DNA of 44,394 nt, taken from positions 1 through 44,394 of the forward strand of contig JAWANM010000004.1 in assembly GCA_038895375.1 (NCBI GenBank). Reading direction: 5' to 3'. The DNA is from Candidatus Pacearchaeota archaeon. Lineage in GTDB: Archaea > Nanobdellota > Nanobdellia > Pacearchaeales > UBA284. Below the pieces are notes generated by a model. That model did no database searches and was not told the origin of the DNA. It saw nothing but the letters and a program-made list of their open reading frames with translations. This document shows positions 1 through 44,394 of the stretch, one piece after another (positions within the stretch are counted from its first letter, which is position 1; each line of letters begins with the position of its first letter). Position numbers and translations under genes: made by a program.

Positions 1-728
1 AAAATAATTTCGCTTAATCTTATTAAAGAATCTTTTCTAAATCCAAAATATTTAATATCTGTTGCTAAGCCTTTACCTACCCATTTTGCATGCCTAACTA
101 CTTCTTCAAAATTTTCAGGATCATAATGATAAATAATTATTTGAGGATTGAATAAAACTTTATATCTTTCTTTAGTTCTATCTGCAAAATCACTATCTTC
201 TCTATAAAAAATGGCTTCATTGTATCCTCCTAAATCTAAAAAAGTTTTTTTCCGAATTGCAAGAATACATCCAGGTTTATCTTTTGTTAAAATTTGCTTT
301 TTATTTTGCCTTGTAAGCCAAAAAAACCATTTTCTTGCTGCATAGCATTTTCCGATAAATGTTGGACTAGCACCTAACGTTTTTCCTACTAAAGCTTCTA
401 TCTCTTTATTTTGAAAATTTTTTGCTATTTTACTTAAAAAATCTTTTTTAACGAACTGATCCGCATCAATAAAAACTAAAATTTCTCCTCTAGCTTTTTC
501 AGCACCTCTATTTCGAGCAAAAGCAGCTGAATGACCTTGCTTAAATGAAAGTAATTTAATTCTCTTACTTTTTTTCTGAAATTCTTTAACTATTTGCTCT
601 GTTTTATCAGTAGAGCCATCATTAACTACGATGATCTCATAGTCTTTATATTTTTGATTTAGTAACGAAGATAAGCATTTTCCAATATATCTTTCTTCAT
701 TATGAGCAGGGATGATTACGGAAAGCAT
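1..728 (-). CDS. Family 2 glycosyltransferase; N-terminus complete, C-terminus runs off the window
   Basis: Absent from the ORF track because no stop lies in the window. The reverse complement from the ATG at 728 reads MLSVIIPAHNEERYIGKCLSSLLNQKYKDYEIIVVNDGSTDKT, then ...RGEILVFIDADQFV. This is the classic GT-A/GT2 N-terminal fold pattern with a DxD-type motif. Confidence 0.8.
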   Translation of the reverse strand, partial: MLSVIIPAHNEERYIGKCLSSLLNQKYKDYEIIVVNDGSTDKTEQIVKEFQKKSKRIKLLSFKQGHSAAFARNRGAEKARGEILVFIDADQFVKKDFLSKIAKNFQNKEIEALVGKTLGASPTFIGKCYAARKWFFWLTRQNKKQILTKDKPGCILAIRKKTFLDLGGYNEAIFYREDSDFADRTKERYKVLFNPQIIIYHYDPENFEEVVRHAKWVGKGLATDIKYFGFRKDSLIRLSEII

Positions 729-990
729 TTTAAATTTTAAACTTTTATCATTTTAAAATTTTTCAGTATTGCTTTTTAAGTATTTTGAGAAACTAAAAAA
801 CTACCATATCGGCCTTTAAAAGTAGCTCACTATAGTCTTCTAGTCTTCCTTTTTTGGAGGGACTTAATTGTCCATCAACCCTAAGAACCAGTTTTTTGTG
901 CAATAAAATTTGCAGCAATTTTTAAAGTGAACAAAAATTTTATTATTCTAAAATGGTAAAATTTTAAAATGGCCGATTTGATATAATATT

Positions 991-1565
991 ATGTATGATG
1001 CAATTGTTGTTTTAAGTGCAGACGAAAAAACAACTTCTTTAAGAATAAGAAAAGCGTTGGATCTATTTCATGAACAGCAAAAAGAAGGGAAATTGGTAAA
1101 ACTAGTTTTAAATGGCTTCAATACTCGTGAGGCTCATGATCCTGGTTTTGAAGGAGATCTGTGGGAATGATCCAAGATTAAAGCCCTTTGAAAAAGAGAT
1201 CAAGCAAATTTATCCTTATGTTGATATTGTCTATGCCGGCACAACAGAAGAAAACGCCTATACTACAGCAAAAAAAATATAGCGGAAAAAAATTAGCTAT
1301 TGTAACTTCAAGATCTCACGTTAAAAGAACAAAACGTATATTTCGACAATTTTTTACCAATTATTTCAGTTTACACTTTTACAGCGCTTCTTAGTCAAAC
1401 GAAAGAAGGAGACGTGTTAAAGAATTTCTTGCAAGAATGGCAACTTGGTTGGAACTTTATAACTTGCCTCGTGGTTGCAATGAAAAGGTTTTCAAAAAAA
1501 TTTGTCACAGAAAATCCAAGTATGAGCCGCTCAACGAGATAATAGAAAAGATATTAAAAATTTAA
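991..1565 (+). pseudogene. DUF218/YdcF-family gene disrupted by two frameshifts and one in-frame TAG
   Basis: Frame 1 from the ATG at 991 reads MYDAIVVLSADEKTT...LVLNGFNT and stops at 1168. Frame 2 continues ...DPRLKPFEKEIKQIYPYVDIVYAGTTEENAYTTAKK. Frame 0 continues YSGKKLAIVTSRSHVKRTKRIF (the DUF218 pattern T-x-E-N-A ... VTS-x-x-H-x-x-R). A TAG lies at 1392-1394 and the same frame then stays open to 1565. The second shift lies in an A8/A7 homopolymer region. Confidence 0.6.
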
Positions 1566-1676
1566 TGCGTTCTATTTCTTTAACTGGCTAATCCTTCCTT
1601 TCAAGATTTTCTACAACATAAAGAGCAACACAGAAAGGATGGCGGCTATGATTACTAGAATTCAGCAATATAAAGG

Positions 1677-2957
1677 CTACTCAAGCAGCAACTTCCAAAG
1701 CGGCATAAACACTATTTTCTTGCCTTTTATTTTTTCTTCAGAGGCATGATCCATAGTTATAATGAGAAGGTTTTTGCATTTTAGCTCTTCTGATGCTTTT
1801 AACAATGCTTTAATTTCTCGCTCTTTTGTTTCAATATCATTAATGTTATAACAAACTTGGATGAGTTGCTTAACTTTTCTTTTTTCTTTAATTACAAAAT
1901 CAACTTCATAACGATTTTTCCAATAATAAATTTCTTTTCCTTTTCTTTTTAACTCAATAAAAACTAAGTTTTCCATCAATTTTCCTTTATCTTCAATTCC
2001 GAAATGAGTTAAAATGCCATTGTCGACAAAATAAATTTTCGGAATTGATTGTTCTGCTTTTCTATAAGAATAAGAGAACTTTTTTACTTGAAAAACAAAG
2101 AAAACATCTTGTAGTGCTTCAAGATAATTATAAAGAGAATTTTTACTTGCTTTTATTCCTCTAGATTTTATAAAGTGATAAAATTTATTAATTGAAAATT
2201 CTTTTGTTGCAGAACTAATTAAAGAATTGATCAATAGCCTTAACAACTTTATATTTTTTATTTTGTATCTCTCTATAACATCTCTATAGATTGTGGTTTC
2301 GATTATTTCAGAAATTATTTTTTCTTTTCCTCCTGGATACAAAACAACTTCGGGATAGCCTCCAAAAAACAAATAGTTTCTAAATTCTTTAATTATTGTT
2401 GCTTTTTCTCTCGATGATAAATATTTTTTGATTTCAATATTTTTTGCTTTCAAATAATCTCTAAAAGAAAATGGAAAAATTTCATAACTTAAAGTCCTCC
2501 CTCGAAGTTGAGTAGCTATTTCTTTGCTTAAAAATTTTGATGAAGAGCCAGATATAAAAACGTTAATTCCCAGATCGAGTAAAGTTCTAACAAATTTTTC
2601 CCAGCCCTCAACATTTTGGATTTCATCTAGAAAAAACCATATTTTTCTTGTTTTATTTTCTGGATAAATTTCGAAAAAACTTTCTACCAATTTATTCAAA
2701 TCCTCAGCATCTGCTTCTCTTAAATCGCTTCTTTCTAGGTTTAAATACAACACTTGTTTTATTTTTACTTTATCGATTAATTTTTTAATTATCTGAAACA
2801 TAGTATAAGTTTTGCCAGCCCTTCTTGGGCCTATTATCGAGATTGCTCTTTTTATTGGTATTTCAGAAGGAATAGCTATTTCTCTTTCTATAAGCCATGG
2901 AATTCCCTTTTCATGAAAATCTTTTATTATTTCTGCCCATTTTTCTTTATTTATCAT
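1677..2957 (-). CDS. AAA+ ATPase of the archaeal ATPase type (AAA_14 N-terminal domain, DUF4143-like C-terminal domain)
   Basis: 426-aa ORF. Walker A is GPRRAGKT and Walker B-like is WFFLDEIQ. The C-terminal half matches the typical DUF4143 architecture. Confidence 0.85.
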   Translation of the reverse strand: MINKEKWAEIIKDFHEKGIPWLIEREIAIPSEIPIKRAISIIGPRRAGKTYTMFQIIKKLIDKVKIKQVLYLNLERSDLREADAEDLNKLVESFFEIYPENKTRKIWFFLDEIQNVEGWEKFVRTLLDLGINVFISGSSSKFLSKEIATQLRGRTLSYEIFPFSFRDYLKAKNIEIKKYLSSREKATIIKEFRNYLFFGGYPEVVLYPGGKEKIISEIIETTIYRDVIERYKIKNIKLLRLLINSLISSATKEFSINKFYHFIKSRGIKASKNSLYNYLEALQDVFFVFQVKKFSYSYRKAEQSIPKIYFVDNGILTHFGIEDKGKLMENLVFIELKRKGKEIYYWKNRYEVDFVIKEKRKVKQLIQVCYNINDIETKEREIKALLKASEELKCKNLLIITMDHASEEKIKGKKIVFMPLWKLLLE

Positions 2958-3010
2958 GTTCTCTATAGGAAGAAAGAATTTAAAAATCTTTCCCTCTAAA
3001 TAGGGAAACC

Positions 3011-4531
3011 TTAGAACCGCCTCATCAATTCAAAATCTTCTTTTGATACGCCTTTTATAATCCAAAGAGCAAAGAAATAGACAAGAACAGCTGCTATGAT
3101 CATTAAAATTCCAGTCAGTATGTTAAGATTCACGAAATAATCAAAAGCAAAAAGAAAAGCAAGCACGATTGCTGAAGCTAGCAAGGGTTTTGCTATTGAA
3201 GCTATATTTGCTTTTATCTTTAGCTTTTTTCTTGCCAGCACAGCAAGACCTGCCATGTTGCCATATCTAACAAGTAAAGTTGCGAAAGCAACAGCAACCA
3301 AGCCGTATTGAGGCGCTATCAAGAGGCCGGCTTTTATGAAAGCGTAATTTAAAATTATGTTGGCTATTGTCGCTATAATAATTAAAACAGCAGGAATTTT
3401 TGGCTTTTCTTTTGCTTGAAATAAAGCTGCATAGACAGGAGAAAAAGCCGATTCGATGACGAGCAAGCTAAGCAACGCAGAAGTCAGTGTTATCGCTAGC
3501 TCGTATTGCACTGGCACATAAGCCTGACCATAAATAATTTTAATTGCAGGTACAATAGCATAAGCCAAGCCTATGGCTGCGGGAATTGCAATTAAAGCGG
3601 TATAATGAAAAACTTTTTTAAAGCCTCTTTCGATACGGCTTTTTTCAAGTTGTGTAAAGACAGGCAATAGCACTGAGCCAAAAGCGACAAAGCTAGCAAC
3701 AGAGCCGACAATAGCGAAGATGGCATGATAAAAGCCAACAAACTCTGCTGGCAAAAATATACCTAGCATGAAAGTATCGACATGAACAAAAAAAATAAGA
3801 GAAATACTGCTAATGGTTAGCCAACTAAAAAAACCCAACAATCTTTTTTTCTCCTCAGCACTAAGCTCTTGTTTTTCGCCTTTAATCAAAAATCTGTATT
3901 TAAGAGAAAGTATAGAAAAAAGAAAAGCGCAAGAAATAGAAATGGCTATAGACAAAGCAATAAAAACACTTTCTACATTCTTGTAGAATGAGAAAAAAAT
4001 TAAAACCAATGCAATTCTCGAAACTTGAAAAATTATTTCAGTCAAAGCATTATACTTTACTTTTTGCACTGCAAAGAAAATAGAAGTTAAGAAACCTTGT
4101 AAAGATATGACAAACAAGTAAATAGCGCCGATTTGTAAAGGCAAGATAAGTGAACTTTTATTGAATATATAAATTGCAATTTGTTTAGCAAAGGAAAAAA
4201 GTAAAAAAGCAATTATTGCGGTCAAAAAGATTTTAAAATTGAATAAAAAAGCTATCCTTGCTCTTGCTTCTTTTTCTGCTTTCTTTTTCTTTAGCGATTC
4301 TGCAAGATATCTTATGAGCGTTGCATTAAGACCGAGATCTGTAAAAGTTGCGATCGTAAAAATAATTGTCAAAGCAAGATTATAGATACCGAAAAGCTCT
4401 GGAAAAAGAAATCTTGCAACAATGATTGTAAAAATCAAAGCACCTATTCTGCTTATCAAAGTTGTAAGAAAGTTATAAAATACATTCTTTAGAACTTTGT
4501 GCTTTAGATTGTTTTTTAAAATTTTTGTCAT
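3011..4531 (-). CDS. Polysaccharide biosynthesis/flippase protein (MOP/Wzx-like multi-pass membrane protein)
   Basis: 506-aa ORF, hydrophobic throughout with about 12-14 helices and an N-terminal pattern typical of oligosaccharide flippases. The call rests on family resemblance only. Confidence 0.7.
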   Translation of the reverse strand: MTKILKNNLKHKVLKNVFYNFLTTLISRIGALIFTIIVARFLFPELFGIYNLALTIIFTIATFTDLGLNATLIRYLAESLKKKKAEKEARARIAFLFNFKIFLTAIIAFLLFSFAKQIAIYIFNKSSLILPLQIGAIYLFVISLQGFLTSIFFAVQKVKYNALTEIIFQVSRIALVLIFFSFYKNVESVFIALSIAISISCAFLFSILSLKYRFLIKGEKQELSAEEKKRLLGFFSWLTISSISLIFFVHVDTFMLGIFLPAEFVGFYHAIFAIVGSVASFVAFGSVLLPVFTQLEKSRIERGFKKVFHYTALIAIPAAIGLAYAIVPAIKIIYGQAYVPVQYELAITLTSALLSLLVIESAFSPVYAALFQAKEKPKIPAVLIIIATIANIILNYAFIKAGLLIAPQYGLVAVAFATLLVRYGNMAGLAVLARKKLKIKANIASIAKPLLASAIVLAFLFAFDYFVNLNILTGILMIIAAVLVYFFALWIIKGVSKEDFELMRRF

Positions 4532-4548
4532 CTTGCTTTAATGCAGTT

Positions 4549-6267
4549 TTAATCTTTAACTACCATTTTTAAGATGTCTGCAAAAGCAGGCCTTGTTATT
4601 AAAACGCCTATTGTTATGCCTATAAGCGTAGTGACTGCGAAGCCCCTTAGCAAGCCAGCTCCTGCCCACATCAAAGGCAGCATTGCAACAAAAGTTGTTG
4701 CATAAGCTCCAAAAATTATGAAAAAAGCTCTTTTGATTCTTTCCTTAATGCTGTATTGACGCGATGTTCTGCTTTCATCGATCATAACGATTTGATCATC
4801 AACACCTGTTCCTATTGCTGCAATTATTCCGGCAATACTCGGCAAATCAAGATTCCATTTTATAAGAGCTGCTATGCCAAGAATGAGAAAAATTTCTGAA
4901 AAAAGAACTATGATTACAGGCACAAACAAAGCAAGTCTTTTATAACGTAAATAAATTATAAGCAAGACTCCAAAAAGTGCAGCAAAACTTGCTATAAAAA
5001 TGCTTTTCAAAAAATCTTTGCCTAAAACTGGAGAGACGCTATCGAGCTTCACTATTTCTAGCTTTACGGGCAAACTTCCTGTAATGAGAATCGTCTGTAG
5101 TTTTTTCATGCTTTCTTCCGCTTCTTTATAGGCTTCTTCTCTTGTTTTGCCAATACCAGAACCTGTAATTGCAACTTCTGTAGTTTCCTTACCTTTCAAA
5201 TCAGCATCGATGAAAAGTTTATCGACAAGTTTATCATCAAGATATAAGTCTAGAGTTTCGTTAAGATAACGCCTGCCTTCTGTTATGTTCTCCGAAAGTC
5301 TTGCTGTTATGCTTGCTTGCTTTTTCGCAGCTTCTGCACTCAAGTGAACTGCAAAATGAAATCTGCATGCAAAACCGTCTTGCACTTCAAAGCATTCTTT
5401 TATGAAAGCGCAAGATGCGTCGTTTCTGCACACAAAAGTTATGTCTTTTTTTCCTCCTTGGAAAACCGTTTCGTTGCCTATTTTTGCTTCAAATTTTCCT
5501 TGTTTTGATACAAGTTCTCTAAGCTCAGAAGGAGTGGCTCCTGCAACCTCTACAACCATGTAAGTTTCTCCTAAAATGTCTTGTGCTTTTCTTATATTAA
5601 CATCTTTTATGCCGTAAGTATTCAGCCTATAACCAACTGTTTCGATTAAGCTATCGAATTCTTGCTGTGTTATTTTTTCTTGCGGAACAACAAGAGCTCT
5701 AGAGCCACCCTGCAAGTCTAAGCCAGTGGTGATTCTTGTTTTAGGTATTTCGGCAAGCGTAAGACCAAGATCTTGTGACGTTAAGAAAACATACTCTTGC
5801 TTGTTTGTTCTTAAAGTTATTTTTACTTTCGGCTCGAGCTTTTGCTTAATTTCTTCAAAACTATTGCTCTCAATGCTATGATTGTTTATTTTTTTGACTT
5901 TCATTCCTTTTCTTAAGCCGGCCTCGAAAGCTTTTCCATACGCTTCTACTACTGTATCGTTTTCTAGAACAAAATCGAGAGTTTTTGATTCGTAAATGAA
6001 AGTTTTGTTCTCGGCCTCTACTATAAATTTTACCGGAGTTATATTTATTTTAGCTATAGCTTCATAATAATTTTGTAAATTCTCTATTTTTTGTCCGTTT
6101 ATTTCTTTCAAAATTTCGTTTTCTTTTATTCCTGCCATGGCCGAAGAGCTATTTTGAGCGACTTCTTTGATGAGTAGGCCTTTTGTGAAGGCAAGAGGAT
6201 TTATAATGACGAGAGTAAAAACTATAAGAAAAATTATCAACATCCAAATTCTCCATGTGAGTTTCAT
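4549..6267 (-). CDS. secD: Protein-export membrane protein SecD, with an extended extracytoplasmic N-terminal region
   Basis: 572-aa ORF. The C-terminal 6-TM SecD/SecF domain contains ...AAIGTGVDDQIVMIDE.... It sits immediately upstream of, and is co-oriented with, SecF. Confidence 0.85.
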   Translation of the reverse strand: MKLTWRIWMLIIFLIVFTLVIINPLAFTKGLLIKEVAQNSSSAMAGIKENEILKEINGQKIENLQNYYEAIAKINITPVKFIVEAENKTFIYESKTLDFVLENDTVVEAYGKAFEAGLRKGMKVKKINNHSIESNSFEEIKQKLEPKVKITLRTNKQEYVFLTSQDLGLTLAEIPKTRITTGLDLQGGSRALVVPQEKITQQEFDSLIETVGYRLNTYGIKDVNIRKAQDILGETYMVVEVAGATPSELRELVSKQGKFEAKIGNETVFQGGKKDITFVCRNDASCAFIKECFEVQDGFACRFHFAVHLSAEAAKKQASITARLSENITEGRRYLNETLDLYLDDKLVDKLFIDADLKGKETTEVAITGSGIGKTREEAYKEAEESMKKLQTILITGSLPVKLEIVKLDSVSPVLGKDFLKSIFIASFAALFGVLLIIYLRYKRLALFVPVIIVLFSEIFLILGIAALIKWNLDLPSIAGIIAAIGTGVDDQIVMIDESRTSRQYSIKERIKRAFFIIFGAYATTFVAMLPLMWAGAGLLRGFAVTTLIGITIGVLITRPAFADILKMVVKD

Positions 6268-6268
6268 T

Positions 6269-7375
6269 TTATGCTATGTTATTTTTATGACAATACCATT
6301 TAAGTATTGACGCATTTCCAAACCATGTTGAAATCAAGTCTATGAAAAGACCTGCTGCAAGAATAAAAAAGATTTGTTTTAAGACAACAGAAGTAACAAT
6401 AAAATATGCAAAGAGAACTGCTACAAGACTTGTTAAGGTCATGGTTACGCCTGTTTTAAAAGCCGACTTTATTCTGCTATTCAAACTTTCTTCTCTTCTT
6501 TTTAGAACTTTCGTTGTAAGCATAATGTCTGTATCGATAGAATAACCTATAAGCATTAACAAAGCCGCAATCCCTGCTGTAGAAATGCTAAAGTTGAAAA
6601 GATTTGCAATCGCAAGAGCTCCTAGAACATCGGTAATTGCTGCAAGAACAACTGCAACACAAGGAATAAATTTTTTGAAAAGAATAAAAATAGTTGCTGT
6701 CATGAATGTGAAAGCTAGTAAAACAGCAATCACAAGTTCTTTGAAAAAGCTTTTGCTCAGACTTGGACTTATGCTTTCTATACTAGAATTTTCTTCCGTC
6801 AGTTCAAAATTGAAATATTGCTCCAAGGCTTCTTTCAAAATTGTCGAATTTGTTTTTGATTCGATAAAGATGCCTATTTGCTTGCCTGTAGAAACATCAT
6901 GAAGTTTTCTTACAACAACCGCTTCTTTTAGTTTGCCTTGTAAAAAACTAGAAAGCTCTTTTAGATCATAAGACTGCGATGTGTGCACAGTAATGATCGT
7001 TCCTCCAGTCAGGCTAACGTCTTTTTTCATTATATCTCCAGTAGTAAAATAAGTATAGCCAATTACTGTTATAGCCAATACTAAAATTGCAATTGAAATA
7101 AAAAGAAAAAGTTTATAGTGCTTATCATACCACTCTGAACTCAAAAATTTTGGCCTTTTTTCTTTTATTTCTTCGTTTTCTTTTTTTGAATCTTTTTCTA
7201 AAACTTTCTCTTGAAGCTTTGCTTGCTTTTCATCTTGCTTCTCTTCGGCTTTTTCTCTGCTTTCTTGAGTTTCGCTTTTTTTCATTTGCTCTTCGGTTTC
7301 TGTTATCTTTTGCTCTTGCTCGTCCATTTTATTTCCATCCATATTTCTTTTAAATATCTTTGCATAATTAAACAA
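6269..7375 (-). CDS. secF: Protein-export membrane protein SecF, with a Lys/Glu-rich N-terminal extension
   Basis: 368-aa ORF. The SecF membrane domain contains ...LLMLIGYSIDTDIMLTTKVLKR.... It lies 1 nt from the secD start. The first roughly 75 aa are low-complexity K/E-rich, so the true start is uncertain. Confidence 0.85.
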   Translation of the reverse strand: MFNYAKIFKRNMDGNKMDEQEQKITETEEQMKKSETQESREKAEEKQDEKQAKLQEKVLEKDSKKENEEIKEKRPKFLSSEWYDKHYKLFLFISIAILVLAITVIGYTYFTTGDIMKKDVSLTGGTIITVHTSQSYDLKELSSFLQGKLKEAVVVRKLHDVSTGKQIGIFIESKTNSTILKEALEQYFNFELTEENSSIESISPSLSKSFFKELVIAVLLAFTFMTATIFILFKKFIPCVAVVLAAITDVLGALAIANLFNFSISTAGIAALLMLIGYSIDTDIMLTTKVLKRREESLNSRIKSAFKTGVTMTLTSLVAVLFAYFIVTSVVLKQIFFILAAGLFIDLISTWFGNASILKWYCHKNNIA

Positions 7376-7413
7376 GCAAAACTTTTAAACTTTCTTGACT
7401 TTTTTGCTTAGGA

Positions 7414-7484
7414 GCGCCAGTAGTCTAGCGGTAGGACCTTAGCCTTCCAAGCTAATGACCCGGGTTCGAATCCCGGCTGGCGCA
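7414..7484 (+). tRNA. tRNA-Gly (anticodon TCC)
   Basis: Hand-folded cloverleaf. Acceptor GCGCCAG/CTGGCGC, D arm GTCT-AGCGGTA-GGAC, anticodon arm TTAGC-CTTCCAA-GCTAA, T arm CCGGG-TTCGAAT-CCCGG, discriminator A. No CCA is encoded. Confidence 0.9.
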
Positions 7485-7538
7485 TTTCTGAGTAGTCCTG
7501 AAGCCGAGAAACTAGAAATACGATTTGCTCGAAAGAAA

Positions 7539-8129
7539 TTATTCTGCATGCCAGCTCGTCGGTTCTATCGCTTCTATTACGCCTAGAAAAACTATTAAAA
7601 ATAAAAACAATAAAAGTATTGAGGGAATCAAAAGAATATCAAAAGTTATGTTGCCATAAACAAGAATTATTGCAATACATCCTAAAAAGTTTAAAAACAA
7701 ACCAGAAGAAATACCGAAAGCAAATTTTTTTGGCAAGGCATGAGTAAAATTCAAAAAGAAAAGTAAAGCTGCTTCAAAAACAACAAAAGCAGCTATACAA
7801 ATTTTTATAAAATTTTCCTGTGAGCCAGAAAAAGAAATTCCGTTATGAAAAGAAAGTTGTTTCAGCACGCCTTGCGTCGATAGATAAGAAAAAAGATTCA
7901 TTCCGACAAAAAATAAAGCCAAAGAATTGCTCACAGCAGAATTCCAGCCAAGTTCCTCATGTTTATAATGACCAAAATAAATTTCAATTACAAAGAGAGC
8001 TGTAAGCAAAGGGATCAACATCCAAAGCATTGTAGCATGGCGCAACGGTTCTGTTACAATCTCTTTAGATTTATCGAATATCATCAAAAGCGCCAGAGTA
8101 AAATTTTCTCTAAACACAACCCACTCCAT
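7539..8129 (-). CDS. Hypothetical multi-pass membrane protein
   Basis: 196-aa ORF with about 6 hydrophobic segments. No recognisable motif. Confidence 0.5.
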   Translation of the reverse strand: MEWVVFRENFTLALLMIFDKSKEIVTEPLRHATMLWMLIPLLTALFVIEIYFGHYKHEELGWNSAVSNSLALFFVGMNLFSYLSTQGVLKQLSFHNGISFSGSQENFIKICIAAFVVFEAALLFFLNFTHALPKKFAFGISSGLFLNFLGCIAIILVYGNITFDILLIPSILLLFLFLIVFLGVIEAIEPTSWHAE

Positions 8130-8200
8130 TTTACCTCTTTTTTAACTTGAAAACAATTGCGTATAAAAAGTTTTTTAATGCTTAAAAGCGTTTAAAGGTT

Positions 8201-10852
8201 ATGGTGCTCGATAAAAAAAGAGGGCTAAGTGAAAAAGAGGCAAAAGAAAGACTACAAAAATATGGTTTCAATGAGTTAAAAGAAAAAAGGTCGGATTCTC
8301 CAACAAGAATTTTTTTAAGACAATTTAGGGGAAATTGGATAGTTTACCTGCTTTTTATAGTTATGATAATCTCTTTTTTACTAAAAAAAACAATTACCGG
8401 GTTTACTATTTTTGCGGTCATTTCTATTGTAATTTTCGTTGGGTTTATTCAAGAGTATAGAGCAGAAAAGGTCATAAAAAAATTGAAAGAGATGATAGTC
8501 CCGACTTCTATAGTTATAAGAGAGGGTAAAGAAAAAGAAATCTCTTCTAGAGAACTTGTTCCCGGAGATATTGTTTTATTAAGAAGCGGAGAAAAAATCC
8601 CAGCGGATTGCTTGATATTAGAAGAAAAGGATCTTTTAGTGAACGAGGCTGTTTTAACTGGCGAATCCAAAGAAATCAGGAAAAAAGCAGCAAAAGATAT
8701 GAAAAATTATAATGATGAAAACATGTTGTTCATGGGCACTTTTGTTATTTCTGGAAAATGCATTGCAATGGTTTTGCATACTGGAATGAATACTCGTTTT
8801 GGAAAAATTGCTGGAATGATCTCGGAAGCTGAAAAAGAAACTCCTTTAATAAAAAAATCAAATAAAATTGCTAAGTACATGGTTATTACGGCCATTGTAT
8901 CTTCTTTGTTGGTTGGTTTGATAATTTTAATAAGGGAGCCTAGTCCATTTTCCAAGGAAACTTTAGTGAATATTCTAATTTTAGTAATTGCTTTGAGTGT
9001 TGCTGCATTCCCAGAAGGATTTCCAATTGCTTTAATAACAGCTCTTTCGGTTGGAGCTCATAGAATGGCAAAGAAAAATGCAATAGTAAACAAAATTTCT
9101 ATTATAGAAACTCTTGGAGAAATTACAGTAATATGTGTTGATAAAACAGGAACAATTACAAAAGGAGAAATGACGGTAAAAAAAATTTTTGCGGATAATC
9201 GTTTTTTCAACGTTTCGGGTAGCGGTTATGAAGCAAAAGGAGAAATCCTTTTTAGAGGAAAAAAAGTCGATTTAGAAAAAGAACCGACTTTAAAGTTGTT
9301 AATCTTAACTTCTGTATTGTGCAACGACGCAAAAATAGAAAGAACCGGTGAAGATTTTACATATAAGGTATCCGGAACACCTACGGAAGCTGCACTTTTA
9401 ATTTTGGGTGCGAAAGCAAAAGTGTTCAAAGAGGACTTGAGTTATACAAGAATAGAAGAAATTCCATTTACTTCAGAAAGAAAAATTATGTCTGTTCTTT
9501 GCAAAACAAAAAAAGAACAGTTCGTATTTTCCAAAGGAGCTGTCGAAGTTCTCTTGAATAAATGCAAGTTCGTTCATAAAAGGGAAGGCATTTTCACATT
9601 AACGGAAAGAGAAAAGAAAAGAATCTTAGAAATAAATAGGGAATTAACATCGAATATGTTCAGAACGATCGGATTTGCATATAAAAAATCGGAATCTAGC
9701 AAAAGAGAAAATTTTGAAAAAAATCTTGTTTTCCTTGGCTTGGTTGCATTAGAAGATCCTCCCAGAGAAGAAGTTAAAGAAGCAATAAAAATGTGTAAGG
9801 AGGCGAACATAAAAGTAAAGATGATAACCGGTGATGATAGAAATACAGCATTGGCTATAGCGAAAGAAATTGGTCTTCCAATCAAAAAATGTATAGAAGG
9901 GGAGGAATTGGAAAAACTTACTGAGGAAGAAATTTACGATATCATAGAGGATATAACAATTTTTGCTAGAGTTAAACCGGAACACAAGTTGAAAATTGTT
10001 AAAGCCCTAAAAAAAAGAGGTGAAGTAGTAATCATGACTGGAGACGGAGTAAATGATGCCCCTGCTCTAAAAGAAGCCCATATCGGGATTGCAGTTGGAA
10101 AAGGAGGAACGGATGTAGCCAGAGAAGCGTCAGATCTAGTTTTAAAAGACAATAATTTCTACACAATTGTAGAGGCGCTTAAAGAAGGCAGAACAATATT
10201 TAAAAATATAAGAAAATTCGTCAGCTATCAGCTTTCGGTAAACTTTGCTCAATTGAGTGTTTTATTTTTTGGTGTATTGCTTGCTCCACTCTTAGGATGG
10301 GTTGCGCCTATTTTATTAGCTCTACAAATTTTATTTATGAATTTAGTGACGGACGATCTTCCTGCGATAACGCTAGCATTAAATCCTTCTTCTCCAGACA
10401 TTATGAAGGAAAAGCCAAGAAAAGAAACCAGGATATTATACAAAGACTTAATAATATGGATGATGATTGCAGGACTCTTAATGTGTTTTTTCACTTTATT
10501 GAGTTATTATGTGTCTTTCAACATATTGAAAAAACCAACAGAATATGCCAGAACTACTGCTTTGCTAACTTTGATTACTTTAATAATTGTAAATGCTTTT
10601 AATTTTAGATCCTTCAGAAAGAAGATTTTAACAAGATCTCCTTTCATAAATAAGTGGTTGGCTTACACATCGTTAATTTCTATTTTAGCAACATACTTTG
10701 TGATTTATCACCTAAATAAGATTTTTGAAACCGTTCCAATTAAAATAGAAGGATGGGTAATTGCTTTTGCGTTTGGATTTTTACTTGCATTAATATTTGA
10801 CATTTTAAAAGACATTAATAATAAAAAGAGATTTTTAAATTTAGAGTATTAA
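8201..10852 (+). CDS. P-type cation-transporting ATPase (P2 type, Ca2+/cation pump-like)
   Basis: 883 aa. Actuator motif LTGESKE, phosphorylation motif CVDKTGTITKGEM, hinge TGDGVNDAPALKEA, and a 10-TM layout. Confidence 0.9.
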   Translation: MVLDKKRGLSEKEAKERLQKYGFNELKEKRSDSPTRIFLRQFRGNWIVYLLFIVMIISFLLKKTITGFTIFAVISIVIFVGFIQEYRAEKVIKKLKEMIVPTSIVIREGKEKEISSRELVPGDIVLLRSGEKIPADCLILEEKDLLVNEAVLTGESKEIRKKAAKDMKNYNDENMLFMGTFVISGKCIAMVLHTGMNTRFGKIAGMISEAEKETPLIKKSNKIAKYMVITAIVSSLLVGLIILIREPSPFSKETLVNILILVIALSVAAFPEGFPIALITALSVGAHRMAKKNAIVNKISIIETLGEITVICVDKTGTITKGEMTVKKIFADNRFFNVSGSGYEAKGEILFRGKKVDLEKEPTLKLLILTSVLCNDAKIERTGEDFTYKVSGTPTEAALLILGAKAKVFKEDLSYTRIEEIPFTSERKIMSVLCKTKKEQFVFSKGAVEVLLNKCKFVHKREGIFTLTEREKKRILEINRELTSNMFRTIGFAYKKSESSKRENFEKNLVFLGLVALEDPPREEVKEAIKMCKEANIKVKMITGDDRNTALAIAKEIGLPIKKCIEGEELEKLTEEEIYDIIEDITIFARVKPEHKLKIVKALKKRGEVVIMTGDGVNDAPALKEAHIGIAVGKGGTDVAREASDLVLKDNNFYTIVEALKEGRTIFKNIRKFVSYQLSVNFAQLSVLFFGVLLAPLLGWVAPILLALQILFMNLVTDDLPAITLALNPSSPDIMKEKPRKETRILYKDLIIWMMIAGLLMCFFTLLSYYVSFNILKKPTEYARTTALLTLITLIIVNAFNFRSFRKKILTRSPFINKWLAYTSLISILATYFVIYHLNKIFETVPIKIEGWVIAFAFGFLLALIFDILKDINNKKRFLNLEY

Positions 10853-10888
10853 GCAAAAACAGAATAAAGTTAAGAAAAAAATTAGAAA

Positions 10889-11824
10889 ATGATCTTGGTT
10901 CTTGACGATTCATTAAAAAAATACAGCTTCCCCAAGCATCCTTTCAATAGCACTAGATATGAAGAATTTGTAAAAGAACTGAAAAAGGAGCTGAAAGATA
11001 AAAAACTAAATAAAAGAATAAAAATAATCAAAGCACGAAAAGCCAAGCAAAAAGAGTTGTTGCTTTTTCATACAAAGAGTTATGTAGATTTTATAAAAAA
11101 GAAGAACAAAGAGTCGCGAGGTTTTCTCGATTATGGCGACACTCCCGCATTCGAAGGATGCTATGAAGCCGGGTGTTATGTTGTTGGGGCTGTATTGAAT
11201 GCTATAGATAAAATGATAGAAAATAAAGAAAACGCTTTTGTTCCGATAGCCGGCTTGCATCATGCTTACCACAACAGAGCTGCTGGCTTTTGCATTTTCA
11301 ATGATGTTTGTATAGCTATAAATTATTTAAGAAAAAAATACAACAAAAAGAAGATACTTTATTTTGATATTGATGCGCATCACGGCGACGGCGTTTTCTA
11401 TAGCTTTCTTGAAGATCCGGAAGTTTATATTGTAGATTTTCACCAAATGCCTTTGTACCCTGGAACGGGCTATGAAAATGAAACAGGTGTAGGTAAAGCA
11501 AAAGGAACCAAGTTGAATATAGTAATGAAACCTTTTTCTACAGATTCCGACTTCAAAAATGGTTTGAAAAGAGCTGAAAATTTTTTAAGCAAACTAAAAG
11601 CAGATTTCATTATATTTCAAGCTGGTGCGGATTGTCTCATTAATGAACCTTTAGCCAATTTGGCTTTTGAAAAAGCGCATGAAATTGCTGCAAAATTTTT
11701 GAAAAAACATGCTAAAAAATGGAAAACCAACATTCTTGCTTTGGGCGGCGGCGGTTACAATACAAAGAACTGTGCAAAAGCATGGATTTGTGTAGTAAAA
11801 AATTTAATTACAAAAATACAATAA
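10889..11824 (+). CDS. Histone deacetylase-family amidohydrolase (AcuC/HDAC class I/II-like)
   Basis: 311 aa. Contains GLHHAYHNRAAGFCIFND and FDIDAHHGDG, the Zn-binding and catalytic signatures of the HDAC superfamily. Confidence 0.85.
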   Translation: MILVLDDSLKKYSFPKHPFNSTRYEEFVKELKKELKDKKLNKRIKIIKARKAKQKELLLFHTKSYVDFIKKKNKESRGFLDYGDTPAFEGCYEAGCYVVGAVLNAIDKMIENKENAFVPIAGLHHAYHNRAAGFCIFNDVCIAINYLRKKYNKKKILYFDIDAHHGDGVFYSFLEDPEVYIVDFHQMPLYPGTGYENETGVGKAKGTKLNIVMKPFSTDSDFKNGLKRAENFLSKLKADFIIFQAGADCLINEPLANLAFEKAHEIAAKFLKKHAKKWKTNILALGGGGYNTKNCAKAWICVVKNLITKIQ

Positions 11825-11855
11825 TTTTTATAAATGAAAAGAAAAAATAAAAATA

Positions 11856-13232
11856 ATGCAAGAAATTATAAAAGAGCTTAAAAGAAAAAGAGTCGCTTTT
11901 ATAAGATTCTTTTTTCCAGACATTTTGGGCGATGCTTGTGATTTTTCTATTCCGATTGAAGAATTTCCAAAAGCAATAGAAGGCAAGGGATTTGATGGCA
12001 GCTCTGTCCATGGAATGGCAAGAATCGACGAAAGCGATTTGATTGCTAAGCCTGACTTGAAAACATTGAGAATTTTTCCATGGCTTTATGAAGCCAAACT
12101 AATAAATAAAAAGTGGAGAGAGGCTGTTGTTTTCTGTGACATTTTGAGACCAGACGGTAGGCACTATGAAGGCGACACAAGATTTGTTTTGAAGAGAGTT
12201 TTGAAAGAAATGCGAGGCAGCAAGATTGCCGATAACTTTTATGTTGGTCCTGAATTGGAATTCTTCTTGTTCAAAGCTGATGAAAATGGAAATCCTTTAG
12301 TGAAAGAAGGAAAACCTATTCTAATGGATCACGGAGGTTATTTCAAAGGAGGCAGATTTGGGGAAATAAGAAAAGAGGTTCAGCTGATTCTAAAAAAGAT
12401 GCAAATAATTCCCGAATATGATCATCACGAATGCGCTTTTTCACAGCATGAAATAGATTTTCGATTCATGAATGCTTTAAAAATGGCAGACACTCTTTTA
12501 TTGCTTAAATATGTGATAAAGAAAGTAGCAAGAAAATATGGTCTTTTTGCTTCTTTTATGCCAAAACCAATACAAGATATCAACGGAAGCGGCATGCACA
12601 TAAACATGTCTCTATTTAAAGAAGGAAAAAATTTATTTTATGATGAAAAAAATAAGCTTTCGGAAATTGCTCTTCATTTTCTAGGCGGTCTAATTCGTCG
12701 TATAAGCGAGATAACTTCTGTGTTAAATCAATATGTTAATTCTTACAAAAGGCTTGTACCTGGTTATGAGGCTCCTTGCTATATTACATGGGCTTTTAAA
12801 AATAGAAGCGACTTAATAAGAATACCGGCAGCAAAAAAAGAAACAACAAGAATCGAATTGCGAAGTCCAGATCCTGCTTGCAACCCTTATCTTGCCTTTG
12901 CCTTGATACTGAAAGCAGGCTTAGAAGGAATAAAGAAAAAAATTGAGCCTATAAAACCGACAGAGGAAAATGTTTATGAACTAAGCGATGAAGAAAGAAA
13001 AAAGAGAGGAATAAAAAATTTACCTTCCTCGCTTTCTGAAGCTTTGCGATTGACTGAAAAAAGCTCTTTCGTCAAAGAAGTTCTTCAAGAGCATTTGTTT
13101 TTAAAGTTTATAGAAAACAAAAAAAAGCATATCGAAGAATATGAAAAAAGTTTCTCTAGCAAGAAGGAGATGGAAAAATATAGAGTAAAGATAAGCCCTT
13201 ACGAATTGCAAAAACTTCTACCGATTTTATAA
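11856..13232 (+). CDS. glnA: Glutamine synthetase, type I
   Basis: 458 aa. N-terminal beta-grasp region (FFPDILG...GFDGSS), catalytic-region motifs (GPELEFFLF, NGSGMHINMSL, IRIP...RIELRSPDPACNPYLA). Confidence 0.9.
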   Translation: MQEIIKELKRKRVAFIRFFFPDILGDACDFSIPIEEFPKAIEGKGFDGSSVHGMARIDESDLIAKPDLKTLRIFPWLYEAKLINKKWREAVVFCDILRPDGRHYEGDTRFVLKRVLKEMRGSKIADNFYVGPELEFFLFKADENGNPLVKEGKPILMDHGGYFKGGRFGEIRKEVQLILKKMQIIPEYDHHECAFSQHEIDFRFMNALKMADTLLLLKYVIKKVARKYGLFASFMPKPIQDINGSGMHINMSLFKEGKNLFYDEKNKLSEIALHFLGGLIRRISEITSVLNQYVNSYKRLVPGYEAPCYITWAFKNRSDLIRIPAAKKETTRIELRSPDPACNPYLAFALILKAGLEGIKKKIEPIKPTEENVYELSDEERKKRGIKNLPSSLSEALRLTEKSSFVKEVLQEHLFLKFIENKKKHIEEYEKSFSSKKEMEKYRVKISPYELQKLLPIL

Positions 13233-13236
13233 AGAG

Positions 13237-13344
13237 TGCTCCCGGCAAGATTCGAACTTGCGACCTTCAGCTGGCTCCTGAGCTTTAGCTCTTAGGAGGT
13301 TCAGCCATCGAGTCTGCTGCTCTATCCAGCTGAGCTACGGGAGC
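13237..13344 (-). tRNA. tRNA-like gene with a 34-nt intervening sequence; isotype not resolvable by hand
   Basis: Perfect acceptor (GCTCCCG/CGGGAGC, discriminator A), D arm (GCTC-AGCTGGATA-GAGC), variable loop AGGTC and T arm (GCAAG-TTCGAAT-CTTGC). 51 nt lie where 17 are expected. See finding. Confidence 0.6.
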
Positions 13345-13441
13345 TTGAAATTAATGGGCTTTTTCTTTTTAATATTTTACTCTCCTTAAGAACCAGAACT
13401 TACAATTTTTTATTTTTATATAATTTTGCACAATAGTTCAT

Positions 13442-13891
13442 TTATCTCAAAAATAAAAACTTCTTTCTTTTTTTCTTATGCCTTGTTTTCAGAAAAAGAA
13501 CTTTTATGTTGTATGCGAGAGCGGATTTTGCTTGCACAAGATCTGCTGTAATTAGAGTTGCGCGATTTTTTCTTGCCAGGTCGCGAATCAAAGCATCTAT
13601 CTCGCCAGACTTTGCATATTTGATTTGATGCTCGCTAGGCCTCGGGCCTATGAATCTTATTTTTACTCTCGGTTTAAGTTTATGTAATTTTGCTATTTCT
13701 TCCAAGCCATCGAAGCCTACATCCTGACCTTTATTGGCAAGATTTTCGAGTTCTGCAACAACAGCATTGGGAATTAAAATCTCTCCTTGCAATTTTTTCT
13801 TAAACAGTCTTACCAGTCTCTTTTGGGCAATAACAGAAGTGTCTGCCAAGTATCTTTGTAGCTTTACTTTTGCTCTTTTTGTTTTTTTCAT
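13442..13891 (-). CDS. PIN-domain protein (PilT-N-terminus type, resembling the PIN module of COG1855/YacL-like proteins)
   Basis: 149 aa. Contains YLADTSVI..., ILIPNAVVAELENLA and GEIDALIRDLARKNRATLITADLVQAKSA, which match the acidic-residue pattern of PIN nucleases. There are no cysteines, so it is not Nob1. Confidence 0.6.
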   Translation of the reverse strand: MKKTKRAKVKLQRYLADTSVIAQKRLVRLFKKKLQGEILIPNAVVAELENLANKGQDVGFDGLEEIAKLHKLKPRVKIRFIGPRPSEHQIKYAKSGEIDALIRDLARKNRATLITADLVQAKSALAYNIKVLFLKTRHKKKRKKFLFLR

Positions 13892-13943
13892 TTAGTTTAA
13901 AATCGAAAGCAATATTTAAAACTTATCGATATTTCGTTTTAAG

Positions 13944-14540
13944 ATGAATTTTGCAATTTTTCAAAAAGAAAAAATTAAGGCTCTTTCAAAAAAAGACAAA
14001 AGCAGTAAAAAAACATTGGACGAAAAAATAAAAAGTTTGTGCGACAAAATCAACTCGATGAAAGAATACTACACTACTTCTTCTTGCTCTGGAAGAATTA
14101 TCTTGATTAAAGATTCTTCAAAGAAGAAGAAAAATTTAATTTTGTTTAGAAGCCACAACAAAGTGCGATTTGCTGAAATTAAAAAAGTTTTAGAGAAAAT
14201 TAAAAAAAGAAATAAAAATGTTAATTTCAAACAAGAAAGCTGTATTCTGCATGTTGTGTGTTCGAACATCAAAAATGCTCAGATGCTTGTTGATAAAGCA
14301 AGATTTGCGGGATGGAAAAGAAGCGGAATAATCGCTTCAAGAAAACGTGTTGTTTGCGAACTAGTTTCAACAGAGCACATAGAAATGCCTATAATTCGCA
14401 AAGGAAGAATACTTGTAAACGATTCTTTTCTTAAAATACTTATCGAAGAGGCAAACAGAAAACTAGAAAGAAGTTGGAAAAAAATAAAGAAACTAGAAAA
14501 GTTATGCGGGAGACAGGATTCGAACCTGCGTAGGCACTAA
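13944..14540 (+). CDS. taw3: tRNA wybutosine-synthesizing protein 3 homologue (Taw3/TYW3 family methyltransferase)
   Basis: 198 aa with the family signature YYTTSSCSGRIIL. The last 36 nt of the ORF run antisense into tRNA-Leu (the tail ...CGRQDSNLRRH is tRNA sequence), so the C-terminal few residues are uncertain. Confidence 0.75.
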   Translation: MNFAIFQKEKIKALSKKDKSSKKTLDEKIKSLCDKINSMKEYYTTSSCSGRIILIKDSSKKKKNLILFRSHNKVRFAEIKKVLEKIKKRNKNVNFKQESCILHVVCSNIKNAQMLVDKARFAGWKRSGIIASRKRVVCELVSTEHIEMPIIRKGRILVNDSFLKILIEEANRKLERSWKKIKKLEKLCGRQDSNLRRH

Positions 14541-14588
14541 GCCACGTGGTCTTGAGCCACGCCCGTTTGACCGCTCCGGCACTCCCGC
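14505..14588 (-). tRNA. tRNA-Leu (anticodon CAA), class II
   Basis: Acceptor GCGGGAG/CTCCCGC with A73. D arm CCG-GAGCGGTCAAA-CGG, anticodon arm CGTGG-CTCAAGA-CCACG, long variable arm TGGCTTAGTGCCTAC, T arm GCAGG-TTCGAAT-CCTGT. A TATA-like ATTTATAA lies about 28 nt upstream. Confidence 0.9.
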
Positions 14589-14677
14589 GCTAATAACTAA
14601 AAGCATTGTGGCTTATAAATTTTTAGAAATAAAAAATGAAAAATCCCTAGTAAGTGTTGAAGTAAGCGTTGAGAAAA

Positions 14678-14767
14678 GAAGACAGTAAGAATCTAGGTGT
14701 TCTTCCGAAGAAGAACATCAGTCAGCACCGAAGTGCTAAACTGAAACCCTAGATTATTCCTGTCTTC
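14678..14767 (-). ncRNA. Unclassified 90-nt structured RNA (three-way junction, two cUUCGg tetraloops)
   Basis: The minus strand reads GAAGACAG-GAAT-AATCTAGG-GTT-[TCAGT-TT-AGCAC-TTCG-GTGCT-G-ACTGA]-TG-[TTCTTC-TTCG-GAAGAA]-CA-CCTAGATT-CTTA-CTGTCTTC. All stems are perfectly complementary. A TATA box lies upstream and TTTT follows immediately downstream. No ORF is present. Confidence 0.55.
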
Positions 14768-14788
14768 AAAAAAGAGAAGTTTACTATG

Positions 14789-14796
14789 TATATAAA
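14789..14796 (-). promoter_or_regulatory. Archaeal TATA box (TTTATATA) with a purine-rich BRE-like flank, positioned for the 90-nt RNA
   Basis: The minus strand reads CGAAAGA-TTTATATA. Twenty-one nt then separate it from the first base of the outer stem at 14767, which places the box centre near -26. Confidence 0.45.
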
Positions 14797-14814
14797 TCTT
14801 TCGTTAAAGCAAAC

Positions 14815-14930
<116 letters not shown>

Positions 14931-15009
14931 AATAAAATTATAGCTTAAAAGATTTTTAAGCTTTACTGTCAAGCTCAAGGAAAAAAAGTTAAATATTAGA
15001 AAATTAAAA

Positions 15010-15306
15010 TTGATAAAAATGCGTGCAAAAGTTTCGGAAGAAATTAAACAACAAGTTGAAATGCTTTTTAAGAAGGCACAACAAATTAGTCGCGTAAATG
15101 ATGAAGAAGCGCAAAAAATTGTAAAAAAGGCAAGAAAAATAGCAAAGCACGCAAACTATAGAATTCCAGAAGAATGGCGTAACAAGTTCTGCCATAAATG
15201 CAACTCTTGGCTAGAAACAAACAGAAAAGTTAGACTTAGCAAAGGAAAAATTTCTATAAAATGCCTGAAGTGTGGTCATGTTACTAGAAAAAAATTCAAA
15301 AATTAA
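15010..15306 (+). CDS. rnp4: RNase P protein component 4 (Rpp21/Rpr2 family)
   Basis: N-terminal helical region followed by the zinc ribbon FCHKCNSWL...IKCLKCGH. The track start is a TTG at 15010; an ATG at 15019 is the more likely start. Confidence 0.8.
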
Positions 15307-15500
15307 AATTTTTTGAACTTGCTTATAAGCTCGAGCAAATCGACGTGTCCTAAAAAGACTGCTCTACAACAATATCTTTCTAAGCCAAGGTCGTCAAGAA
15401 CTTTTTTAGGATCTTCTCCTTTTTCTACTCTGGCTTTGAATTTTTCCCATAAATGAGCTATCGGCTTACCGCAACTAAAGCACCTGATTGGAATTATCAT
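15303..15500 (-). CDS. rpoN: DNA-directed RNA polymerase subunit N (Rpo10/Rpb10)
   Basis: 65 aa. [21 protein letters not shown]...[10 protein letters not shown] is the canonical RpoN zinc-bundle sequence. Confidence 0.9.
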
Positions 15501-15642
15501 TGAACTACAAAAAAAGAAGGGTTTTTATATTTAACTAATTCGAAATCTGGCTTTAAATAGCAATACTATTTTCGTAACTCTAAAAGGGAAACATTTTTAA
15601 ATTGAACGTTCTTGCTAAATCTTGCTAAAATAACTCACGAAA

Positions 15643-16311
15643 ATGTCAATAGTAAAACTTGATAAAGTGTGCAAAACTTACGAGCTTGGTAAAGTAAAAG
15701 TTCCTGCAGTCAGAGAAGTTTCTCTCGAAATAGAAGAAGGCGACTTCATCGCGATTATGGGCCCGAGCGGTTCTGGAAAAAGCACTTTGATGAATCTAAT
15801 AGGAGCGCTAGATGTTCCTACAGCTGGAAAAATTTTTTTCAAAGATAAGAATATAGCTTCGATAAGCGAATCGGCACTGGCCAAGCTAAGAGGAAAGAAA
15901 ATAGGATTCATTTTCCAACAATTTAACTTAATCCCTACTCTGACTGCAAAAGAAAACGTGATGCTTCCAATGATTTTTCAAGGAATTCCAGCAGAAGAAA
16001 GAGAAAAAAAAGCAGAGAACTTGCTTGAAAAAGTCGGACTAAGCAAACGAGCAAATCACAAGCCAAAAGAGCTTAGCGGAGGAGAGCAGCAAAGAGTTGC
16101 CATTGCTCGTGCGCTAGCCAACGATCCAGAAATAATACTTGCCGATGAACCGACAGGAAATCTGGACAGTAAAACAGGAAAAGAGATATTGGAAATATTG
16201 AAAAAGCTCAACAAAGAAGGAAAAACAATTATTATCGTCACTCACGATTCAAATATCGCGAAATCTGCTAAAAAAATAATCTATATTAAAGACGGCAAAG
16301 TTGTAAAATGA
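15643..16311 (+). CDS. ABC transporter ATP-binding protein (MacB/LolD-type)
   Basis: Walker [11 protein letters not shown]-loop, signature [15 protein letters not shown], Walker [13 protein letters not shown]-loop VTHD. Confidence 0.9.
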
Positions 16312-17492
16312 AAAAATTAATTGCTTTAATTGCTATTGTTTGCTTGATCTTTGTTTATCAATCTGTTTTGACTAGAGGCGAGAGTGTTGACATTTCATTG
16401 AATTACGAACCTTATCCAGCACGTGCTGGCGATGTCTTAAAATTAGAATTCGAAATAAAAAACAATGAAGCGCAAGATCTGAATTTGACTCTCGAGCTCG
16501 ACGCTGATGAGCCTTTTAACTTGATCTCTAACAAAGAAAAAACAATCTATCTCAAAGCTTTTGAAAGCAAAGTAGTTGGTTATAAAGTTTTGGTTGATCC
16601 TTCGGCAGAAGAGGGTAGGAAAAAAATTACTTTAAAATATAAAACGAATGAAACTTGGAATTATGAACATTTTTATATTCTTATCGCTCCTAAGAATGTT
16701 TATCTCGAAATCGTTTCTATAAGTCGCAATCCAGAAAAAGTTCGTCCAGGAAAAGAAGTTGAATTAAAAATTCGCATAAAAAACACCGCAAACTCTGAAA
16801 TTAAAAATGTTGTTTTTAATTTTGACATAAAAGATTTGCCTTTTGCTTCACAAAGCGTAACGGAGCAAAGAATCGCTTCATTGGATGCGAAAGAAGAAAA
16901 AGAAGTTTTATTGAAACTTTTTGTTTTGGCGGATGCGGAGATTAAAACTTATAAAATTCCATTGAAAATTACATACGAAGATTCTTATGGTCAAAGTTAT
17001 GTTAAGAATGATACAATCGCATTACAAGTTTATGAGGAACCGCGCTTAGAACTAAGCATAGACAGTAAACTTATAATTCAAAAACCTTCAAAAGTTCAAG
17101 TAAAAGTTTTGAACAAAGGCCTTGGAGATATTATGTTTGTCGAAATTAAATTGCTAAGCTCTAGCGATTATGACATAATACAAGGCTATGAGTACATTGG
17201 AAAAATATCTTCGGACGATTACGATACTATCGAATTTCAAATTATTCCCAAAAAAAATAGTTTAATCTTAAAACTATTGCTCAATTATCGAGATTCGAAC
17301 AATCAGGAATACACTAAAATTGAAGAACTTCCTTCTAAAGTTTACACGATTTCTGAAGCACAAAAAGCAGGCCTTTTACCAAAGTCTCGCTTAGCACTGA
17401 CATTGATTATAATCTTTTTAGTAGCAGCTATATTCATTTGGAGAGTGGTTTCTAAAAAAAGAAAGCAGAATATCGAAATTGAGAATGCTTAG
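16308..17492 (+). CDS. Secreted, C-terminally membrane-anchored beta-rich protein (COG1361/CARDB-like repeats), partner of the ABC pair
   Basis: 394 aa. N-terminal signal/TM segment, repeated modules of about 100 aa of the type ...PG(K/D)...L.(I/F).(I/V)KN.....(I/L).N(V/L)..., and a C-terminal TM helix plus basic tail. Its start overlaps the ABC ATPase stop by 4 nt. Confidence 0.55.
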   Translation: MKKLIALIAIVCLIFVYQSVLTRGESVDISLNYEPYPARAGDVLKLEFEIKNNEAQDLNLTLELDADEPFNLISNKEKTIYLKAFESKVVGYKVLVDPSAEEGRKKITLKYKTNETWNYEHFYILIAPKNVYLEIVSISRNPEKVRPGKEVELKIRIKNTANSEIKNVVFNFDIKDLPFASQSVTEQRIASLDAKEEKEVLLKLFVLADAEIKTYKIPLKITYEDSYGQSYVKNDTIALQVYEEPRLELSIDSKLIIQKPSKVQVKVLNKGLGDIMFVEIKLLSSSDYDIIQGYEYIGKISSDDYDTIEFQIIPKKNSLILKLLLNYRDSNNQEYTKIEELPSKVYTISEAQKAGLLPKSRLALTLIIIFLVAAIFIWRVVSKKRKQNIEIENA

Positions 17493-17495
17493 AGA

Positions 17496-18704
17496 ATGAT
17501 AATAGATTATTTCAAGTTGGCAATAAAAAATTTGAAAAGCAGACGCTTGCGAAGCTTTTTAACAATACTTGGAATTGTTATTGGAGTTGCAGCTATAGTT
17601 GCTTTGATCTCCTTAGGACAAGGACTTCAAAGCAGCGTTGTTGAACAGTTTTCAGTTTTAGGATCTAATACTCTTACAATAACGGCCCGAGCAAGCATAA
17701 GAACTATCGGAGCCAAACTTCCCTCTCCATTGACAAAAGAAGATAAGGAAACGGTAAGCAAAGTCAGAGGTATCGATATTGTTATCGGCGGACTTTCAAG
17801 AGTAGCTAAATTCGAGTTTAGAGACGAAGTAAGATATGCTTATATTTTCTCTCTACCAGACGATACTAAAGAAAGAGAAAGATTTATAAGGGACAGCAAA
17901 GCCGAACTTGCCGAAGGAAAACTTTTCAATCCTAATGAAAAGGAAGAAGTTATCGTAGGAAGTGATTTTGGTAAGCATATTTTCAATAGAAAGATAAAAT
18001 TACGAGAAGAAATAAAAATTCAGGATCGCTCTTTCAAAATTGTTGGGATTTTAAAGAAAACCAACAACCCACAAATAGACAGAGTGGTAGTAATGTCGGA
18101 AAGTACCTTAAGAGAATTGCTAAACATATCTAATGAGTATGATTTTTTAAGTGCTAAAATAAAATCCGGAGAAGACATCGACGCTGTTAAGCAAAATGTT
18201 GAGAAAGCTTTAAGAAAATCGAGAAATGCTGAGAAAGGGAAAGAAGACTTTAGCGTAGAAACGCCAGAACAAATAATTAGCACATTTAAAAATATTCTTT
18301 CGATTGTTCAAGGTGTTCTTACGGGTATAGCTGCAATATCTCTTGTTGTTGGCGGAATAGGAATAATGAATACAATGTATACTAGCGTCCTAGAGAGAAC
18401 GCGCGAAATCGGAATAATGAAAGCCATAGGTGCAAAGAACTCGGACATACTTCTAATTTTTTTAATAGAAGCAGGTTTCTTAGGCTTGATAGGAGGCGCA
18501 ATCGGAATAACTCTTGGAATCGGAGCTGGCAAACTTGCTGAAATCTTGTTGGCAAAGACTGCTGCAATGATAAAAATTGCAACTCCCGTTTGGCTTATCT
18601 TCGGTTCATTAATTTTTTCATTTCTAATCGGAAGCCTTGCAGGAACTTTGCCTGCCATTCACGCTTCAAGATTAAAACCTATCGAAGCTTTAAGATACGA
18701 GTAA
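17496..18704 (+). CDS. ABC transporter permease (MacB-type: extracytoplasmic domain plus FtsX-like 4-TM domain)
   Basis: 402 aa. N-terminal TM helix, a roughly 230-aa extracytoplasmic domain, and a C-terminal FtsX domain (...GGIGIMNTMYTSVLERTREIGIMKAIGA...). Confidence 0.85.
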   Translation: MIIDYFKLAIKNLKSRRLRSFLTILGIVIGVAAIVALISLGQGLQSSVVEQFSVLGSNTLTITARASIRTIGAKLPSPLTKEDKETVSKVRGIDIVIGGLSRVAKFEFRDEVRYAYIFSLPDDTKERERFIRDSKAELAEGKLFNPNEKEEVIVGSDFGKHIFNRKIKLREEIKIQDRSFKIVGILKKTNNPQIDRVVVMSESTLRELLNISNEYDFLSAKIKSGEDIDAVKQNVEKALRKSRNAEKGKEDFSVETPEQIISTFKNILSIVQGVLTGIAAISLVVGGIGIMNTMYTSVLERTREIGIMKAIGAKNSDILLIFLIEAGFLGLIGGAIGITLGIGAGKLAEILLAKTAAMIKIATPVWLIFGSLIFSFLIGSLAGTLPAIHASRLKPIEALRYE

Positions 18705-18726
18705 CTTGGTTAAATATAAAATAATT

Positions 18727-19164
18727 TTAACGATAACTTTTCTGTCTTGCAGCTCTCGCTTTACTATCGTTCGGTTTTCTCATTTCTTTTCTTCTGGTGT
18801 CCGCAACAAGCAATGCACGATCGTAAGAAAGAAAGGCTTTCTTTAGTTCTGGTTTTTTGAAATAAGCAAGCAATGCGCGCGCAATAGCCAATCTTGAAGC
18901 TTCTATCTGGCCTTGCACGCCGCCTCCTTTAACATTAACTTCTATATCGACTGCTTTAAGATCGTTGCTTAAGATAGGCCTAGCAATAACAAAAGGTTCT
19001 TGAAGCTCGAGTTGTTGAAATTGATTGAAAAGCTCTATCGGCCTTTTATTAATAACGACTTTTCCTTGTCCCGGTTTTATAGTAGCTTTCGCTATAGCCT
19101 CCTTTCTCTTTCCAGCGACGACTATTTGACCTTTCTTCAATTTTTTTTCTTTTATCTTTTTCAT
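18727..19164 (-). CDS. rps9: 30S ribosomal protein S9 (uS9)
   Basis: GKRKEAIAKATIKPGQGKVVINKRPIE ... C-terminal ...ARQKSYR. Confidence 0.9.
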   Translation of the reverse strand: MKKIKEKKLKKGQIVVAGKRKEAIAKATIKPGQGKVVINKRPIELFNQFQQLELQEPFVIARPILSNDLKAVDIEVNVKGGGVQGQIEASRLAIARALLAYFKKPELKKAFLSYDRALLVADTRRKEMRKPNDSKARAARQKSYR

Positions 19165-19165
19165 T

Positions 19166-19576
19166 TTATTGCTTTTGTCTTATTAAATTCGAAAGCTTTT
19201 CGAGAGTTATGTATTTTGTTTTTATCTCTTTTTCTAACCTAATGGCTTCTTTATCTTTGAACTCTTCCGGGACCCCTAAGAAACACTTAACTCGCTTAAA
19301 AGCCTCTCTGCCTCTTGCTTTCTTCCATGGAAGCATTCCGCGGATTGCTCTTCTTAAAATCATTTCTGGCCTTCTCGGAAATTTCGGTCCTTTTTGCACG
19401 CCTCTTCCTAATTGCAATCTTTTAATGTATTTTTCTAAAATTTTTTCAGGCGAACCTGTAATTATTGCTTTTTCCGAATTTATTATAATAATATTATGCC
19501 CTTGCAAAGCTTTTTTTGCTGCAAAACTTGCCAATCTTCCTACTACTGCATTTTGTGCATCTATAATTATTTCCAT
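19166..19576 (-). CDS. rpl13: 50S ribosomal protein L13 (uL13)
   Basis: IIDAQNAVVGRLASFAAKKALQG..., in the conserved L18e-L13-S9 order. Confidence 0.9.
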   Translation of the reverse strand: MEIIIDAQNAVVGRLASFAAKKALQGHNIIIINSEKAIITGSPEKILEKYIKRLQLGRGVQKGPKFPRRPEMILRRAIRGMLPWKKARGREAFKRVKCFLGVPEEFKDKEAIRLEKEIKTKYITLEKLSNLIRQKQ

Positions 19577-19577
19577 T

Positions 19578-19952
19578 TTAAATTATTATTTTAAAATTTT
19601 TATTTTTGCTTTCTTCGACAAATTGCTCAATTGTTTTAAACTTTGAACCAGAGCTTTGTATTTTTTGAAGAGCTTTTTTCGATGCTTTAAAAGCAACAAG
19701 CTCTATTTTTTTATTCAAATTTCCTTTACTAAGTACTTTACCTGGAACTATGATTGTGTCACCATTTTCGCTCTTCTTATCGATTTTTTCTAAATTAACC
19801 TCGACTTGCTTTCTTCTCGGCAAAGCAAGATAACGCGCAACAACCAATAACTCGGGCTTTTCTTTCGAAGCTTTTTTCAACTTAAATATCGTTTCCTTTA
19901 GTTCCAAATTTTTCCTTTGTGCTTTTTTGTTAATTTGAGTTTTGCTTAGCAT
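19578..19952 (-). CDS. rpl18e: 50S ribosomal protein L18e (eL18)
   Basis: 124 aa, basic, with ...ARYLALPRRKQVEVNL...VPGKVL..G.L.KK... . It holds the conserved position upstream of L13. Confidence 0.8.
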   Translation of the reverse strand: MLSKTQINKKAQRKNLELKETIFKLKKASKEKPELLVVARYLALPRRKQVEVNLEKIDKKSENGDTIIVPGKVLSKGNLNKKIELVAFKASKKALQKIQSSGSKFKTIEQFVEESKNKNFKIII

Positions 19953-19990
19953 CTTAACATTTTTCCTTTTGTACTTTTAAATTTTATGTA

Positions 19991-20086
19991 TGCGGGAGAC
20001 AGGATTCGAACCTGTGCAGGCACTAAGCCATACGGTTTCCACCATAGGCCTTAGCCGTACCCGTTTGACCGCTCCGGCACTCCCGC
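19991..20086 (-). tRNA. tRNA-Leu (class II) with a 12-nt intron; apparent anticodon AAG
   Basis: Acceptor, D arm, variable arm and T arm are nearly identical to the tRNA-Leu at 14505..14588. The anticodon stem TACGG/CCGTA encloses 19 nt (CTAAGG-CCTATGGTGGAA-A). Removing 12 nt at the canonical 37/38 site (plus-strand 20037..20048) leaves the loop CTAAGGA. Confidence 0.8.
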
Positions 20087-20130
20087 ATAAAATAGAAAAT
20101 AAAAAGGTTTTATAAAAGTTTGCAAAAAAA

Positions 20131-20916
20131 TTACTTTATAGCCTTATCGAGCTGTTTGAGATTTTTATTCAAAATCTCTACTGCCTCGATAAATATTTCT
20201 TTAGGAGTTTTTTGACCAAAACTTTCTATATGGAAAACAAAATCCTCTTGGCTTGGTTTAATAGTTATTGCATTTTTAAGCTCCTTGCACAATTCAACGC
20301 AAGCTTCACAAAGATCGCACTTCAAAGGATCGATCGTTATGTTTTTATCTTTAACGGTTATTGCTTTCTTTGGACATACATCAAGACACTTCATACAAAG
20401 ATCGCAACCTTTTATTGTTACTTCTGGCAAAGCATTGAACCATATCAAGCCACAAGAAAACTTAGCATGCTCTTTTGCCATGCCTAAAACAGCTTCTGCA
20501 ACCAGCTCCAATTCTTGATCCTTTTCTAGCACTACCAAAGGCATTTCTCCATACACCGGCTCGCAATCTTTTGCCTTTAGCTCTGAAGCATACACTGTCT
20601 TTGGACCCTTTGCTTTCAATTTTAAAACAGCCGTGCACTTCAAGCAACCTTTACCCTTGCAAGAACATTCTTCTTTAGAAGTAAAAGTTTTTGACGCTTT
20701 CAAAGGCACCAAGCCAAGTCTATGTGCAAGAATTTCGTCGTAAAGAGCAGAATCGTTTTTGTAAAATTCTACTGTATCGATTGCAAGTACAGGAATTTCC
20801 GTAGCTGCACGCCTTATAGCGTTTGCAAAGCTAAAATTAATTCCTCTAATAACAAAAGACATTTTTTCTTCACTTTCGTAAATCTTTTCAATTTTCATTT
20901 TACACTCTTCTTCCAC
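20131..20916 (-). CDS. rpoD: DNA-directed RNA polymerase subunit D (Rpo3/Rpb3) with a ferredoxin-like Fe-S domain
   Basis: AIDTVEFYKNDSALYDEILAHRLGLVPL, plus two Cys clusters (CDLCMKCLDVCP, CDLCEACVELC). A start at the internal Met (20898, MKIEKIY) would remove the 17-nt overlap with S11. Confidence 0.9.
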   Translation of the reverse strand: MEEECKMKIEKIYESEEKMSFVIRGINFSFANAIRRAATEIPVLAIDTVEFYKNDSALYDEILAHRLGLVPLKASKTFTSKEECSCKGKGCLKCTAVLKLKAKGPKTVYASELKAKDCEPVYGEMPLVVLEKDQELELVAEAVLGMAKEHAKFSCGLIWFNALPEVTIKGCDLCMKCLDVCPKKAITVKDKNITIDPLKCDLCEACVELCKELKNAITIKPSQEDFVFHIESFGQKTPKEIFIEAVEILNKNLKQLDKAIK

Positions 20917-21292
20917 GCTTACCGCCTTTAACTTTTGGTCCTCCTCTTGGATATGGAGTCACATTAGATATATTTAAAATTTTTAATCCTTCTTTCGCCA
21001 AAGTTTTTATAGCAGCATTAGCTCCAGGACCTGGAGAAGGTGCAAGTTTGTTGCCTTTTCCCTTTACGCGAACAAAAACACTCGTTATGCCGAATTCTTT
21101 TGCTTTTTCTGCAGCCGTCTTTGCTACGAACATTGCAACAGTAGGATTTGCTTTCAATCTGTCGTGCTTGGTAATCTGGCCTCCGGATACTCTTGCAATA
21201 GTATTGCCAGCCAAGTCTGTAATGTTAACAATCGTGTTATTACACGTAGCTTTTATATTTGCTATTCCTATTATCTCCTTTTTCTTGGTCAT
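20900..21292 (-). CDS. rps11: 30S ribosomal protein S11 (uS11)
   Basis: IGIANIKATCNNTIVNITDLAGNTIARVSGG.... Confidence 0.9.
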   Translation of the reverse strand: MTKKKEIIGIANIKATCNNTIVNITDLAGNTIARVSGGQITKHDRLKANPTVAMFVAKTAAEKAKEFGITSVFVRVKGKGNKLAPSPGPGANAAIKTLAKEGLKILNISNVTPYPRGGPKVKGGKRGRRV

Positions 21293-21293
21293 T

Positions 21294-21746
21294 TTATTCT
21301 TTTGTTATGCTTGTTTCTTCCTTTACACTAACGATTCTTCCGGGAACATTGCATGCAGCTCCATTTATTTTAATTTTTTTATGAACAATTAATTGTCTTG
21401 CTTCTTTTATTGTTCTCGCAAGTTTTTTCTTGAAAACTATTGTTTGAAGTCTTCTATTCAAAATATCTTCTTTTGTTAAAGCAAGAACATCGTCTATAGT
21501 CGCATTCTTGCTTACTAAACCCAGTTTATTTAGATGTTCTATAAATTCTTCTTGTTTTTCTGGATGCAAAATTAATTTTTTTGCTTGTTCTCTTATTTTT
21601 CTTAGTTTTGCTTCTGCTTTCCAAATTTCTCTTTTGTTTTTTAAACCATATTTCTTGATAAGTTCTCTTTCTTCTGCTATTCTTGCTGCATCGTGAAGTT
21701 TTCTAGGTTTCTTATATTTTTTCCTTTTTCTTTTTGGATCTCCCAT
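21294..21746 (-). CDS. rps4: 30S ribosomal protein S4 (uS4)
   Basis: MGDPKRKRKKYKKPRKLHDAARIAEERELIKKYGL..., with a C-terminal S4 RNA-binding domain. Confidence 0.9.
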   Translation of the reverse strand: MGDPKRKRKKYKKPRKLHDAARIAEERELIKKYGLKNKREIWKAEAKLRKIREQAKKLILHPEKQEEFIEHLNKLGLVSKNATIDDVLALTKEDILNRRLQTIVFKKKLARTIKEARQLIVHKKIKINGAACNVPGRIVSVKEETSITKE

Positions 21747-21748
21747 TT

Positions 21749-22213
21749 TTATCTTTTTCCAGAAACTTGTGGTTTCTTTACGCCTTTTACTCTTCCTTTT
21801 GTCTTGGCTCTAAAGTGCGATTTCGTTCTTTGTCCTCTTACAGGCTGTCCTAGCATGTGTCTTATACCACGATAACATTTAATTCTTTTTAGTCTTCTAA
21901 TATCGAACTCTCTCTTAAGATCCACGTCTGCTCCTATAAGATGCGTGCTTTCTCCTGTTTCAAAATCTTTTCTTCTATTCAAAAGCCATTCTGGAACTTT
22001 CGGATTTTTTATGAAATCTAGAATTTTTTCTATTTCAGAAGAGGTTAAAGAAGAAATCTTCCTTTTTTTGTCTAATCCTAAAGCGTTGCATATCGCATTA
22101 GAAAAACTCCAAGAAATTCCTTTTATTTTTGTCAGGCCTGCATAAATAGACATATGGCCAGGAATGTCTGTTCCGGCAATTCTTACAATTGTTTTTTCTT
22201 TTTCTTCTTCCAT
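21749..22213 (-). CDS. rps13: 30S ribosomal protein S13 (uS13)
   Basis: RIAGTDIPGHMSIYAGLTKIKGI..., with a basic C-terminal tail. Confidence 0.9.
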   Translation of the reverse strand: MEEEKEKTIVRIAGTDIPGHMSIYAGLTKIKGISWSFSNAICNALGLDKKRKISSLTSSEIEKILDFIKNPKVPEWLLNRRKDFETGESTHLIGADVDLKREFDIRRLKRIKCYRGIRHMLGQPVRGQRTKSHFRAKTKGRVKGVKKPQVSGKR

Positions 22214-22214
22214 T

Positions 22215-22760
22215 TTATTTCACAAAAAGAGGATGCCTTACTTCTTGTGTCAGCTCCTCGAAAAGTCTTTTTTCAATGACTTTTTTAGGGTCGGGTATGT
22301 TTTTAAGTCTTTGCTTTATGTCCTGAAAGCTCGTAAAAGGTTTTTTCTCTCTTTCTTTAAGGATCATTTCTGTATACTTTTTACCAAAACCCGGAAGCAA
22401 TTCAAGTTGATGCACTCTTTTGTTTATAGCATTGCATGTATTGAAAAATTCTACAAATCTGCTTTCTTGCTCTGAAACAACTCTTTGAACAAAATCTTTA
22501 AGCTGAATTTTTGCTGTTTCTGTAAGCTTTTCTTTCGGAAGTTTCCCTTTAATAAAGTATATTTTGTCTCTTTTATCTTGACCGATATAAACTTCTTCTT
22601 TAAGTTGTAGAGTTACATTACGCTTAGGAACTAGCTCTAGAAGCGTGAAATGTTGTAATCCGACAGCTTGCGCTATGGCCATTCTTTTCGTATCGAATGG
22701 ATAGCCATGAGGTAAAAAGTCTAGGATTATTGCCCTTTCTTCTTTCATTTTCTTTTTCAA
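22215..22760 (-). CDS. DUF655-family protein (OB/HhH nucleic-acid-binding protein of the archaeal L21e-RpoF cluster)
   Basis: ERAIILDFLPHGYP... at the N-terminus and a helix-hairpin-helix LELLPGFGKKYTEMILKEREKKPFTSFQDI at the C-terminus. Its neighbourhood with rpoF and L21e is conserved. Confidence 0.7.
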   Translation of the reverse strand: MKKKMKEERAIILDFLPHGYPFDTKRMAIAQAVGLQHFTLLELVPKRNVTLQLKEEVYIGQDKRDKIYFIKGKLPKEKLTETAKIQLKDFVQRVVSEQESRFVEFFNTCNAINKRVHQLELLPGFGKKYTEMILKEREKKPFTSFQDIKQRLKNIPDPKKVIEKRLFEELTQEVRHPLFVK

Positions 22761-23077
22761 GCTCTGTACTTTTGCACAATTTCAAGTATTTTTTGGATCT
22801 CATCTTGCTTCAAGGAAATTTCCGGACTCGTTATTTTCCTTAAATCTTCGGCATCTTCTGGCAGCAAATCTATGATCTTGACGATTTCCTCTTGTCTTAG
22901 GCCAAAAATGTTTAAAGCCTCCAATTCTTTTCGTAATTCTTGAGCCTTTGCTGCGCTTATTTTATTAAATTTTTTAATAAAAGCTTCCAATTTCTTAATT
23001 TTTTCTCTATCGTCTTTTAATTTGCTCAACAATTCCTGAACTTCTGCTAGCGATAAAGCTCTTGCTTGTTTTATCAT
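22757..23077 (-). CDS. rpoF: DNA-directed RNA polymerase subunit F (Rpo4/Rpb4-like)
   Basis: 106 aa, helical. The call rests on size, position between L21e and DUF655, and the Rpb4-like HRDC-type pattern (LSLAEVQELL...IVKIIDLLPEDAEDLRKI). Confidence 0.7.
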   Translation of the reverse strand: MIKQARALSLAEVQELLSKLKDDREKIKKLEAFIKKFNKISAAKAQELRKELEALNIFGLRQEEIVKIIDLLPEDAEDLRKITSPEISLKQDEIQKILEIVQKYRA

Positions 23078-23337
23078 TTTTTTATCTTTATTGGTTTTAA
23101 ATGTGCTGTGGTTGTTATTATTCTCTTAACGACTTTGCCATTTAAAAACTTCACTACATAAGCCCTGCCTTGTTTTTTTTCTATTGTGCCTATCTTGCCA
23201 TGAAATCTTTCTGGGAATTTTCCTTTTGCTTCTGAAACATCAAGAACCAAGGCTACTTTATCGCCAGGTTGGTAACAATGAAAATACTGGCTAAGTCTTT
23301 TTTTTCCTTTTTCTCTTACTCGCTTCCTCGATTTCAT
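23074..23337 (-). CDS. rpl21e: 50S ribosomal protein L21e (eL21)
   Basis: MKSRKRVREKGKKRLSQYFHCYQPGDKVALVLD...FHGKIGTIEKKQGRAYVVKF. Confidence 0.85.
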   Translation of the reverse strand: MKSRKRVREKGKKRLSQYFHCYQPGDKVALVLDVSEAKGKFPERFHGKIGTIEKKQGRAYVVKFLNGKVVKRIITTTAHLKPIKIKK

Positions 23338-23639
23338 TTTTTAAATTTATGCTTTACTTCGACAAGCAACTTGTCAATTAATTTATCTAGTGCTTTATAA
23401 AGATTAGCGTCCTCGGCTTTTGCCGAAATAGCTTTTCCTGTACTGAAAAACAAATCTGCTCTTAGCTCGTGAATTATTCTCGTTAAATGTTTATATTCGT
23501 GCTTGTGTTGTTTTAGTTCTATACTCAAAAGTTGATATTTAATATTTATTTTCTCTATCCTTCTTGCAATAATTTTCTTAACAGCTTCTAGCTCGCTTGC
23601 GTCAAGGTTCTCGAAACCGATTAGCCTTAAATCTGGCAT
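23334..23639 (-). CDS. HPF/RaiA (ribosomal S30AE, ribosome-hibernation factor)-like protein
   Basis: 101 aa. It aligns by eye along its full length with short bacterial HPF (beta-alpha-beta-beta-beta-alpha). The C-terminal TGKAISAKAEDANLYKALDKLIDKLLVEVKHKFKK compares with E. coli HPF (from memory) [34 protein letters not shown]. It overlaps the L21e start by 4 nt. Confidence 0.6.
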   Translation of the reverse strand: MPDLRLIGFENLDASELEAVKKIIARRIEKINIKYQLLSIELKQHKHEYKHLTRIIHELRADLFFSTGKAISAKAEDANLYKALDKLIDKLLVEVKHKFKK

Positions 23640-23690
23640 TTTTTAAATAAGAAGATTTGTTTTAAAAATCTTACTTAAAAAATCGTCTTT

Positions 23691-24386
23691 TCAACTAAAC
23701 AATCTCTTCAGAGTGTCCAAAGTATAAAGGATTGTTGCAAGAGCTTGGTTCTTGGATGGTTCAAAAATTTTCTGCCTTTTGTGTACGCTATGAATCCTGA
23801 GCTGATTTATTAAAGAAATTTGATTGCTCAGTCCGGGATCAAGCTCGATGCCTTTTTCTTTTACTCTTCTTATAAGATTTCCGAGACCTATGCCGGGAGC
23901 TTCTTCAAGCAAATCGCGATTTGTCAATTCAAAATACTTCCTATGAAAAGCGATTTCTAGTATCTTAGCGCACAGCATCATTACGCTTCTATAACAACCA
24001 TGCTTCAAACAAACTTCTGCTTCTGAAAAATTCTTCTTTACTTCAGATTCTATTTCTTTGGGTAATGAAGGCAAAACAAAAGTGAATGCTTCATGATTCT
24101 GCTTTTCTTTTGCTTCTATAGCCGAAAGAATTGAAAAAAGAATTTCTCTAGCTTTAAACAAATTTTCGTGATTCTTTTTTTCAAGAAGCTTGGAAACCTC
24201 TTCTAGCTCACGAAAGTCTGGAAAGCTCTTTTTAACTTTTAAAAACAAATTATCTATTTCTTTGGCATAATATTCTTTTTCTCTTTGTCTGTAACTAAGA
24301 GGCTTTCTTATTTCTTGTTTTTCAACAAAAATTTCTTTATCGATTACAAAATCTATTTTTGAAAGCAGTTCATGAATTTCCTTCAT
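23691..24386 (-). CDS. Coiled-coil protein with a C-terminal DUF4145-like domain
   Basis: 231 aa. The C-terminal half (FSEAEVCLKHGCYRSVMMLCAKILEIAFHRKY...LGNLIRRVKEKG...LINQLRIHSVHKRQ...QALATILYTLDTLKRLF) has the DUF4145 helix pattern, including the (R/N)x(S/A)xH motif. It overlaps the upstream nuclease gene by 17 nt. Confidence 0.5.
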   Translation of the reverse strand: MKEIHELLSKIDFVIDKEIFVEKQEIRKPLSYRQREKEYYAKEIDNLFLKVKKSFPDFRELEEVSKLLEKKNHENLFKAREILFSILSAIEAKEKQNHEAFTFVLPSLPKEIESEVKKNFSEAEVCLKHGCYRSVMMLCAKILEIAFHRKYFELTNRDLLEEAPGIGLGNLIRRVKEKGIELDPGLSNQISLINQLRIHSVHKRQKIFEPSKNQALATILYTLDTLKRLFS

Positions 24387-25023
24387 TTTTCAGCTTTTGC
24401 TCTTCAATTTTTTCGCATTCTTCGATATAAGGACAATAATCGCAGCGCCAGTCTTCTAAATCCTTTGGAATTTCTGGTACAATGTTTTTATCGACAAATT
24501 CTTTAAGCTTGTTGAATTCCGAAAATATTTTTTTAACAATGTTTTCGTCATAATTTATAAGAAATTCCTTGAGTTCTTGTGTATCTTTGTTTTCATAAAT
24601 AAGAATTCCTTTTTTAATTTTAAAAAAATACAAATAAAGCTGAAGTTGTTTTACATGGTCCTCGTCTGGAGATTCTTTTTTAAATCTTGCTGCATTGACG
24701 CTCTTTATTTCAACAACATAGGGCTCGCCCTTGATATTTATTATAGCGTCTGCTCTTCCATGAATTAGCTCGTTGTTCGGAATTTCGATTTCTACAGCAT
24801 TGACAAGCCCTAAAGAAAATAAAACGCCAAGGATGCGCATATGCGTATGGTCTCCGTGTTCAAAAATTCTCATAACTCTAGCATCTATTTCTTTCTTAGG
24901 ATAATTCTTAAGCGAGAACCATATAGCTCTAGGACATTTACCAGCATCTGAAACAAAAAAAGTTGTCTTTTCTTTTTCTGTTTTTTTTGTCTTGTAAAAT
25001 TCATCGATCAGTTCCTTGATCAT
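24370..25023 (-). CDS. Cas4-like PD-(D/E)XK nuclease with a 4-Cys Fe-S cluster (RecB/DUF83 family), stand-alone
   Basis: An N-terminal Cys (DAGKCPRAIW), D-x(n)-E-x-K (GRADAII...VVEIKS), the QxxxY motif (VKQLQLYLY), and the C-terminal CDYCPYIEEC. No cas genes or CRISPR array are nearby. Confidence 0.75.
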   Translation of the reverse strand: MIKELIDEFYKTKKTEKEKTTFFVSDAGKCPRAIWFSLKNYPKKEIDARVMRIFEHGDHTHMRILGVLFSLGLVNAVEIEIPNNELIHGRADAIINIKGEPYVVEIKSVNAARFKKESPDEDHVKQLQLYLYFFKIKKGILIYENKDTQELKEFLINYDENIVKKIFSEFNKLKEFVDKNIVPEIPKDLEDWRCDYCPYIEECEKIEEQKLKNEGNS

Positions 25024-25064
25024 AAATAAACAATATACTCAAGGTTTTTTAGCTTTTCTCATTC

Positions 25065-25412
25065 TTATTCATAATAACCGCTCTCTCTTAAATGCCGAAG
25101 ATATTCTTTATCGATAATGCTTCTACGACCAGTACGGCCAAAACGGCCAGCACGGCCAAAAGAGTTTGTATAAAACGACTTTTCTTCTTCGATTTTTCTT
25201 TTTGATTCGTCAAGAAAATGCGTGTAAAGAGAAATGTAAACAAGTCTCCACATCAAATCTTGAGATTGAACTTTTGACAAATTTTTATAAAAAACTTCAG
25301 ATGCTTTAAGCTCTAGTTCTGAAATACAACTGAAGAATTCTTTATGCTTTTTACAAAAATCTTGTACTGCTTTTCTAACGGTTTCGTTATAAAACTCTTC
25401 CTGCGGAAGCAT
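25065..25412 (-). CDS. Hypothetical protein (115 aa) with an Arg/Gly-rich segment
   Basis: ORF only. Contains GRAGRFGRTGRR. It is the first gene of the apparent three-gene unit with the Cas4-like and DUF4145 genes. Confidence 0.4.
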   Translation of the reverse strand: MLPQEEFYNETVRKAVQDFCKKHKEFFSCISELELKASEVFYKNLSKVQSQDLMWRLVYISLYTHFLDESKRKIEEEKSFYTNSFGRAGRFGRTGRRSIIDKEYLRHLRESGYYE

Positions 25413-25497
25413 TTTCGATTTTTTTAAAAATATATTTAGTGCCGTTGGAAGGTAGTATATTATTTATTTTTTGACTTATCAGTATAATAACAATTCC

Positions 25498-27360
25498 TTA
25501 TTTTTTAAATACTAGTATATCTTCTACATAGATTTTTCCTTTATCGGCTTTTGAAAGACCATGCTGTATGACATTCGCTAATTCGAACCCTTCAGATTTA
25601 CCTAAATCAGCTATTATTGGTGAAGTATCTATTCTTTGTTCCTTCCCATTTATGCTCCAAGTATGGTATTTGCTGACAACCATTAGATATAATTTATTTT
25701 TTTTCAATACCCTATAGCACTCTCTAAAAGATAATTTCATCATTTTTAGATAATTTTCGACGATAAAGGCTTTCATAGATCTTTTAGATTTCTTTAACAT
25801 TTCAATAAGTCTCATGCTGGATGCAGGTAGTTGTATGGTTTCGTAAATTTTCATAAAAGATGGCAAACCTTTATTGTTCCTAAAACAAGAATCATAAAAA
25901 TCTTTTGTGGATCCGTATTTTAAATCATCATCAAAACCTAAAATTATGATTGAGACTTTGTTGTTACCTACGTAATCAAGAGCATCAAAATATGGTGGTG
26001 ACGTTAAAATACCGTCTATGGACGAATCTTTTAAAAAAGACATATCAGTAGAATCTGCTCTGATTATATCTACATTACCTTTAGAGAGATTAATATTAAG
26101 TTTCTCAGCCAGTCTGTAAGTAGCATAAAGTGTCAAATACCTATCCTCTACATATGTCTTAAAAGACGTTAAAAAATCTAACAAACGTTTTTTTTCACTA
26201 TACTCTACTATTTTTTGACTTAAAAGAACCAAAAGAAAATTTTTAATTTTTTCTTCTTTTATTTTTTCTATTTCATTTTTCAAAGAAATTATAGCAGGGA
26301 TATGTGGAGAAATATTTTCATATAGCTGTGTTCCAATTGTGTGTGCTTTTATTTTTTCTTTTATATTTGTTATTTCTTTATCTAGTTCGTTATAATCGAT
26401 TGTTTTTGGCAAATTAAAAATTTTTATTATTTCTTCTCTTAGTTTTTTGATGTTGTAATCTAATCTGCATTTTACGTTAGAAATAAGTTGACCGATTTTT
26501 AAAATCTCGACACCGATGACATTTATTCCCATTGCCGGAGCGTCTGCTATGAATGCTCCTGAGCCTACAAAAGGGTCAAGAATTGTGTCGCCTTCGTTAA
26601 CTCTTAAAAGATTTATTAGAGCTCTAGATATTCTAGGGTCGCCTTTGCCTTTGTATTTATGTAAATAATGCAGGAATGGTTTTCTTAAGTCAGTAGATGT
26701 CCAATCGATAAAATCTCCAATATGGGTTTTGCCTAGCCCAAAATGAGGAGAGCGATAGTGTCCTGTTTGAAGGTGGGATATCATTTCATCTAATCCTTGA
26801 TCAATTCCTTTTTCTTTTTCTTCAAAATATTCTAACCAGTTGCTATTGTTTCTAGGTTTAAACACAACGGTGGGTAATTTTTTCACCTCAGATGCGTATT
26901 CAAAAAGAGTATGAACAGGAATTATTCTGACTGTAATTAATTTTTTTGATTCCATCTCTTTTAAAAATACTTGAATGTAAGGATTTATGAAATTGTTAGT
27001 TGGTACGTATTTAATTCCTAAGGAGTTAAAAAGATGATGCAAATTGTTTCCATCAACTTCGCTAATAGCATAAATTTCTCTAAAAAATGTGGCTTTTTTT
27101 GCTATATTAATTATATCACAAGATTCCACTTTTGCTAAATATCCTTGTACCTCTCCTAAATATAATAACCTTGTGATTAAATGTATTACTTCATCGTCTA
27201 ACTGATTAAATGGCCTACTTTTAAAAATAGATGGGATGGTCTTAATGGGTTCTACTTTCACACCTAATATGCTCTCTATTTCATGCTTCGCAAAATGAGC
27301 TTCGTCAGGATCTCTTAAGTCAAATTTAATTTTTGCTATGATGAATATGTCATATACCAT
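25498..27360 (-). CDS. SAM-dependent DNA methyltransferase (N4-C/N6-A type) with an atypical architecture
   Basis: 620 aa. SAM motif I is ILDPFVGSGAFIADAPAMGINVIGVEI at about aa 255-285. Catalytic motif IV is ILTSPPYFDALDY at about aa 450. The two are separated by a roughly 170-aa Lys/Glu-rich helical insert. A roughly 250-aa N-terminal domain of unknown type precedes them. Confidence 0.75.
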   Translation of the reverse strand: MVYDIFIIAKIKFDLRDPDEAHFAKHEIESILGVKVEPIKTIPSIFKSRPFNQLDDEVIHLITRLLYLGEVQGYLAKVESCDIINIAKKATFFREIYAISEVDGNNLHHLFNSLGIKYVPTNNFINPYIQVFLKEMESKKLITVRIIPVHTLFEYASEVKKLPTVVFKPRNNSNWLEYFEEKEKGIDQGLDEMISHLQTGHYRSPHFGLGKTHIGDFIDWTSTDLRKPFLHYLHKYKGKGDPRISRALINLLRVNEGDTILDPFVGSGAFIADAPAMGINVIGVEILKIGQLISNVKCRLDYNIKKLREEIIKIFNLPKTIDYNELDKEITNIKEKIKAHTIGTQLYENISPHIPAIISLKNEIEKIKEEKIKNFLLVLLSQKIVEYSEKKRLLDFLTSFKTYVEDRYLTLYATYRLAEKLNINLSKGNVDIIRADSTDMSFLKDSSIDGILTSPPYFDALDYVGNNKVSIIILGFDDDLKYGSTKDFYDSCFRNNKGLPSFMKIYETIQLPASSMRLIEMLKKSKRSMKAFIVENYLKMMKLSFRECYRVLKKNKLYLMVVSKYHTWSINGKEQRIDTSPIIADLGKSEGFELANVIQHGLSKADKGKIYVEDILVFKK

Positions 27361-27361
27361 C

Positions 27362-28216
27362 TTAGACGCCTTTATCTATGTTGAAAAGATCGCAAGGTTT
27401 TATTTTAAATTGCAATTTAGTGGGGTCTGGCGTACCGCCTTTTCTTTGCATTGTTATTCTACCAATGTATAGATTGCCTTGAGGTGAAATTTTAACGTCA
27501 CCTTGACCAAAGAAATTCATCACAGTATTTATGTCTTTCAATACCCACGCAGTAGTATCTTTACTCTTGTCATATTTTGTAACTAACATCCAATCAGCTG
27601 AGAATCCGCCTCGACCTTTTAAAATGTCGCTTACTATTAGAATTTTATTTCTTTTAAAAAAATCTACTATTTTATCTCTTAGTATATCATTAAGCTCGTC
27701 TAAAAATACCCTCTTTTTATCTCTAAGATTTTGAATATTTACTTTTAATTTACCTGGATATTTCGCTGGCGGGATTTCTCCTGTAAATAACTTTAGCCCT
27801 ATCGCTATTTCGTCATCAAAGTTCCACATTTCTCTATAAGAATCCACCCATCGTTTATCTACCTGGTTATAGTCTGCATCAGAGTTAGCTTTCTTCAAAG
27901 ACAAATTTTCGATTTTTAACATATCGTTGATCTTAATTAAAATTCGTATTTGAACTTGAATATCTGCTTTTTTAAATTTCATCAAAGCCTCATACTCGTT
28001 TTCGTTAAATCCGAACTCTTTGACTTGCGTCCTTTTAATTCGAGCAGGAATTTGTATGGCTTTAACATTTTGGATATCCTTAATTTTGTATCCCATTATT
28101 GAAAGCCATATCTTTGCCTCTTCATCCATCTTCCATTTATTAAATTTTTCGCATACTGCTCTTTCATTTGCAAATCCTCCCCTGGCGACTCTGGAACCAA
28201 AATCAAAATTATACAT
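27362..28216 (-). CDS. Putative type II restriction endonuclease (weak MspI/HinP1I-like pattern)
   Basis: The track ORF extends to 28309, but Met32 (ATG at 28216) starts 1 nt after the stop of the upstream remnant. Candidate catalytic region KADIQVQI...IENLSLKK. The C-terminal ...GGTPDPTKLQFK recalls the QFK tail of MspI/HinP1I (from memory). Its stop lies 1 nt from the methyltransferase start. Confidence 0.45.
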   Translation of the reverse strand: MYNFDFGSRVARGGFANERAVCEKFNKWKMDEEAKIWLSIMGYKIKDIQNVKAIQIPARIKRTQVKEFGFNENEYEALMKFKKADIQVQIRILIKINDMLKIENLSLKKANSDADYNQVDKRWVDSYREMWNFDDEIAIGLKLFTGEIPPAKYPGKLKVNIQNLRDKKRVFLDELNDILRDKIVDFFKRNKILIVSDILKGRGGFSADWMLVTKYDKSKDTTAWVLKDINTVMNFFGQGDVKISPQGNLYIGRITMQRKGGTPDPTKLQFKIKPCDLFNIDKGV

Positions 28217-28217
28217 T

Positions 28218-28652
28218 TTATTTTTCGCCTTTTTGTTTGTGTTTGCTTTTCTTTTCAAGTAGCGCTCTATATCTCTTCTTAAATCTATTAATAATAATTT
28301 CCACCTCAAAATTCTCCTTCCCGAAAATCTCGTCCATTAAACTTCCATCAGGATTTTTTAATTTCCCGGCTTCTTTCCAAAGCAATAGTTCTTTAAGAAC
28401 TTGTAAATTATTTCCGAAAATAATCATGTTATACCACCCGTCGTCTTTTATCTGACCAAATGTTTTAACTCTCCGAAGAGAAACAGCCATAGTATCTGTT
28501 ATTATATCAATACCTCTTTCTTTTCCAAAATAAACTAATTCGGTCTTTTGTTTTCCTTCAAATAAAAACCATTTGAATTCCTCTGGTAATGGTTTACCTT
28601 CTTTCAATCTTTCAACAATGAATTTTATTTGTTCGTCTGCTCCTTCTTTCAT
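28218..28652 (-). pseudogene. Remnant of a Mod-type (type III/IIG) adenine methyltransferase lacking the catalytic core
   Basis: 144 aa. GWYNMIIFGNNLQVLKELL matches the usual N.LI.GDNL..LK.L segment that precedes DPPY. It runs almost directly into ...GSLMDEIFGKENF, a segment that normally lies well downstream of the core. No DPPY or FxGxG motif is present. Confidence 0.55.
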
Positions 28653-28720
28653 TTTCTCATATCAAAAATAATTAATATTTTGCCTTTTTAATTCTTTATT
28701 CTTTATTTGCTTTTATAAAA

Positions 28721-29533
28721 TTACAGCTCATCCAAAGGATTTTTAACTTTTTTTAGTTCTTCTGTTGTTAGATGAGTATAAAGCTGTGTGGTGCTTAATG
28801 ATTCGTGCCCTAGCAAGGCTTGAATTTTTCTTATATCTGTTCCCGAGTCAAGCAAATGAGTAGCAAAAGAATGTCTCAAGCAGTGTGGTGTTACTTTCTT
28901 GTTGATTCCTGCTTTCTTTGCTGCAAGCTTTATTATTTTTTGTATGTTCCTTGTTGTCAATGGCTTTTCTCTTGACAAAAGATATTGTCTTCCAGGTTCT
29001 TTAACATATGGTTCAAGCTCTTTGATTAATTTCTCTGGCAGTATGAAAATTCTATCTTTTTTACCTTTTCCCTTGCGAATCCAACCTATTCTTTCTTGTA
29101 AGTCGATATCGTTGCACTTCAAGTTTACAAGTTCGCTTACGCGCATTCCTGTCGAGTATAATAACTTAATGATAAGCTTTGATTTTTTTGTTTCTGCACT
29201 TTCGATAAGCTTCTTAACTTCCTCTTTTGTTAAAACTTCCGGCAATTTTTTTTCTTTTTTCGGCAACTTTAGGGTTATGGGTTTTTTTAAAATTTCGGAA
29301 AAAAAGAACTTCAAAGAGGCTGCTGCTAAAGCGATGGTGCTCTGTGACTTTTCAAGCAAAGAAGCAAGAAAATTCTTTGCATCTTGCTCATTAAGCTCTT
29401 CTATTTTTTTGTTCGATGTTGTAAGAAATTTTCTTATGAACCATGAGTAATTGCGAATAGTAAAATTACTAGATCCTCTTAACTTAAGCTCTGCTCTTAG
29501 CTCGTTCAATATAGCTTCAAATTGGTTTTCCAT
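28721..29533 (-). CDS. Tyrosine recombinase/integrase (XerA/XerC/D-like)
   Basis: 270 aa. N-terminal SAM-like core-binding domain, and a catalytic domain with R...(TGMRVSEL), HCLRHSFATHLL, LGHESLSTTQLYTH (R-H-R-H/Y pattern). Confidence 0.9.
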   Translation of the reverse strand: MENQFEAILNELRAELKLRGSSNFTIRNYSWFIRKFLTTSNKKIEELNEQDAKNFLASLLEKSQSTIALAAASLKFFFSEILKKPITLKLPKKEKKLPEVLTKEEVKKLIESAETKKSKLIIKLLYSTGMRVSELVNLKCNDIDLQERIGWIRKGKGKKDRIFILPEKLIKELEPYVKEPGRQYLLSREKPLTTRNIQKIIKLAAKKAGINKKVTPHCLRHSFATHLLDSGTDIRKIQALLGHESLSTTQLYTHLTTEELKKVKNPLDEL

Positions 29534-29652
29534 CTTTAGCTTTTAAAACGAACTTGTTTATAAATTTTTATCGAAATCTTTTCCACGCAAAAAAGAGACC
29601 CTTTTTTTAATTAATTTTTTAAAATTATCTTTAAATAGTTTTAATAGAGCAA

Positions 29653-30294
29653 ATGAAATTTAGAATCGCTACGCCTGAAGAGGAAGCTATTGTTTTGCTA
29701 TCGCTTATAAAGCAAAGGCCATGCCCTGAATTGGTTTTAGCAAGCAAAATCCCTATTTCAAAGAAAGACTACATAAAAATAAAAAAATCTCGAAGAATTA
29801 AAGAAGTGTTGCCTATAATCAAGTCGTTAAAATCTAAAAATAAAAATATTGAGGAGATAAAGTTGAAAATAGAAAAGGAATGGAACCTTAATAAAAAGAT
29901 TCTTGAGAAAAAGTTGAATAAATTCGGCATAAAAATTAATAATAAGATAAAAGTTGTTTTGATGCCTCATATAAGATACGGGCTTTACAATCCCAATAAA
30001 GGAATAATTTATGTTCCTTTTAAATGTAAAATTTCATTAATTCTTCACGAACTTATCCATATTTGGTTTTGGAAAAATATTCAAAGATTTGGTATTGAAA
30101 AAAACAAGGCAAGTTGGCTGGTTTCAGAAGCTTTAGCTTCATTAATATCTCAGGAAATTGGTCCAAAATATAAGACTGATTTTTGTAAAGAAATTGCTCC
30201 TTATCGAAAAAAACTTAAAGCTTTATGGAAAAATAAAAAGCTAGCTATTTTTATAAAAAATGCTTACAAAGAACTTAGAAGTCGTTCTAAATAA
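29653..30294 (+). CDS. Hypothetical protein with an HExxH metallopeptidase-like motif
   Basis: 213 aa. LILHELIHIWFW is the only recognisable motif. Confidence 0.4.
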   Translation: MKFRIATPEEEAIVLLSLIKQRPCPELVLASKIPISKKDYIKIKKSRRIKEVLPIIKSLKSKNKNIEEIKLKIEKEWNLNKKILEKKLNKFGIKINNKIKVVLMPHIRYGLYNPNKGIIYVPFKCKISLILHELIHIWFWKNIQRFGIEKNKASWLVSEALASLISQEIGPKYKTDFCKEIAPYRKKLKALWKNKKLAIFIKNAYKELRSRSK

Positions 30295-30299
30295 CAAAT

Positions 30300-31120
30300 T
30301 TTGCATAAAAATGTGGTTCGCTTAATATACGTTGTGCGAACTTTTTCTTGATTTTATATTATTAAAACGAACTTTTTAATATCTGTCTAAAAGTTTTAAG
30401 CGATGGCAAAAAGTTTTAAGCTAAGGTTTTAGACTAAGTTTGGCTTTTTATTTGCTTTTCTTGCTTTATCTTGCTTTAGCTTTTGGTTTCTTAAATCCTT
30501 TTTGTTTTTTGTTTTTTTTTCGTTTTTTCTTTTGTGTTTGAAACTTTTAGTTTTGAAACTTCTATTTTAATTTTTCAAAAGATTATATTTTTGAGCTTAA
30601 AATGTTGAACACATTTGATCTAAATTAATCACAAATTTTAATCGCTTAAATCTTTTTGCTATTGTTTTATAGCCTCAAGCTTTGCTAGCTTAGTTTTAAT
30701 TGTTATTTAAAAATTTAAAGCGAACTTGGTTTTTTTAATAAACCCTGGTTTTTCAGTTGTTTTTTAGGTTTTGCTGTTTTTGCTATTCTTCTCTTGCTTG
30801 CTTTTTGTTGTTTTTCTTACTTGCTTTTTGCTTTTTTGATTTTGTTGTTTTTGCTTTATGCTAAATAGTTTTTTATAAGCAATTACTAATAGTTTATAAG
30901 CAATGACTTGCTGCAAGCTTAAGTTGATGTGCTTTTATCTGTGTTTTGAATTGCAAGACCTTAAGCGTACAAATCATTAAGCATATGGTTTTGATATAAA
31001 TTTTAAAAAGTTGCTTGAAAATAAAATTTTAATAAACTTTAATCTTGATTTTACTTTAATCTTGATTTGCTTTTGCTATGTTTTTTTAGAAAAATTTAAA
31101 AATCAAAAAAAACATAGTTT
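30300..31120. repeat. ORF-free repeat field: TTAAGC/GCTTAA hexamers, GTTCGCTT(T)AA motifs, several short tandem direct repeats, T/G-skewed TTGCTTT runs
   Basis: No track ORF lies within it; only the tail of the rejected 31096..31320 ORF overlaps its right edge. TTAAGC/GCTTAA start at 30320, 30396, 30416, 30595, 30644, 30917, 30961 and 30977. AAAAGTTTTAAGC occurs twice (30389, 30409). TTTGAAACTT occurs twice (30537, 30552). TTTATAAGCAAT occurs twice (about 30873, 30893). ACTTTAATCTTGATTT occurs twice (31036..31051, 31053..31068). Confidence 0.7.
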
Positions 31121-31123
31121 TGC

Positions 31124-31741
31124 ATGGGTTTTTTATGGTTCGGTAAAAAAAGAGACGAACTAAAAGAGATTCGCGAATCTTTTGAAAATATTAAACAAGA
31201 TATGATGCATATTTCTGGCTGGATTAAACACCTGAACGCAAAAAATAAACACCTAGAGGCAAGTTTTGAAAACCTTTCAGAAGAAATTCTAAAAATTAAG
31301 GAAGATATCGACGATATCAAAAGCAGTCTTTTGATGCTAAAAACAATTGATAAGCGAAGGGTGTTTAAACACCAACAAACAGGTGTTTATAAACAAACAG
31401 GTGTTCAAGGTGTTCAAACACGTGTTCAAACAGGTGTTCAAACACCTTTATTTGATGAAATTTTGAAAAATTTGACTTCATCTGAAAGAGTAATTGTTTG
31501 GATTTTGTTGAATAGTGACCTTAAGCTGAGTTGTGAAGATCTTGCAGCCTTGCTAGGGAAGCAAAAAAACACAATTCGCGGACAGATAAACAGCATAAAG
31601 CAGAAAAGTGAGAGTTTGCTTGAGGAGGTTCTTGAAAAAAATGGTAAAAAAAGGTATTATATAAATGAAAAAGTGAGAGAAATTTTAATGAGAAGTTTAA
31701 AGAAAAAAGCTAAGCAAAAAAGAAAAAGTGAGAGTTCGTAA
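31124..31741 (+). CDS. Coiled-coil / Q-T-G-V repeat linker / C-terminal winged-helix protein
   Basis: 205 aa. N-terminal heptad-like region; the linker QTGVYKQTGVQGVQTRVQTGVQT is encoded by about 12-nt tandem DNA repeats (about 31380..31445). C-terminal wHTH-like region: LTSSERVIVWILLNSDLKLSCEDLAALLGKQKNTIRGQINSIK. Confidence 0.55.
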   Translation: MGFLWFGKKRDELKEIRESFENIKQDMMHISGWIKHLNAKNKHLEASFENLSEEILKIKEDIDDIKSSLLMLKTIDKRRVFKHQQTGVYKQTGVQGVQTRVQTGVQTPLFDEILKNLTSSERVIVWILLNSDLKLSCEDLAALLGKQKNTIRGQINSIKQKSESLLEEVLEKNGKKRYYINEKVREILMRSLKKKAKQKRKSESS

Positions 31742-31913
31742 ATTTGAAAAGTTCGCTTTAATTAAATAAGAAAACTTAAAAAACTAAAAAAGAGAGTTAA
31801 AGGTTCGAATACTGTATATTGTACTAAAATTTAAGATCAACACAAAATGTTGTAGTTTTTTCGATTTTTTCAATTGTTTTTTAGCTAGGATAAAAATATT
31901 CGGTTAAACGATT

Positions 31914-32576
31914 TCAATATTCATCAGCCCTTATCTTAGCAAGAACATCTAAAGGCATTAGCTCTCGAAACTCACGAGGAACTTCTAAAAGTATTTGTTT
32001 ATTGTTCAGCTTTTCTCTTATAATTGGAACTCCTTTTTTGATAAGTCTTAAAACATAATCGCGTACAGAACTTTCGCTTAAATTTGTTTTTAGCGCGATG
32101 TCTTTATAAGTTACTTTTCTTTTTTCGCTTAAAATGTAAAGTGCTGAAAAAATAAAAAATTCCTGTTTTGTTAGATCTTGAAACTTTCTTTGAAAAAACT
32201 TAAGATTGTTGATAATCGCTTCTTTTGATTGTGAGCTAGAAACATAAAAAGTTCGCTTTAATTCGTCTGTTGGTTGTCTGTTGAGTGTCTGTCTGTTTGT
32301 CTGTTGGTCTGTTGGAACCCCTTCATTTCCTGTGGAACTTTGGAAATTAAGGCTTAATTCTTCGTTTTTTGCCATTTTTGCAAAACCGGATGTGTCGATG
32401 TGTTGGATTTTCTGTTGGAATGTGTTGGATTCTTGAATTTGCTTTATTTGAGCCAAAAAAGAGTAAATCTGATCAACTTGAGCTTTCAAAAGATTAATTT
32501 CTTGCTTCAATTCAAAAATGTCTTGCTTTACTCTATCAAAAGCCTCTTTTAGTTTGTCTGTCATTTTAAAAATCAC
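31914..32576 (-). CDS. Paralogue of 31124..31741: coiled-coil / Q-T-N-R-rich linker / C-terminal winged-helix protein
   Basis: 220 aa with the same three-part layout. The wHTH-like region reads LTKQEFFIFSALYILSEKRKVTYKDIALKTNLSESSVRDYVLRLIKKG. It is convergent with its paralogue. Confidence 0.55.
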   Translation of the reverse strand: MIFKMTDKLKEAFDRVKQDIFELKQEINLLKAQVDQIYSFLAQIKQIQESNTFQQKIQHIDTSGFAKMAKNEELSLNFQSSTGNEGVPTDQQTNRQTLNRQPTDELKRTFYVSSSQSKEAIINNLKFFQRKFQDLTKQEFFIFSALYILSEKRKVTYKDIALKTNLSESSVRDYVLRLIKKGVPIIREKLNNKQILLEVPREFRELMPLDVLAKIRADEY

Positions 32577-32854
32577 AAAAGCGGTTTTGCTAAAGACTTA
32601 TATGCTTCATAAGCTTTATTAGAAAGGCGCCATCTCAAGCGTCTAGTGTATTCTTTACCTTGATTGTTTTTCTTAACGCTCACTACAAGATCTTTGGCCT
32701 CAAGATCCAGCAAGAGTTTCTTAATGTATTCTTCGTCACGGGCAAGCTCTTTTGCAATTTGAACTGTAAATAGCATCTTTGGAGAATTTTGAAAAAGTAA
32801 ATGCAATATTGCTTCTTGAATTTTCTTTTCTTTTTCTTTATTGATTCGTGGCAT
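32573..32854 (-). CDS. Small winged-helix DNA-binding protein (93 aa)
   Basis: ILHLLFQNSPKMLFTVQIAKELARDEEYIKKLLLDLEAKDLVVSV... has a typical wHTH layout. Its stop overlaps the start of the downstream paralogue gene by 4 nt. Confidence 0.55.
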   Translation of the reverse strand: MPRINKEKEKKIQEAILHLLFQNSPKMLFTVQIAKELARDEEYIKKLLLDLEAKDLVVSVKKNNQGKEYTRRLRWRLSNKAYEAYKSLAKPLL

Positions 32855-32940
32855 TTCTGGAAAAAAAGATTAAAATTTATAAGTTTTATTGTTCAATAAA
32901 AGACGTTTTACTTGAAAAATAAAGTAAAAAGATATCAAAA

Positions 32941-35571
32941 ATGATAAAGATTATTGAAAAGCCTAGCAAAAGTGAAGAAATAATTGGTTTGCTTGACAAA
33001 GACGTAGAGCAATGGTTCTTTTCAAAATTCAAAGAGTTCAGCTTACCGCAGCTTTATGCGCTTAAACCTATTTTCGAAAGAAAAAATATATTGATTTCAG
33101 CCCCAACAGGAGGTACAAAAACCTTGACTGCTTTTTTGCCAATAATCAACTATCTTGTAGTCTTGGCAAAAAAACAAGAACTTGAAAATAAAGTCTATTG
33201 TGTATATGTTTCTCCTCTTAAAGCACTGAACAATGATATTTTCTTCAACTTGATTACTCCTCTAAAAGAGATAGAAGAGATAGTCAAGAAAAAGCAGAAA
33301 ATGCAAGAAATCAGGATTAAAGTAAGAACAGGAGACACAACGCAGGAAGATAAGCAAAAGATGTTGAAAGAGGCCCCACATATTTTAGTAACAACACCAG
33401 AAACTTTGGCCATAGTATTGTCTAGCAAAAAATTTATTGAAAAACTAAAAGAAGTCGAATTTGTAATTGTTGATGAAATTCATGCTCTTGCCAATAAGAG
33501 AGGAACTCATCTTTCTTTAAGTTTGGAAAGGTTACAGCATGTATCAAAAATTGTTCCTGTAAGAATAGGCTTAAGCGCAACAGTAGCTCCTCTTGAAGAG
33601 ATGGCAAAATTTCTTGTAGGTTTTGAAAAAAAAGGTACAGAATGGAAACCAAGAGATTGCCTTATTGCAGATGTTCAGTTCTTAAAAAAAATGGATCTTA
33701 AAGTATTGTCGCCTTTGAAAGATATGATAGACACGAATGCGAAAGAAATGAAAGAAGGGCTTTATGGATTGCTCGACAAATTAATTCAAGAACATAAAAC
33801 TACTTTAATTTTTACAAATACGAGAAGCGCTACAGAAAGAGTAATCGCTCATCTTAAAGAGATGTTTCCGCATCGTTATGAAGCTTTAGAAGAAAGCATT
33901 GGAGCTCATCATTCTTCTTTAAGTAGAGCGCATAGGTTTTCTATAGAACAAAAACTCAGAGAAGGAAAACTAAAAGCTGTCGTATCTAGCACTTCTCTTG
34001 AATTGGGCATTGATATAGGCTATATAGATCTTGTGATTTTGCTTGGATCGCCTAAAAGTGTTGCCAGAGCGTTGCAAAGAATAGGAAGAGCAGGCCATAG
34101 ATTGCATGAAACAAGCAAAGGAAGATTGATTGTGCTTGACCAAGATGATTTAATAGAATGTGCTGTCTTGCTGAAAGAGGCTTTGGAAAAAAGAATTGAT
34201 AAGGTAGAAGTGCCTAAAAACGCGCTAGATGTTCTTGCACAGCATATTTTCGGCATGGCTATACAACAAAAATGGAACATAAACGAAATGTTTGATTTAA
34301 TCAGAAGAAGCTATTGTTTCAATAGCTTAAGCAAAGAAGACTTTCTTTCGGTTATAAGCTATCTTGCTGGCGAGTATAATCTCGAAGCCAAACAAGTTTA
34401 TGCAAAAATTTGGTACGATCCTGAAACCAAAGAGATAGGTAGAAGAGGCAAACTTGCAAGGATGATTTATATGACAAACATAGGGACAATACCGGAAGAA
34501 AGCTTTGTAAATGTTATTATAGCATCGCCTTCTGATAGGAAAAATGAAAAAGTCGGTGTTATCGATGAAACTTTTCTAGAGCGCTTGAAAAAAGACGATG
34601 TTTTTGTTTTGGGCGGCAATAGATATCAATTTCTCTATGCGCGTGGAATGAATGCTTATGTGAATGCTAGCGTACAAAAACCACCGACAATTCCTTCATG
34701 GATAAGTGAAATGCTTCCTTTGAGCTTTGATCTCGCTTTAGCAATACAACGCTTTCGCGCTTTGATGGAAGAGCTTTTCAAAAAGAAAAAAAGCAAGCAA
34801 GAAATAAAGCAGTTCATTATGAAATACTTGTATGTTGATCAAAACGCTTGTGATGCCATCTATAATTATTTTTATGAACAATTTCATTATGCTGGAATTC
34901 CTCATGAAAAGAAATTGCTTTTAGAGCATTATGTTGATGAGCAAGGTAAAATTTATTATATTTTTCACTCCCTTTATGGAAGACGTGTTAATGACGCTTT
35001 GTCTAGAGCCATCGCTTATATTGCAAGCAGACGTGACGTCGAGCTTGGAATTAATGACAATGGTTTTTTTCTCGCTTCTTTTAGCAAACTACAAGTAGAG
35101 AAAGCTTTGAGAATGCTTGCCGAAAAACCAGAACAATTGCGTTACATTCTCGAAGAAGCTATTGAAAAAACAGAAGTTTTTAGAAGACGTTTTAGGCATT
35201 GCGCTACTAGGGCTTTAATGATTTTACGCTCTTACAAAGGAAAAAGTAAAACCGTTGGAAGACAACAACTAAAATCTGATCTTTTGTATTATGCGATAAA
35301 AAAAATTTCGGAAGATTTTCCTATAATAAGAGAAACGAAAAGAGAAATTCTTGAAGACTTGATGGATTTGAAAAATGCTGAACAAGTTTTGAAATGGATC
35401 AAAGAAGGAAAAATTAAAGTAGAAAGTATAAAAACAGAAGTGCCCAGTCCTTTTGCTTTGAACTTGGTAACGCAAGGCTATGCAGATCTTATGAGAATAG
35501 AAAATAAAATTTTGTTCTTAAAGAGAATGTATGAAAAGATAAGGGAAAAAATAAAAAGAAAAGGCTACTGA
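32941..35571 (+). CDS. lhr: Lhr-type ATP-dependent DEAD/DEAH-box helicase (Lhr core with DEAD-associated C-terminal domain)
   Basis: 876 aa. Motif I APTGGTKT, motif II VDEIH, motif III SAT, motif VI QRIGRAGH, and a long C-terminal Lhr WH/domain-4 region. Confidence 0.9.
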   Translation: MIKIIEKPSKSEEIIGLLDKDVEQWFFSKFKEFSLPQLYALKPIFERKNILISAPTGGTKTLTAFLPIINYLVVLAKKQELENKVYCVYVSPLKALNNDIFFNLITPLKEIEEIVKKKQKMQEIRIKVRTGDTTQEDKQKMLKEAPHILVTTPETLAIVLSSKKFIEKLKEVEFVIVDEIHALANKRGTHLSLSLERLQHVSKIVPVRIGLSATVAPLEEMAKFLVGFEKKGTEWKPRDCLIADVQFLKKMDLKVLSPLKDMIDTNAKEMKEGLYGLLDKLIQEHKTTLIFTNTRSATERVIAHLKEMFPHRYEALEESIGAHHSSLSRAHRFSIEQKLREGKLKAVVSSTSLELGIDIGYIDLVILLGSPKSVARALQRIGRAGHRLHETSKGRLIVLDQDDLIECAVLLKEALEKRIDKVEVPKNALDVLAQHIFGMAIQQKWNINEMFDLIRRSYCFNSLSKEDFLSVISYLAGEYNLEAKQVYAKIWYDPETKEIGRRGKLARMIYMTNIGTIPEESFVNVIIASPSDRKNEKVGVIDETFLERLKKDDVFVLGGNRYQFLYARGMNAYVNASVQKPPTIPSWISEMLPLSFDLALAIQRFRALMEELFKKKKSKQEIKQFIMKYLYVDQNACDAIYNYFYEQFHYAGIPHEKKLLLEHYVDEQGKIYYIFHSLYGRRVNDALSRAIAYIASRRDVELGINDNGFFLASFSKLQVEKALRMLAEKPEQLRYILEEAIEKTEVFRRRFRHCATRALMILRSYKGKSKTVGRQQLKSDLLYYAIKKISEDFPIIRETKREILEDLMDLKNAEQVLKWIKEGKIKVESIKTEVPSPFALNLVTQGYADLMRIENKILFLKRMYEKIREKIKRKGY

Positions 35572-35682
35572 AATAAAATTCATAAGAGCAGGACGTGGCG
35601 ATCGTGTCTACTAACTTTTTTCGTTTGTGATGAGCTTAAAAACAGCGATTAATTTTTTAAATACAAACAGCATAAAAAGTCT

Positions 35683-36639
35683 ATGCAACAAATTGTTTTG
35701 CTTGCGGATCCTGGAAGCGACTCATGGCAGCAGGCTCTCGACATTTTTAATTATTTAAAAAATAAAATTGATGTAAGACTTGTAAAAATCGAAATTAAAA
35801 AATTCAGAAATGGTGAAAAAAAAGTTAAAATTCAAGAAAACGTTAGAAGAAAAATTTGTTTCTTTCTGCATGATTCGAGTAAAAATCCGGAAGAATGGTT
35901 CTTTGAATTGCTAGCTACGTTGCAAGCGCTGAAGAACTCTGGAGCGAGTGAAATTGTTGCGGTTTTACCTTGCTTGCTTTACTCAAGACAAGACAGAAAA
36001 GATGAACCGCGCGTTGCAATAAATGCAAAACTTATTGCCGATTGTATAAGCATGTATGCCGATAGAGTTATTACAATCGACTTGCATGCAGCACAAATAC
36101 AAGGGTTTTATAGCATACCTTTAGATAATTTGTATAGTTTTCCAGTTGTTATAAATTACTTGAAAGAAAAGCATTCTGAGCTGTTGAAGGATCTGGTTAT
36201 TGTAGCTACAGACGCAGGAGCCGCCAAACTTGCTTATTCTTTTTCAAAAAGATTGAATAATTTAGGCATAAAAAGCGATATAGCACTAGGATCAAAGCAA
36301 AGACCAAAAGAAGGAGAAGTTTCGGAAATAAAAATAATAGGTGATGTAAACAATAAGAATGCTTTGATTGTTGATGATATTATCGATTCTGGCAACACGA
36401 TTGTAAAATGTTCTGAAGTTTTGAAAAAAGAGAAAGCTAAAAAGATTTTTGTTTACGCTACTCATGGAATTTTTTCAGAAGGTGCTGAAAAATTCAAAGA
36501 AATAGAAAAAATTTTTACAACAAATACGATGTATAATAAAAATTATGAAAAAGTTGAGGTTATATCGTTAACTAATTTACTTGCAGAAGCCATATATCGT
36601 GAAGCAGTCGGCGAGTCTCTTTCGGAGTTGTTCGAATAA
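35683..36639 (+). CDS. prs: Ribose-phosphate pyrophosphokinase (PRPP synthetase)
   Basis: YSRQDRK, DLHAAQIQGFY, and the PRPP-binding loop VDDIIDSGNT. Confidence 0.9.
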   Translation: MQQIVLLADPGSDSWQQALDIFNYLKNKIDVRLVKIEIKKFRNGEKKVKIQENVRRKICFFLHDSSKNPEEWFFELLATLQALKNSGASEIVAVLPCLLYSRQDRKDEPRVAINAKLIADCISMYADRVITIDLHAAQIQGFYSIPLDNLYSFPVVINYLKEKHSELLKDLVIVATDAGAAKLAYSFSKRLNNLGIKSDIALGSKQRPKEGEVSEIKIIGDVNNKNALIVDDIIDSGNTIVKCSEVLKKEKAKKIFVYATHGIFSEGAEKFKEIEKIFTTNTMYNKNYEKVEVISLTNLLAEAIYREAVGESLSELFE

Positions 36640-36673
36640 TTAAAAATTTAAACAATCTAAGATTTGATTTTTT

Positions 36674-37381
36674 ATGGAAATTTTACCTGGAATTGAAATA
36701 AAAAATAAAGCTTTATGGATCAAGCGAAAAAAAGTTCTAATCATTGCAGACTTGCACATAGGCTATGAACAAGCTCTTGTAGAAGAAGGGATTCTTGTTC
36801 CTAGAACTATGTTCAAAGAAATAAAAAAAGAAATAGAAGAATTGCTGAAACTTAATCCTAAAATTGTTATAATAAACGGCGATCTTAAACACGAATTTTC
36901 AAGCATATCAAAACAAGAGTGGCAAGAAACTCTAGAGCTTCTCGATTTGTTGTTGAAAAAAGCAAAAGTAGTTCTTGTTAAAGGAAATCACGACACTATT
37001 TTAGAACCAATAGCGCGCAAGAAAAATTTGCTTATTAAAGATTTTTATTGCTTTGATGATGTTTGTATTTTACATGGACATAAATTTTTGCTTGATGCAG
37101 AAATTTTTTCAAAAAAAGTTAAGATTTTAATCATTGCGCACGATCATCCTGCCATCTCGCTTTCCGAAGGAATTAAACAAGAAAAGTACAAATGCTTTTT
37201 GTTGGGCAAATACAAAGATAAAAAAGTCATCGTAATGCCTAGCTTCTTGCCATTCCCAGAAGGAGCTGATGTAAAAAAAGAAAAGATGCTTTCTCCTTTT
37301 CTAAAGCATGTAAAAAATTTCGATGTTTTTGTACTAGGTGATAAAGTTTATTATTTCGGAAAAGTAAAAGATATAGAATAG
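36674..37381 (+). CDS. Calcineurin-like metallophosphoesterase (PdeM/MJ0037-like, often linked to Lhr/ligase genes)
   Basis: Motifs ADLHIGYE, NGDLKHEF, KGNHD, LHGH and AHDHP, in the canonical order. Confidence 0.75.
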   Translation: MEILPGIEIKNKALWIKRKKVLIIADLHIGYEQALVEEGILVPRTMFKEIKKEIEELLKLNPKIVIINGDLKHEFSSISKQEWQETLELLDLLLKKAKVVLVKGNHDTILEPIARKKNLLIKDFYCFDDVCILHGHKFLLDAEIFSKKVKILIIAHDHPAISLSEGIKQEKYKCFLLGKYKDKKVIVMPSFLPFPEGADVKKEKMLSPFLKHVKNFDVFVLGDKVYYFGKVKDIE

Positions 37382-37422
37382 AATTGAAAGATATTTAAAA
37401 TAGAAAAGATTTGCTTCTTCAT

Positions 37423-37505
37423 GCCGGGATAGCCTAATTGGTAAGGCGCCAGCCTCGAGAGCTGGTGGGCTTTCGCCCTTGCAGGTTCGAGTCCTGCTCC
37501 CGGCG
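37423..37505 (+). tRNA. tRNA-Ser (anticodon CGA), class II
   Basis: Acceptor GCCGGGA/TCCCGGC with G73. D arm GCCT-AATTGGTA-AGGC, anticodon arm CCAGC-CTCGAGA-GCTGG, variable arm TGGGCTTTCGCCCTT, T arm GCAGG-TTCGAGT-CCTGC. A T5 run follows. Confidence 0.9.
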
Positions 37506-37528
37506 TTTTTATTCAAAAGAAATAGAGT

Positions 37529-37933
37529 TTATTTTTCTTGTTCTTTAATTCGCGGCATTGGCAAATGAAATGGTAAATTGAGTTCTTCTTCGATTTGCAA
37601 AGCTTTAACATTGCACCTTGTAATTATAAAATTAAGGATACTTGTACGAATTTTTTCATCGAGTTTTTTGTTTTTCCATCCTTCTAAAATTGATTTAATT
37701 TTTTTGGGTTCGTCTACGAATATAAGCTCTCCCTCTAAAAGAAGAGAAGCTACTTTTGGTTCGTATTCGACAGAAAAACTAAAAGAGATTTTGATTGCTT
37801 CTTTATTCAAAAGCTCTATTTCTTCTTTTACAATGTCTTCAATATCTATTTTTACATTTATTTTGATTTTTCCTCTGGCTGGCTCTAACTTTTCGGCAAA
37901 AATTTTTTTAAAAGAAAAACCGGCAATAACCAT
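37529..37933 (-). CDS. Hypothetical protein (134 aa); weak SecB-like beta-sheet/helix pattern
   Basis: The ORF is co-oriented with the PRC-barrel gene, 2 nt away. The SecB resemblance is by eye only. Confidence 0.4.
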   Translation of the reverse strand: MVIAGFSFKKIFAEKLEPARGKIKINVKIDIEDIVKEEIELLNKEAIKISFSFSVEYEPKVASLLLEGELIFVDEPKKIKSILEGWKNKKLDEKIRTSILNFIITRCNVKALQIEEELNLPFHLPMPRIKEQEK

Positions 37934-37935
37934 TT

Positions 37936-38193
37936 TTAGCGCATGTCCTCTTCACTAACCACTATGAAGTCACCTATTGCAAGAATTGAAGAAAAAGGTA
38001 TAAGCAACTCGCCTTCTTTACTTTGCTCAAGATTCAGAGATTGTGCATAAGCCGTTGGTGAAGTAATTGCAATATGTATAAGTTCGCCGCTTCTTGTTTC
38101 AAAGGTAATGTTTTTCACTATACCTATTTTCTTACCTTCTTTCGTTACAACAAGCTTGCCTACGATGTCTTTAGACAATCTCTTTTCGTTCAT
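37936..38193 (-). CDS. PRC-barrel domain protein
   Basis: 85 aa. The pattern is GKLVVTKEGKKIGIVKNITFETRSGELIHIAI ... LIPFSSILAIGDFIVV. Confidence 0.6.
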   Translation of the reverse strand: MNEKRLSKDIVGKLVVTKEGKKIGIVKNITFETRSGELIHIAITSPTAYAQSLNLEQSKEGELLIPFSSILAIGDFIVVSEEDMR

Positions 38194-38303
38194 TTTTTTG
38201 ATGTTATTCTTTATTTTACCATGTTTATAAATTTTTCTGTGCTTGAATTCATGTGTTTTCGGTCTGAAATGAAAAGTAAAAGAAAAAGAAATACTGCTCT
38301 TAA

Positions 38304-38523
38304 CCCTGCAACCCCTTTGTTTCTTATGGAAAGATTTATAAAGAAATGCTTTTTGGTGGTTTTTTATTATTTATTTAAAAATTTTTATATACTGTAATGC
38401 ATATAATGAAGTATATAATTTTTTCTTGTGAGCATTTCCATAGGAAAAAAAGCTTTTTCTTTAGTTTCTTTAGAATAACATCATCGTCGATTTTTTGGTG
38501 CAAAGGAAATGAAGGTGGGGAAG
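38304..38523. promoter_or_regulatory. Candidate chromosomal replication origin: two inverted ORB-like elements flanking an AT-rich unwinding region, upstream of orc1/cdc6
   Basis: ORB-like 1 (38304..38333) on the minus strand reads CTTTCCATAAGAAACAAAGGGGTTGCAGGG. ORB-like 2 (38497..38523) on the plus strand reads GGTGCAAAGGAAATGAAGGTGGGGAAG. A mini-ORB-like CATTTCCATAGG lies at 38433..38444. The stretch 38361..38425 is almost pure A/T. Confidence 0.55.
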
Positions 38524-38575
38524 TGTTTACTTTAGGACACAAATCTTTTTAAAGACTCAAGAAAAAGTTTCTAAC

Positions 38576-39814
38576 ATGGCGCAAGAAAAAGAGGAAATTA
38601 AAGACATAGAAGAGATTTTCAATTCTTTCATTAGACAAAGCATTTTTAAGAATAAGATGGCTTTGCAAGCAAACTACACGCCAGAAACAATTCCGCATAG
38701 AGAAAAACAAATTGCTCAAGTGGCTTCTATACTTGCTCCAAGCTTAAGATTGGAAAGACCTAGTAACTTATTTATTTACGGTTTAACAGGTACTGGCAAG
38801 ACTTTGGTTGTCCAATATGTTAGAAACCAGTTGCTTAAGAAAGCAAAAGAGCTCGATGTTCCTTTGCTCATTCCTTATGTAAATTGTAAGCTCAAAAAAG
38901 TAGCAGATACTGAATATAGAATTCTTGCTGAATTGATCAATAAACTAGGTGAAAAAGTTCCGGCAACCGGCTTGCCAACAGATCAACTTTATAGGAAGCT
39001 TATCGAGATAATCGATACGCAAAAGCAAATCGTTATAGTTATTTTTGATGAAATAGATCAAGCAGTTAAAAAAATCGGAGACGAGTTTTTATACAATTTT
39101 ACAAGGATCAATACAGAGCTTACTAAAGCACAGATAACTGTTGTTGGTTTATCGAACGATTTGAAATTTTTAGACACTTTAGATCCTAGGGTTAAGAGCT
39201 CTTTGAGTGAAGAGGAAATTTTATTTCCTCCATACAATGCTTTGCAGCTTCAAGATATTTTAAGACAGAGAGCAAAAGAAGCGTTCAAGCCGAATGTGCT
39301 TGCAGAAGGCGTTATCGAAAAGTGTGCGGCTCTTGCTGCAAGAGAACATGGTGACGCCAGAAGAGCTTTGGATCTGTTGAGAATAGCTGGAGAACTTGTA
39401 GAAAGAGACAATAAAACCATAATAAATTTAGAGTATGTTGATAAAGCTAAAGAAAAGATAGAGACAGATAAACTTTTGCTTGCTGTAGAAACACAACCTA
39501 GACAATTTCAATTAACTTTTCTTGCAATAATTCAATTACTAAAGAAAGTAAAACGCGAAAGAAAAGAAGATAAAGTTTTTACAGGAGACGTTTATAACTT
39601 GTATTGTGAGCTATGCAAAAAAACGAAAACAGAAATATTAACACAAAGAAGGATAAGCGATATTATTGCAGAATTCGACATGCAAGGATTGATTAATGCT
39701 AGAGTTATGAGTAAAGGTCGTTATGGAAGGACACGAGAAATAAGATTGAATTTGCCGGAACCTTTGATAGAAAAGATCAATCAAATTTTACTTAAATCTT
39801 TGAATCAATCATGA
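38576..39814 (+). CDS. cdc6: Orc1/Cdc6 replication initiator
   Basis: 412 aa. PHREKQI, Walker A GLTGTGKT, Walker B IVIFDEID, sensor regions (GDARRALDLLR), and a C-terminal winged helix. Confidence 0.9.
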   Translation: MAQEKEEIKDIEEIFNSFIRQSIFKNKMALQANYTPETIPHREKQIAQVASILAPSLRLERPSNLFIYGLTGTGKTLVVQYVRNQLLKKAKELDVPLLIPYVNCKLKKVADTEYRILAELINKLGEKVPATGLPTDQLYRKLIEIIDTQKQIVIVIFDEIDQAVKKIGDEFLYNFTRINTELTKAQITVVGLSNDLKFLDTLDPRVKSSLSEEEILFPPYNALQLQDILRQRAKEAFKPNVLAEGVIEKCAALAAREHGDARRALDLLRIAGELVERDNKTIINLEYVDKAKEKIETDKLLLAVETQPRQFQLTFLAIIQLLKKVKRERKEDKVFTGDVYNLYCELCKKTKTEILTQRRISDIIAEFDMQGLINARVMSKGRYGRTREIRLNLPEPLIEKINQILLKSLNQS

Positions 39815-41346
39815 TGAAACTCGTTCAAGAATTAATGGCTAAGGGCTATCTTATAGAGTCCGATGTTTTGAAGACAGAATTTTTCAAAGAGATTGAAAAA
39901 ATTGATGAAAACTTGCTTGTTGAGCTTATTTTAGAATCGAAACCACCAAAGATAATAACCAAAGAGTTTTTGCTCAGCAAAATACTTTTTTTTATCGAGA
40001 GGTTGAAAAATTATAAAAATGAAGAAATTTTGAAATTGACTTCTCTTTTGTTGGAGAAGTATCCAAAAGAAGAAAAAAAGCAAGAACCTGCAAAAGAGTT
40101 TTCTTCTAGAGGTGTTGCTATAGTTAAAGAATACAATTTTAAAACAAAAAAACTCGAAGTCGAGGATTTTGTTAATTATTTTAGAGAAAGGTATAAATTT
40201 TTTAAAAGTATTTTACAAGAAAGAAATCTAGAAGGTTTAACGAGTATAGGTAAGATTTTTGGCAATAGAAAAAATATAACGATCATCGGGCTTGTTTATG
40301 AAAAAAGATATACAAAAAATAAAAATATCATTCTTGAACTTGAAGATCTTACCGGAAGAATTAGTGTTATTGTCAATAAAGAAAAAAAAGAGCTTTTCGA
40401 GAAAGCAAGCTCTGTGGTTTTGGACGAGGTTATAGCGGTGACCGGTTCCAGTAGCGGAGAATTGTTTTTTGCCAACGATATTATTTTTCCAGATATTGCT
40501 ATAAACAAATTGAAATATTCTCCAAAGGACGAGTATGCTGTCTTCATTGCAGACTTGCATGTAGGTTCTGACAAGTTTCTCGAAGAGAATTTTTTGAAAT
40601 TCATTTCATGGATAAATGGAGAAATAGGAAACGAAGAGCAGAAAGAAATTGCAAAAAAAGTAAAATATCTTTTTATAGTTGGCGATCTTGTAGACAGCAT
40701 AGGTGTATATCCTACACAGGAGAAAGAATTGAAAATCAAAGATCTTTACGAGCAATACAGATATTGCGCAGAATTGCTTAGAAAAATAAGAAAAGATATT
40801 GCTATAATTATATGTCCTGGAAACCACGATGCTGTAAGGCTTCTCGAGCCACAACCAAAATTCGATCCAGAAATTGCAAAAGAACTTTTTGAACTGGAAA
40901 ATGTTATTCTAACGACAAATCCGGCTTTAGTTAATATAGGAAAAACAGAAAATTTCGAAGGTTTCAATGTTTTGATTTATCATGGCAGATCTTTGGATTA
41001 CTACATGGATCAAGTAGATTGTTTGAGAATGGCAAATGCAAAACTTTCGCCAAGTCTTGTTTTGAATTTTTTACTCAAGAAAAGACATTTAGGACCTAGT
41101 TATGGAAGCACAACTTTTTTGCCGGAAGAGGACGTTCTTGCCTTGAAAACAGTTCCCGACATTGTTGTTACAGCACACATTCATAGAAGCGCGATTTTGA
41201 ATTACAATGGCATTCTTGCTATTTCTTGCTCATGCTTTCAATCCAAGACAGCATATCAAGAAAAACTAGGGCACGAGCCAGATTTTTGTAAAGTCTGTTT
41301 ATTCAACTTGAAAACAAGAAAAATAAATCTGCTGGACTTTGGTTGA
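39811..41346 (+). CDS. polD1: DNA polymerase II (PolD) small subunit DP1
   Basis: 511 aa. OB-fold region, then a calcineurin-like phosphoesterase domain (FIADLHVGS, VGDLVD, PGNHD, YHGRS, TAHIH). Overlaps the cdc6 stop by 4 nt. Confidence 0.9.
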   Translation: MMKLVQELMAKGYLIESDVLKTEFFKEIEKIDENLLVELILESKPPKIITKEFLLSKILFFIERLKNYKNEEILKLTSLLLEKYPKEEKKQEPAKEFSSRGVAIVKEYNFKTKKLEVEDFVNYFRERYKFFKSILQERNLEGLTSIGKIFGNRKNITIIGLVYEKRYTKNKNIILELEDLTGRISVIVNKEKKELFEKASSVVLDEVIAVTGSSSGELFFANDIIFPDIAINKLKYSPKDEYAVFIADLHVGSDKFLEENFLKFISWINGEIGNEEQKEIAKKVKYLFIVGDLVDSIGVYPTQEKELKIKDLYEQYRYCAELLRKIRKDIAIIICPGNHDAVRLLEPQPKFDPEIAKELFELENVILTTNPALVNIGKTENFEGFNVLIYHGRSLDYYMDQVDCLRMANAKLSPSLVLNFLLKKRHLGPSYGSTTFLPEEDVLALKTVPDIVVTAHIHRSAILNYNGILAISCSCFQSKTAYQEKLGHEPDFCKVCLFNLKTRKINLLDFG

Positions 41347-41351
41347 TTAAA

Positions 41352-44300
41352 ATGCAAGAGTATTTTAAAGAAATAGAAAAAAAAGTAAAGGAGGCTTATG
41401 AGATTGCGAAAGAAGCGAGACTTAAAGGATACGATCCTAAAGAAAAAGTGGAAATAGATCTTGCCACAAGTTTGGCACAAAGAGCAATCGGTTTGGTTTC
41501 TTTAATGTACCCTCAACTTAAGGGAAGTAAAGTTGAGGCAAGAATCAAAGAACTTGAGGAGCAATATGGCTTTCTCGATCCTGCAGTAGCATTGAAAATT
41601 GCTGAAGAAGTTGCCAAGGAAAAGTTTTGCAAGTTTCGCAGTTTGCTTGAAGCCATGGATGCTGGGATTCGTTTAGGATTCGCATACTTAACTTTAGGAA
41701 TAGTTGTTTCACCTCTCGAAGGACTTACTCATATCAAAATTAAAAAAACAAGAGACGGCAAGGATTACATAGCAGCATACTATTCGGGCCCGATAAGGTC
41801 TGCAGGCTCTACAATGGCAGGTTTTTCGTTAATAATTATAGATCATCTACGAGAAATTTTTGGCTTTGCCAAATATGATCCTACAGAAGAAGAAATTCGT
41901 AGAGGCATTACAGAAATTTACGACTATCACGAAAGAATAACCAACTTGCAGTATCTTGCTTCTGAAGAAGAACTGGATTTTTTATTAAGGCATTTACCTA
42001 TACAAGTTGATGGTTTGCCTTCCGAAGACAGGGAAGTGAGCAACTATAAAGATTTAGAAAGAATCGAAACGAATTTTCTTAGGAATGGTTTTTGTTTGGA
42101 AATTTCTGAAGCACTGGCACAAAAAGCGCGTAAGCTTGTTCCTAGAATAAAAAGTTTGCGAGAAAAAGGATTTAAGTTGAGCGATTGGGACTTTTTGGAA
42201 GAATTTGTTGCTTTACAGAAAAAGATTACAGAAAAAAAGAGAGAAGAAGAAGCAACGGATGTTTACATTCAAGATGCTGTAGCCGGAAGGCCTATTTTTG
42301 GACATCCTTCGAGAAGCGGAGCTTTTAGATTGCGTTATGGTAAGTGTAGGATGAGTGGTTATAGCGCTGTTGCCTTAAATCCAGTAACGATGAAAGTACT
42401 CGGAGATTTCATTGCAATAGGAACTCAACTAAAACTAGAAAAGCCTATGAAAGGAGCTGCTGTTGGAGTTTGTGATACTATAGATGGGCCTATAGTTAAG
42501 CTCAAGAACGGCTCTGTAAGAGCTTTGAAGACAATGCAACAAGCTGAAGAATGCTTAGAAGAAATAGAGGAAATTCTTTATGCTGGCGATATTCTTATTA
42601 GTTACGGAGATTTTTATGATAGAAATCATGTTCTTTTACCTTGTGGATATTGTCCAGAATGGTGGTATGTCGAAGCGAAAGAAGCTTTGAAGTATAAAAA
42701 TAACGATGAAATTGAGAAGTTGCTAAAACAAAAAGTTAGTCTTGAGGAAGCAATCGAGATAAGCAAGGCTTTGAATGTTCCTTTACATCCTGATTTTATT
42801 TTTTTCTGGTCTCAGCTTGATAAGGAACAATTTTATTCTTTGCTAAGCTGGCTCGGTCATGCAGAAATTCGTGAGGACAAGCTTGTTTTGCCATTTTCAA
42901 GTATGGAAAGAGTAAAATGGCAAAAAGCCAAGAGAGCTTTGGAAATTGCAGCTATAGAGCATGAAGTTGCTACGGCGCATGTTATTCTTGAGCAACCAAC
43001 ATGGAGAGCTCTTTTTAGCAACTTGGGACTTGATGAAAATAATTTCAAAGAAAAAGTAAGAGAAGAAGCAGAACAATATGCTAATTCGAATCAAGATGTT
43101 CTCGATTTTATCAATACTATTTCTGAATTTAAAATTAAGGACAAAGCAGGAAGTTTCATAGGTTCTAGGATGGGCAGGCCAGAAAAAGCGAAGCCAAGAG
43201 CATTAATAGGTTCGCCGAATGGTTTGTTTCCAGTTGGCGAACAAGGCGGTAAGATGAGAAGCGTCCAGGCAGCTCTTGAGGTTGGAAGCGTTAAAGCAGA
43301 TTTTCCAATATACTATTGTGAAAATTGCAATAGAGAAACAATTTATCCCGTGTGTGAAGTTTGCGATAAAAAAACAAAAAAGAGGTTTTATTGCTCTAAA
43401 TGTGATAAGACTTTGAATACAGATTTTTGCGAATTGCATGGCAAGGCACAATCTTTCATGACGCGAACTATAGACATCAAACATTATTTTGATGCGGCTT
43501 TTAAAAAGCTGAATTCTAACAACAATCAAAGTAAGATCAATCCGAAGCTTGTTAAAGGAGTTAGGGGAACAAGCTCGCAAGACCATATACCGGAAAATTT
43601 ATGCAAAGGCATTCTTAGGGCCGCTTTTGGTTTAACTGTAAACAAAGATGGAACGGCTCGCTTTGATGCCACAGAATTGCCTTTGACACATTTCAAACCA
43701 AAAGAAGTTTGTGTTAGCATAGAAAAACTTAAAGAACTTGGTTATACTCATGATATAGAAGGAAGAGAACTAACCAATGAAGATCAGCTTCTTGAAATCA
43801 AACCTTGCGATCTTATCTTGCCTTGCTGTCCAGAGTCTTTGGACGAAACCGCAGACGATTTCTTCTTTAGGGTGGCGCAGTTTGTTGACACTTTGCTTAT
43901 TAGATTTTACGGAATGAAGCCTTACTATAATTTGAAATCTAAAGAAGATCTAGTAGGTCATCTTTTGATTTTTATTGCTCCTCATAATGCTGCTGGCGTT
44001 GTCGCTAGGATTATAGGGTTTAGCAAGACACAAGCTTTTCTTGCATCTCCTTTTCTTCATGCAGCTGTTCGCAGAGACGCAGATGGCGACGAGGCTGGCG
44101 CGATGTTGCTACTTGACGCATTTATAAATTTTTCACGCGACTTTTTGCCAGCTCATCGAGGGGCAACTCAAGACTCGCCAATAGTTTTGAACTCGAGACT
44201 TCGCGCTAACGAGGTCGACGAAATGGTTTATAATGTAGATGTTGTTAAAGAATATCCTTTAGAATTCTACATGGCAGCTGAAAAAAGAATGATGCCTCGT

Positions 44301-44394
44301 GACGTTAAACTTTTACAAATTTCAGACAGAGTTAAATTCGGAGATAAAGCTTTTGAGAATATTTTTTTCACTCATGAAACTTCAGACATAAATG
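41352..44394 (+). CDS. polD2: DNA polymerase II (PolD) large subunit DP2; 3' end runs off the window
   Basis: Absent from the ORF track because no stop lies in the window. From the ATG at 41352 it reads MQEYFKEIEKKVKEAYEIAKEARLKGYDP...YYSGPIRSAGSTMAGFS...RPIFGHPSRSGAFRLRYG.... It has Zn-finger clusters (CENCNRET..CEVCDKK) and ...ASPFLHAAVRRDADGDEAG.... The frame is open to the window end. Confidence 0.9.
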   Translation, partial: MQEYFKEIEKKVKEAYEIAKEARLKGYDPKEKVEIDLATSLAQRAIGLVSLMYPQLKGSKVEARIKELEEQYGFLDPAVALKIAEEVAKEKFCKFRSLLEAMDAGIRLGFAYLTLGIVVSPLEGLTHIKIKKTRDGKDYIAAYYSGPIRSAGSTMAGFSLIIIDHLREIFGFAKYDPTEEEIRRGITEIYDYHERITNLQYLASEEELDFLLRHLPIQVDGLPSEDREVSNYKDLERIETNFLRNGFCLEISEALAQKARKLVPRIKSLREKGFKLSDWDFLEEFVALQKKITEKKREEEATDVYIQDAVAGRPIFGHPSRSGAFRLRYGKCRMSGYSAVALNPVTMKVLGDFIAIGTQLKLEKPMKGAAVGVCDTIDGPIVKLKNGSVRALKTMQQAEECLEEIEEILYAGDILISYGDFYDRNHVLLPCGYCPEWWYVEAKEALKYKNNDEIEKLLKQKVSLEEAIEISKALNVPLHPDFIFFWSQLDKEQFYSLLSWLGHAEIREDKLVLPFSSMERVKWQKAKRALEIAAIEHEVATAHVILEQPTWRALFSNLGLDENNFKEKVREEAEQYANSNQDVLDFINTISEFKIKDKAGSFIGSRMGRPEKAKPRALIGSPNGLFPVGEQGGKMRSVQAALEVGSVKADFPIYYCENCNRETIYPVCEVCDKKTKKRFYCSKCDKTLNTDFCELHGKAQSFMTRTIDIKHYFDAAFKKLNSNNNQSKINPKLVKGVRGTSSQDHIPENLCKGILRAAFGLTVNKDGTARFDATELPLTHFKPKEVCVSIEKLKELGYTHDIEGRELTNEDQLLEIKPCDLILPCCPESLDETADDFFFRVAQFVDTLLIRFYGMKPYYNLKSKEDLVGHLLIFIAPHNAAGVVARIIGFSKTQAFLASPFLHAAVRRDADGDEAGAMLLLDAFINFSRDFLPAHRGATQDSPIVLNSRLRANEVDEMVYNVDVVKEYPLEFYMAAEKRMMPRDVKLLQISDRVKFGDKAFENIFFTHETSDIN

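Follow-up and report, generated by a model that had tools for sequence, protein, structure and literature searches.

The minus strand at positions 14678-14767 of the window (the whole stretch of 44,394 nt of Candidatus Pacearchaeota DNA that was analysed) very probably carries a real gene for a structured small RNA. This element, an independent gene found only in a subclade of Pacearchaeota-like DPANN archaea, represents an RNA family that Rfam does not contain; its promoter is clear, its structure covaries and its phylogenetic range is defined. The initial annotation described the middle of the element's closing stem as a nearly paired 4x4 internal loop, but the alignment is better explained by an archaeal bulge-helix-bulge (hBHBh'), with a four-position central helix and two 3-nt bulges staggered on opposite strands, and the predicted mature product changes accordingly. 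We see about an even chance that the element is processed at this motif, with excision by EndA and circularisation of a 67-nt RNA by RtcB.

Table 1. Features of the element and its surroundings, in window positions and in the 5' to 3' order of the minus strand.
Feature	Position	Strand	Basis and remarks
5S rRNA gene (context only)	14814..14930	-	Rfam RF00001, 87.5 bits
BRE-like purine-rich CGAAAGA	14797..14803	-	Read directly; CGAAA-type motif before the TATA box in most homologues
TATA box TTTATATA of the element's own promoter	14789..14796	-	Centred ~25 nt upstream of the first paired base
Outer helix h, 5' strand GAAGACAG	14760..14767	-	Pairs with 14678-14685; 8/8 pairs changed on both sides among homologues, 97-99% paired
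Central BHB helix H, 5' strand GAAU	14756..14759	-	Pairs with AUUC 14689-14692; homologues GGAU:AUCC, GAGU:ACUU, GGGG:ACUC and similar
Bulge B1 AAU	14753..14755	-	3 nt in all homologues: A[A/G/C]U, or UAU in L138
Predicted excised 67-nt RNA ('intron')	14687..14753	-	Predicted from the BHB register
Inner helix h', 5' strand CUAGG	14748..14752	-	Pairs with CCUAG 14693-14697; CAGUG:CACUG in the divergent clade
Arm 1: 6 bp, 1-nt bulge, 5 bp, C(UUCG)G loop	14718..14744	-	Covariation at alignment columns 31-47, 33-46, 34-45
Arm 2: 7 bp, C(UUCG)G loop	14699..14716	-	Alignment columns 55-71: UA 6, AU 4, GU 2
Inner helix h', 3' strand CCUAG	14693..14697	-	Partner of CUAGG 14748-14752
Central BHB helix H, 3' strand AUUC	14689..14692	-	Partner of GAAU 14756-14759
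Bulge B2 UUA	14686..14688	-	3 nt in all homologues: UUU, UUA, UCU, GUA, UGU, GUG
Outer helix h, 3' strand CUGUCUUC	14678..14685	-	Pairs with 14760-14767
T-tract TTTT, likely archaeal terminator	14674..14677	-	Directly after the helix
tRNA-Leu(CAA) gene (context only)	14505..14588	-	Own TATA box at 14612-14619; conserved downstream neighbour

The initial annotation had described a 20-bp outer helix that opens into a three-way junction with two arms, and all of these were recovered in place on the minus strand. In that register the second 8-bp helix is AAUCUAGG / CCUAGAUU and the middle of the stem is the near-paired GAAU / CUUA. Arm 1 reads UCAGU..ACUGA, a 1-nt bulge and AGCAC-UUCG-GUGCU, and arm 2 reads GUUCUUC-UUCG-GAAGAAC; direct reading bore out that both loops take the C(UUCG)G form on the minus strand only. 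The claim of a very stable fold also held, with a minimum free energy (MFE) for 14678-14767 of -43.9 kcal/mol compared to -19.4 +/- 2.9 kcal/mol in 200 dinucleotide shuffles (z = -8.6), none of which (0/200) folded as stably. The plus strand folds almost equally well (z = -8.4), and therefore the choice of strand rests on the tetraloop reading, the promoter and the counts of G·U and A·C. Among the homologues there are 22 G·U cells versus 5 A·C cells, and the minus strand is therefore the RNA strand. No ORF of at least 40 aa overlaps the element, as had been noted, and no second copy was found in the 44-kb window, either with up to 3 mismatches or by repeat finding.

DNA pattern scans, a covariance model and neighbour-gene look-ups together yielded 18 homologues, all from Pacearchaeota/Woesearchaeota-type DPANN genomes. 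The same-species loci (L004-L013) carry a 100% identical element and are therefore uninformative on covariation. Within the 13 closer sequences 96.6% of cells are paired and 13 pairs have changed on both sides, a result in pairing and double changes that 0/500 shuffles matched; structures slid by 1-3 columns reached only 40-49% pairing. Across the 18 loci compensatory changes occur in every helix, with covariation in the outer helix, the inner helix and both arms. The two cUUCGg tetraloops reported for the window are common in the homologues, but they are not invariant: L095 has CUUGU (arm 2), and L137 has UUAG and UUU, the latter in arm 2. In the divergent clade arm 1 is branched into two UUCG-capped hairpins. 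Conserved are the junction core (G-AUUU(A)-CAG ... CUG-A ... A) and the BHB region, the hairpin tips being variable; such a pattern suits a protein-binding scaffold more than a guide that acts by base pairing. A scan of viral contigs with the arm-1 sequence gave no match, and an Rpr2 probe of the genome collection recovered only distant Thermoprotei/Thermococci loci.

The element's own promoter, with its BRE-like motif and TATA box, had been pointed out in the initial annotation and is conserved. A TATA box (TTTATATA, TTTAAATA, CTTAAATA or TTTAAAAA) begins 26-35 nt upstream of alignment column 1 in 14/14 homologues with upstream sequence, and one is also found upstream of the element in L143, L144 and L146, giving 17/17 with upstream sequence out of the 18 homologues. 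The T-tract that had been reported directly after the helix is present, and the tails of the homologues are T-rich, varying in strength. A scan for sigma-70 promoters and intrinsic terminators, which is not applicable to archaea, found nothing. Transcription would start ~25 nt downstream of the BRE/TATA, at or just before 14767, and RNA polymerase would stop in the T-tract after 14678, giving a predicted precursor of ~90-95 nt. Taken together, the promoter, the conserved structure and the lack of an Rfam match support the proposal of an unannotated, very stable small RNA with its own, predicted transcription, and none of the outcomes that the initial annotation had listed against it came up.

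The co-oriented cluster of 5S, element and tRNA-Leu, to which attention had been drawn, exists in the window, but it is peculiar to the window species, in which the 5S gene is locally inverted. The usual order in relatives is 5S (opposite strand) / element / tRNA-Leu(CAA), and since every relative with 5S beside the element has it on the opposite strand, the element is not a 5S trailer. A same-strand tRNA-Leu(CAA) lies 47-88 nt downstream in 15 homologues and also follows the element in L143 and L144; in L146 the element has neither 5S nor tRNA-Leu(CAA) beside it. Four relatives (L028, L039, L049 and L097) have only 59-125 nt between 5S and tRNA-Leu(CAA), and in these neither the search model R1 nor a strict BHB scan upstream of their tRNA-Leu gave a match to the element. 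Because one homologue stands alone and several relatives are without the element, it is an independent gene and not a 5S-tRNA spacer. The start of the Rpr2/Rpp21 gene (rnp4) does lie ~250 nt away, as previously remarked, yet this proximity is not specific; a link was rejected as the RpoN-Rpr2-5S synteny is also found in relatives without the element.

No family of Rfam 15 matches the element at gathering thresholds. At E <= 10 the window sequence returned chance-level matches only (11-19.5 bits versus thresholds of 42-245), the best being sau-63 with 19.5 bits versus a gathering score of 100, and homologues L020 and L129 gave only chance matches to E <= 5. The initial annotation had likewise been unable to match the element to the known RNA classes that it considered. 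A tRNA, including split, permuted and armless forms, was rejected: there is no ARAGORN or Rfam tRNA call, the fold has three helices and no 7-nt T-loop, and U33 is absent from the junction loop of the divergent clade. For C/D box sRNAs, CUGA occurs inside arm 1 in 10/13 sequences, yet it is base-paired there, and a UGAUG-like string is found in the window sequence only of the 13. For H/ACA sRNAs, a U-tract and not ACA follows the helix, and there is no tandem G·A motif. SRP RNA, including circular permuted forms and the S domain, was dismissed on loops of UUCG, UUAG and UUU, arms that are plain helices and the lack of an SRP model match, and RNase P RNA was dismissed because the element is much too short and lacks CR-I/CR-V. 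Hammerhead, k-turn, loop E and a 5S paralogue were rejected on the aligned sequences. Searches of the literature turned up neither this RNA nor any other dedicated non-coding RNA in Pacearchaeota-type DPANN archaea; a paper on circular 23S rRNA (PMC12918454) mentions neither these lineages nor small RNAs.

The BHB runs h-H-B1-h' on the 5' strand and h'-H'-B2-h on the 3' strand. Given tRNA numbering and the definition of the BHB, which includes the cleavage position within the bulges (PMC6379350), this topology matches that of a tRNA intron at 37/38. Each bulge has 3 nt in 18/18 homologues, with bases that vary freely, as expected if they are unpaired. Over 17 distinct stems, position 1 of the central helix is GC in 14 and GU in 3, position 2 is GC in 11, AU in 3 and GU in 3, position 3 is AU in 12 and GC in 5, and position 4 is UA in 12 and non-standard in 5; in most relatives the helix is GGAU:AUCC. 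Three positions are thus paired in 17/17, two of them with compensatory changes, which represent only about 2-3 independent lineages. The fourth pair is G·A in 4/5 sequences of the divergent clade and A·A in L138, and because position 4 pairs in only 12/17, these five sequences are of the 'relaxed' BHB type. The inner helix (4-5 bp) is 96% paired with double changes at three pairs in the 17 distinct stems, and the outer helix is 8-9 bp across homologues. Judged from the alignment, no pairing scheme other than the BHB holds in both clades. A BHB descriptor (6+4+4 bp, G·U allowed) finds ~25 chance matches per shuffled 44 kb, so that a motif match alone is not significant; it was dropped as stand-alone evidence after this shuffle control, and the case rests on conservation.

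If the BHB is processed, the ends of the precursor would pair, the closing stem would adopt the hBHBh' motif and the inner helix CUAGG:CCUAG would open into the three-way junction with its two hairpins, mostly UUCG-capped. EndA (tRNA-splicing endonuclease) would cut after the second nucleotide of each bulge, which by the BHB definition places the 5' cut between 14754 and 14753 (B1) and the 3' cut between 14687 and 14686 (B2). In several sequences G·U pairs permit the BHB to slide by 1-2 nt, and therefore the predicted cleavage sites are not uniquely defined. RtcB (tRNA ligase) would close the 67-nt RNA into a very stable circle of three hairpins, the third with the 7-nt loop AUUCUUU, and the two short 'exons' would be joined into a minihairpin of ~25 nt. 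The predicted back-splice junction in the window joins ...CUAGAUUCUU to UCUAGGGUUU... (k-mer CTAGATTCTTTCTAGGGTTT; CTAGATCCTTTCTAGGATTT in the main clade), and the predicted exon-exon junction joins ...GGAAUAA to ACUGUCUUC... (window k-mer GGAATAAACTGTCTTC; a further predicted exon-exon k-mer is, for example, GGATAATCTACTTTC). Two of the window's tRNA genes are interrupted by introns, and so the organism must possess splicing enzymes. Relative to intron-less orthologues, tRNA-Leu(AAG) has a 12-nt intron at 37/38 and tRNA-Arg(CCU) has ~33 extra nt. Neither the splicing endonuclease nor the ligase gene lies within the 44-kb window.

Substrates known for the archaeal tRNA-splicing machinery comprise tRNA introns, rRNA stems, one or two mRNAs and a permuted SRP RNA. 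The last of these, from Thermoproteus, is a small RNA other than tRNA or rRNA that is circularised via a BHB (PMC4731332). More tentatively, and with slightly less than even confidence, we propose that the element may be a dedicated archaeal gene solely for a small circular RNA, in effect a host-less 'intron' with its own promoter that is BHB-cut and RtcB-closed. The 67-nt three-hairpin circle would be hyperstable and might serve these genome-reduced DPANN archaea as an RNP component specific to the lineage and possibly related to ribosomes or tRNAs, and the gene would be the first such. If the BHB reading is true, the substrate range of the tRNA-splicing machinery gains a free-standing gene that delivers a small circular RNA, and the BHB together with the UUCG-capped three-way junction offers a compact natural scaffold for making circular RNAs. 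If it is wrong, the element is still a new conserved small RNA in an understudied group.

We take seriously, whilst considering it rather doubtful, that the element yields, as the initial annotation envisaged, a linear, unprocessed and stable ~90-nt RNA, an RNP scaffold in its primary form, in which the irregular middle of the stem is a conserved protein-binding site. In the main clade the stem middle would then form a 2x2 loop with G·U pairs on either side, and in the divergent clade a run of alternating 1x1 mismatches. A continuous helix is indeed the MFE structure and, with a 2x2 loop, the RNAalifold consensus of the 13 closer sequences. By nearest-neighbour energies the BHB conformer is disfavoured: constraining the fold to it costs 0.8-6.9 kcal/mol relative to the MFE at 37 C, typically 4-5, and 1-4 kcal/mol at 70 C. 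Moreover, the helix is bracketed exactly by promoter and terminator, and the stem region GGAUAAUCUAGG / CUAGAUCCUUU is strongly conserved in sequence, more so than a plain EndA substrate needs, which hints at another, sequence-specific partner. However, no one continuous-helix scheme holds in both clades: its five specific positions are paired in 11/17, 16/17, 13/17, 11/17 and 17/17 with no double change, whereas the three fully paired positions of the BHB central helix do show double changes. Nor does the stem middle, as read from the sequences, contain a known protein-binding motif, having neither a tandem G·A k-turn nor a loop E.

The remaining explanations are far less probable. It is very unlikely that the element is a disrupted (permuted, split or fragmented) gene of a known RNA, such as a BHB-released rRNA fragment or an unusual tRNA piece. 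Its place beside 5S rRNA and tRNA genes and the resemblance of promoter, processing stem and BHB to a miniature pre-rRNA unit would suit such a gene, and unrecognised disrupted tRNA genes are suspected in DPANN genomes (PMC5829648). Against this, the searches described above gave no rRNA, tRNA, SRP or RNase P model match (E <= 10 for the window, E <= 5 for two homologues) and ARAGORN found nothing at the element; the predicted circle has only three helices in 67 nt, with a 7-nt loop that lacks U33 in the divergent clade, hairpin number and sequence differ between clades, unlike rRNA or tRNA cores, and some related genomes are without the element. Marginally less credible still is a cis-acting part of a 5S-tRNA transcript (a spacer, processing stem, terminator or insulator) that leaves no stable product. 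The closeness and shared orientation of 5S, element and tRNA-Leu in the window and the weak T-tract of some homologues would favour it, but the opposite-strand 5S of all relatives with 5S beside the element, the separate promoters of element and tRNA-Leu, the solitary element of L146 and the relatives with 5S and tRNA-Leu back to back all argue against it. The near-perfect inverted termini and the folding of both strands would also suit a relic of a mobile element, namely a MITE with 20-bp terminal inverted repeats; this we regard as highly improbable, given a single copy in 44 kb, the same locus in 17/18 homologues, covariation that keeps RNA pairing in a strand-specific manner (the excess of G·U over A·C, 22 versus 5) and a conserved promoter.

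The element shares features with several known systems. With three-way-junction RNAs such as 5S rRNA, Y RNA and the SRP S domain it has in common a Y shape, termini that form a closing helix, a size of ~90-120 nt and a U-rich 3' end, but it has no sequence or covariance-model similarity to them and is without the 5S loop E/loop A, the Ro-binding bulged helix or the SRP GNAR tetraloops. Archaeal 16S/23S pre-rRNA stems likewise have a promoter and a BHB, and in them the 5' and 3' flanks build a long stem around a structured RNA; the element, moreover, adjoins an rRNA gene; their cargo, however, is 1.5-3 kb versus 67 nt without rRNA similarity here, where the flanks pair over only 8-9 bp. The permuted SRP RNA of Thermoproteus (Plagens et al. 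2015, PMC4731332) is also a stand-alone small-RNA gene with a TATA promoter in a thermophile-associated archaeon, whose leader and trailer pair into a BHB; as there, the tRNA-splicing machinery would free and circularise the inner RNA of the element. That RNA, of ~300 nt, is recognisably an SRP RNA with helix-8 motifs and GNAR loops, and experiments demonstrated both its cleavage and its circles, whereas the inner RNA of the element has 67 nt, matches no known family and carries UUCG loops, and its processing is a prediction. Unlike the stable circles of tRNA introns (intron circles of archaea, the C/D-box sRNA in the tRNA-Trp intron and metazoan tricRNAs), the element has no host tRNA and no C/D boxes, its 'exons' are just a minihelix, and it has its own promoter and terminator. 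Nevertheless, it resembles them in being a small structured RNA with predicted BHB excision and RtcB circularisation, and its BHB topology is identical to that of an intron at 37/38.

The element reads, on the minus strand, GAAGACAG-GAAU-AAU-CUAGG-GUU-[UCAGUU U AGCAC UUCG GUGCU GACUGA]-U-[GUUCUUC UUCG GAAGAAC]-A-CCUAG-AUUC-UUA-CUGUCUUC, followed by UUUU. RNAfold returned the Y-shape proposed in the initial annotation, with a minimum free energy (MFE) of -43.9 kcal/mol (z = -8.6; 200 dinucleotide shuffles averaged -19.4 +/- 2.9). The opposite strand folds almost as stably (z = -8.4), because near-perfect hairpins necessarily fold on both strands. The annotation was equally borne out on the TTTT directly after the helix, the upstream TATA box with its BRE-like flank, the lack of an ORF (none of at least 40 aa overlaps the element) and the lack of a known family: Rfam 15 gave no match to the element at gathering thresholds, and chance-level matches only at E <= 10. 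No second copy was found within the 44-kb window. As a tRNA, C/D, H/ACA, SRP RNA, 5S/rRNA fragment or MITE, the element fails the defining tests of each.

Features of the window discussed in the text
Feature	Position	Strand	Remarks
Element	14678-14767	minus	
TATA box	14789-14796	minus	TTTATATA, centred ~25 nt before the first paired base; preceded by CGAAAGA
5S rRNA	14814-14930	minus	Flanks the element
tRNA-Leu(CAA)	14505-14588	minus	Flanks the element
TYW3 ORF	13944-14540	plus	Wybutosine synthesis
tRNA-Arg(CCU)	13237-13344	minus	~33 extra nt
tRNA-Leu(AAG)	19991-20086	minus	12-nt intron (CCTATGGTGGAA) exactly at 37/38
S30AE/HPF-like ORF	23334-23639	minus	101 aa
Cas4/PD-(D/E)XK nuclease	24370-25023		In island-like cluster
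Large DNA methylase	25498-27360		In island-like cluster
R.HinP1I-type restriction endonuclease	27362-28309		In island-like cluster
Tyrosine recombinase	28721-29533		In island-like cluster
Orc1/Cdc6 and DNA polymerase small subunit	38576-41346		PolD DP1-like

Identical copies of the RpoN protein encoded beside the element occur on 13 contigs in NCBI MAGs and Logan assemblies, all of uncultured Candidatus Pacearchaeota (DPANN). In 10 of these loci the element is 100% identical, and the spacer adjoining it carries SNPs and a 26-nt indel. Among the same-species strains, SNPs also occur in the spacer before tRNA-Leu, with the element itself invariant. The 26-nt insertion (CTTTTCCTTGCTTTCTTAATAATTTT...) lies directly after 5S (window ~14805-14813; around 3690-3720 in loci L005, L012 and L013), and L008 has an N-run scaffold gap at this position. 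Distant homologues came from an RpoN scan of a genome collection (locus L014), Rpr2 homologues (L095), two DNA-pattern scans of GTDB species genomes, one scan of JGI metagenomes, and R1, a covariance model built for the element (L019, L020), with which RpoN-homologue look-ups were also scanned (L143, L144, L146). All 18 homologues, 17 of them distinct in the stem region, derive from MAGs labelled Pacearchaeota/Woesearchaeota, including the complete genome Pace33H (CP061211). Thirteen of them make up a main clade and the other 5 a divergent clade, whose arm 1 branches into two UUCG-capped hairpins. In four divergent loci (L019 1201-1310, L020 4729-4836, L143 3010-3119, L144 3272-3379) a short CAGC/GCUG stem with two C(UUCG)G hairpins takes the place of arm 1, such that the three-way junction becomes four-way with two or three UUCG tetraloops per RNA.

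In A4, an alignment of the 13 closer sequences, 96.6% of cells are paired under the three-way-junction structure, with both-sided changes at 13/34 pairs. These pairing and covariation values were reached by 0/500 shuffles, and structures slid by 1-3 columns gave just 40-49% pairing. The search for homologues and covariation, which the initial annotation had named among its checks, thus turned out in its favour: all eight outer-helix pairs covary (variants GAAGACAG/CUGUCUUC, GAAAGUAG/CUACUUUC, AAGAGCGA/UCGCUCUU and GGGGCAG/UUGCCCC), and the inner helix CUAGG/CCUAG is replaced by CAGUG/CACUG in the divergent clade. Homologues contain 22 G·U cells versus 5 A·C cells, and therefore the modelled strand, the minus strand as first proposed, is the RNA strand. 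The two cUUCGg tetraloops are present in the window and frequent among homologues, but they are not fixed (CUUGU in L095; UUAG and UUU in L137). Conservation is highest in the middle of the closing stem and in the junction core (G-AUUU(A)-CAG ... CUG-A ... A). Since the junction is conserved and the hairpin tips vary, the mature RNA more likely serves as a protein-binding scaffold than as an antisense guide.

In 14/14 homologues with upstream sequence, the stem is preceded by a TATA box (TTTATATA, TTTAAATA, CTTAAATA or TTTAAAAA) whose start is 26-35 nt away, usually with CGAAA ahead of it, and a T-rich tail lies 3′ of the stem. The same TATA arrangement is also visible in three more, L143, L144 and L146. 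Typically, 5S lies on one side of the element, on the opposite strand and with a divergent promoter, and tRNA-Leu(CAA) on the other; the tRNA gene shares the element's strand, lies 47-88 nt downstream and has a TATA box of its own. A same-strand cluster of all three, as originally described, is true of the window, but in every examined relative with 5S beside the element the 5S gene is divergently transcribed. Therefore, 5S is locally inverted in the window species, in what looks like an inversion of ~150-200 bp that spared the element's promoter. In L146 (JAIYKO010000028, 4401-4512) the element is present without a 5S or tRNA-Leu neighbour. At this locus a called 101-aa ORF (4395-4700), probably spurious, overlaps the element, and a LAGLIDADG-type ORF starts ~330 nt downstream. 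Four relatives (L028, L039, L049, L097) have only 59-125 nt between 5S and tRNA-Leu(CAA); R1 matches nothing in any of them, and a strict bulge-helix-bulge (BHB) scan upstream of their tRNA-Leu found nothing. Moreover, L094, whose Rpr2 is 80% identical, lacks the element next to its 5S gene. Proximity to the RNase P protein gene rnp4 (Rpr2), initially singled out, is explained by an RpoN-Rpr2-5S neighbourhood that is conserved with or without the element. Its own promoter, variable neighbours and relatives lacking it therefore mark a lineage-specific, separately transcribed unit: the element is a gene and not a 5S-tRNA spacer. We have little doubt that it is a real, conserved and independently transcribed small RNA gene. 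No description of it was found in the literature searched, and we regard it as a new RNA family that offers a clean, testable lead in a little-studied lineage, albeit with a narrow distribution.

The closing stem had been described as containing a 4x4 near-paired internal loop, which is better re-registered as a candidate BHB by a 3-nt shift of the 3′ strand. GAAU (14756-14759) then pairs with AUUC (14689-14692), and the unpaired triplets AAU (14753-14755; 5′ strand) and UUA (14686-14688; 3′ strand) form the bulges. The strand order, h-H-B1-h′ on one and h′-H′-B2-h on the other (h/h′, outer/inner flanking helices; H, central helix; B1/B2, bulges), corresponds topologically to an archaeal tRNA intron at 37/38. 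A BHB is defined as two 3-nt bulges with a 4-bp helix between them (PMC6379350; PMC4731332). Judged from its sequence, the stem fits this definition and is structurally a putative BHB substrate. Over 17 distinct stems, the central helix is paired in 17/17 at position 1 (GC 14, GU 3), position 2 (GC 11, AU 3, GU 3) and position 3 (AU 12, GC 5), and in 12/17 at position 4 (UA 12, G·A 4, A·A 1). Every A at position 2 faces U, and the divergent clade's switch to G-C at position 3 is fully compensatory. Each bulge keeps a length of 3 nt throughout but varies in its bases (A[A/G/C]U in one; UUU, UUA, UCU, GUA, UGU or GUG in the other).

We give roughly even chances to the prediction that the element is processed at this BHB into a circular RNA of ~67 nt. 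A precursor of ~90-95 nt, transcribed from the element's own promoter, would fold and be cut by the tRNA-splicing endonuclease (EndA) after the second base of each bulge, releasing segment 14687-14753. The tRNA ligase RtcB would circularise this 67-nt segment, giving a three-hairpin circle (arm 1, arm 2 and CCUAG/CUAGG, the last capped by the 7-nt loop AUUCUUU), and would also ligate the two short flanks to each other as a minihairpin. The source organism requires tRNA-splicing machinery, since tRNA genes in the window carry introns; neither EndA nor RtcB is encoded within the window. A linear scaffold RNA is a possible alternative that we hold more tentatively, and all other readings together appear improbable. 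A continuous closing helix is the preferred fold of RNAfold and RNAalifold. Its five specific pairs form in 11, 16, 13, 11 and 17 of 17 sequences with no double changes, and its form depends on the clade (one has a 2x2 loop, the other alternating 1x1 mismatches), which leaves the BHB as the sole scheme shared by the whole family. Constraining the fold to the BHB costs 0.8-6.9 kcal/mol relative to the MFE at 37 C, with 4-5 typical, and 1-4 kcal/mol at 70 C. The BHB can slide by 1-2 nt in several sequences via G·U pairs, and L138 has a perfect BHB only in a register shifted by one nucleotide. Motif compatibility alone is weak evidence, because a loose BHB descriptor gives ~25 matches per shuffled window versus 35 real, five of the latter being the element itself. 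Compensatory changes in the central helix trace to ~2-3 lineages. Sequence conservation of the stem region exceeds EndA's demand, which suggests a further partner of the element.

The closest precedent for the proposed BHB processing is the permuted SRP RNA of Thermoproteus, whose leader and trailer form a BHB cut by recombinant endonuclease and whose mature form is circular (PMC4731332). Outside tRNAs, BHB substrates are also known among rRNA processing stems and in a Haloferax 5′ UTR (PMC7714728). In DPANN endonucleases, an insert (L3 loop) accompanies more tRNA gene disruption (PMC5829648). We rate the element as a candidate member of the BHB-flanked RNAs processed by tRNA-splicing machinery, and its free-standing form as new; the literature searched contained no report of a free-standing BHB gene with minimal 'exons'.

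Introns in tRNA-Leu(AAG) and tRNA-Arg(CCU), genes found by Rfam and missed by ARAGORN, were called against intron-less orthologues in L129. The BHB of the former is of the relaxed type only, with 3/4 central pairs (by hand), and the extra nucleotides of the latter probably represent more than one intron. Among loci L019, L020, L095, L131, L137, L138, L141 and L143, the tRNA-Leu(CAA) gene beside the element in many cases has a variable-length intron after the anticodon, an intron absent from the window species. The TYW3 ORF enters this tRNA gene by 36 nt; either the overlap is true, or the real stop or frame of the ORF is different.

Elsewhere, the gene cluster at 24370-29533 resembles an integrated island of the mobile or defence type. 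The DNA polymerase small-subunit gene has Orc1/Cdc6 immediately upstream, and a replication origin may be located nearby. Lastly, an ORF adjoining ribosomal protein and RNA polymerase subunit genes weakly matches the S30AE/HPF family (E = 6e-6, 27 bits); if the match is real, this bacterial-type ribosome hibernation factor would be unusual in an archaeon.

Follow-up and report, generated by a model that had tools for sequence, protein, structure and literature searches.

The window, by which we mean the whole 44,394-nt stretch of DNA analysed here, is a piece of the chromosome of a Pacearchaeota (DPANN) archaeon. Along it lie a ribosomal-protein operon, the recombinase gene xerA, a long non-coding field, three wHTH genes (p205, p220 and p93), lhr and the cdc6-polD genes. 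The order of xerA, the field, the three wHTH genes and cdc6/polD is kept in more than 80 species-level genomes. No boundaries of an integrated element interrupt this synteny; only an R-M cassette inserted at 25.4-28.7 kb and the segment at 29570-30288 are strain-specific. The features of the central part of the window are collected in Table 1.

The recombinase scores 266 bits against the NCBIfam model NF040815 (recomb_XerA_Arch), which has a cut-off of 220, and its closest PDB structures are those of XerA, 5HXY (2e-52) and 4A8E (2e-50). Its homologues number in the thousands at 60-79% identity. As XerA is so highly conserved, a conserved target site is to be expected.

For p205, 1,883 homologues were found at E <= 0.001, and those with names belong to MAGs of the Pacearchaeota/Woesearchaeota type. 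The exact p205 sequence is not on record, and a 99% relative, P0001, served as its stand-in; Foldseek searches with the AlphaFold model returned AbfR2 and MepR as best matches. The DNA of the p205 linker carries four exact copies of the 10-mer TGTT(C/T)AAACA (31362-31444), a feature backed by motif and codon-bias analysis. This palindrome occupies p205 coding DNA here and upstream non-coding DNA in other lineages; in distant loci it is enriched upstream of p205 together with the 24-nt TTTGTGCACTTAGGTTAGCTTAGT, and the field of the window has neither.

Table 1 Features between xerA and p220, in coordinates of the window.
Feature	Position	Strand	Basis or context
xerA, tyrosine recombinase, 270 aa	28721..29533	-	Pfam Phage_integrase and SAM-like N-terminal domain
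Right-arm-like half-site TTAAAACGAACTTGTTTATA	29543..29562	+	Between xerA start codon and likely TATA box
Strain-specific insertion/replacement, ~720 bp	29570..30288	+	Absent from L001-L003
213-aa ORF with HELIH motif	29653-30294		Carried by the insertion
dif-like core, 28 bp, followed by a T-run	30315..30342	+	PWM, register test, conservation
Putative accessory right-arm direct copy TTAAAACGAACTTTTT	30362..30377	+	31 nt downstream of core right arm
Two AAAAGTTTTAAGC near-palindromes (30389 and 30409, period 20), then CTAAGGTTTTAGACTAAGT	30389..30441	+	Alignments
Fast-evolving spacer, T/G-rich, A-tract-rich, strand-asymmetric	30442..31035	.	Tandem Repeats Finder, repeat search
10-nt periodic TTTATCTTGC array	30447-30482		Spacer
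TTTGAAACTT x2, period 15	30537-30568		Tandem Repeats Finder
Inverted half-site TTAAAGCGAACTT	30715-30727		Spacer
23/27-nt repeats	30771-30837		Spacer
TTTATAAGCAAT x2, period 21	30872 and 30893		Spacer
Perfect tandem 17-mer ACTTTAATCTTGATTTT x1.9, candidate operator	31036..31068	+	Tandem Repeats Finder, 100% match
Putative core promoter (BRE/TATA-like TTTTTAGAAAAATTTAAAAA) of p205	31083..31102	+	21 nt before ATG
p205: coiled coil, disordered linker, C-terminal MarR/Lrs14-like wHTH	31124..31741	+	AlphaFold, Foldseek
p220: coiled coil, linker and wHTH as in p205	31914..32576	-	Pfam HTH_24
Left-arm-like 17-mer AAAAGTTCGCTTTAATT	32246-32262		Inside p220
In-frame ORB in p220	32318-32336		ORB PWM score 46.4

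Composition and motif content of the field

At ~830 bp (30295-31123), the field is the longest non-coding stretch of the window, as an initial annotation of the sequence had proposed; the other apparent gaps, at 1-1676 and 41347-44394, are taken up by ORFs that continue past the ends of the window. Its bases number 405 T, 219 A, 112 G and 93 C, with 45 T-runs of at least four and 13 A-runs. All eight of the TTAAGC/GCTTAA hexamers reported by the annotation were found (TTAAGC at 30396, 30416, 30961 and 30977; GCTTAA at 30320, 30595, 30644 and 30917), and its estimate that fewer than one would be expected also holds. Judged by the rest of the window, eight copies in 829 bp compare with 0.79 expected (Poisson P = 1.8e-6), and the hexamer ranks first in enrichment among ~2,030 reverse-complement-collapsed hexamers (Bonferroni P ~0.004). 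Much of this excess fades when the expectation is drawn from the field itself, rising to 2.3 copies under a first-order Markov model (P = 0.0035), 3.1 under a second-order model (P = 0.02) and 5.0 under a third-order model (P = 0.15). Local composition accounts for part of the TTAAGC excess.

GTTCG/CGAAC occurs 12 times in 29534-32300 against 2.5 expected (P = 1.4e-5), and AGTTCG/CGAACT nine times against 0.93 (P = 6e-7). Because the excess of TTAAGC is modest against the field's own composition, the GTTCG-type motif outranks it as a signal. Longer forms are present as GTTCGCTT at 30316, TTAAAGCGAACT at 30715 and AGTTCGCTTTAA at 31750 and 32250. The CGAACTT cores at 29549 and 30368 lie exactly where they had been placed, the one given as 30338 starts at 30337, and a further copy lies at 30721; none of the annotated motifs or tandem pairs is more than 1 nt from the position first given for it. 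The four short tandem pairs are likewise real, three with periods of 20, 15 and 21 and the fourth a 17-mer. This last had been described as a perfect 16-mer repeated twice and ending about 55 nt before the gene at 31124; the repeat stands, with the unit corrected to a 17-mer present 1.9 times and ending 56 nt before the ATG. A TGTTCAAACA array was also counted among the elements of 29.5-32.9 kb.

A conserved 28-bp inverted repeat between xerA and p205

The GTTCGCTTAA and CGAACTT motifs noted earlier form the two arms of an imperfect inverted repeat that spans 28 bp in 11-6-11 geometry, comprising a left arm GGTTCGCTTAA, a spacer TATACG and a right arm TTGTGCGAACT. This core has a PWM score of 44.4, where the next best site in the 44-kb window scores 14.0 and shuffled sequence reaches a maximum of 14. 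It is identical in strains L001-L003 (L numbers denote the loci compared). A search of the 10-20 kb around each of 81 non-redundant loci found one strong site (PWM score 24-44) per locus in 49 of them. All 49 sites are non-coding and on the + strand, with p205 downstream and, where the locus includes xerA, with xerA upstream. The remaining 32 loci gave no strong match; many of these have too little upstream sequence, and some have enough. In distant loci too, nhmmer with the 140-nt block as query gave + strand hits that precede p205 (2e-13 in L012 and 7e-8 in L024, for instance).

Across 40 sites, 78% of cells are complementary in the 11-6-11 register, compared to 32-42% when the register is slid by 1-3 nt. 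A mean of 7.2 of the 11 arm positions are complementary. In L067 and L086 a GTTCG>GTACG change is paired with CGAAC>CGTAC/G, so that the symmetry is kept. The right arm is strongly conserved and the left arm degenerate; the two agree at only 9 of 11 positions in the window, and the left arm is much weaker in many loci. The aligned core reads GTTCGCAyAA-TATATC-TTGTGCGAACTTTT, with inner arms (T/C)AA-N6-TTG. The A of column 12 and the TT of columns 20-21 are invariant, and the G of column 22, where known dif sites carry A, is 90% conserved. The annotation's proposal that this is protein-binding, cis-acting DNA adjoining genes for DNA-binding proteins is supported, and the GTTCGCTT/CGAACTT motif, conserved across species-level relatives, is the functionally constrained element. 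A metagenome scan with the 15-mer CTTGTGCGAACTTTT gave, among the matches listed, mostly chance hits in unrelated contigs of higher GC, the only relevant ones being L111, L194 and perhaps L144, L159 and L161.

In L001-L003, L005, L014, L018, L055, L058 and L194 the site precedes the xerA start by 40-120 nt. In the window the two are separated by the insertion at 29570..30288, in place of which L001-L003 have ~51 unrelated nt; the ORF within it has no match in Pfam, PHROG or NCBIfam. The genes between xerA and the site also vary in 14 other loci, where they are of housekeeping or accessory type and encode a HAD hydrolase, TspO, TrkA-N, GrpB, SNase, a nucleotidyltransferase and an HNH-like nuclease; L023 has a second recombinase there. 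The interval is variable and is not obviously mobile-element DNA. An IMEX-type structure at 29570-30288 was considered and is not supported, as the left edge has no second full site, only the half-site, a putative accessory element that the strains without the insertion (L001-L003) carry too. In CP070794.1, xerA lies ~20 kb from the site and has no site within 10 kb of it. Overall, the synteny of the site with the p205 trio is tighter than that with xerA. In the window and 12 further loci, the distance from the site to cdc6 and its AT-rich region flanked by ORBs is 3.6-8.3 kb, which puts the site next to the presumed origin and not at the terminus.

DNA between the site and p205

Beyond the strain level, the field is conserved in only two parts, a ~130-nt left block that includes the core and the ~20-nt stretch before p205 that, from archaeal promoter architecture, we take to be a likely core promoter. 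In the left block, the direct copy TTAAAACGAACTTTTT is kept at the same spacing in L005 and has equivalents in L012, L013, L015, L006, L076 and L083. The block with the AAAAGTTTTAAGC pair, which contains two of the eight TTAAGC copies, is conserved in L005, L012, L087, L024, L018, L007 and L076. The putative promoter is conserved in L005, L087, L010-L020 and others.

The spacer holds five of the eight TTAAGC/GCTTAA copies, and its A-tract density of 0.42-0.46 is the maximum of the window (0.26 +/- 0.07). BLAST found no similarity between this spacer and L005, and the alignments to L005 and L087 contain no conserved stretch. The middle ~640 nt varies in length, has indels between close strains and shows a substitution rate ~3x that of the flanking genes. 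Gaps upstream of p205 are nevertheless longer (P = 0.004) and richer in A-tracts (P = 5e-4) than other gaps of the same loci. The 17-mer tandem has one mismatch in L001-L003 and is not conserved in L005 or L087; a similar motif, CTTGATTTT, is repeated upstream of the p205 homologue of L011.

Interpretation of the site

Our preferred reading, which we hold with slightly better than even confidence, is that the 28-bp site is the chromosome-dimer resolution site (dif) of XerA, equipped with accessory half-sites. The field is the large intergenic DNA that separates the housekeeping xerA from the conserved coiled-coil wHTH gene p205, with the ~720-bp insertion of this strain also lying between them. 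XerA protomers would occupy both arms, of which the right is presumably the high-affinity one, and the degenerate left arm would set the order of strand exchange. Two copies of the site on a chromosome dimer would synapse, and XerA would cut at the borders of the spacer, with a Holliday junction and strand exchange then leading to monomers. The ~100 nt to the right of the core, with the TTAAAACGAACTTTTT copy and the AAAAGTTTTAAGC pair, are probably a binding place for additional XerA or for a partner. The other ~640 nt are poorly constrained and may act only as a structural or chromatin platform, like the DNA flanking dif in Thermococcus kodakarensis, and the last ~90 nt would combine the candidate operator with the predicted core promoter of p205.

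That the site is more tightly syntenic with p205 than with xerA also fits an operator for the wHTH proteins. The palindrome and half-sites could form an operator array for p205, p220 and p93, or else an autoregulatory XerA site controlling xerA and p205, in either case with no recombination. Both the orientation of the site and its synteny with p205 are kept even where xerA is 20 kb away. The MarR/Lrs14-like wHTH modelled for p205 belongs to a class that binds palindromes as dimers, and p220 gave weak Lrs14/Sul12a matches. Arm-like copies recur at the 5' end of xerA (29543), just past the stop of p205 (31747) and within p220 (32246), and GTTCG-type words are 5-10x enriched over 29.5-32.3 kb. 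However, the site precedes p205 by 400-2,500 bp, frequently with intervening genes, and the 11-6-11 layout, the asymmetrically conserved arm and the likeness to the bacterial XerC arm and dif spacer are hallmarks of the core sites of tyrosine recombinases rather than of MarR operators. We consider this reading without recombination unlikely.

It seems improbable to us that the field is part of the replication origin, serving as an AT-rich unwinding or auxiliary region together with the ORB in p220 and those at cdc6. A+T makes up 75% of the field, T-tracts are plentiful, cdc6-polD lies 7 kb away, and both gene orientation and cumulative GC skew switch at this point; the skew simply tracks the coding strand across the whole window, so we did not use it as a replication signal. 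A canonical ORB does lie 1.2 kb off, inside p220, in every relative. It is in frame at 78 of 78 loci, and its Ser codon is TCC in all 78, against 10% background use. Three loci (L052, L067 and L080) also carry a + strand ORB upstream of p205. The window's own field, in contrast, has no ORB or mini-ORB. The best hits of the ORB PWM are only those at 32314, 38308 and 38433, with none in 30295-31123, and TTTCCATAGGAAA is absent from the field with up to two mismatches allowed, so a Cdc6-type origin within the field was rejected. Directly upstream of cdc6, the inverted ORBs at 38308 and 38433 flank 102 nt of 81% A+T, giving the textbook ORB-DUE-ORB origin at 38305-38520, and the sequence of the field is not conserved.

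We think it quite improbable that gene decay produced the middle of the field, or that this part is junk with slippage repeats; in either case its motif excess would be a compositional accident. In ~35 loci a ~95-aa membrane-protein gene lies divergently upstream of p205, the middle is unconserved and indel-prone, and the TTAAGC excess drops to P = 0.02-0.15 under higher-order local composition. Weak tblastn matches of the membrane-protein family at 30948-31010 (E = 0.06-0.9) seemed to point to a former gene. However, an HMM of the family detected no trace of one in any of the field's reading frames, so this candidate was rejected. Long, A-tract-rich gaps upstream of p205 also recur across lineages more than other gaps do, and this reading leaves the conserved left block unexplained; where only the middle is concerned, it conflicts little with the dif reading.

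Two proposals of the initial annotation are not supported. Small non-coding RNAs, to which the length of the field, its lack of ORFs, its TATA-like TTTATAA motifs and the possible resemblance of palindrome and T-run to a hairpin and terminator might point, are very unlikely, given that Rfam has no family match in the field at the gathering threshold or at E <= 1, that ten 150-nt tiles fold on both strands no better than shuffles (z-scores -1.7 to +0.7), that G+C is 25% compared to 38-46% in the RNA-bearing gaps of the window, that 22% of arm cells are unpaired in the 40 sites with one arm far more conserved than the other, and that the middle is not conserved.

The other proposal reads the field as the iterons, the centromere or the operator array of a plasmid or virus that has integrated. 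In its favour are the clustering of three wHTH genes with an R-M system and a gene for a tyrosine recombinase, and the strain-specific nature of the R-M cassette and the 213-aa ORF. The proposal is scarcely credible, as the recombinase is the housekeeping XerA and stands with the field and the wHTH trio in fixed chromosomal synteny with ribosomal-protein genes and cdc6/polD in the >80 genomes. Among the genes scanned there is no Rep/replication-initiator or ParA/partition-ATPase gene, and PHROG matches are absent or marginal. Viral contigs scanned with AATNNNNNCTTGTGCGAASYWTT gave nine matches, none with a matching left arm (PWM 7-18) and thus no true copy of the site. The field has no iteron- or centromere-like array of at least three like-oriented 15-25-bp copies, only two-copy tandems of four different units, none of them conserved in L005 or L087. 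Relatives whose p205 protein is 72-76% identical lack conserved counterparts of the T/G tracts, of the 17-mer tandem and of the TTAAGC copies other than the two in the conserved left block.

Building on the dif reading, a wider one can be proposed, tentatively and with low confidence, in which the locus is a composite, origin-proximal chromosome-maintenance hub across DPANN archaea of the Pacearchaeota/Woesearchaeota type. Its modules would be xerA, the dif-like site with accessory arms, the A-tract DNA, and the two coiled-coil Lrs14-like wHTH genes, whose linker codons would double as cis-acting DNA. Within a few kb of oriC, the hub would then physically couple the resolution of dimers to origin recognition and to a role as a centromere-like element or chromatin boundary, and the wHTH proteins would recognise DNA within the very genes that encode them, as with bacterial parS, which sits in parB/spo0J.

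If the 28-bp site is indeed a dif, it would be to our knowledge the first candidate for DPANN archaea; our literature search found no paper naming DPANN together with dif or XerA. It would offer a ready motif to anchor and orient fragmentary Pacearchaeota/Woesearchaeota MAGs. Origin-proximal dimer resolution would depart from the terminus rule of bacteria and Thermococcales, and would be relevant to the choice of time and place for dimer resolution in organisms that lack FtsK. With its long A-tracts, the flank echoes the dif-flanking SMC domain boundary in Thermococcus and raises the question of an ancient link. Finally, the ORB and palindrome arrays embedded in wHTH genes would make the overlap of coding and cis-acting DNA at an archaeal origin testable.

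Comparison with known systems

The consensus left arm AGTTCGCATAA agrees with the XerC arm GGTGCGCATAA of E. coli dif, taken as in PMC3025954, at 9 of 11 positions, and the consensus as a whole agrees with that dif at 19-20 of 28. Identity to the T. kodakarensis dif TTTTGATATAATGTACCTTATATGACAA (PMC11840125) is 15 of 28, where accepted archaeal dif sites range over 14-18 of 28 (Cortez et al., PMC2958812). The spacer pattern TRYAYC likewise compares with TGTATA and TGTACC. The archaeal Xer/dif systems of Pyrococcus abyssi, Thermococcus kodakarensis, Thermoplasma acidophilum and Sulfolobus likewise have a single XerA and an intergenic, species-conserved 11+6+11 imperfect inverted repeat, share the inner-arm pattern A(T/C)AA...TT(G/A)T, and show comparable similarity to bacterial dif (PMC2958812, PMC11840125). 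The most conserved archaeal dif feature is TAA-N6-8-TTA (PMC11840125). In the present site, by contrast, the outer arms are GTTCGC/GCGAAC and not GGATAT/ATATC, and the inner right arm has TTG for TTA. The arms are also unequally conserved and accompanied by extra arm-like half-sites, and the candidate lies 4-8 kb from cdc6/oriC, not at the terminus.

A terminus location is not universal among archaeal dif sites, and the dif of Sulfolobus lies elsewhere. Bacterial and Thermococcales dif sites lie in the terminus region, and haloarchaeal ones elsewhere (PMC11840125). Archaeal xerA/dif modules have been described (PMC5357621); the haloarchaeal dif is placed ahead of the xerA operon (PMC11840125). 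The haloarchaeal modules, XerS/difSL of streptococci and XerH/difH of Helicobacter, all of them single-recombinase systems, resemble the present locus in having the site by the recombinase gene and asymmetrically conserved arms (PMC5357621, PMC11840125). XerS/difSL and XerH/difH are FtsK-dependent and near the terminus, whereas here the linkage to xerA is broken in some genomes, CP070794.1 among them, and that to the wHTH genes is kept.

At cer and psi, which are plasmid multimer-resolution sites, a Xer core is joined on one side by ~100-200 bp of accessory DNA that binds proteins for resolution selectivity. The likeness lies in the one-sided accessory DNA, which here is putative, chromosomal, only ~100 nt long and furnished with arm-like repeats. 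The field also resembles an archaeal oriC in being AT-rich, repeat-rich and close to cdc6 and ORBs, although it contains no ORB itself.

The T. kodakarensis dif lies in a 1.9-kb A-tract-rich intergenic region, and at the boundary flanking it TrmBL2 and A-tracts stall Smc-ScpAB (PMC11840125). No TrmBL2 was identified at the present locus, where the neighbours are Lrs14/MarR-like with coiled coils; the flanking genes converge in T. kodakarensis and diverge here, and the flanks are not conserved in sequence. The two loci are alike in that the dif, or dif-like site, sits in an unusually long, A-tract-rich intergenic region, with wHTH-type chromatin proteins as candidate binders of its flanks.

Gene neighbourhood of the field

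An archaeal ribosomal-protein and RNA-polymerase operon occupies 18.7-23.6 kb of the window, and Orc1/Cdc6 followed by PolD DP1 and DP2 is encoded from 38576 onward. The tRNA genes at 13237-13344 (108 nt) and 19991-20086 (96 nt), which were detected by Rfam and missed by ARAGORN, probably contain introns, judging from gene length; these two long genes were the earliest hint of an archaeal organism. The best protein matches all come from Candidatus Pacearchaeota and Woesearchaeota-type MAGs. Taken together, the tRNA introns, the operon, the cdc6-PolD genes and the protein matches mark the window as a chromosome segment of a low-GC DPANN archaeon.

The recombinase to the left of the field has the XerA proteins of T. 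acidophilum and P. abyssi as its closest solved structures (E ~1e-50, full length) and scores 266 bits with the curated NCBIfam equivalog for archaeal XerA, above the cut-off of 220; it is XerA. To the right, the order and orientation of the wHTH genes p205(+), p220(-) and p93(-) is kept across 80 species-representative genomes, with xerA(-) upstream and lhr and/or cdc6-dp1 downstream of the trio, and variation is confined to what lies in between. In CP070794.1, a complete genome, xerA has the neighbours that it has in the window, a Cas4-like gene and the ribosomal-protein operon. xerA and the wHTH trio are core chromosomal genes. The restriction-modification (R-M) cassette is missing from the 99%-identical strains L001-L003 (L numbers denote related loci), and is a strain-specific insertion; a second such insertion, 29570-30288, lies on the other side of xerA. 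In place of the latter stretch these strains have ~51 nt and lack the 213-aa ORF, so that xerA and p205 are divergent neighbours 876-918 bp apart.

Features of the window in and around the field, and at the predicted origin
Feature	Position	Strand	Sequence or remark
R-M cassette	~25413-28720		DNA methylase (620 aa), R.HinP1I-like endonuclease (315 aa), 144-aa ORF
xerA	28721-29533	minus	tyrosine recombinase
213-aa ORF	29653-30294		HELIH motif, no family match
Field	30295-31123		between 213-aa ORF and p205
Conserved left-end block	30300-30441		~120-140 nt; aligns with L087 and L005
Left arm	30315-30325		GGTTCGCTTAA
Spacer	30326-30331		TATACG
Right arm	30332-30342		TTGTGCGAACT
Right-arm copy	30362-30377		TTAAAACGAACTTTTT; same spacing in L005
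Predicted p205 promoter	31083-31102		TTTTTAGAAAAATTTAAAAA; 21 nt before p205 ATG; aligns with L087 and L005; recurs in many loci
p205	31124-31741	plus	
p220	31914-32576	minus	wHTH
p220 ORB	32314-32340 (in frame at 32318-32336)	minus	GTTCCACAGGAAATGAAGGGGTTCC; peptide STGNEGVP
p93	32573-32854	minus	wHTH; followed by Lhr helicase, PRPP synthetase, phosphoesterase, tRNA-Ser, then cdc6
Predicted oriC, ORB with G-string	38308-38334	minus	TTTCCATAAGAAACAAAGGGGTTGC
Predicted oriC, core	between ORB 38308-38334 and mini-ORB		102 nt, 81% A+T
Predicted oriC, mini-ORB	38435-38447 (PWM match from 38433)	plus	TTTCCATAGGAAA
Predicted oriC, ORB-like	38505-38520		GGAAATGAAGGTGGGG

Motifs and conservation within the field

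The field is the longest non-coding stretch in the window, as the initial annotation had stated; two larger gaps in the ORF list are ORFs running past the window ends, the right-hand one being PolD DP2. The motifs picked out by eye were also recovered. TTAAGC/GCTTAA occurs eight times within 829 bp. Of four two-copy tandems (periods 20, 15, 21 and 17), the 17-mer is perfect and stops 56 nt short of the p205 ATG (31124). Motifs of the GTTCGCTT type are found at 30316, 31750 and 32250 and, as the reverse complement, at 30715, and CGAACTT cores at 29549, 30337, 30368 and 30721. Relative to the rest of the window, TTAAGC is strongly over-represented (8 copies where 0.79 are expected, P = 1.8e-6; first of ~2,030 hexamers); with the composition of the field itself as reference, the excess is modest (2.3-5.0 copies expected, P between 0.0035 and 0.15 by Markov order). 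The GTTCG/CGAAC family is the more telling signal, with 12 copies across 29.5-32.3 kb where 2.5 are expected (P = 1.4e-5).

Divergence among close strains amounts to 2.8-3.1% of aligned positions in the field, which has 28-62 gap positions, and to 0.8-1.0% in xerA and p205, which have none. Loci L087 and L005, whose p205 is 72-76% identical, have long intergenic gaps too (~660 and 800 bp), and just two pieces of the field align with them: the left-end block and the sequence before the p205 ATG. The latter, TTTTTAGAAAAATTTAAAAA, is built like an archaeal BRE/TATA promoter and would serve p205. The middle ~640 nt is unrelated to L005 and L087 in sequence, length and even strand composition, being T/G-rich in the window and A-rich in the other two. 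The T/G tracts, the TTTGAAACTT pair, the TTTATAAGCAAT pair, the inverted half-site and five of the eight TTAAGC/GCTTAA copies all lie in this middle part. Just to its right, the 17-mer tandem shows no conservation in the L005 or L087 alignments.

A palindromic core with dif-like geometry

With the window/L005 block as query, nhmmer gave plus-strand matches upstream of p205 in many distant loci, including L012 (2e-13), L024 (7e-8) and L021 (4e-7) as well as L073, L018, L077, L038, L015, L007 and others. The aligned block has a sharply conserved core, GTTCGCAyAA-TATATC-TTGTGCGAACTTTT, in which two 11-bp arms, mutual reverse complements, surround a 6-bp spacer. A position weight matrix (PWM) for this site found one strong match per locus (24-44 bits, where shuffled sequence peaks at 14) in 49 of the 81 non-redundant loci; the single match in the window scores 44.4 and its runner-up 14.0. 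Strong matches lie on the plus strand, always upstream of p205 and, wherever the locus includes xerA, downstream of that gene. In one locus, L085, the same palindrome scores slightly higher on the reverse strand. Complementary cells make up 78% of the total in the 11-6-11 register over 40 distinct sites, and 32-42% when the register is slid by 1-3 nt. The right arm is almost invariant whereas the left is degenerate (mean 7.2/11 complementary positions), and paired changes are seen on both arms, such as GTACG with CGTAG in L067 and L086. Because 22% of cells are unpaired, one arm is far better conserved and there is no folding signal, we read 30315-30342 as a DNA palindrome that binds protein, not as a hairpin of an RNA; the same observations argue against the small RNAs suggested in the initial annotation.

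A weak second dif-like sequence, GGTTCGAATAC-TGTATA-TTGTACTAAAA, lies between p205 and p220 (31802-31829); it has the spacer of E. coli dif, a PWM score of 14.0 (null level) and arms complementary at 5/11 positions. In L074 (~3700-3830), an N run (masked or scaffold gap) directly follows the dif-like site, with a duplicated TTGTACGAAGTTCTTACACATAAAAGTGGT on either side, and may reflect an assembly problem at a repeat.

Candidate accessory arm-like elements and the A-tract flank

A direct copy of the right arm recurs ~30-45 nt downstream of the core, as TTGTGCGAACTTTTT in L013, L015, L076 and L083. It is followed by two AAAAGTTTTAAGC-like near-palindromes, 20 nt apart, which are also seen in L005, L012, L087, L024, L018, L007 and L076. 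In many loci the left arm is preceded, at a distance of 12-30 nt, by an arm-like copy. The other GTTCGCTTTAA copies that had been listed are further arm-like half-sites (29543, 30715, 31747 and 32246), the first lying between the start codon and the likely TATA box of xerA. Such elements could bind extra XerA or a partner. Accessory DNA next to the Xer core makes resolution selective at cer and psi. Cortez et al. (PMC2958812) described conserved flanks, and inverted repeats, surrounding dif in Thermococcales. An identical left-arm-like 17-mer, AAAAGTTCGCTTTAATT, is found just past the p205 stop codon (31747-31763) and in p220 linker-coding DNA (32246-32262), where a repeat array of the CAACAGAC type (32265-32313) adjoins it.

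The rest of the field has the top A-tract density in the window (0.42-0.46 vs a mean of 0.26 +/- 0.07), a strong strand asymmetry (45 T-runs vs 13 A-runs) and a 10-nt periodic array at 30447-30482. Across loci, the gap that ends at p205 exceeds other gaps in length (median 293 vs 213 nt; at least 500 nt in 24% vs 5%) and has more A-tracts (0.40 vs 0.33, P = 5e-4). This long, A-tract-rich gap recalls T. kodakarensis, where the intergenic region around dif measures 1.9 kb. There it is the flanking DNA, and neither dif nor XerA, that is bound by TrmBL2, a wHTH chromatin protein, and that stalls Smc-ScpAB, and efficiency correlates with A-tracts (PMC11840125). The p205 protein comprises a coiled coil, a disordered linker and a MarR/Lrs14 (AbfR2)-like wHTH, and p220 gives weak matches to Lrs14/Sul12a/Sta1; both are plausible candidate binders of the A-tract flank. 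It is equally possible that the middle of the field is almost unconstrained, slippage-prone DNA.

Origin recognition elements and other arrays

Directly upstream of cdc6, 38305-38520 has the textbook architecture of a canonical oriC. A further origin recognition element (ORB), GTTCCAyrGGAAATnnnGGGGTTCC, lies in frame in the disordered linker of p220 in 78/78 loci, some of which carry two copies, 43 nt apart. Its Ser codon is TCC in 78/78 (10% background use) and one Gly codon is GGG in 75/78 (14% background), and residues at non-conserved ORB positions vary freely (T/I/K/N and E/K/G/R/D/Q). Because the codons are invariant while residues at ORB-neutral positions vary, the constraint acts at the DNA level. 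The element is similar to P. furiosus ORB1 (TTCCAGTGGAAATGAAAC...GGGGGG in reverse complement), and an intragenic location of ORBs is known from Pyrococcus dp1 (PMC1904270).

The linker codons of p205 form an array of TGTT(C/T)AAACA, with four exact 10-mers at 31362-31444. Across loci its density is 3.45/kb within p205 vs 0.04/kb elsewhere, and 1.25/kb in the 600 nt upstream of p205 in distant lineages only (L027-L086); the linker Thr codon is ACA in 92% of cases vs 48% elsewhere in the gene. This suggests coding sequence that doubles as an array of candidate binding sites. About 35 more distant loci (L026-L086) carry 1-4 direct plus-strand copies of the ~24-nt TTTGTGCACTTAGGTTAGCTTAGT between the dif-like site and p205, at ~400-600-bp spacing (0.69/kb vs 0.03/kb elsewhere), for example at 3381, 3787, 4164 and 4662 in L058 and at 3691, 4151 and 4627 in L067. 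The copies alternate with small (~95-aa) membrane-protein genes, giving the appearance of a cassette array; none is present in the window or its close relatives. The p220 ORB, the p205 array and the TTTGTGCACTTAGGTTAGCTTAGT copies suggest a composite cis-acting hub near the origin, and are possibly more novel than the field itself.

Identity of the field

With slightly better than even confidence, we read the field as the xerA-linked dif locus of a Pacearchaeota chromosome, comprising accessory arms, an A-tract flank that evolves fast, and the promoter of p205. Alternatively, the palindrome may be an operator alone, a reading favoured by its synteny, which is tighter with the wHTH trio than with xerA. 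An origin within the field is contradicted by its lack of any ORB, the canonical origin lying just upstream of cdc6 instead; a non-coding RNA by the Rfam and folding results; and a decayed gene by the profile search of the membrane-protein family. The integrated replicon of the initial annotation is at odds with the XerA identity and with the chromosomal synteny of xerA and the wHTH trio in the 80 genomes, and of that interpretation the cis-acting DNA stands and the replicon, iterons and small RNAs fall.

The dif-like site lies 3.6-8.3 kb from cdc6 in the window and 12 other loci, beside the presumed origin and not at the terminus. This is atypical for dif, and lowers our confidence in the dif reading while raising its interest. 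As archaea to our knowledge lack FtsK, and dif is, so far as we know, not at the terminus in every archaeon, an origin-proximal position does not exclude dimer resolution. If it is a dif, this would be a known kind of site in an unusual position.

Comparison with known dif sites

The geometry of 30315-30342 fits the definition by which archaeal dif has been searched for (PMC2958812): imperfect inverted repeats of 11 bp around a 6-bp spacer, in intergenic DNA and conserved in related genomes. The consensus shares 9/11 left-arm positions and 19-20/28 overall with E. coli dif, GGTGCGCATAA-TGTATA-TTATGTTAAAT (PMC3025954), and 15/28 with T. kodakarensis dif, TTTTGATATAA-TGTACC-TTATATGACAA (PMC11840125); with P. 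abyssi dif, ATTGGATATAA-TCGGCC-TTATATCTAAA (PMC2958812), it has the inner ATAA...TT.T in common. In place of TAA-N6-8-TTA, described as the best-conserved archaeal feature, the consensus here has (T/C)AA-N6-TTG. In sequence, the resemblance is comparable to that of accepted sites.

The distance to xerA varies. In L023 the first xerA homologue is separated from the dif-like site (3827) by a second Xer-like tyrosine recombinase gene (2822-3649, minus), which starts ~180 nt from that site. The site is 40-120 nt upstream of the xerA start in L001-L003, L005, L014, L018, L055, L058 and L194; in other loci varied genes spanning 0.4-3.5 kb intervene, and in CP070794.1 the separation is ~20 kb. Where xerA and the site adjoin, the arrangement is of the same kind as the xerA/dif modules known from some archaea and from bacterial systems with a single recombinase (PMC5357621, PMC11840125).
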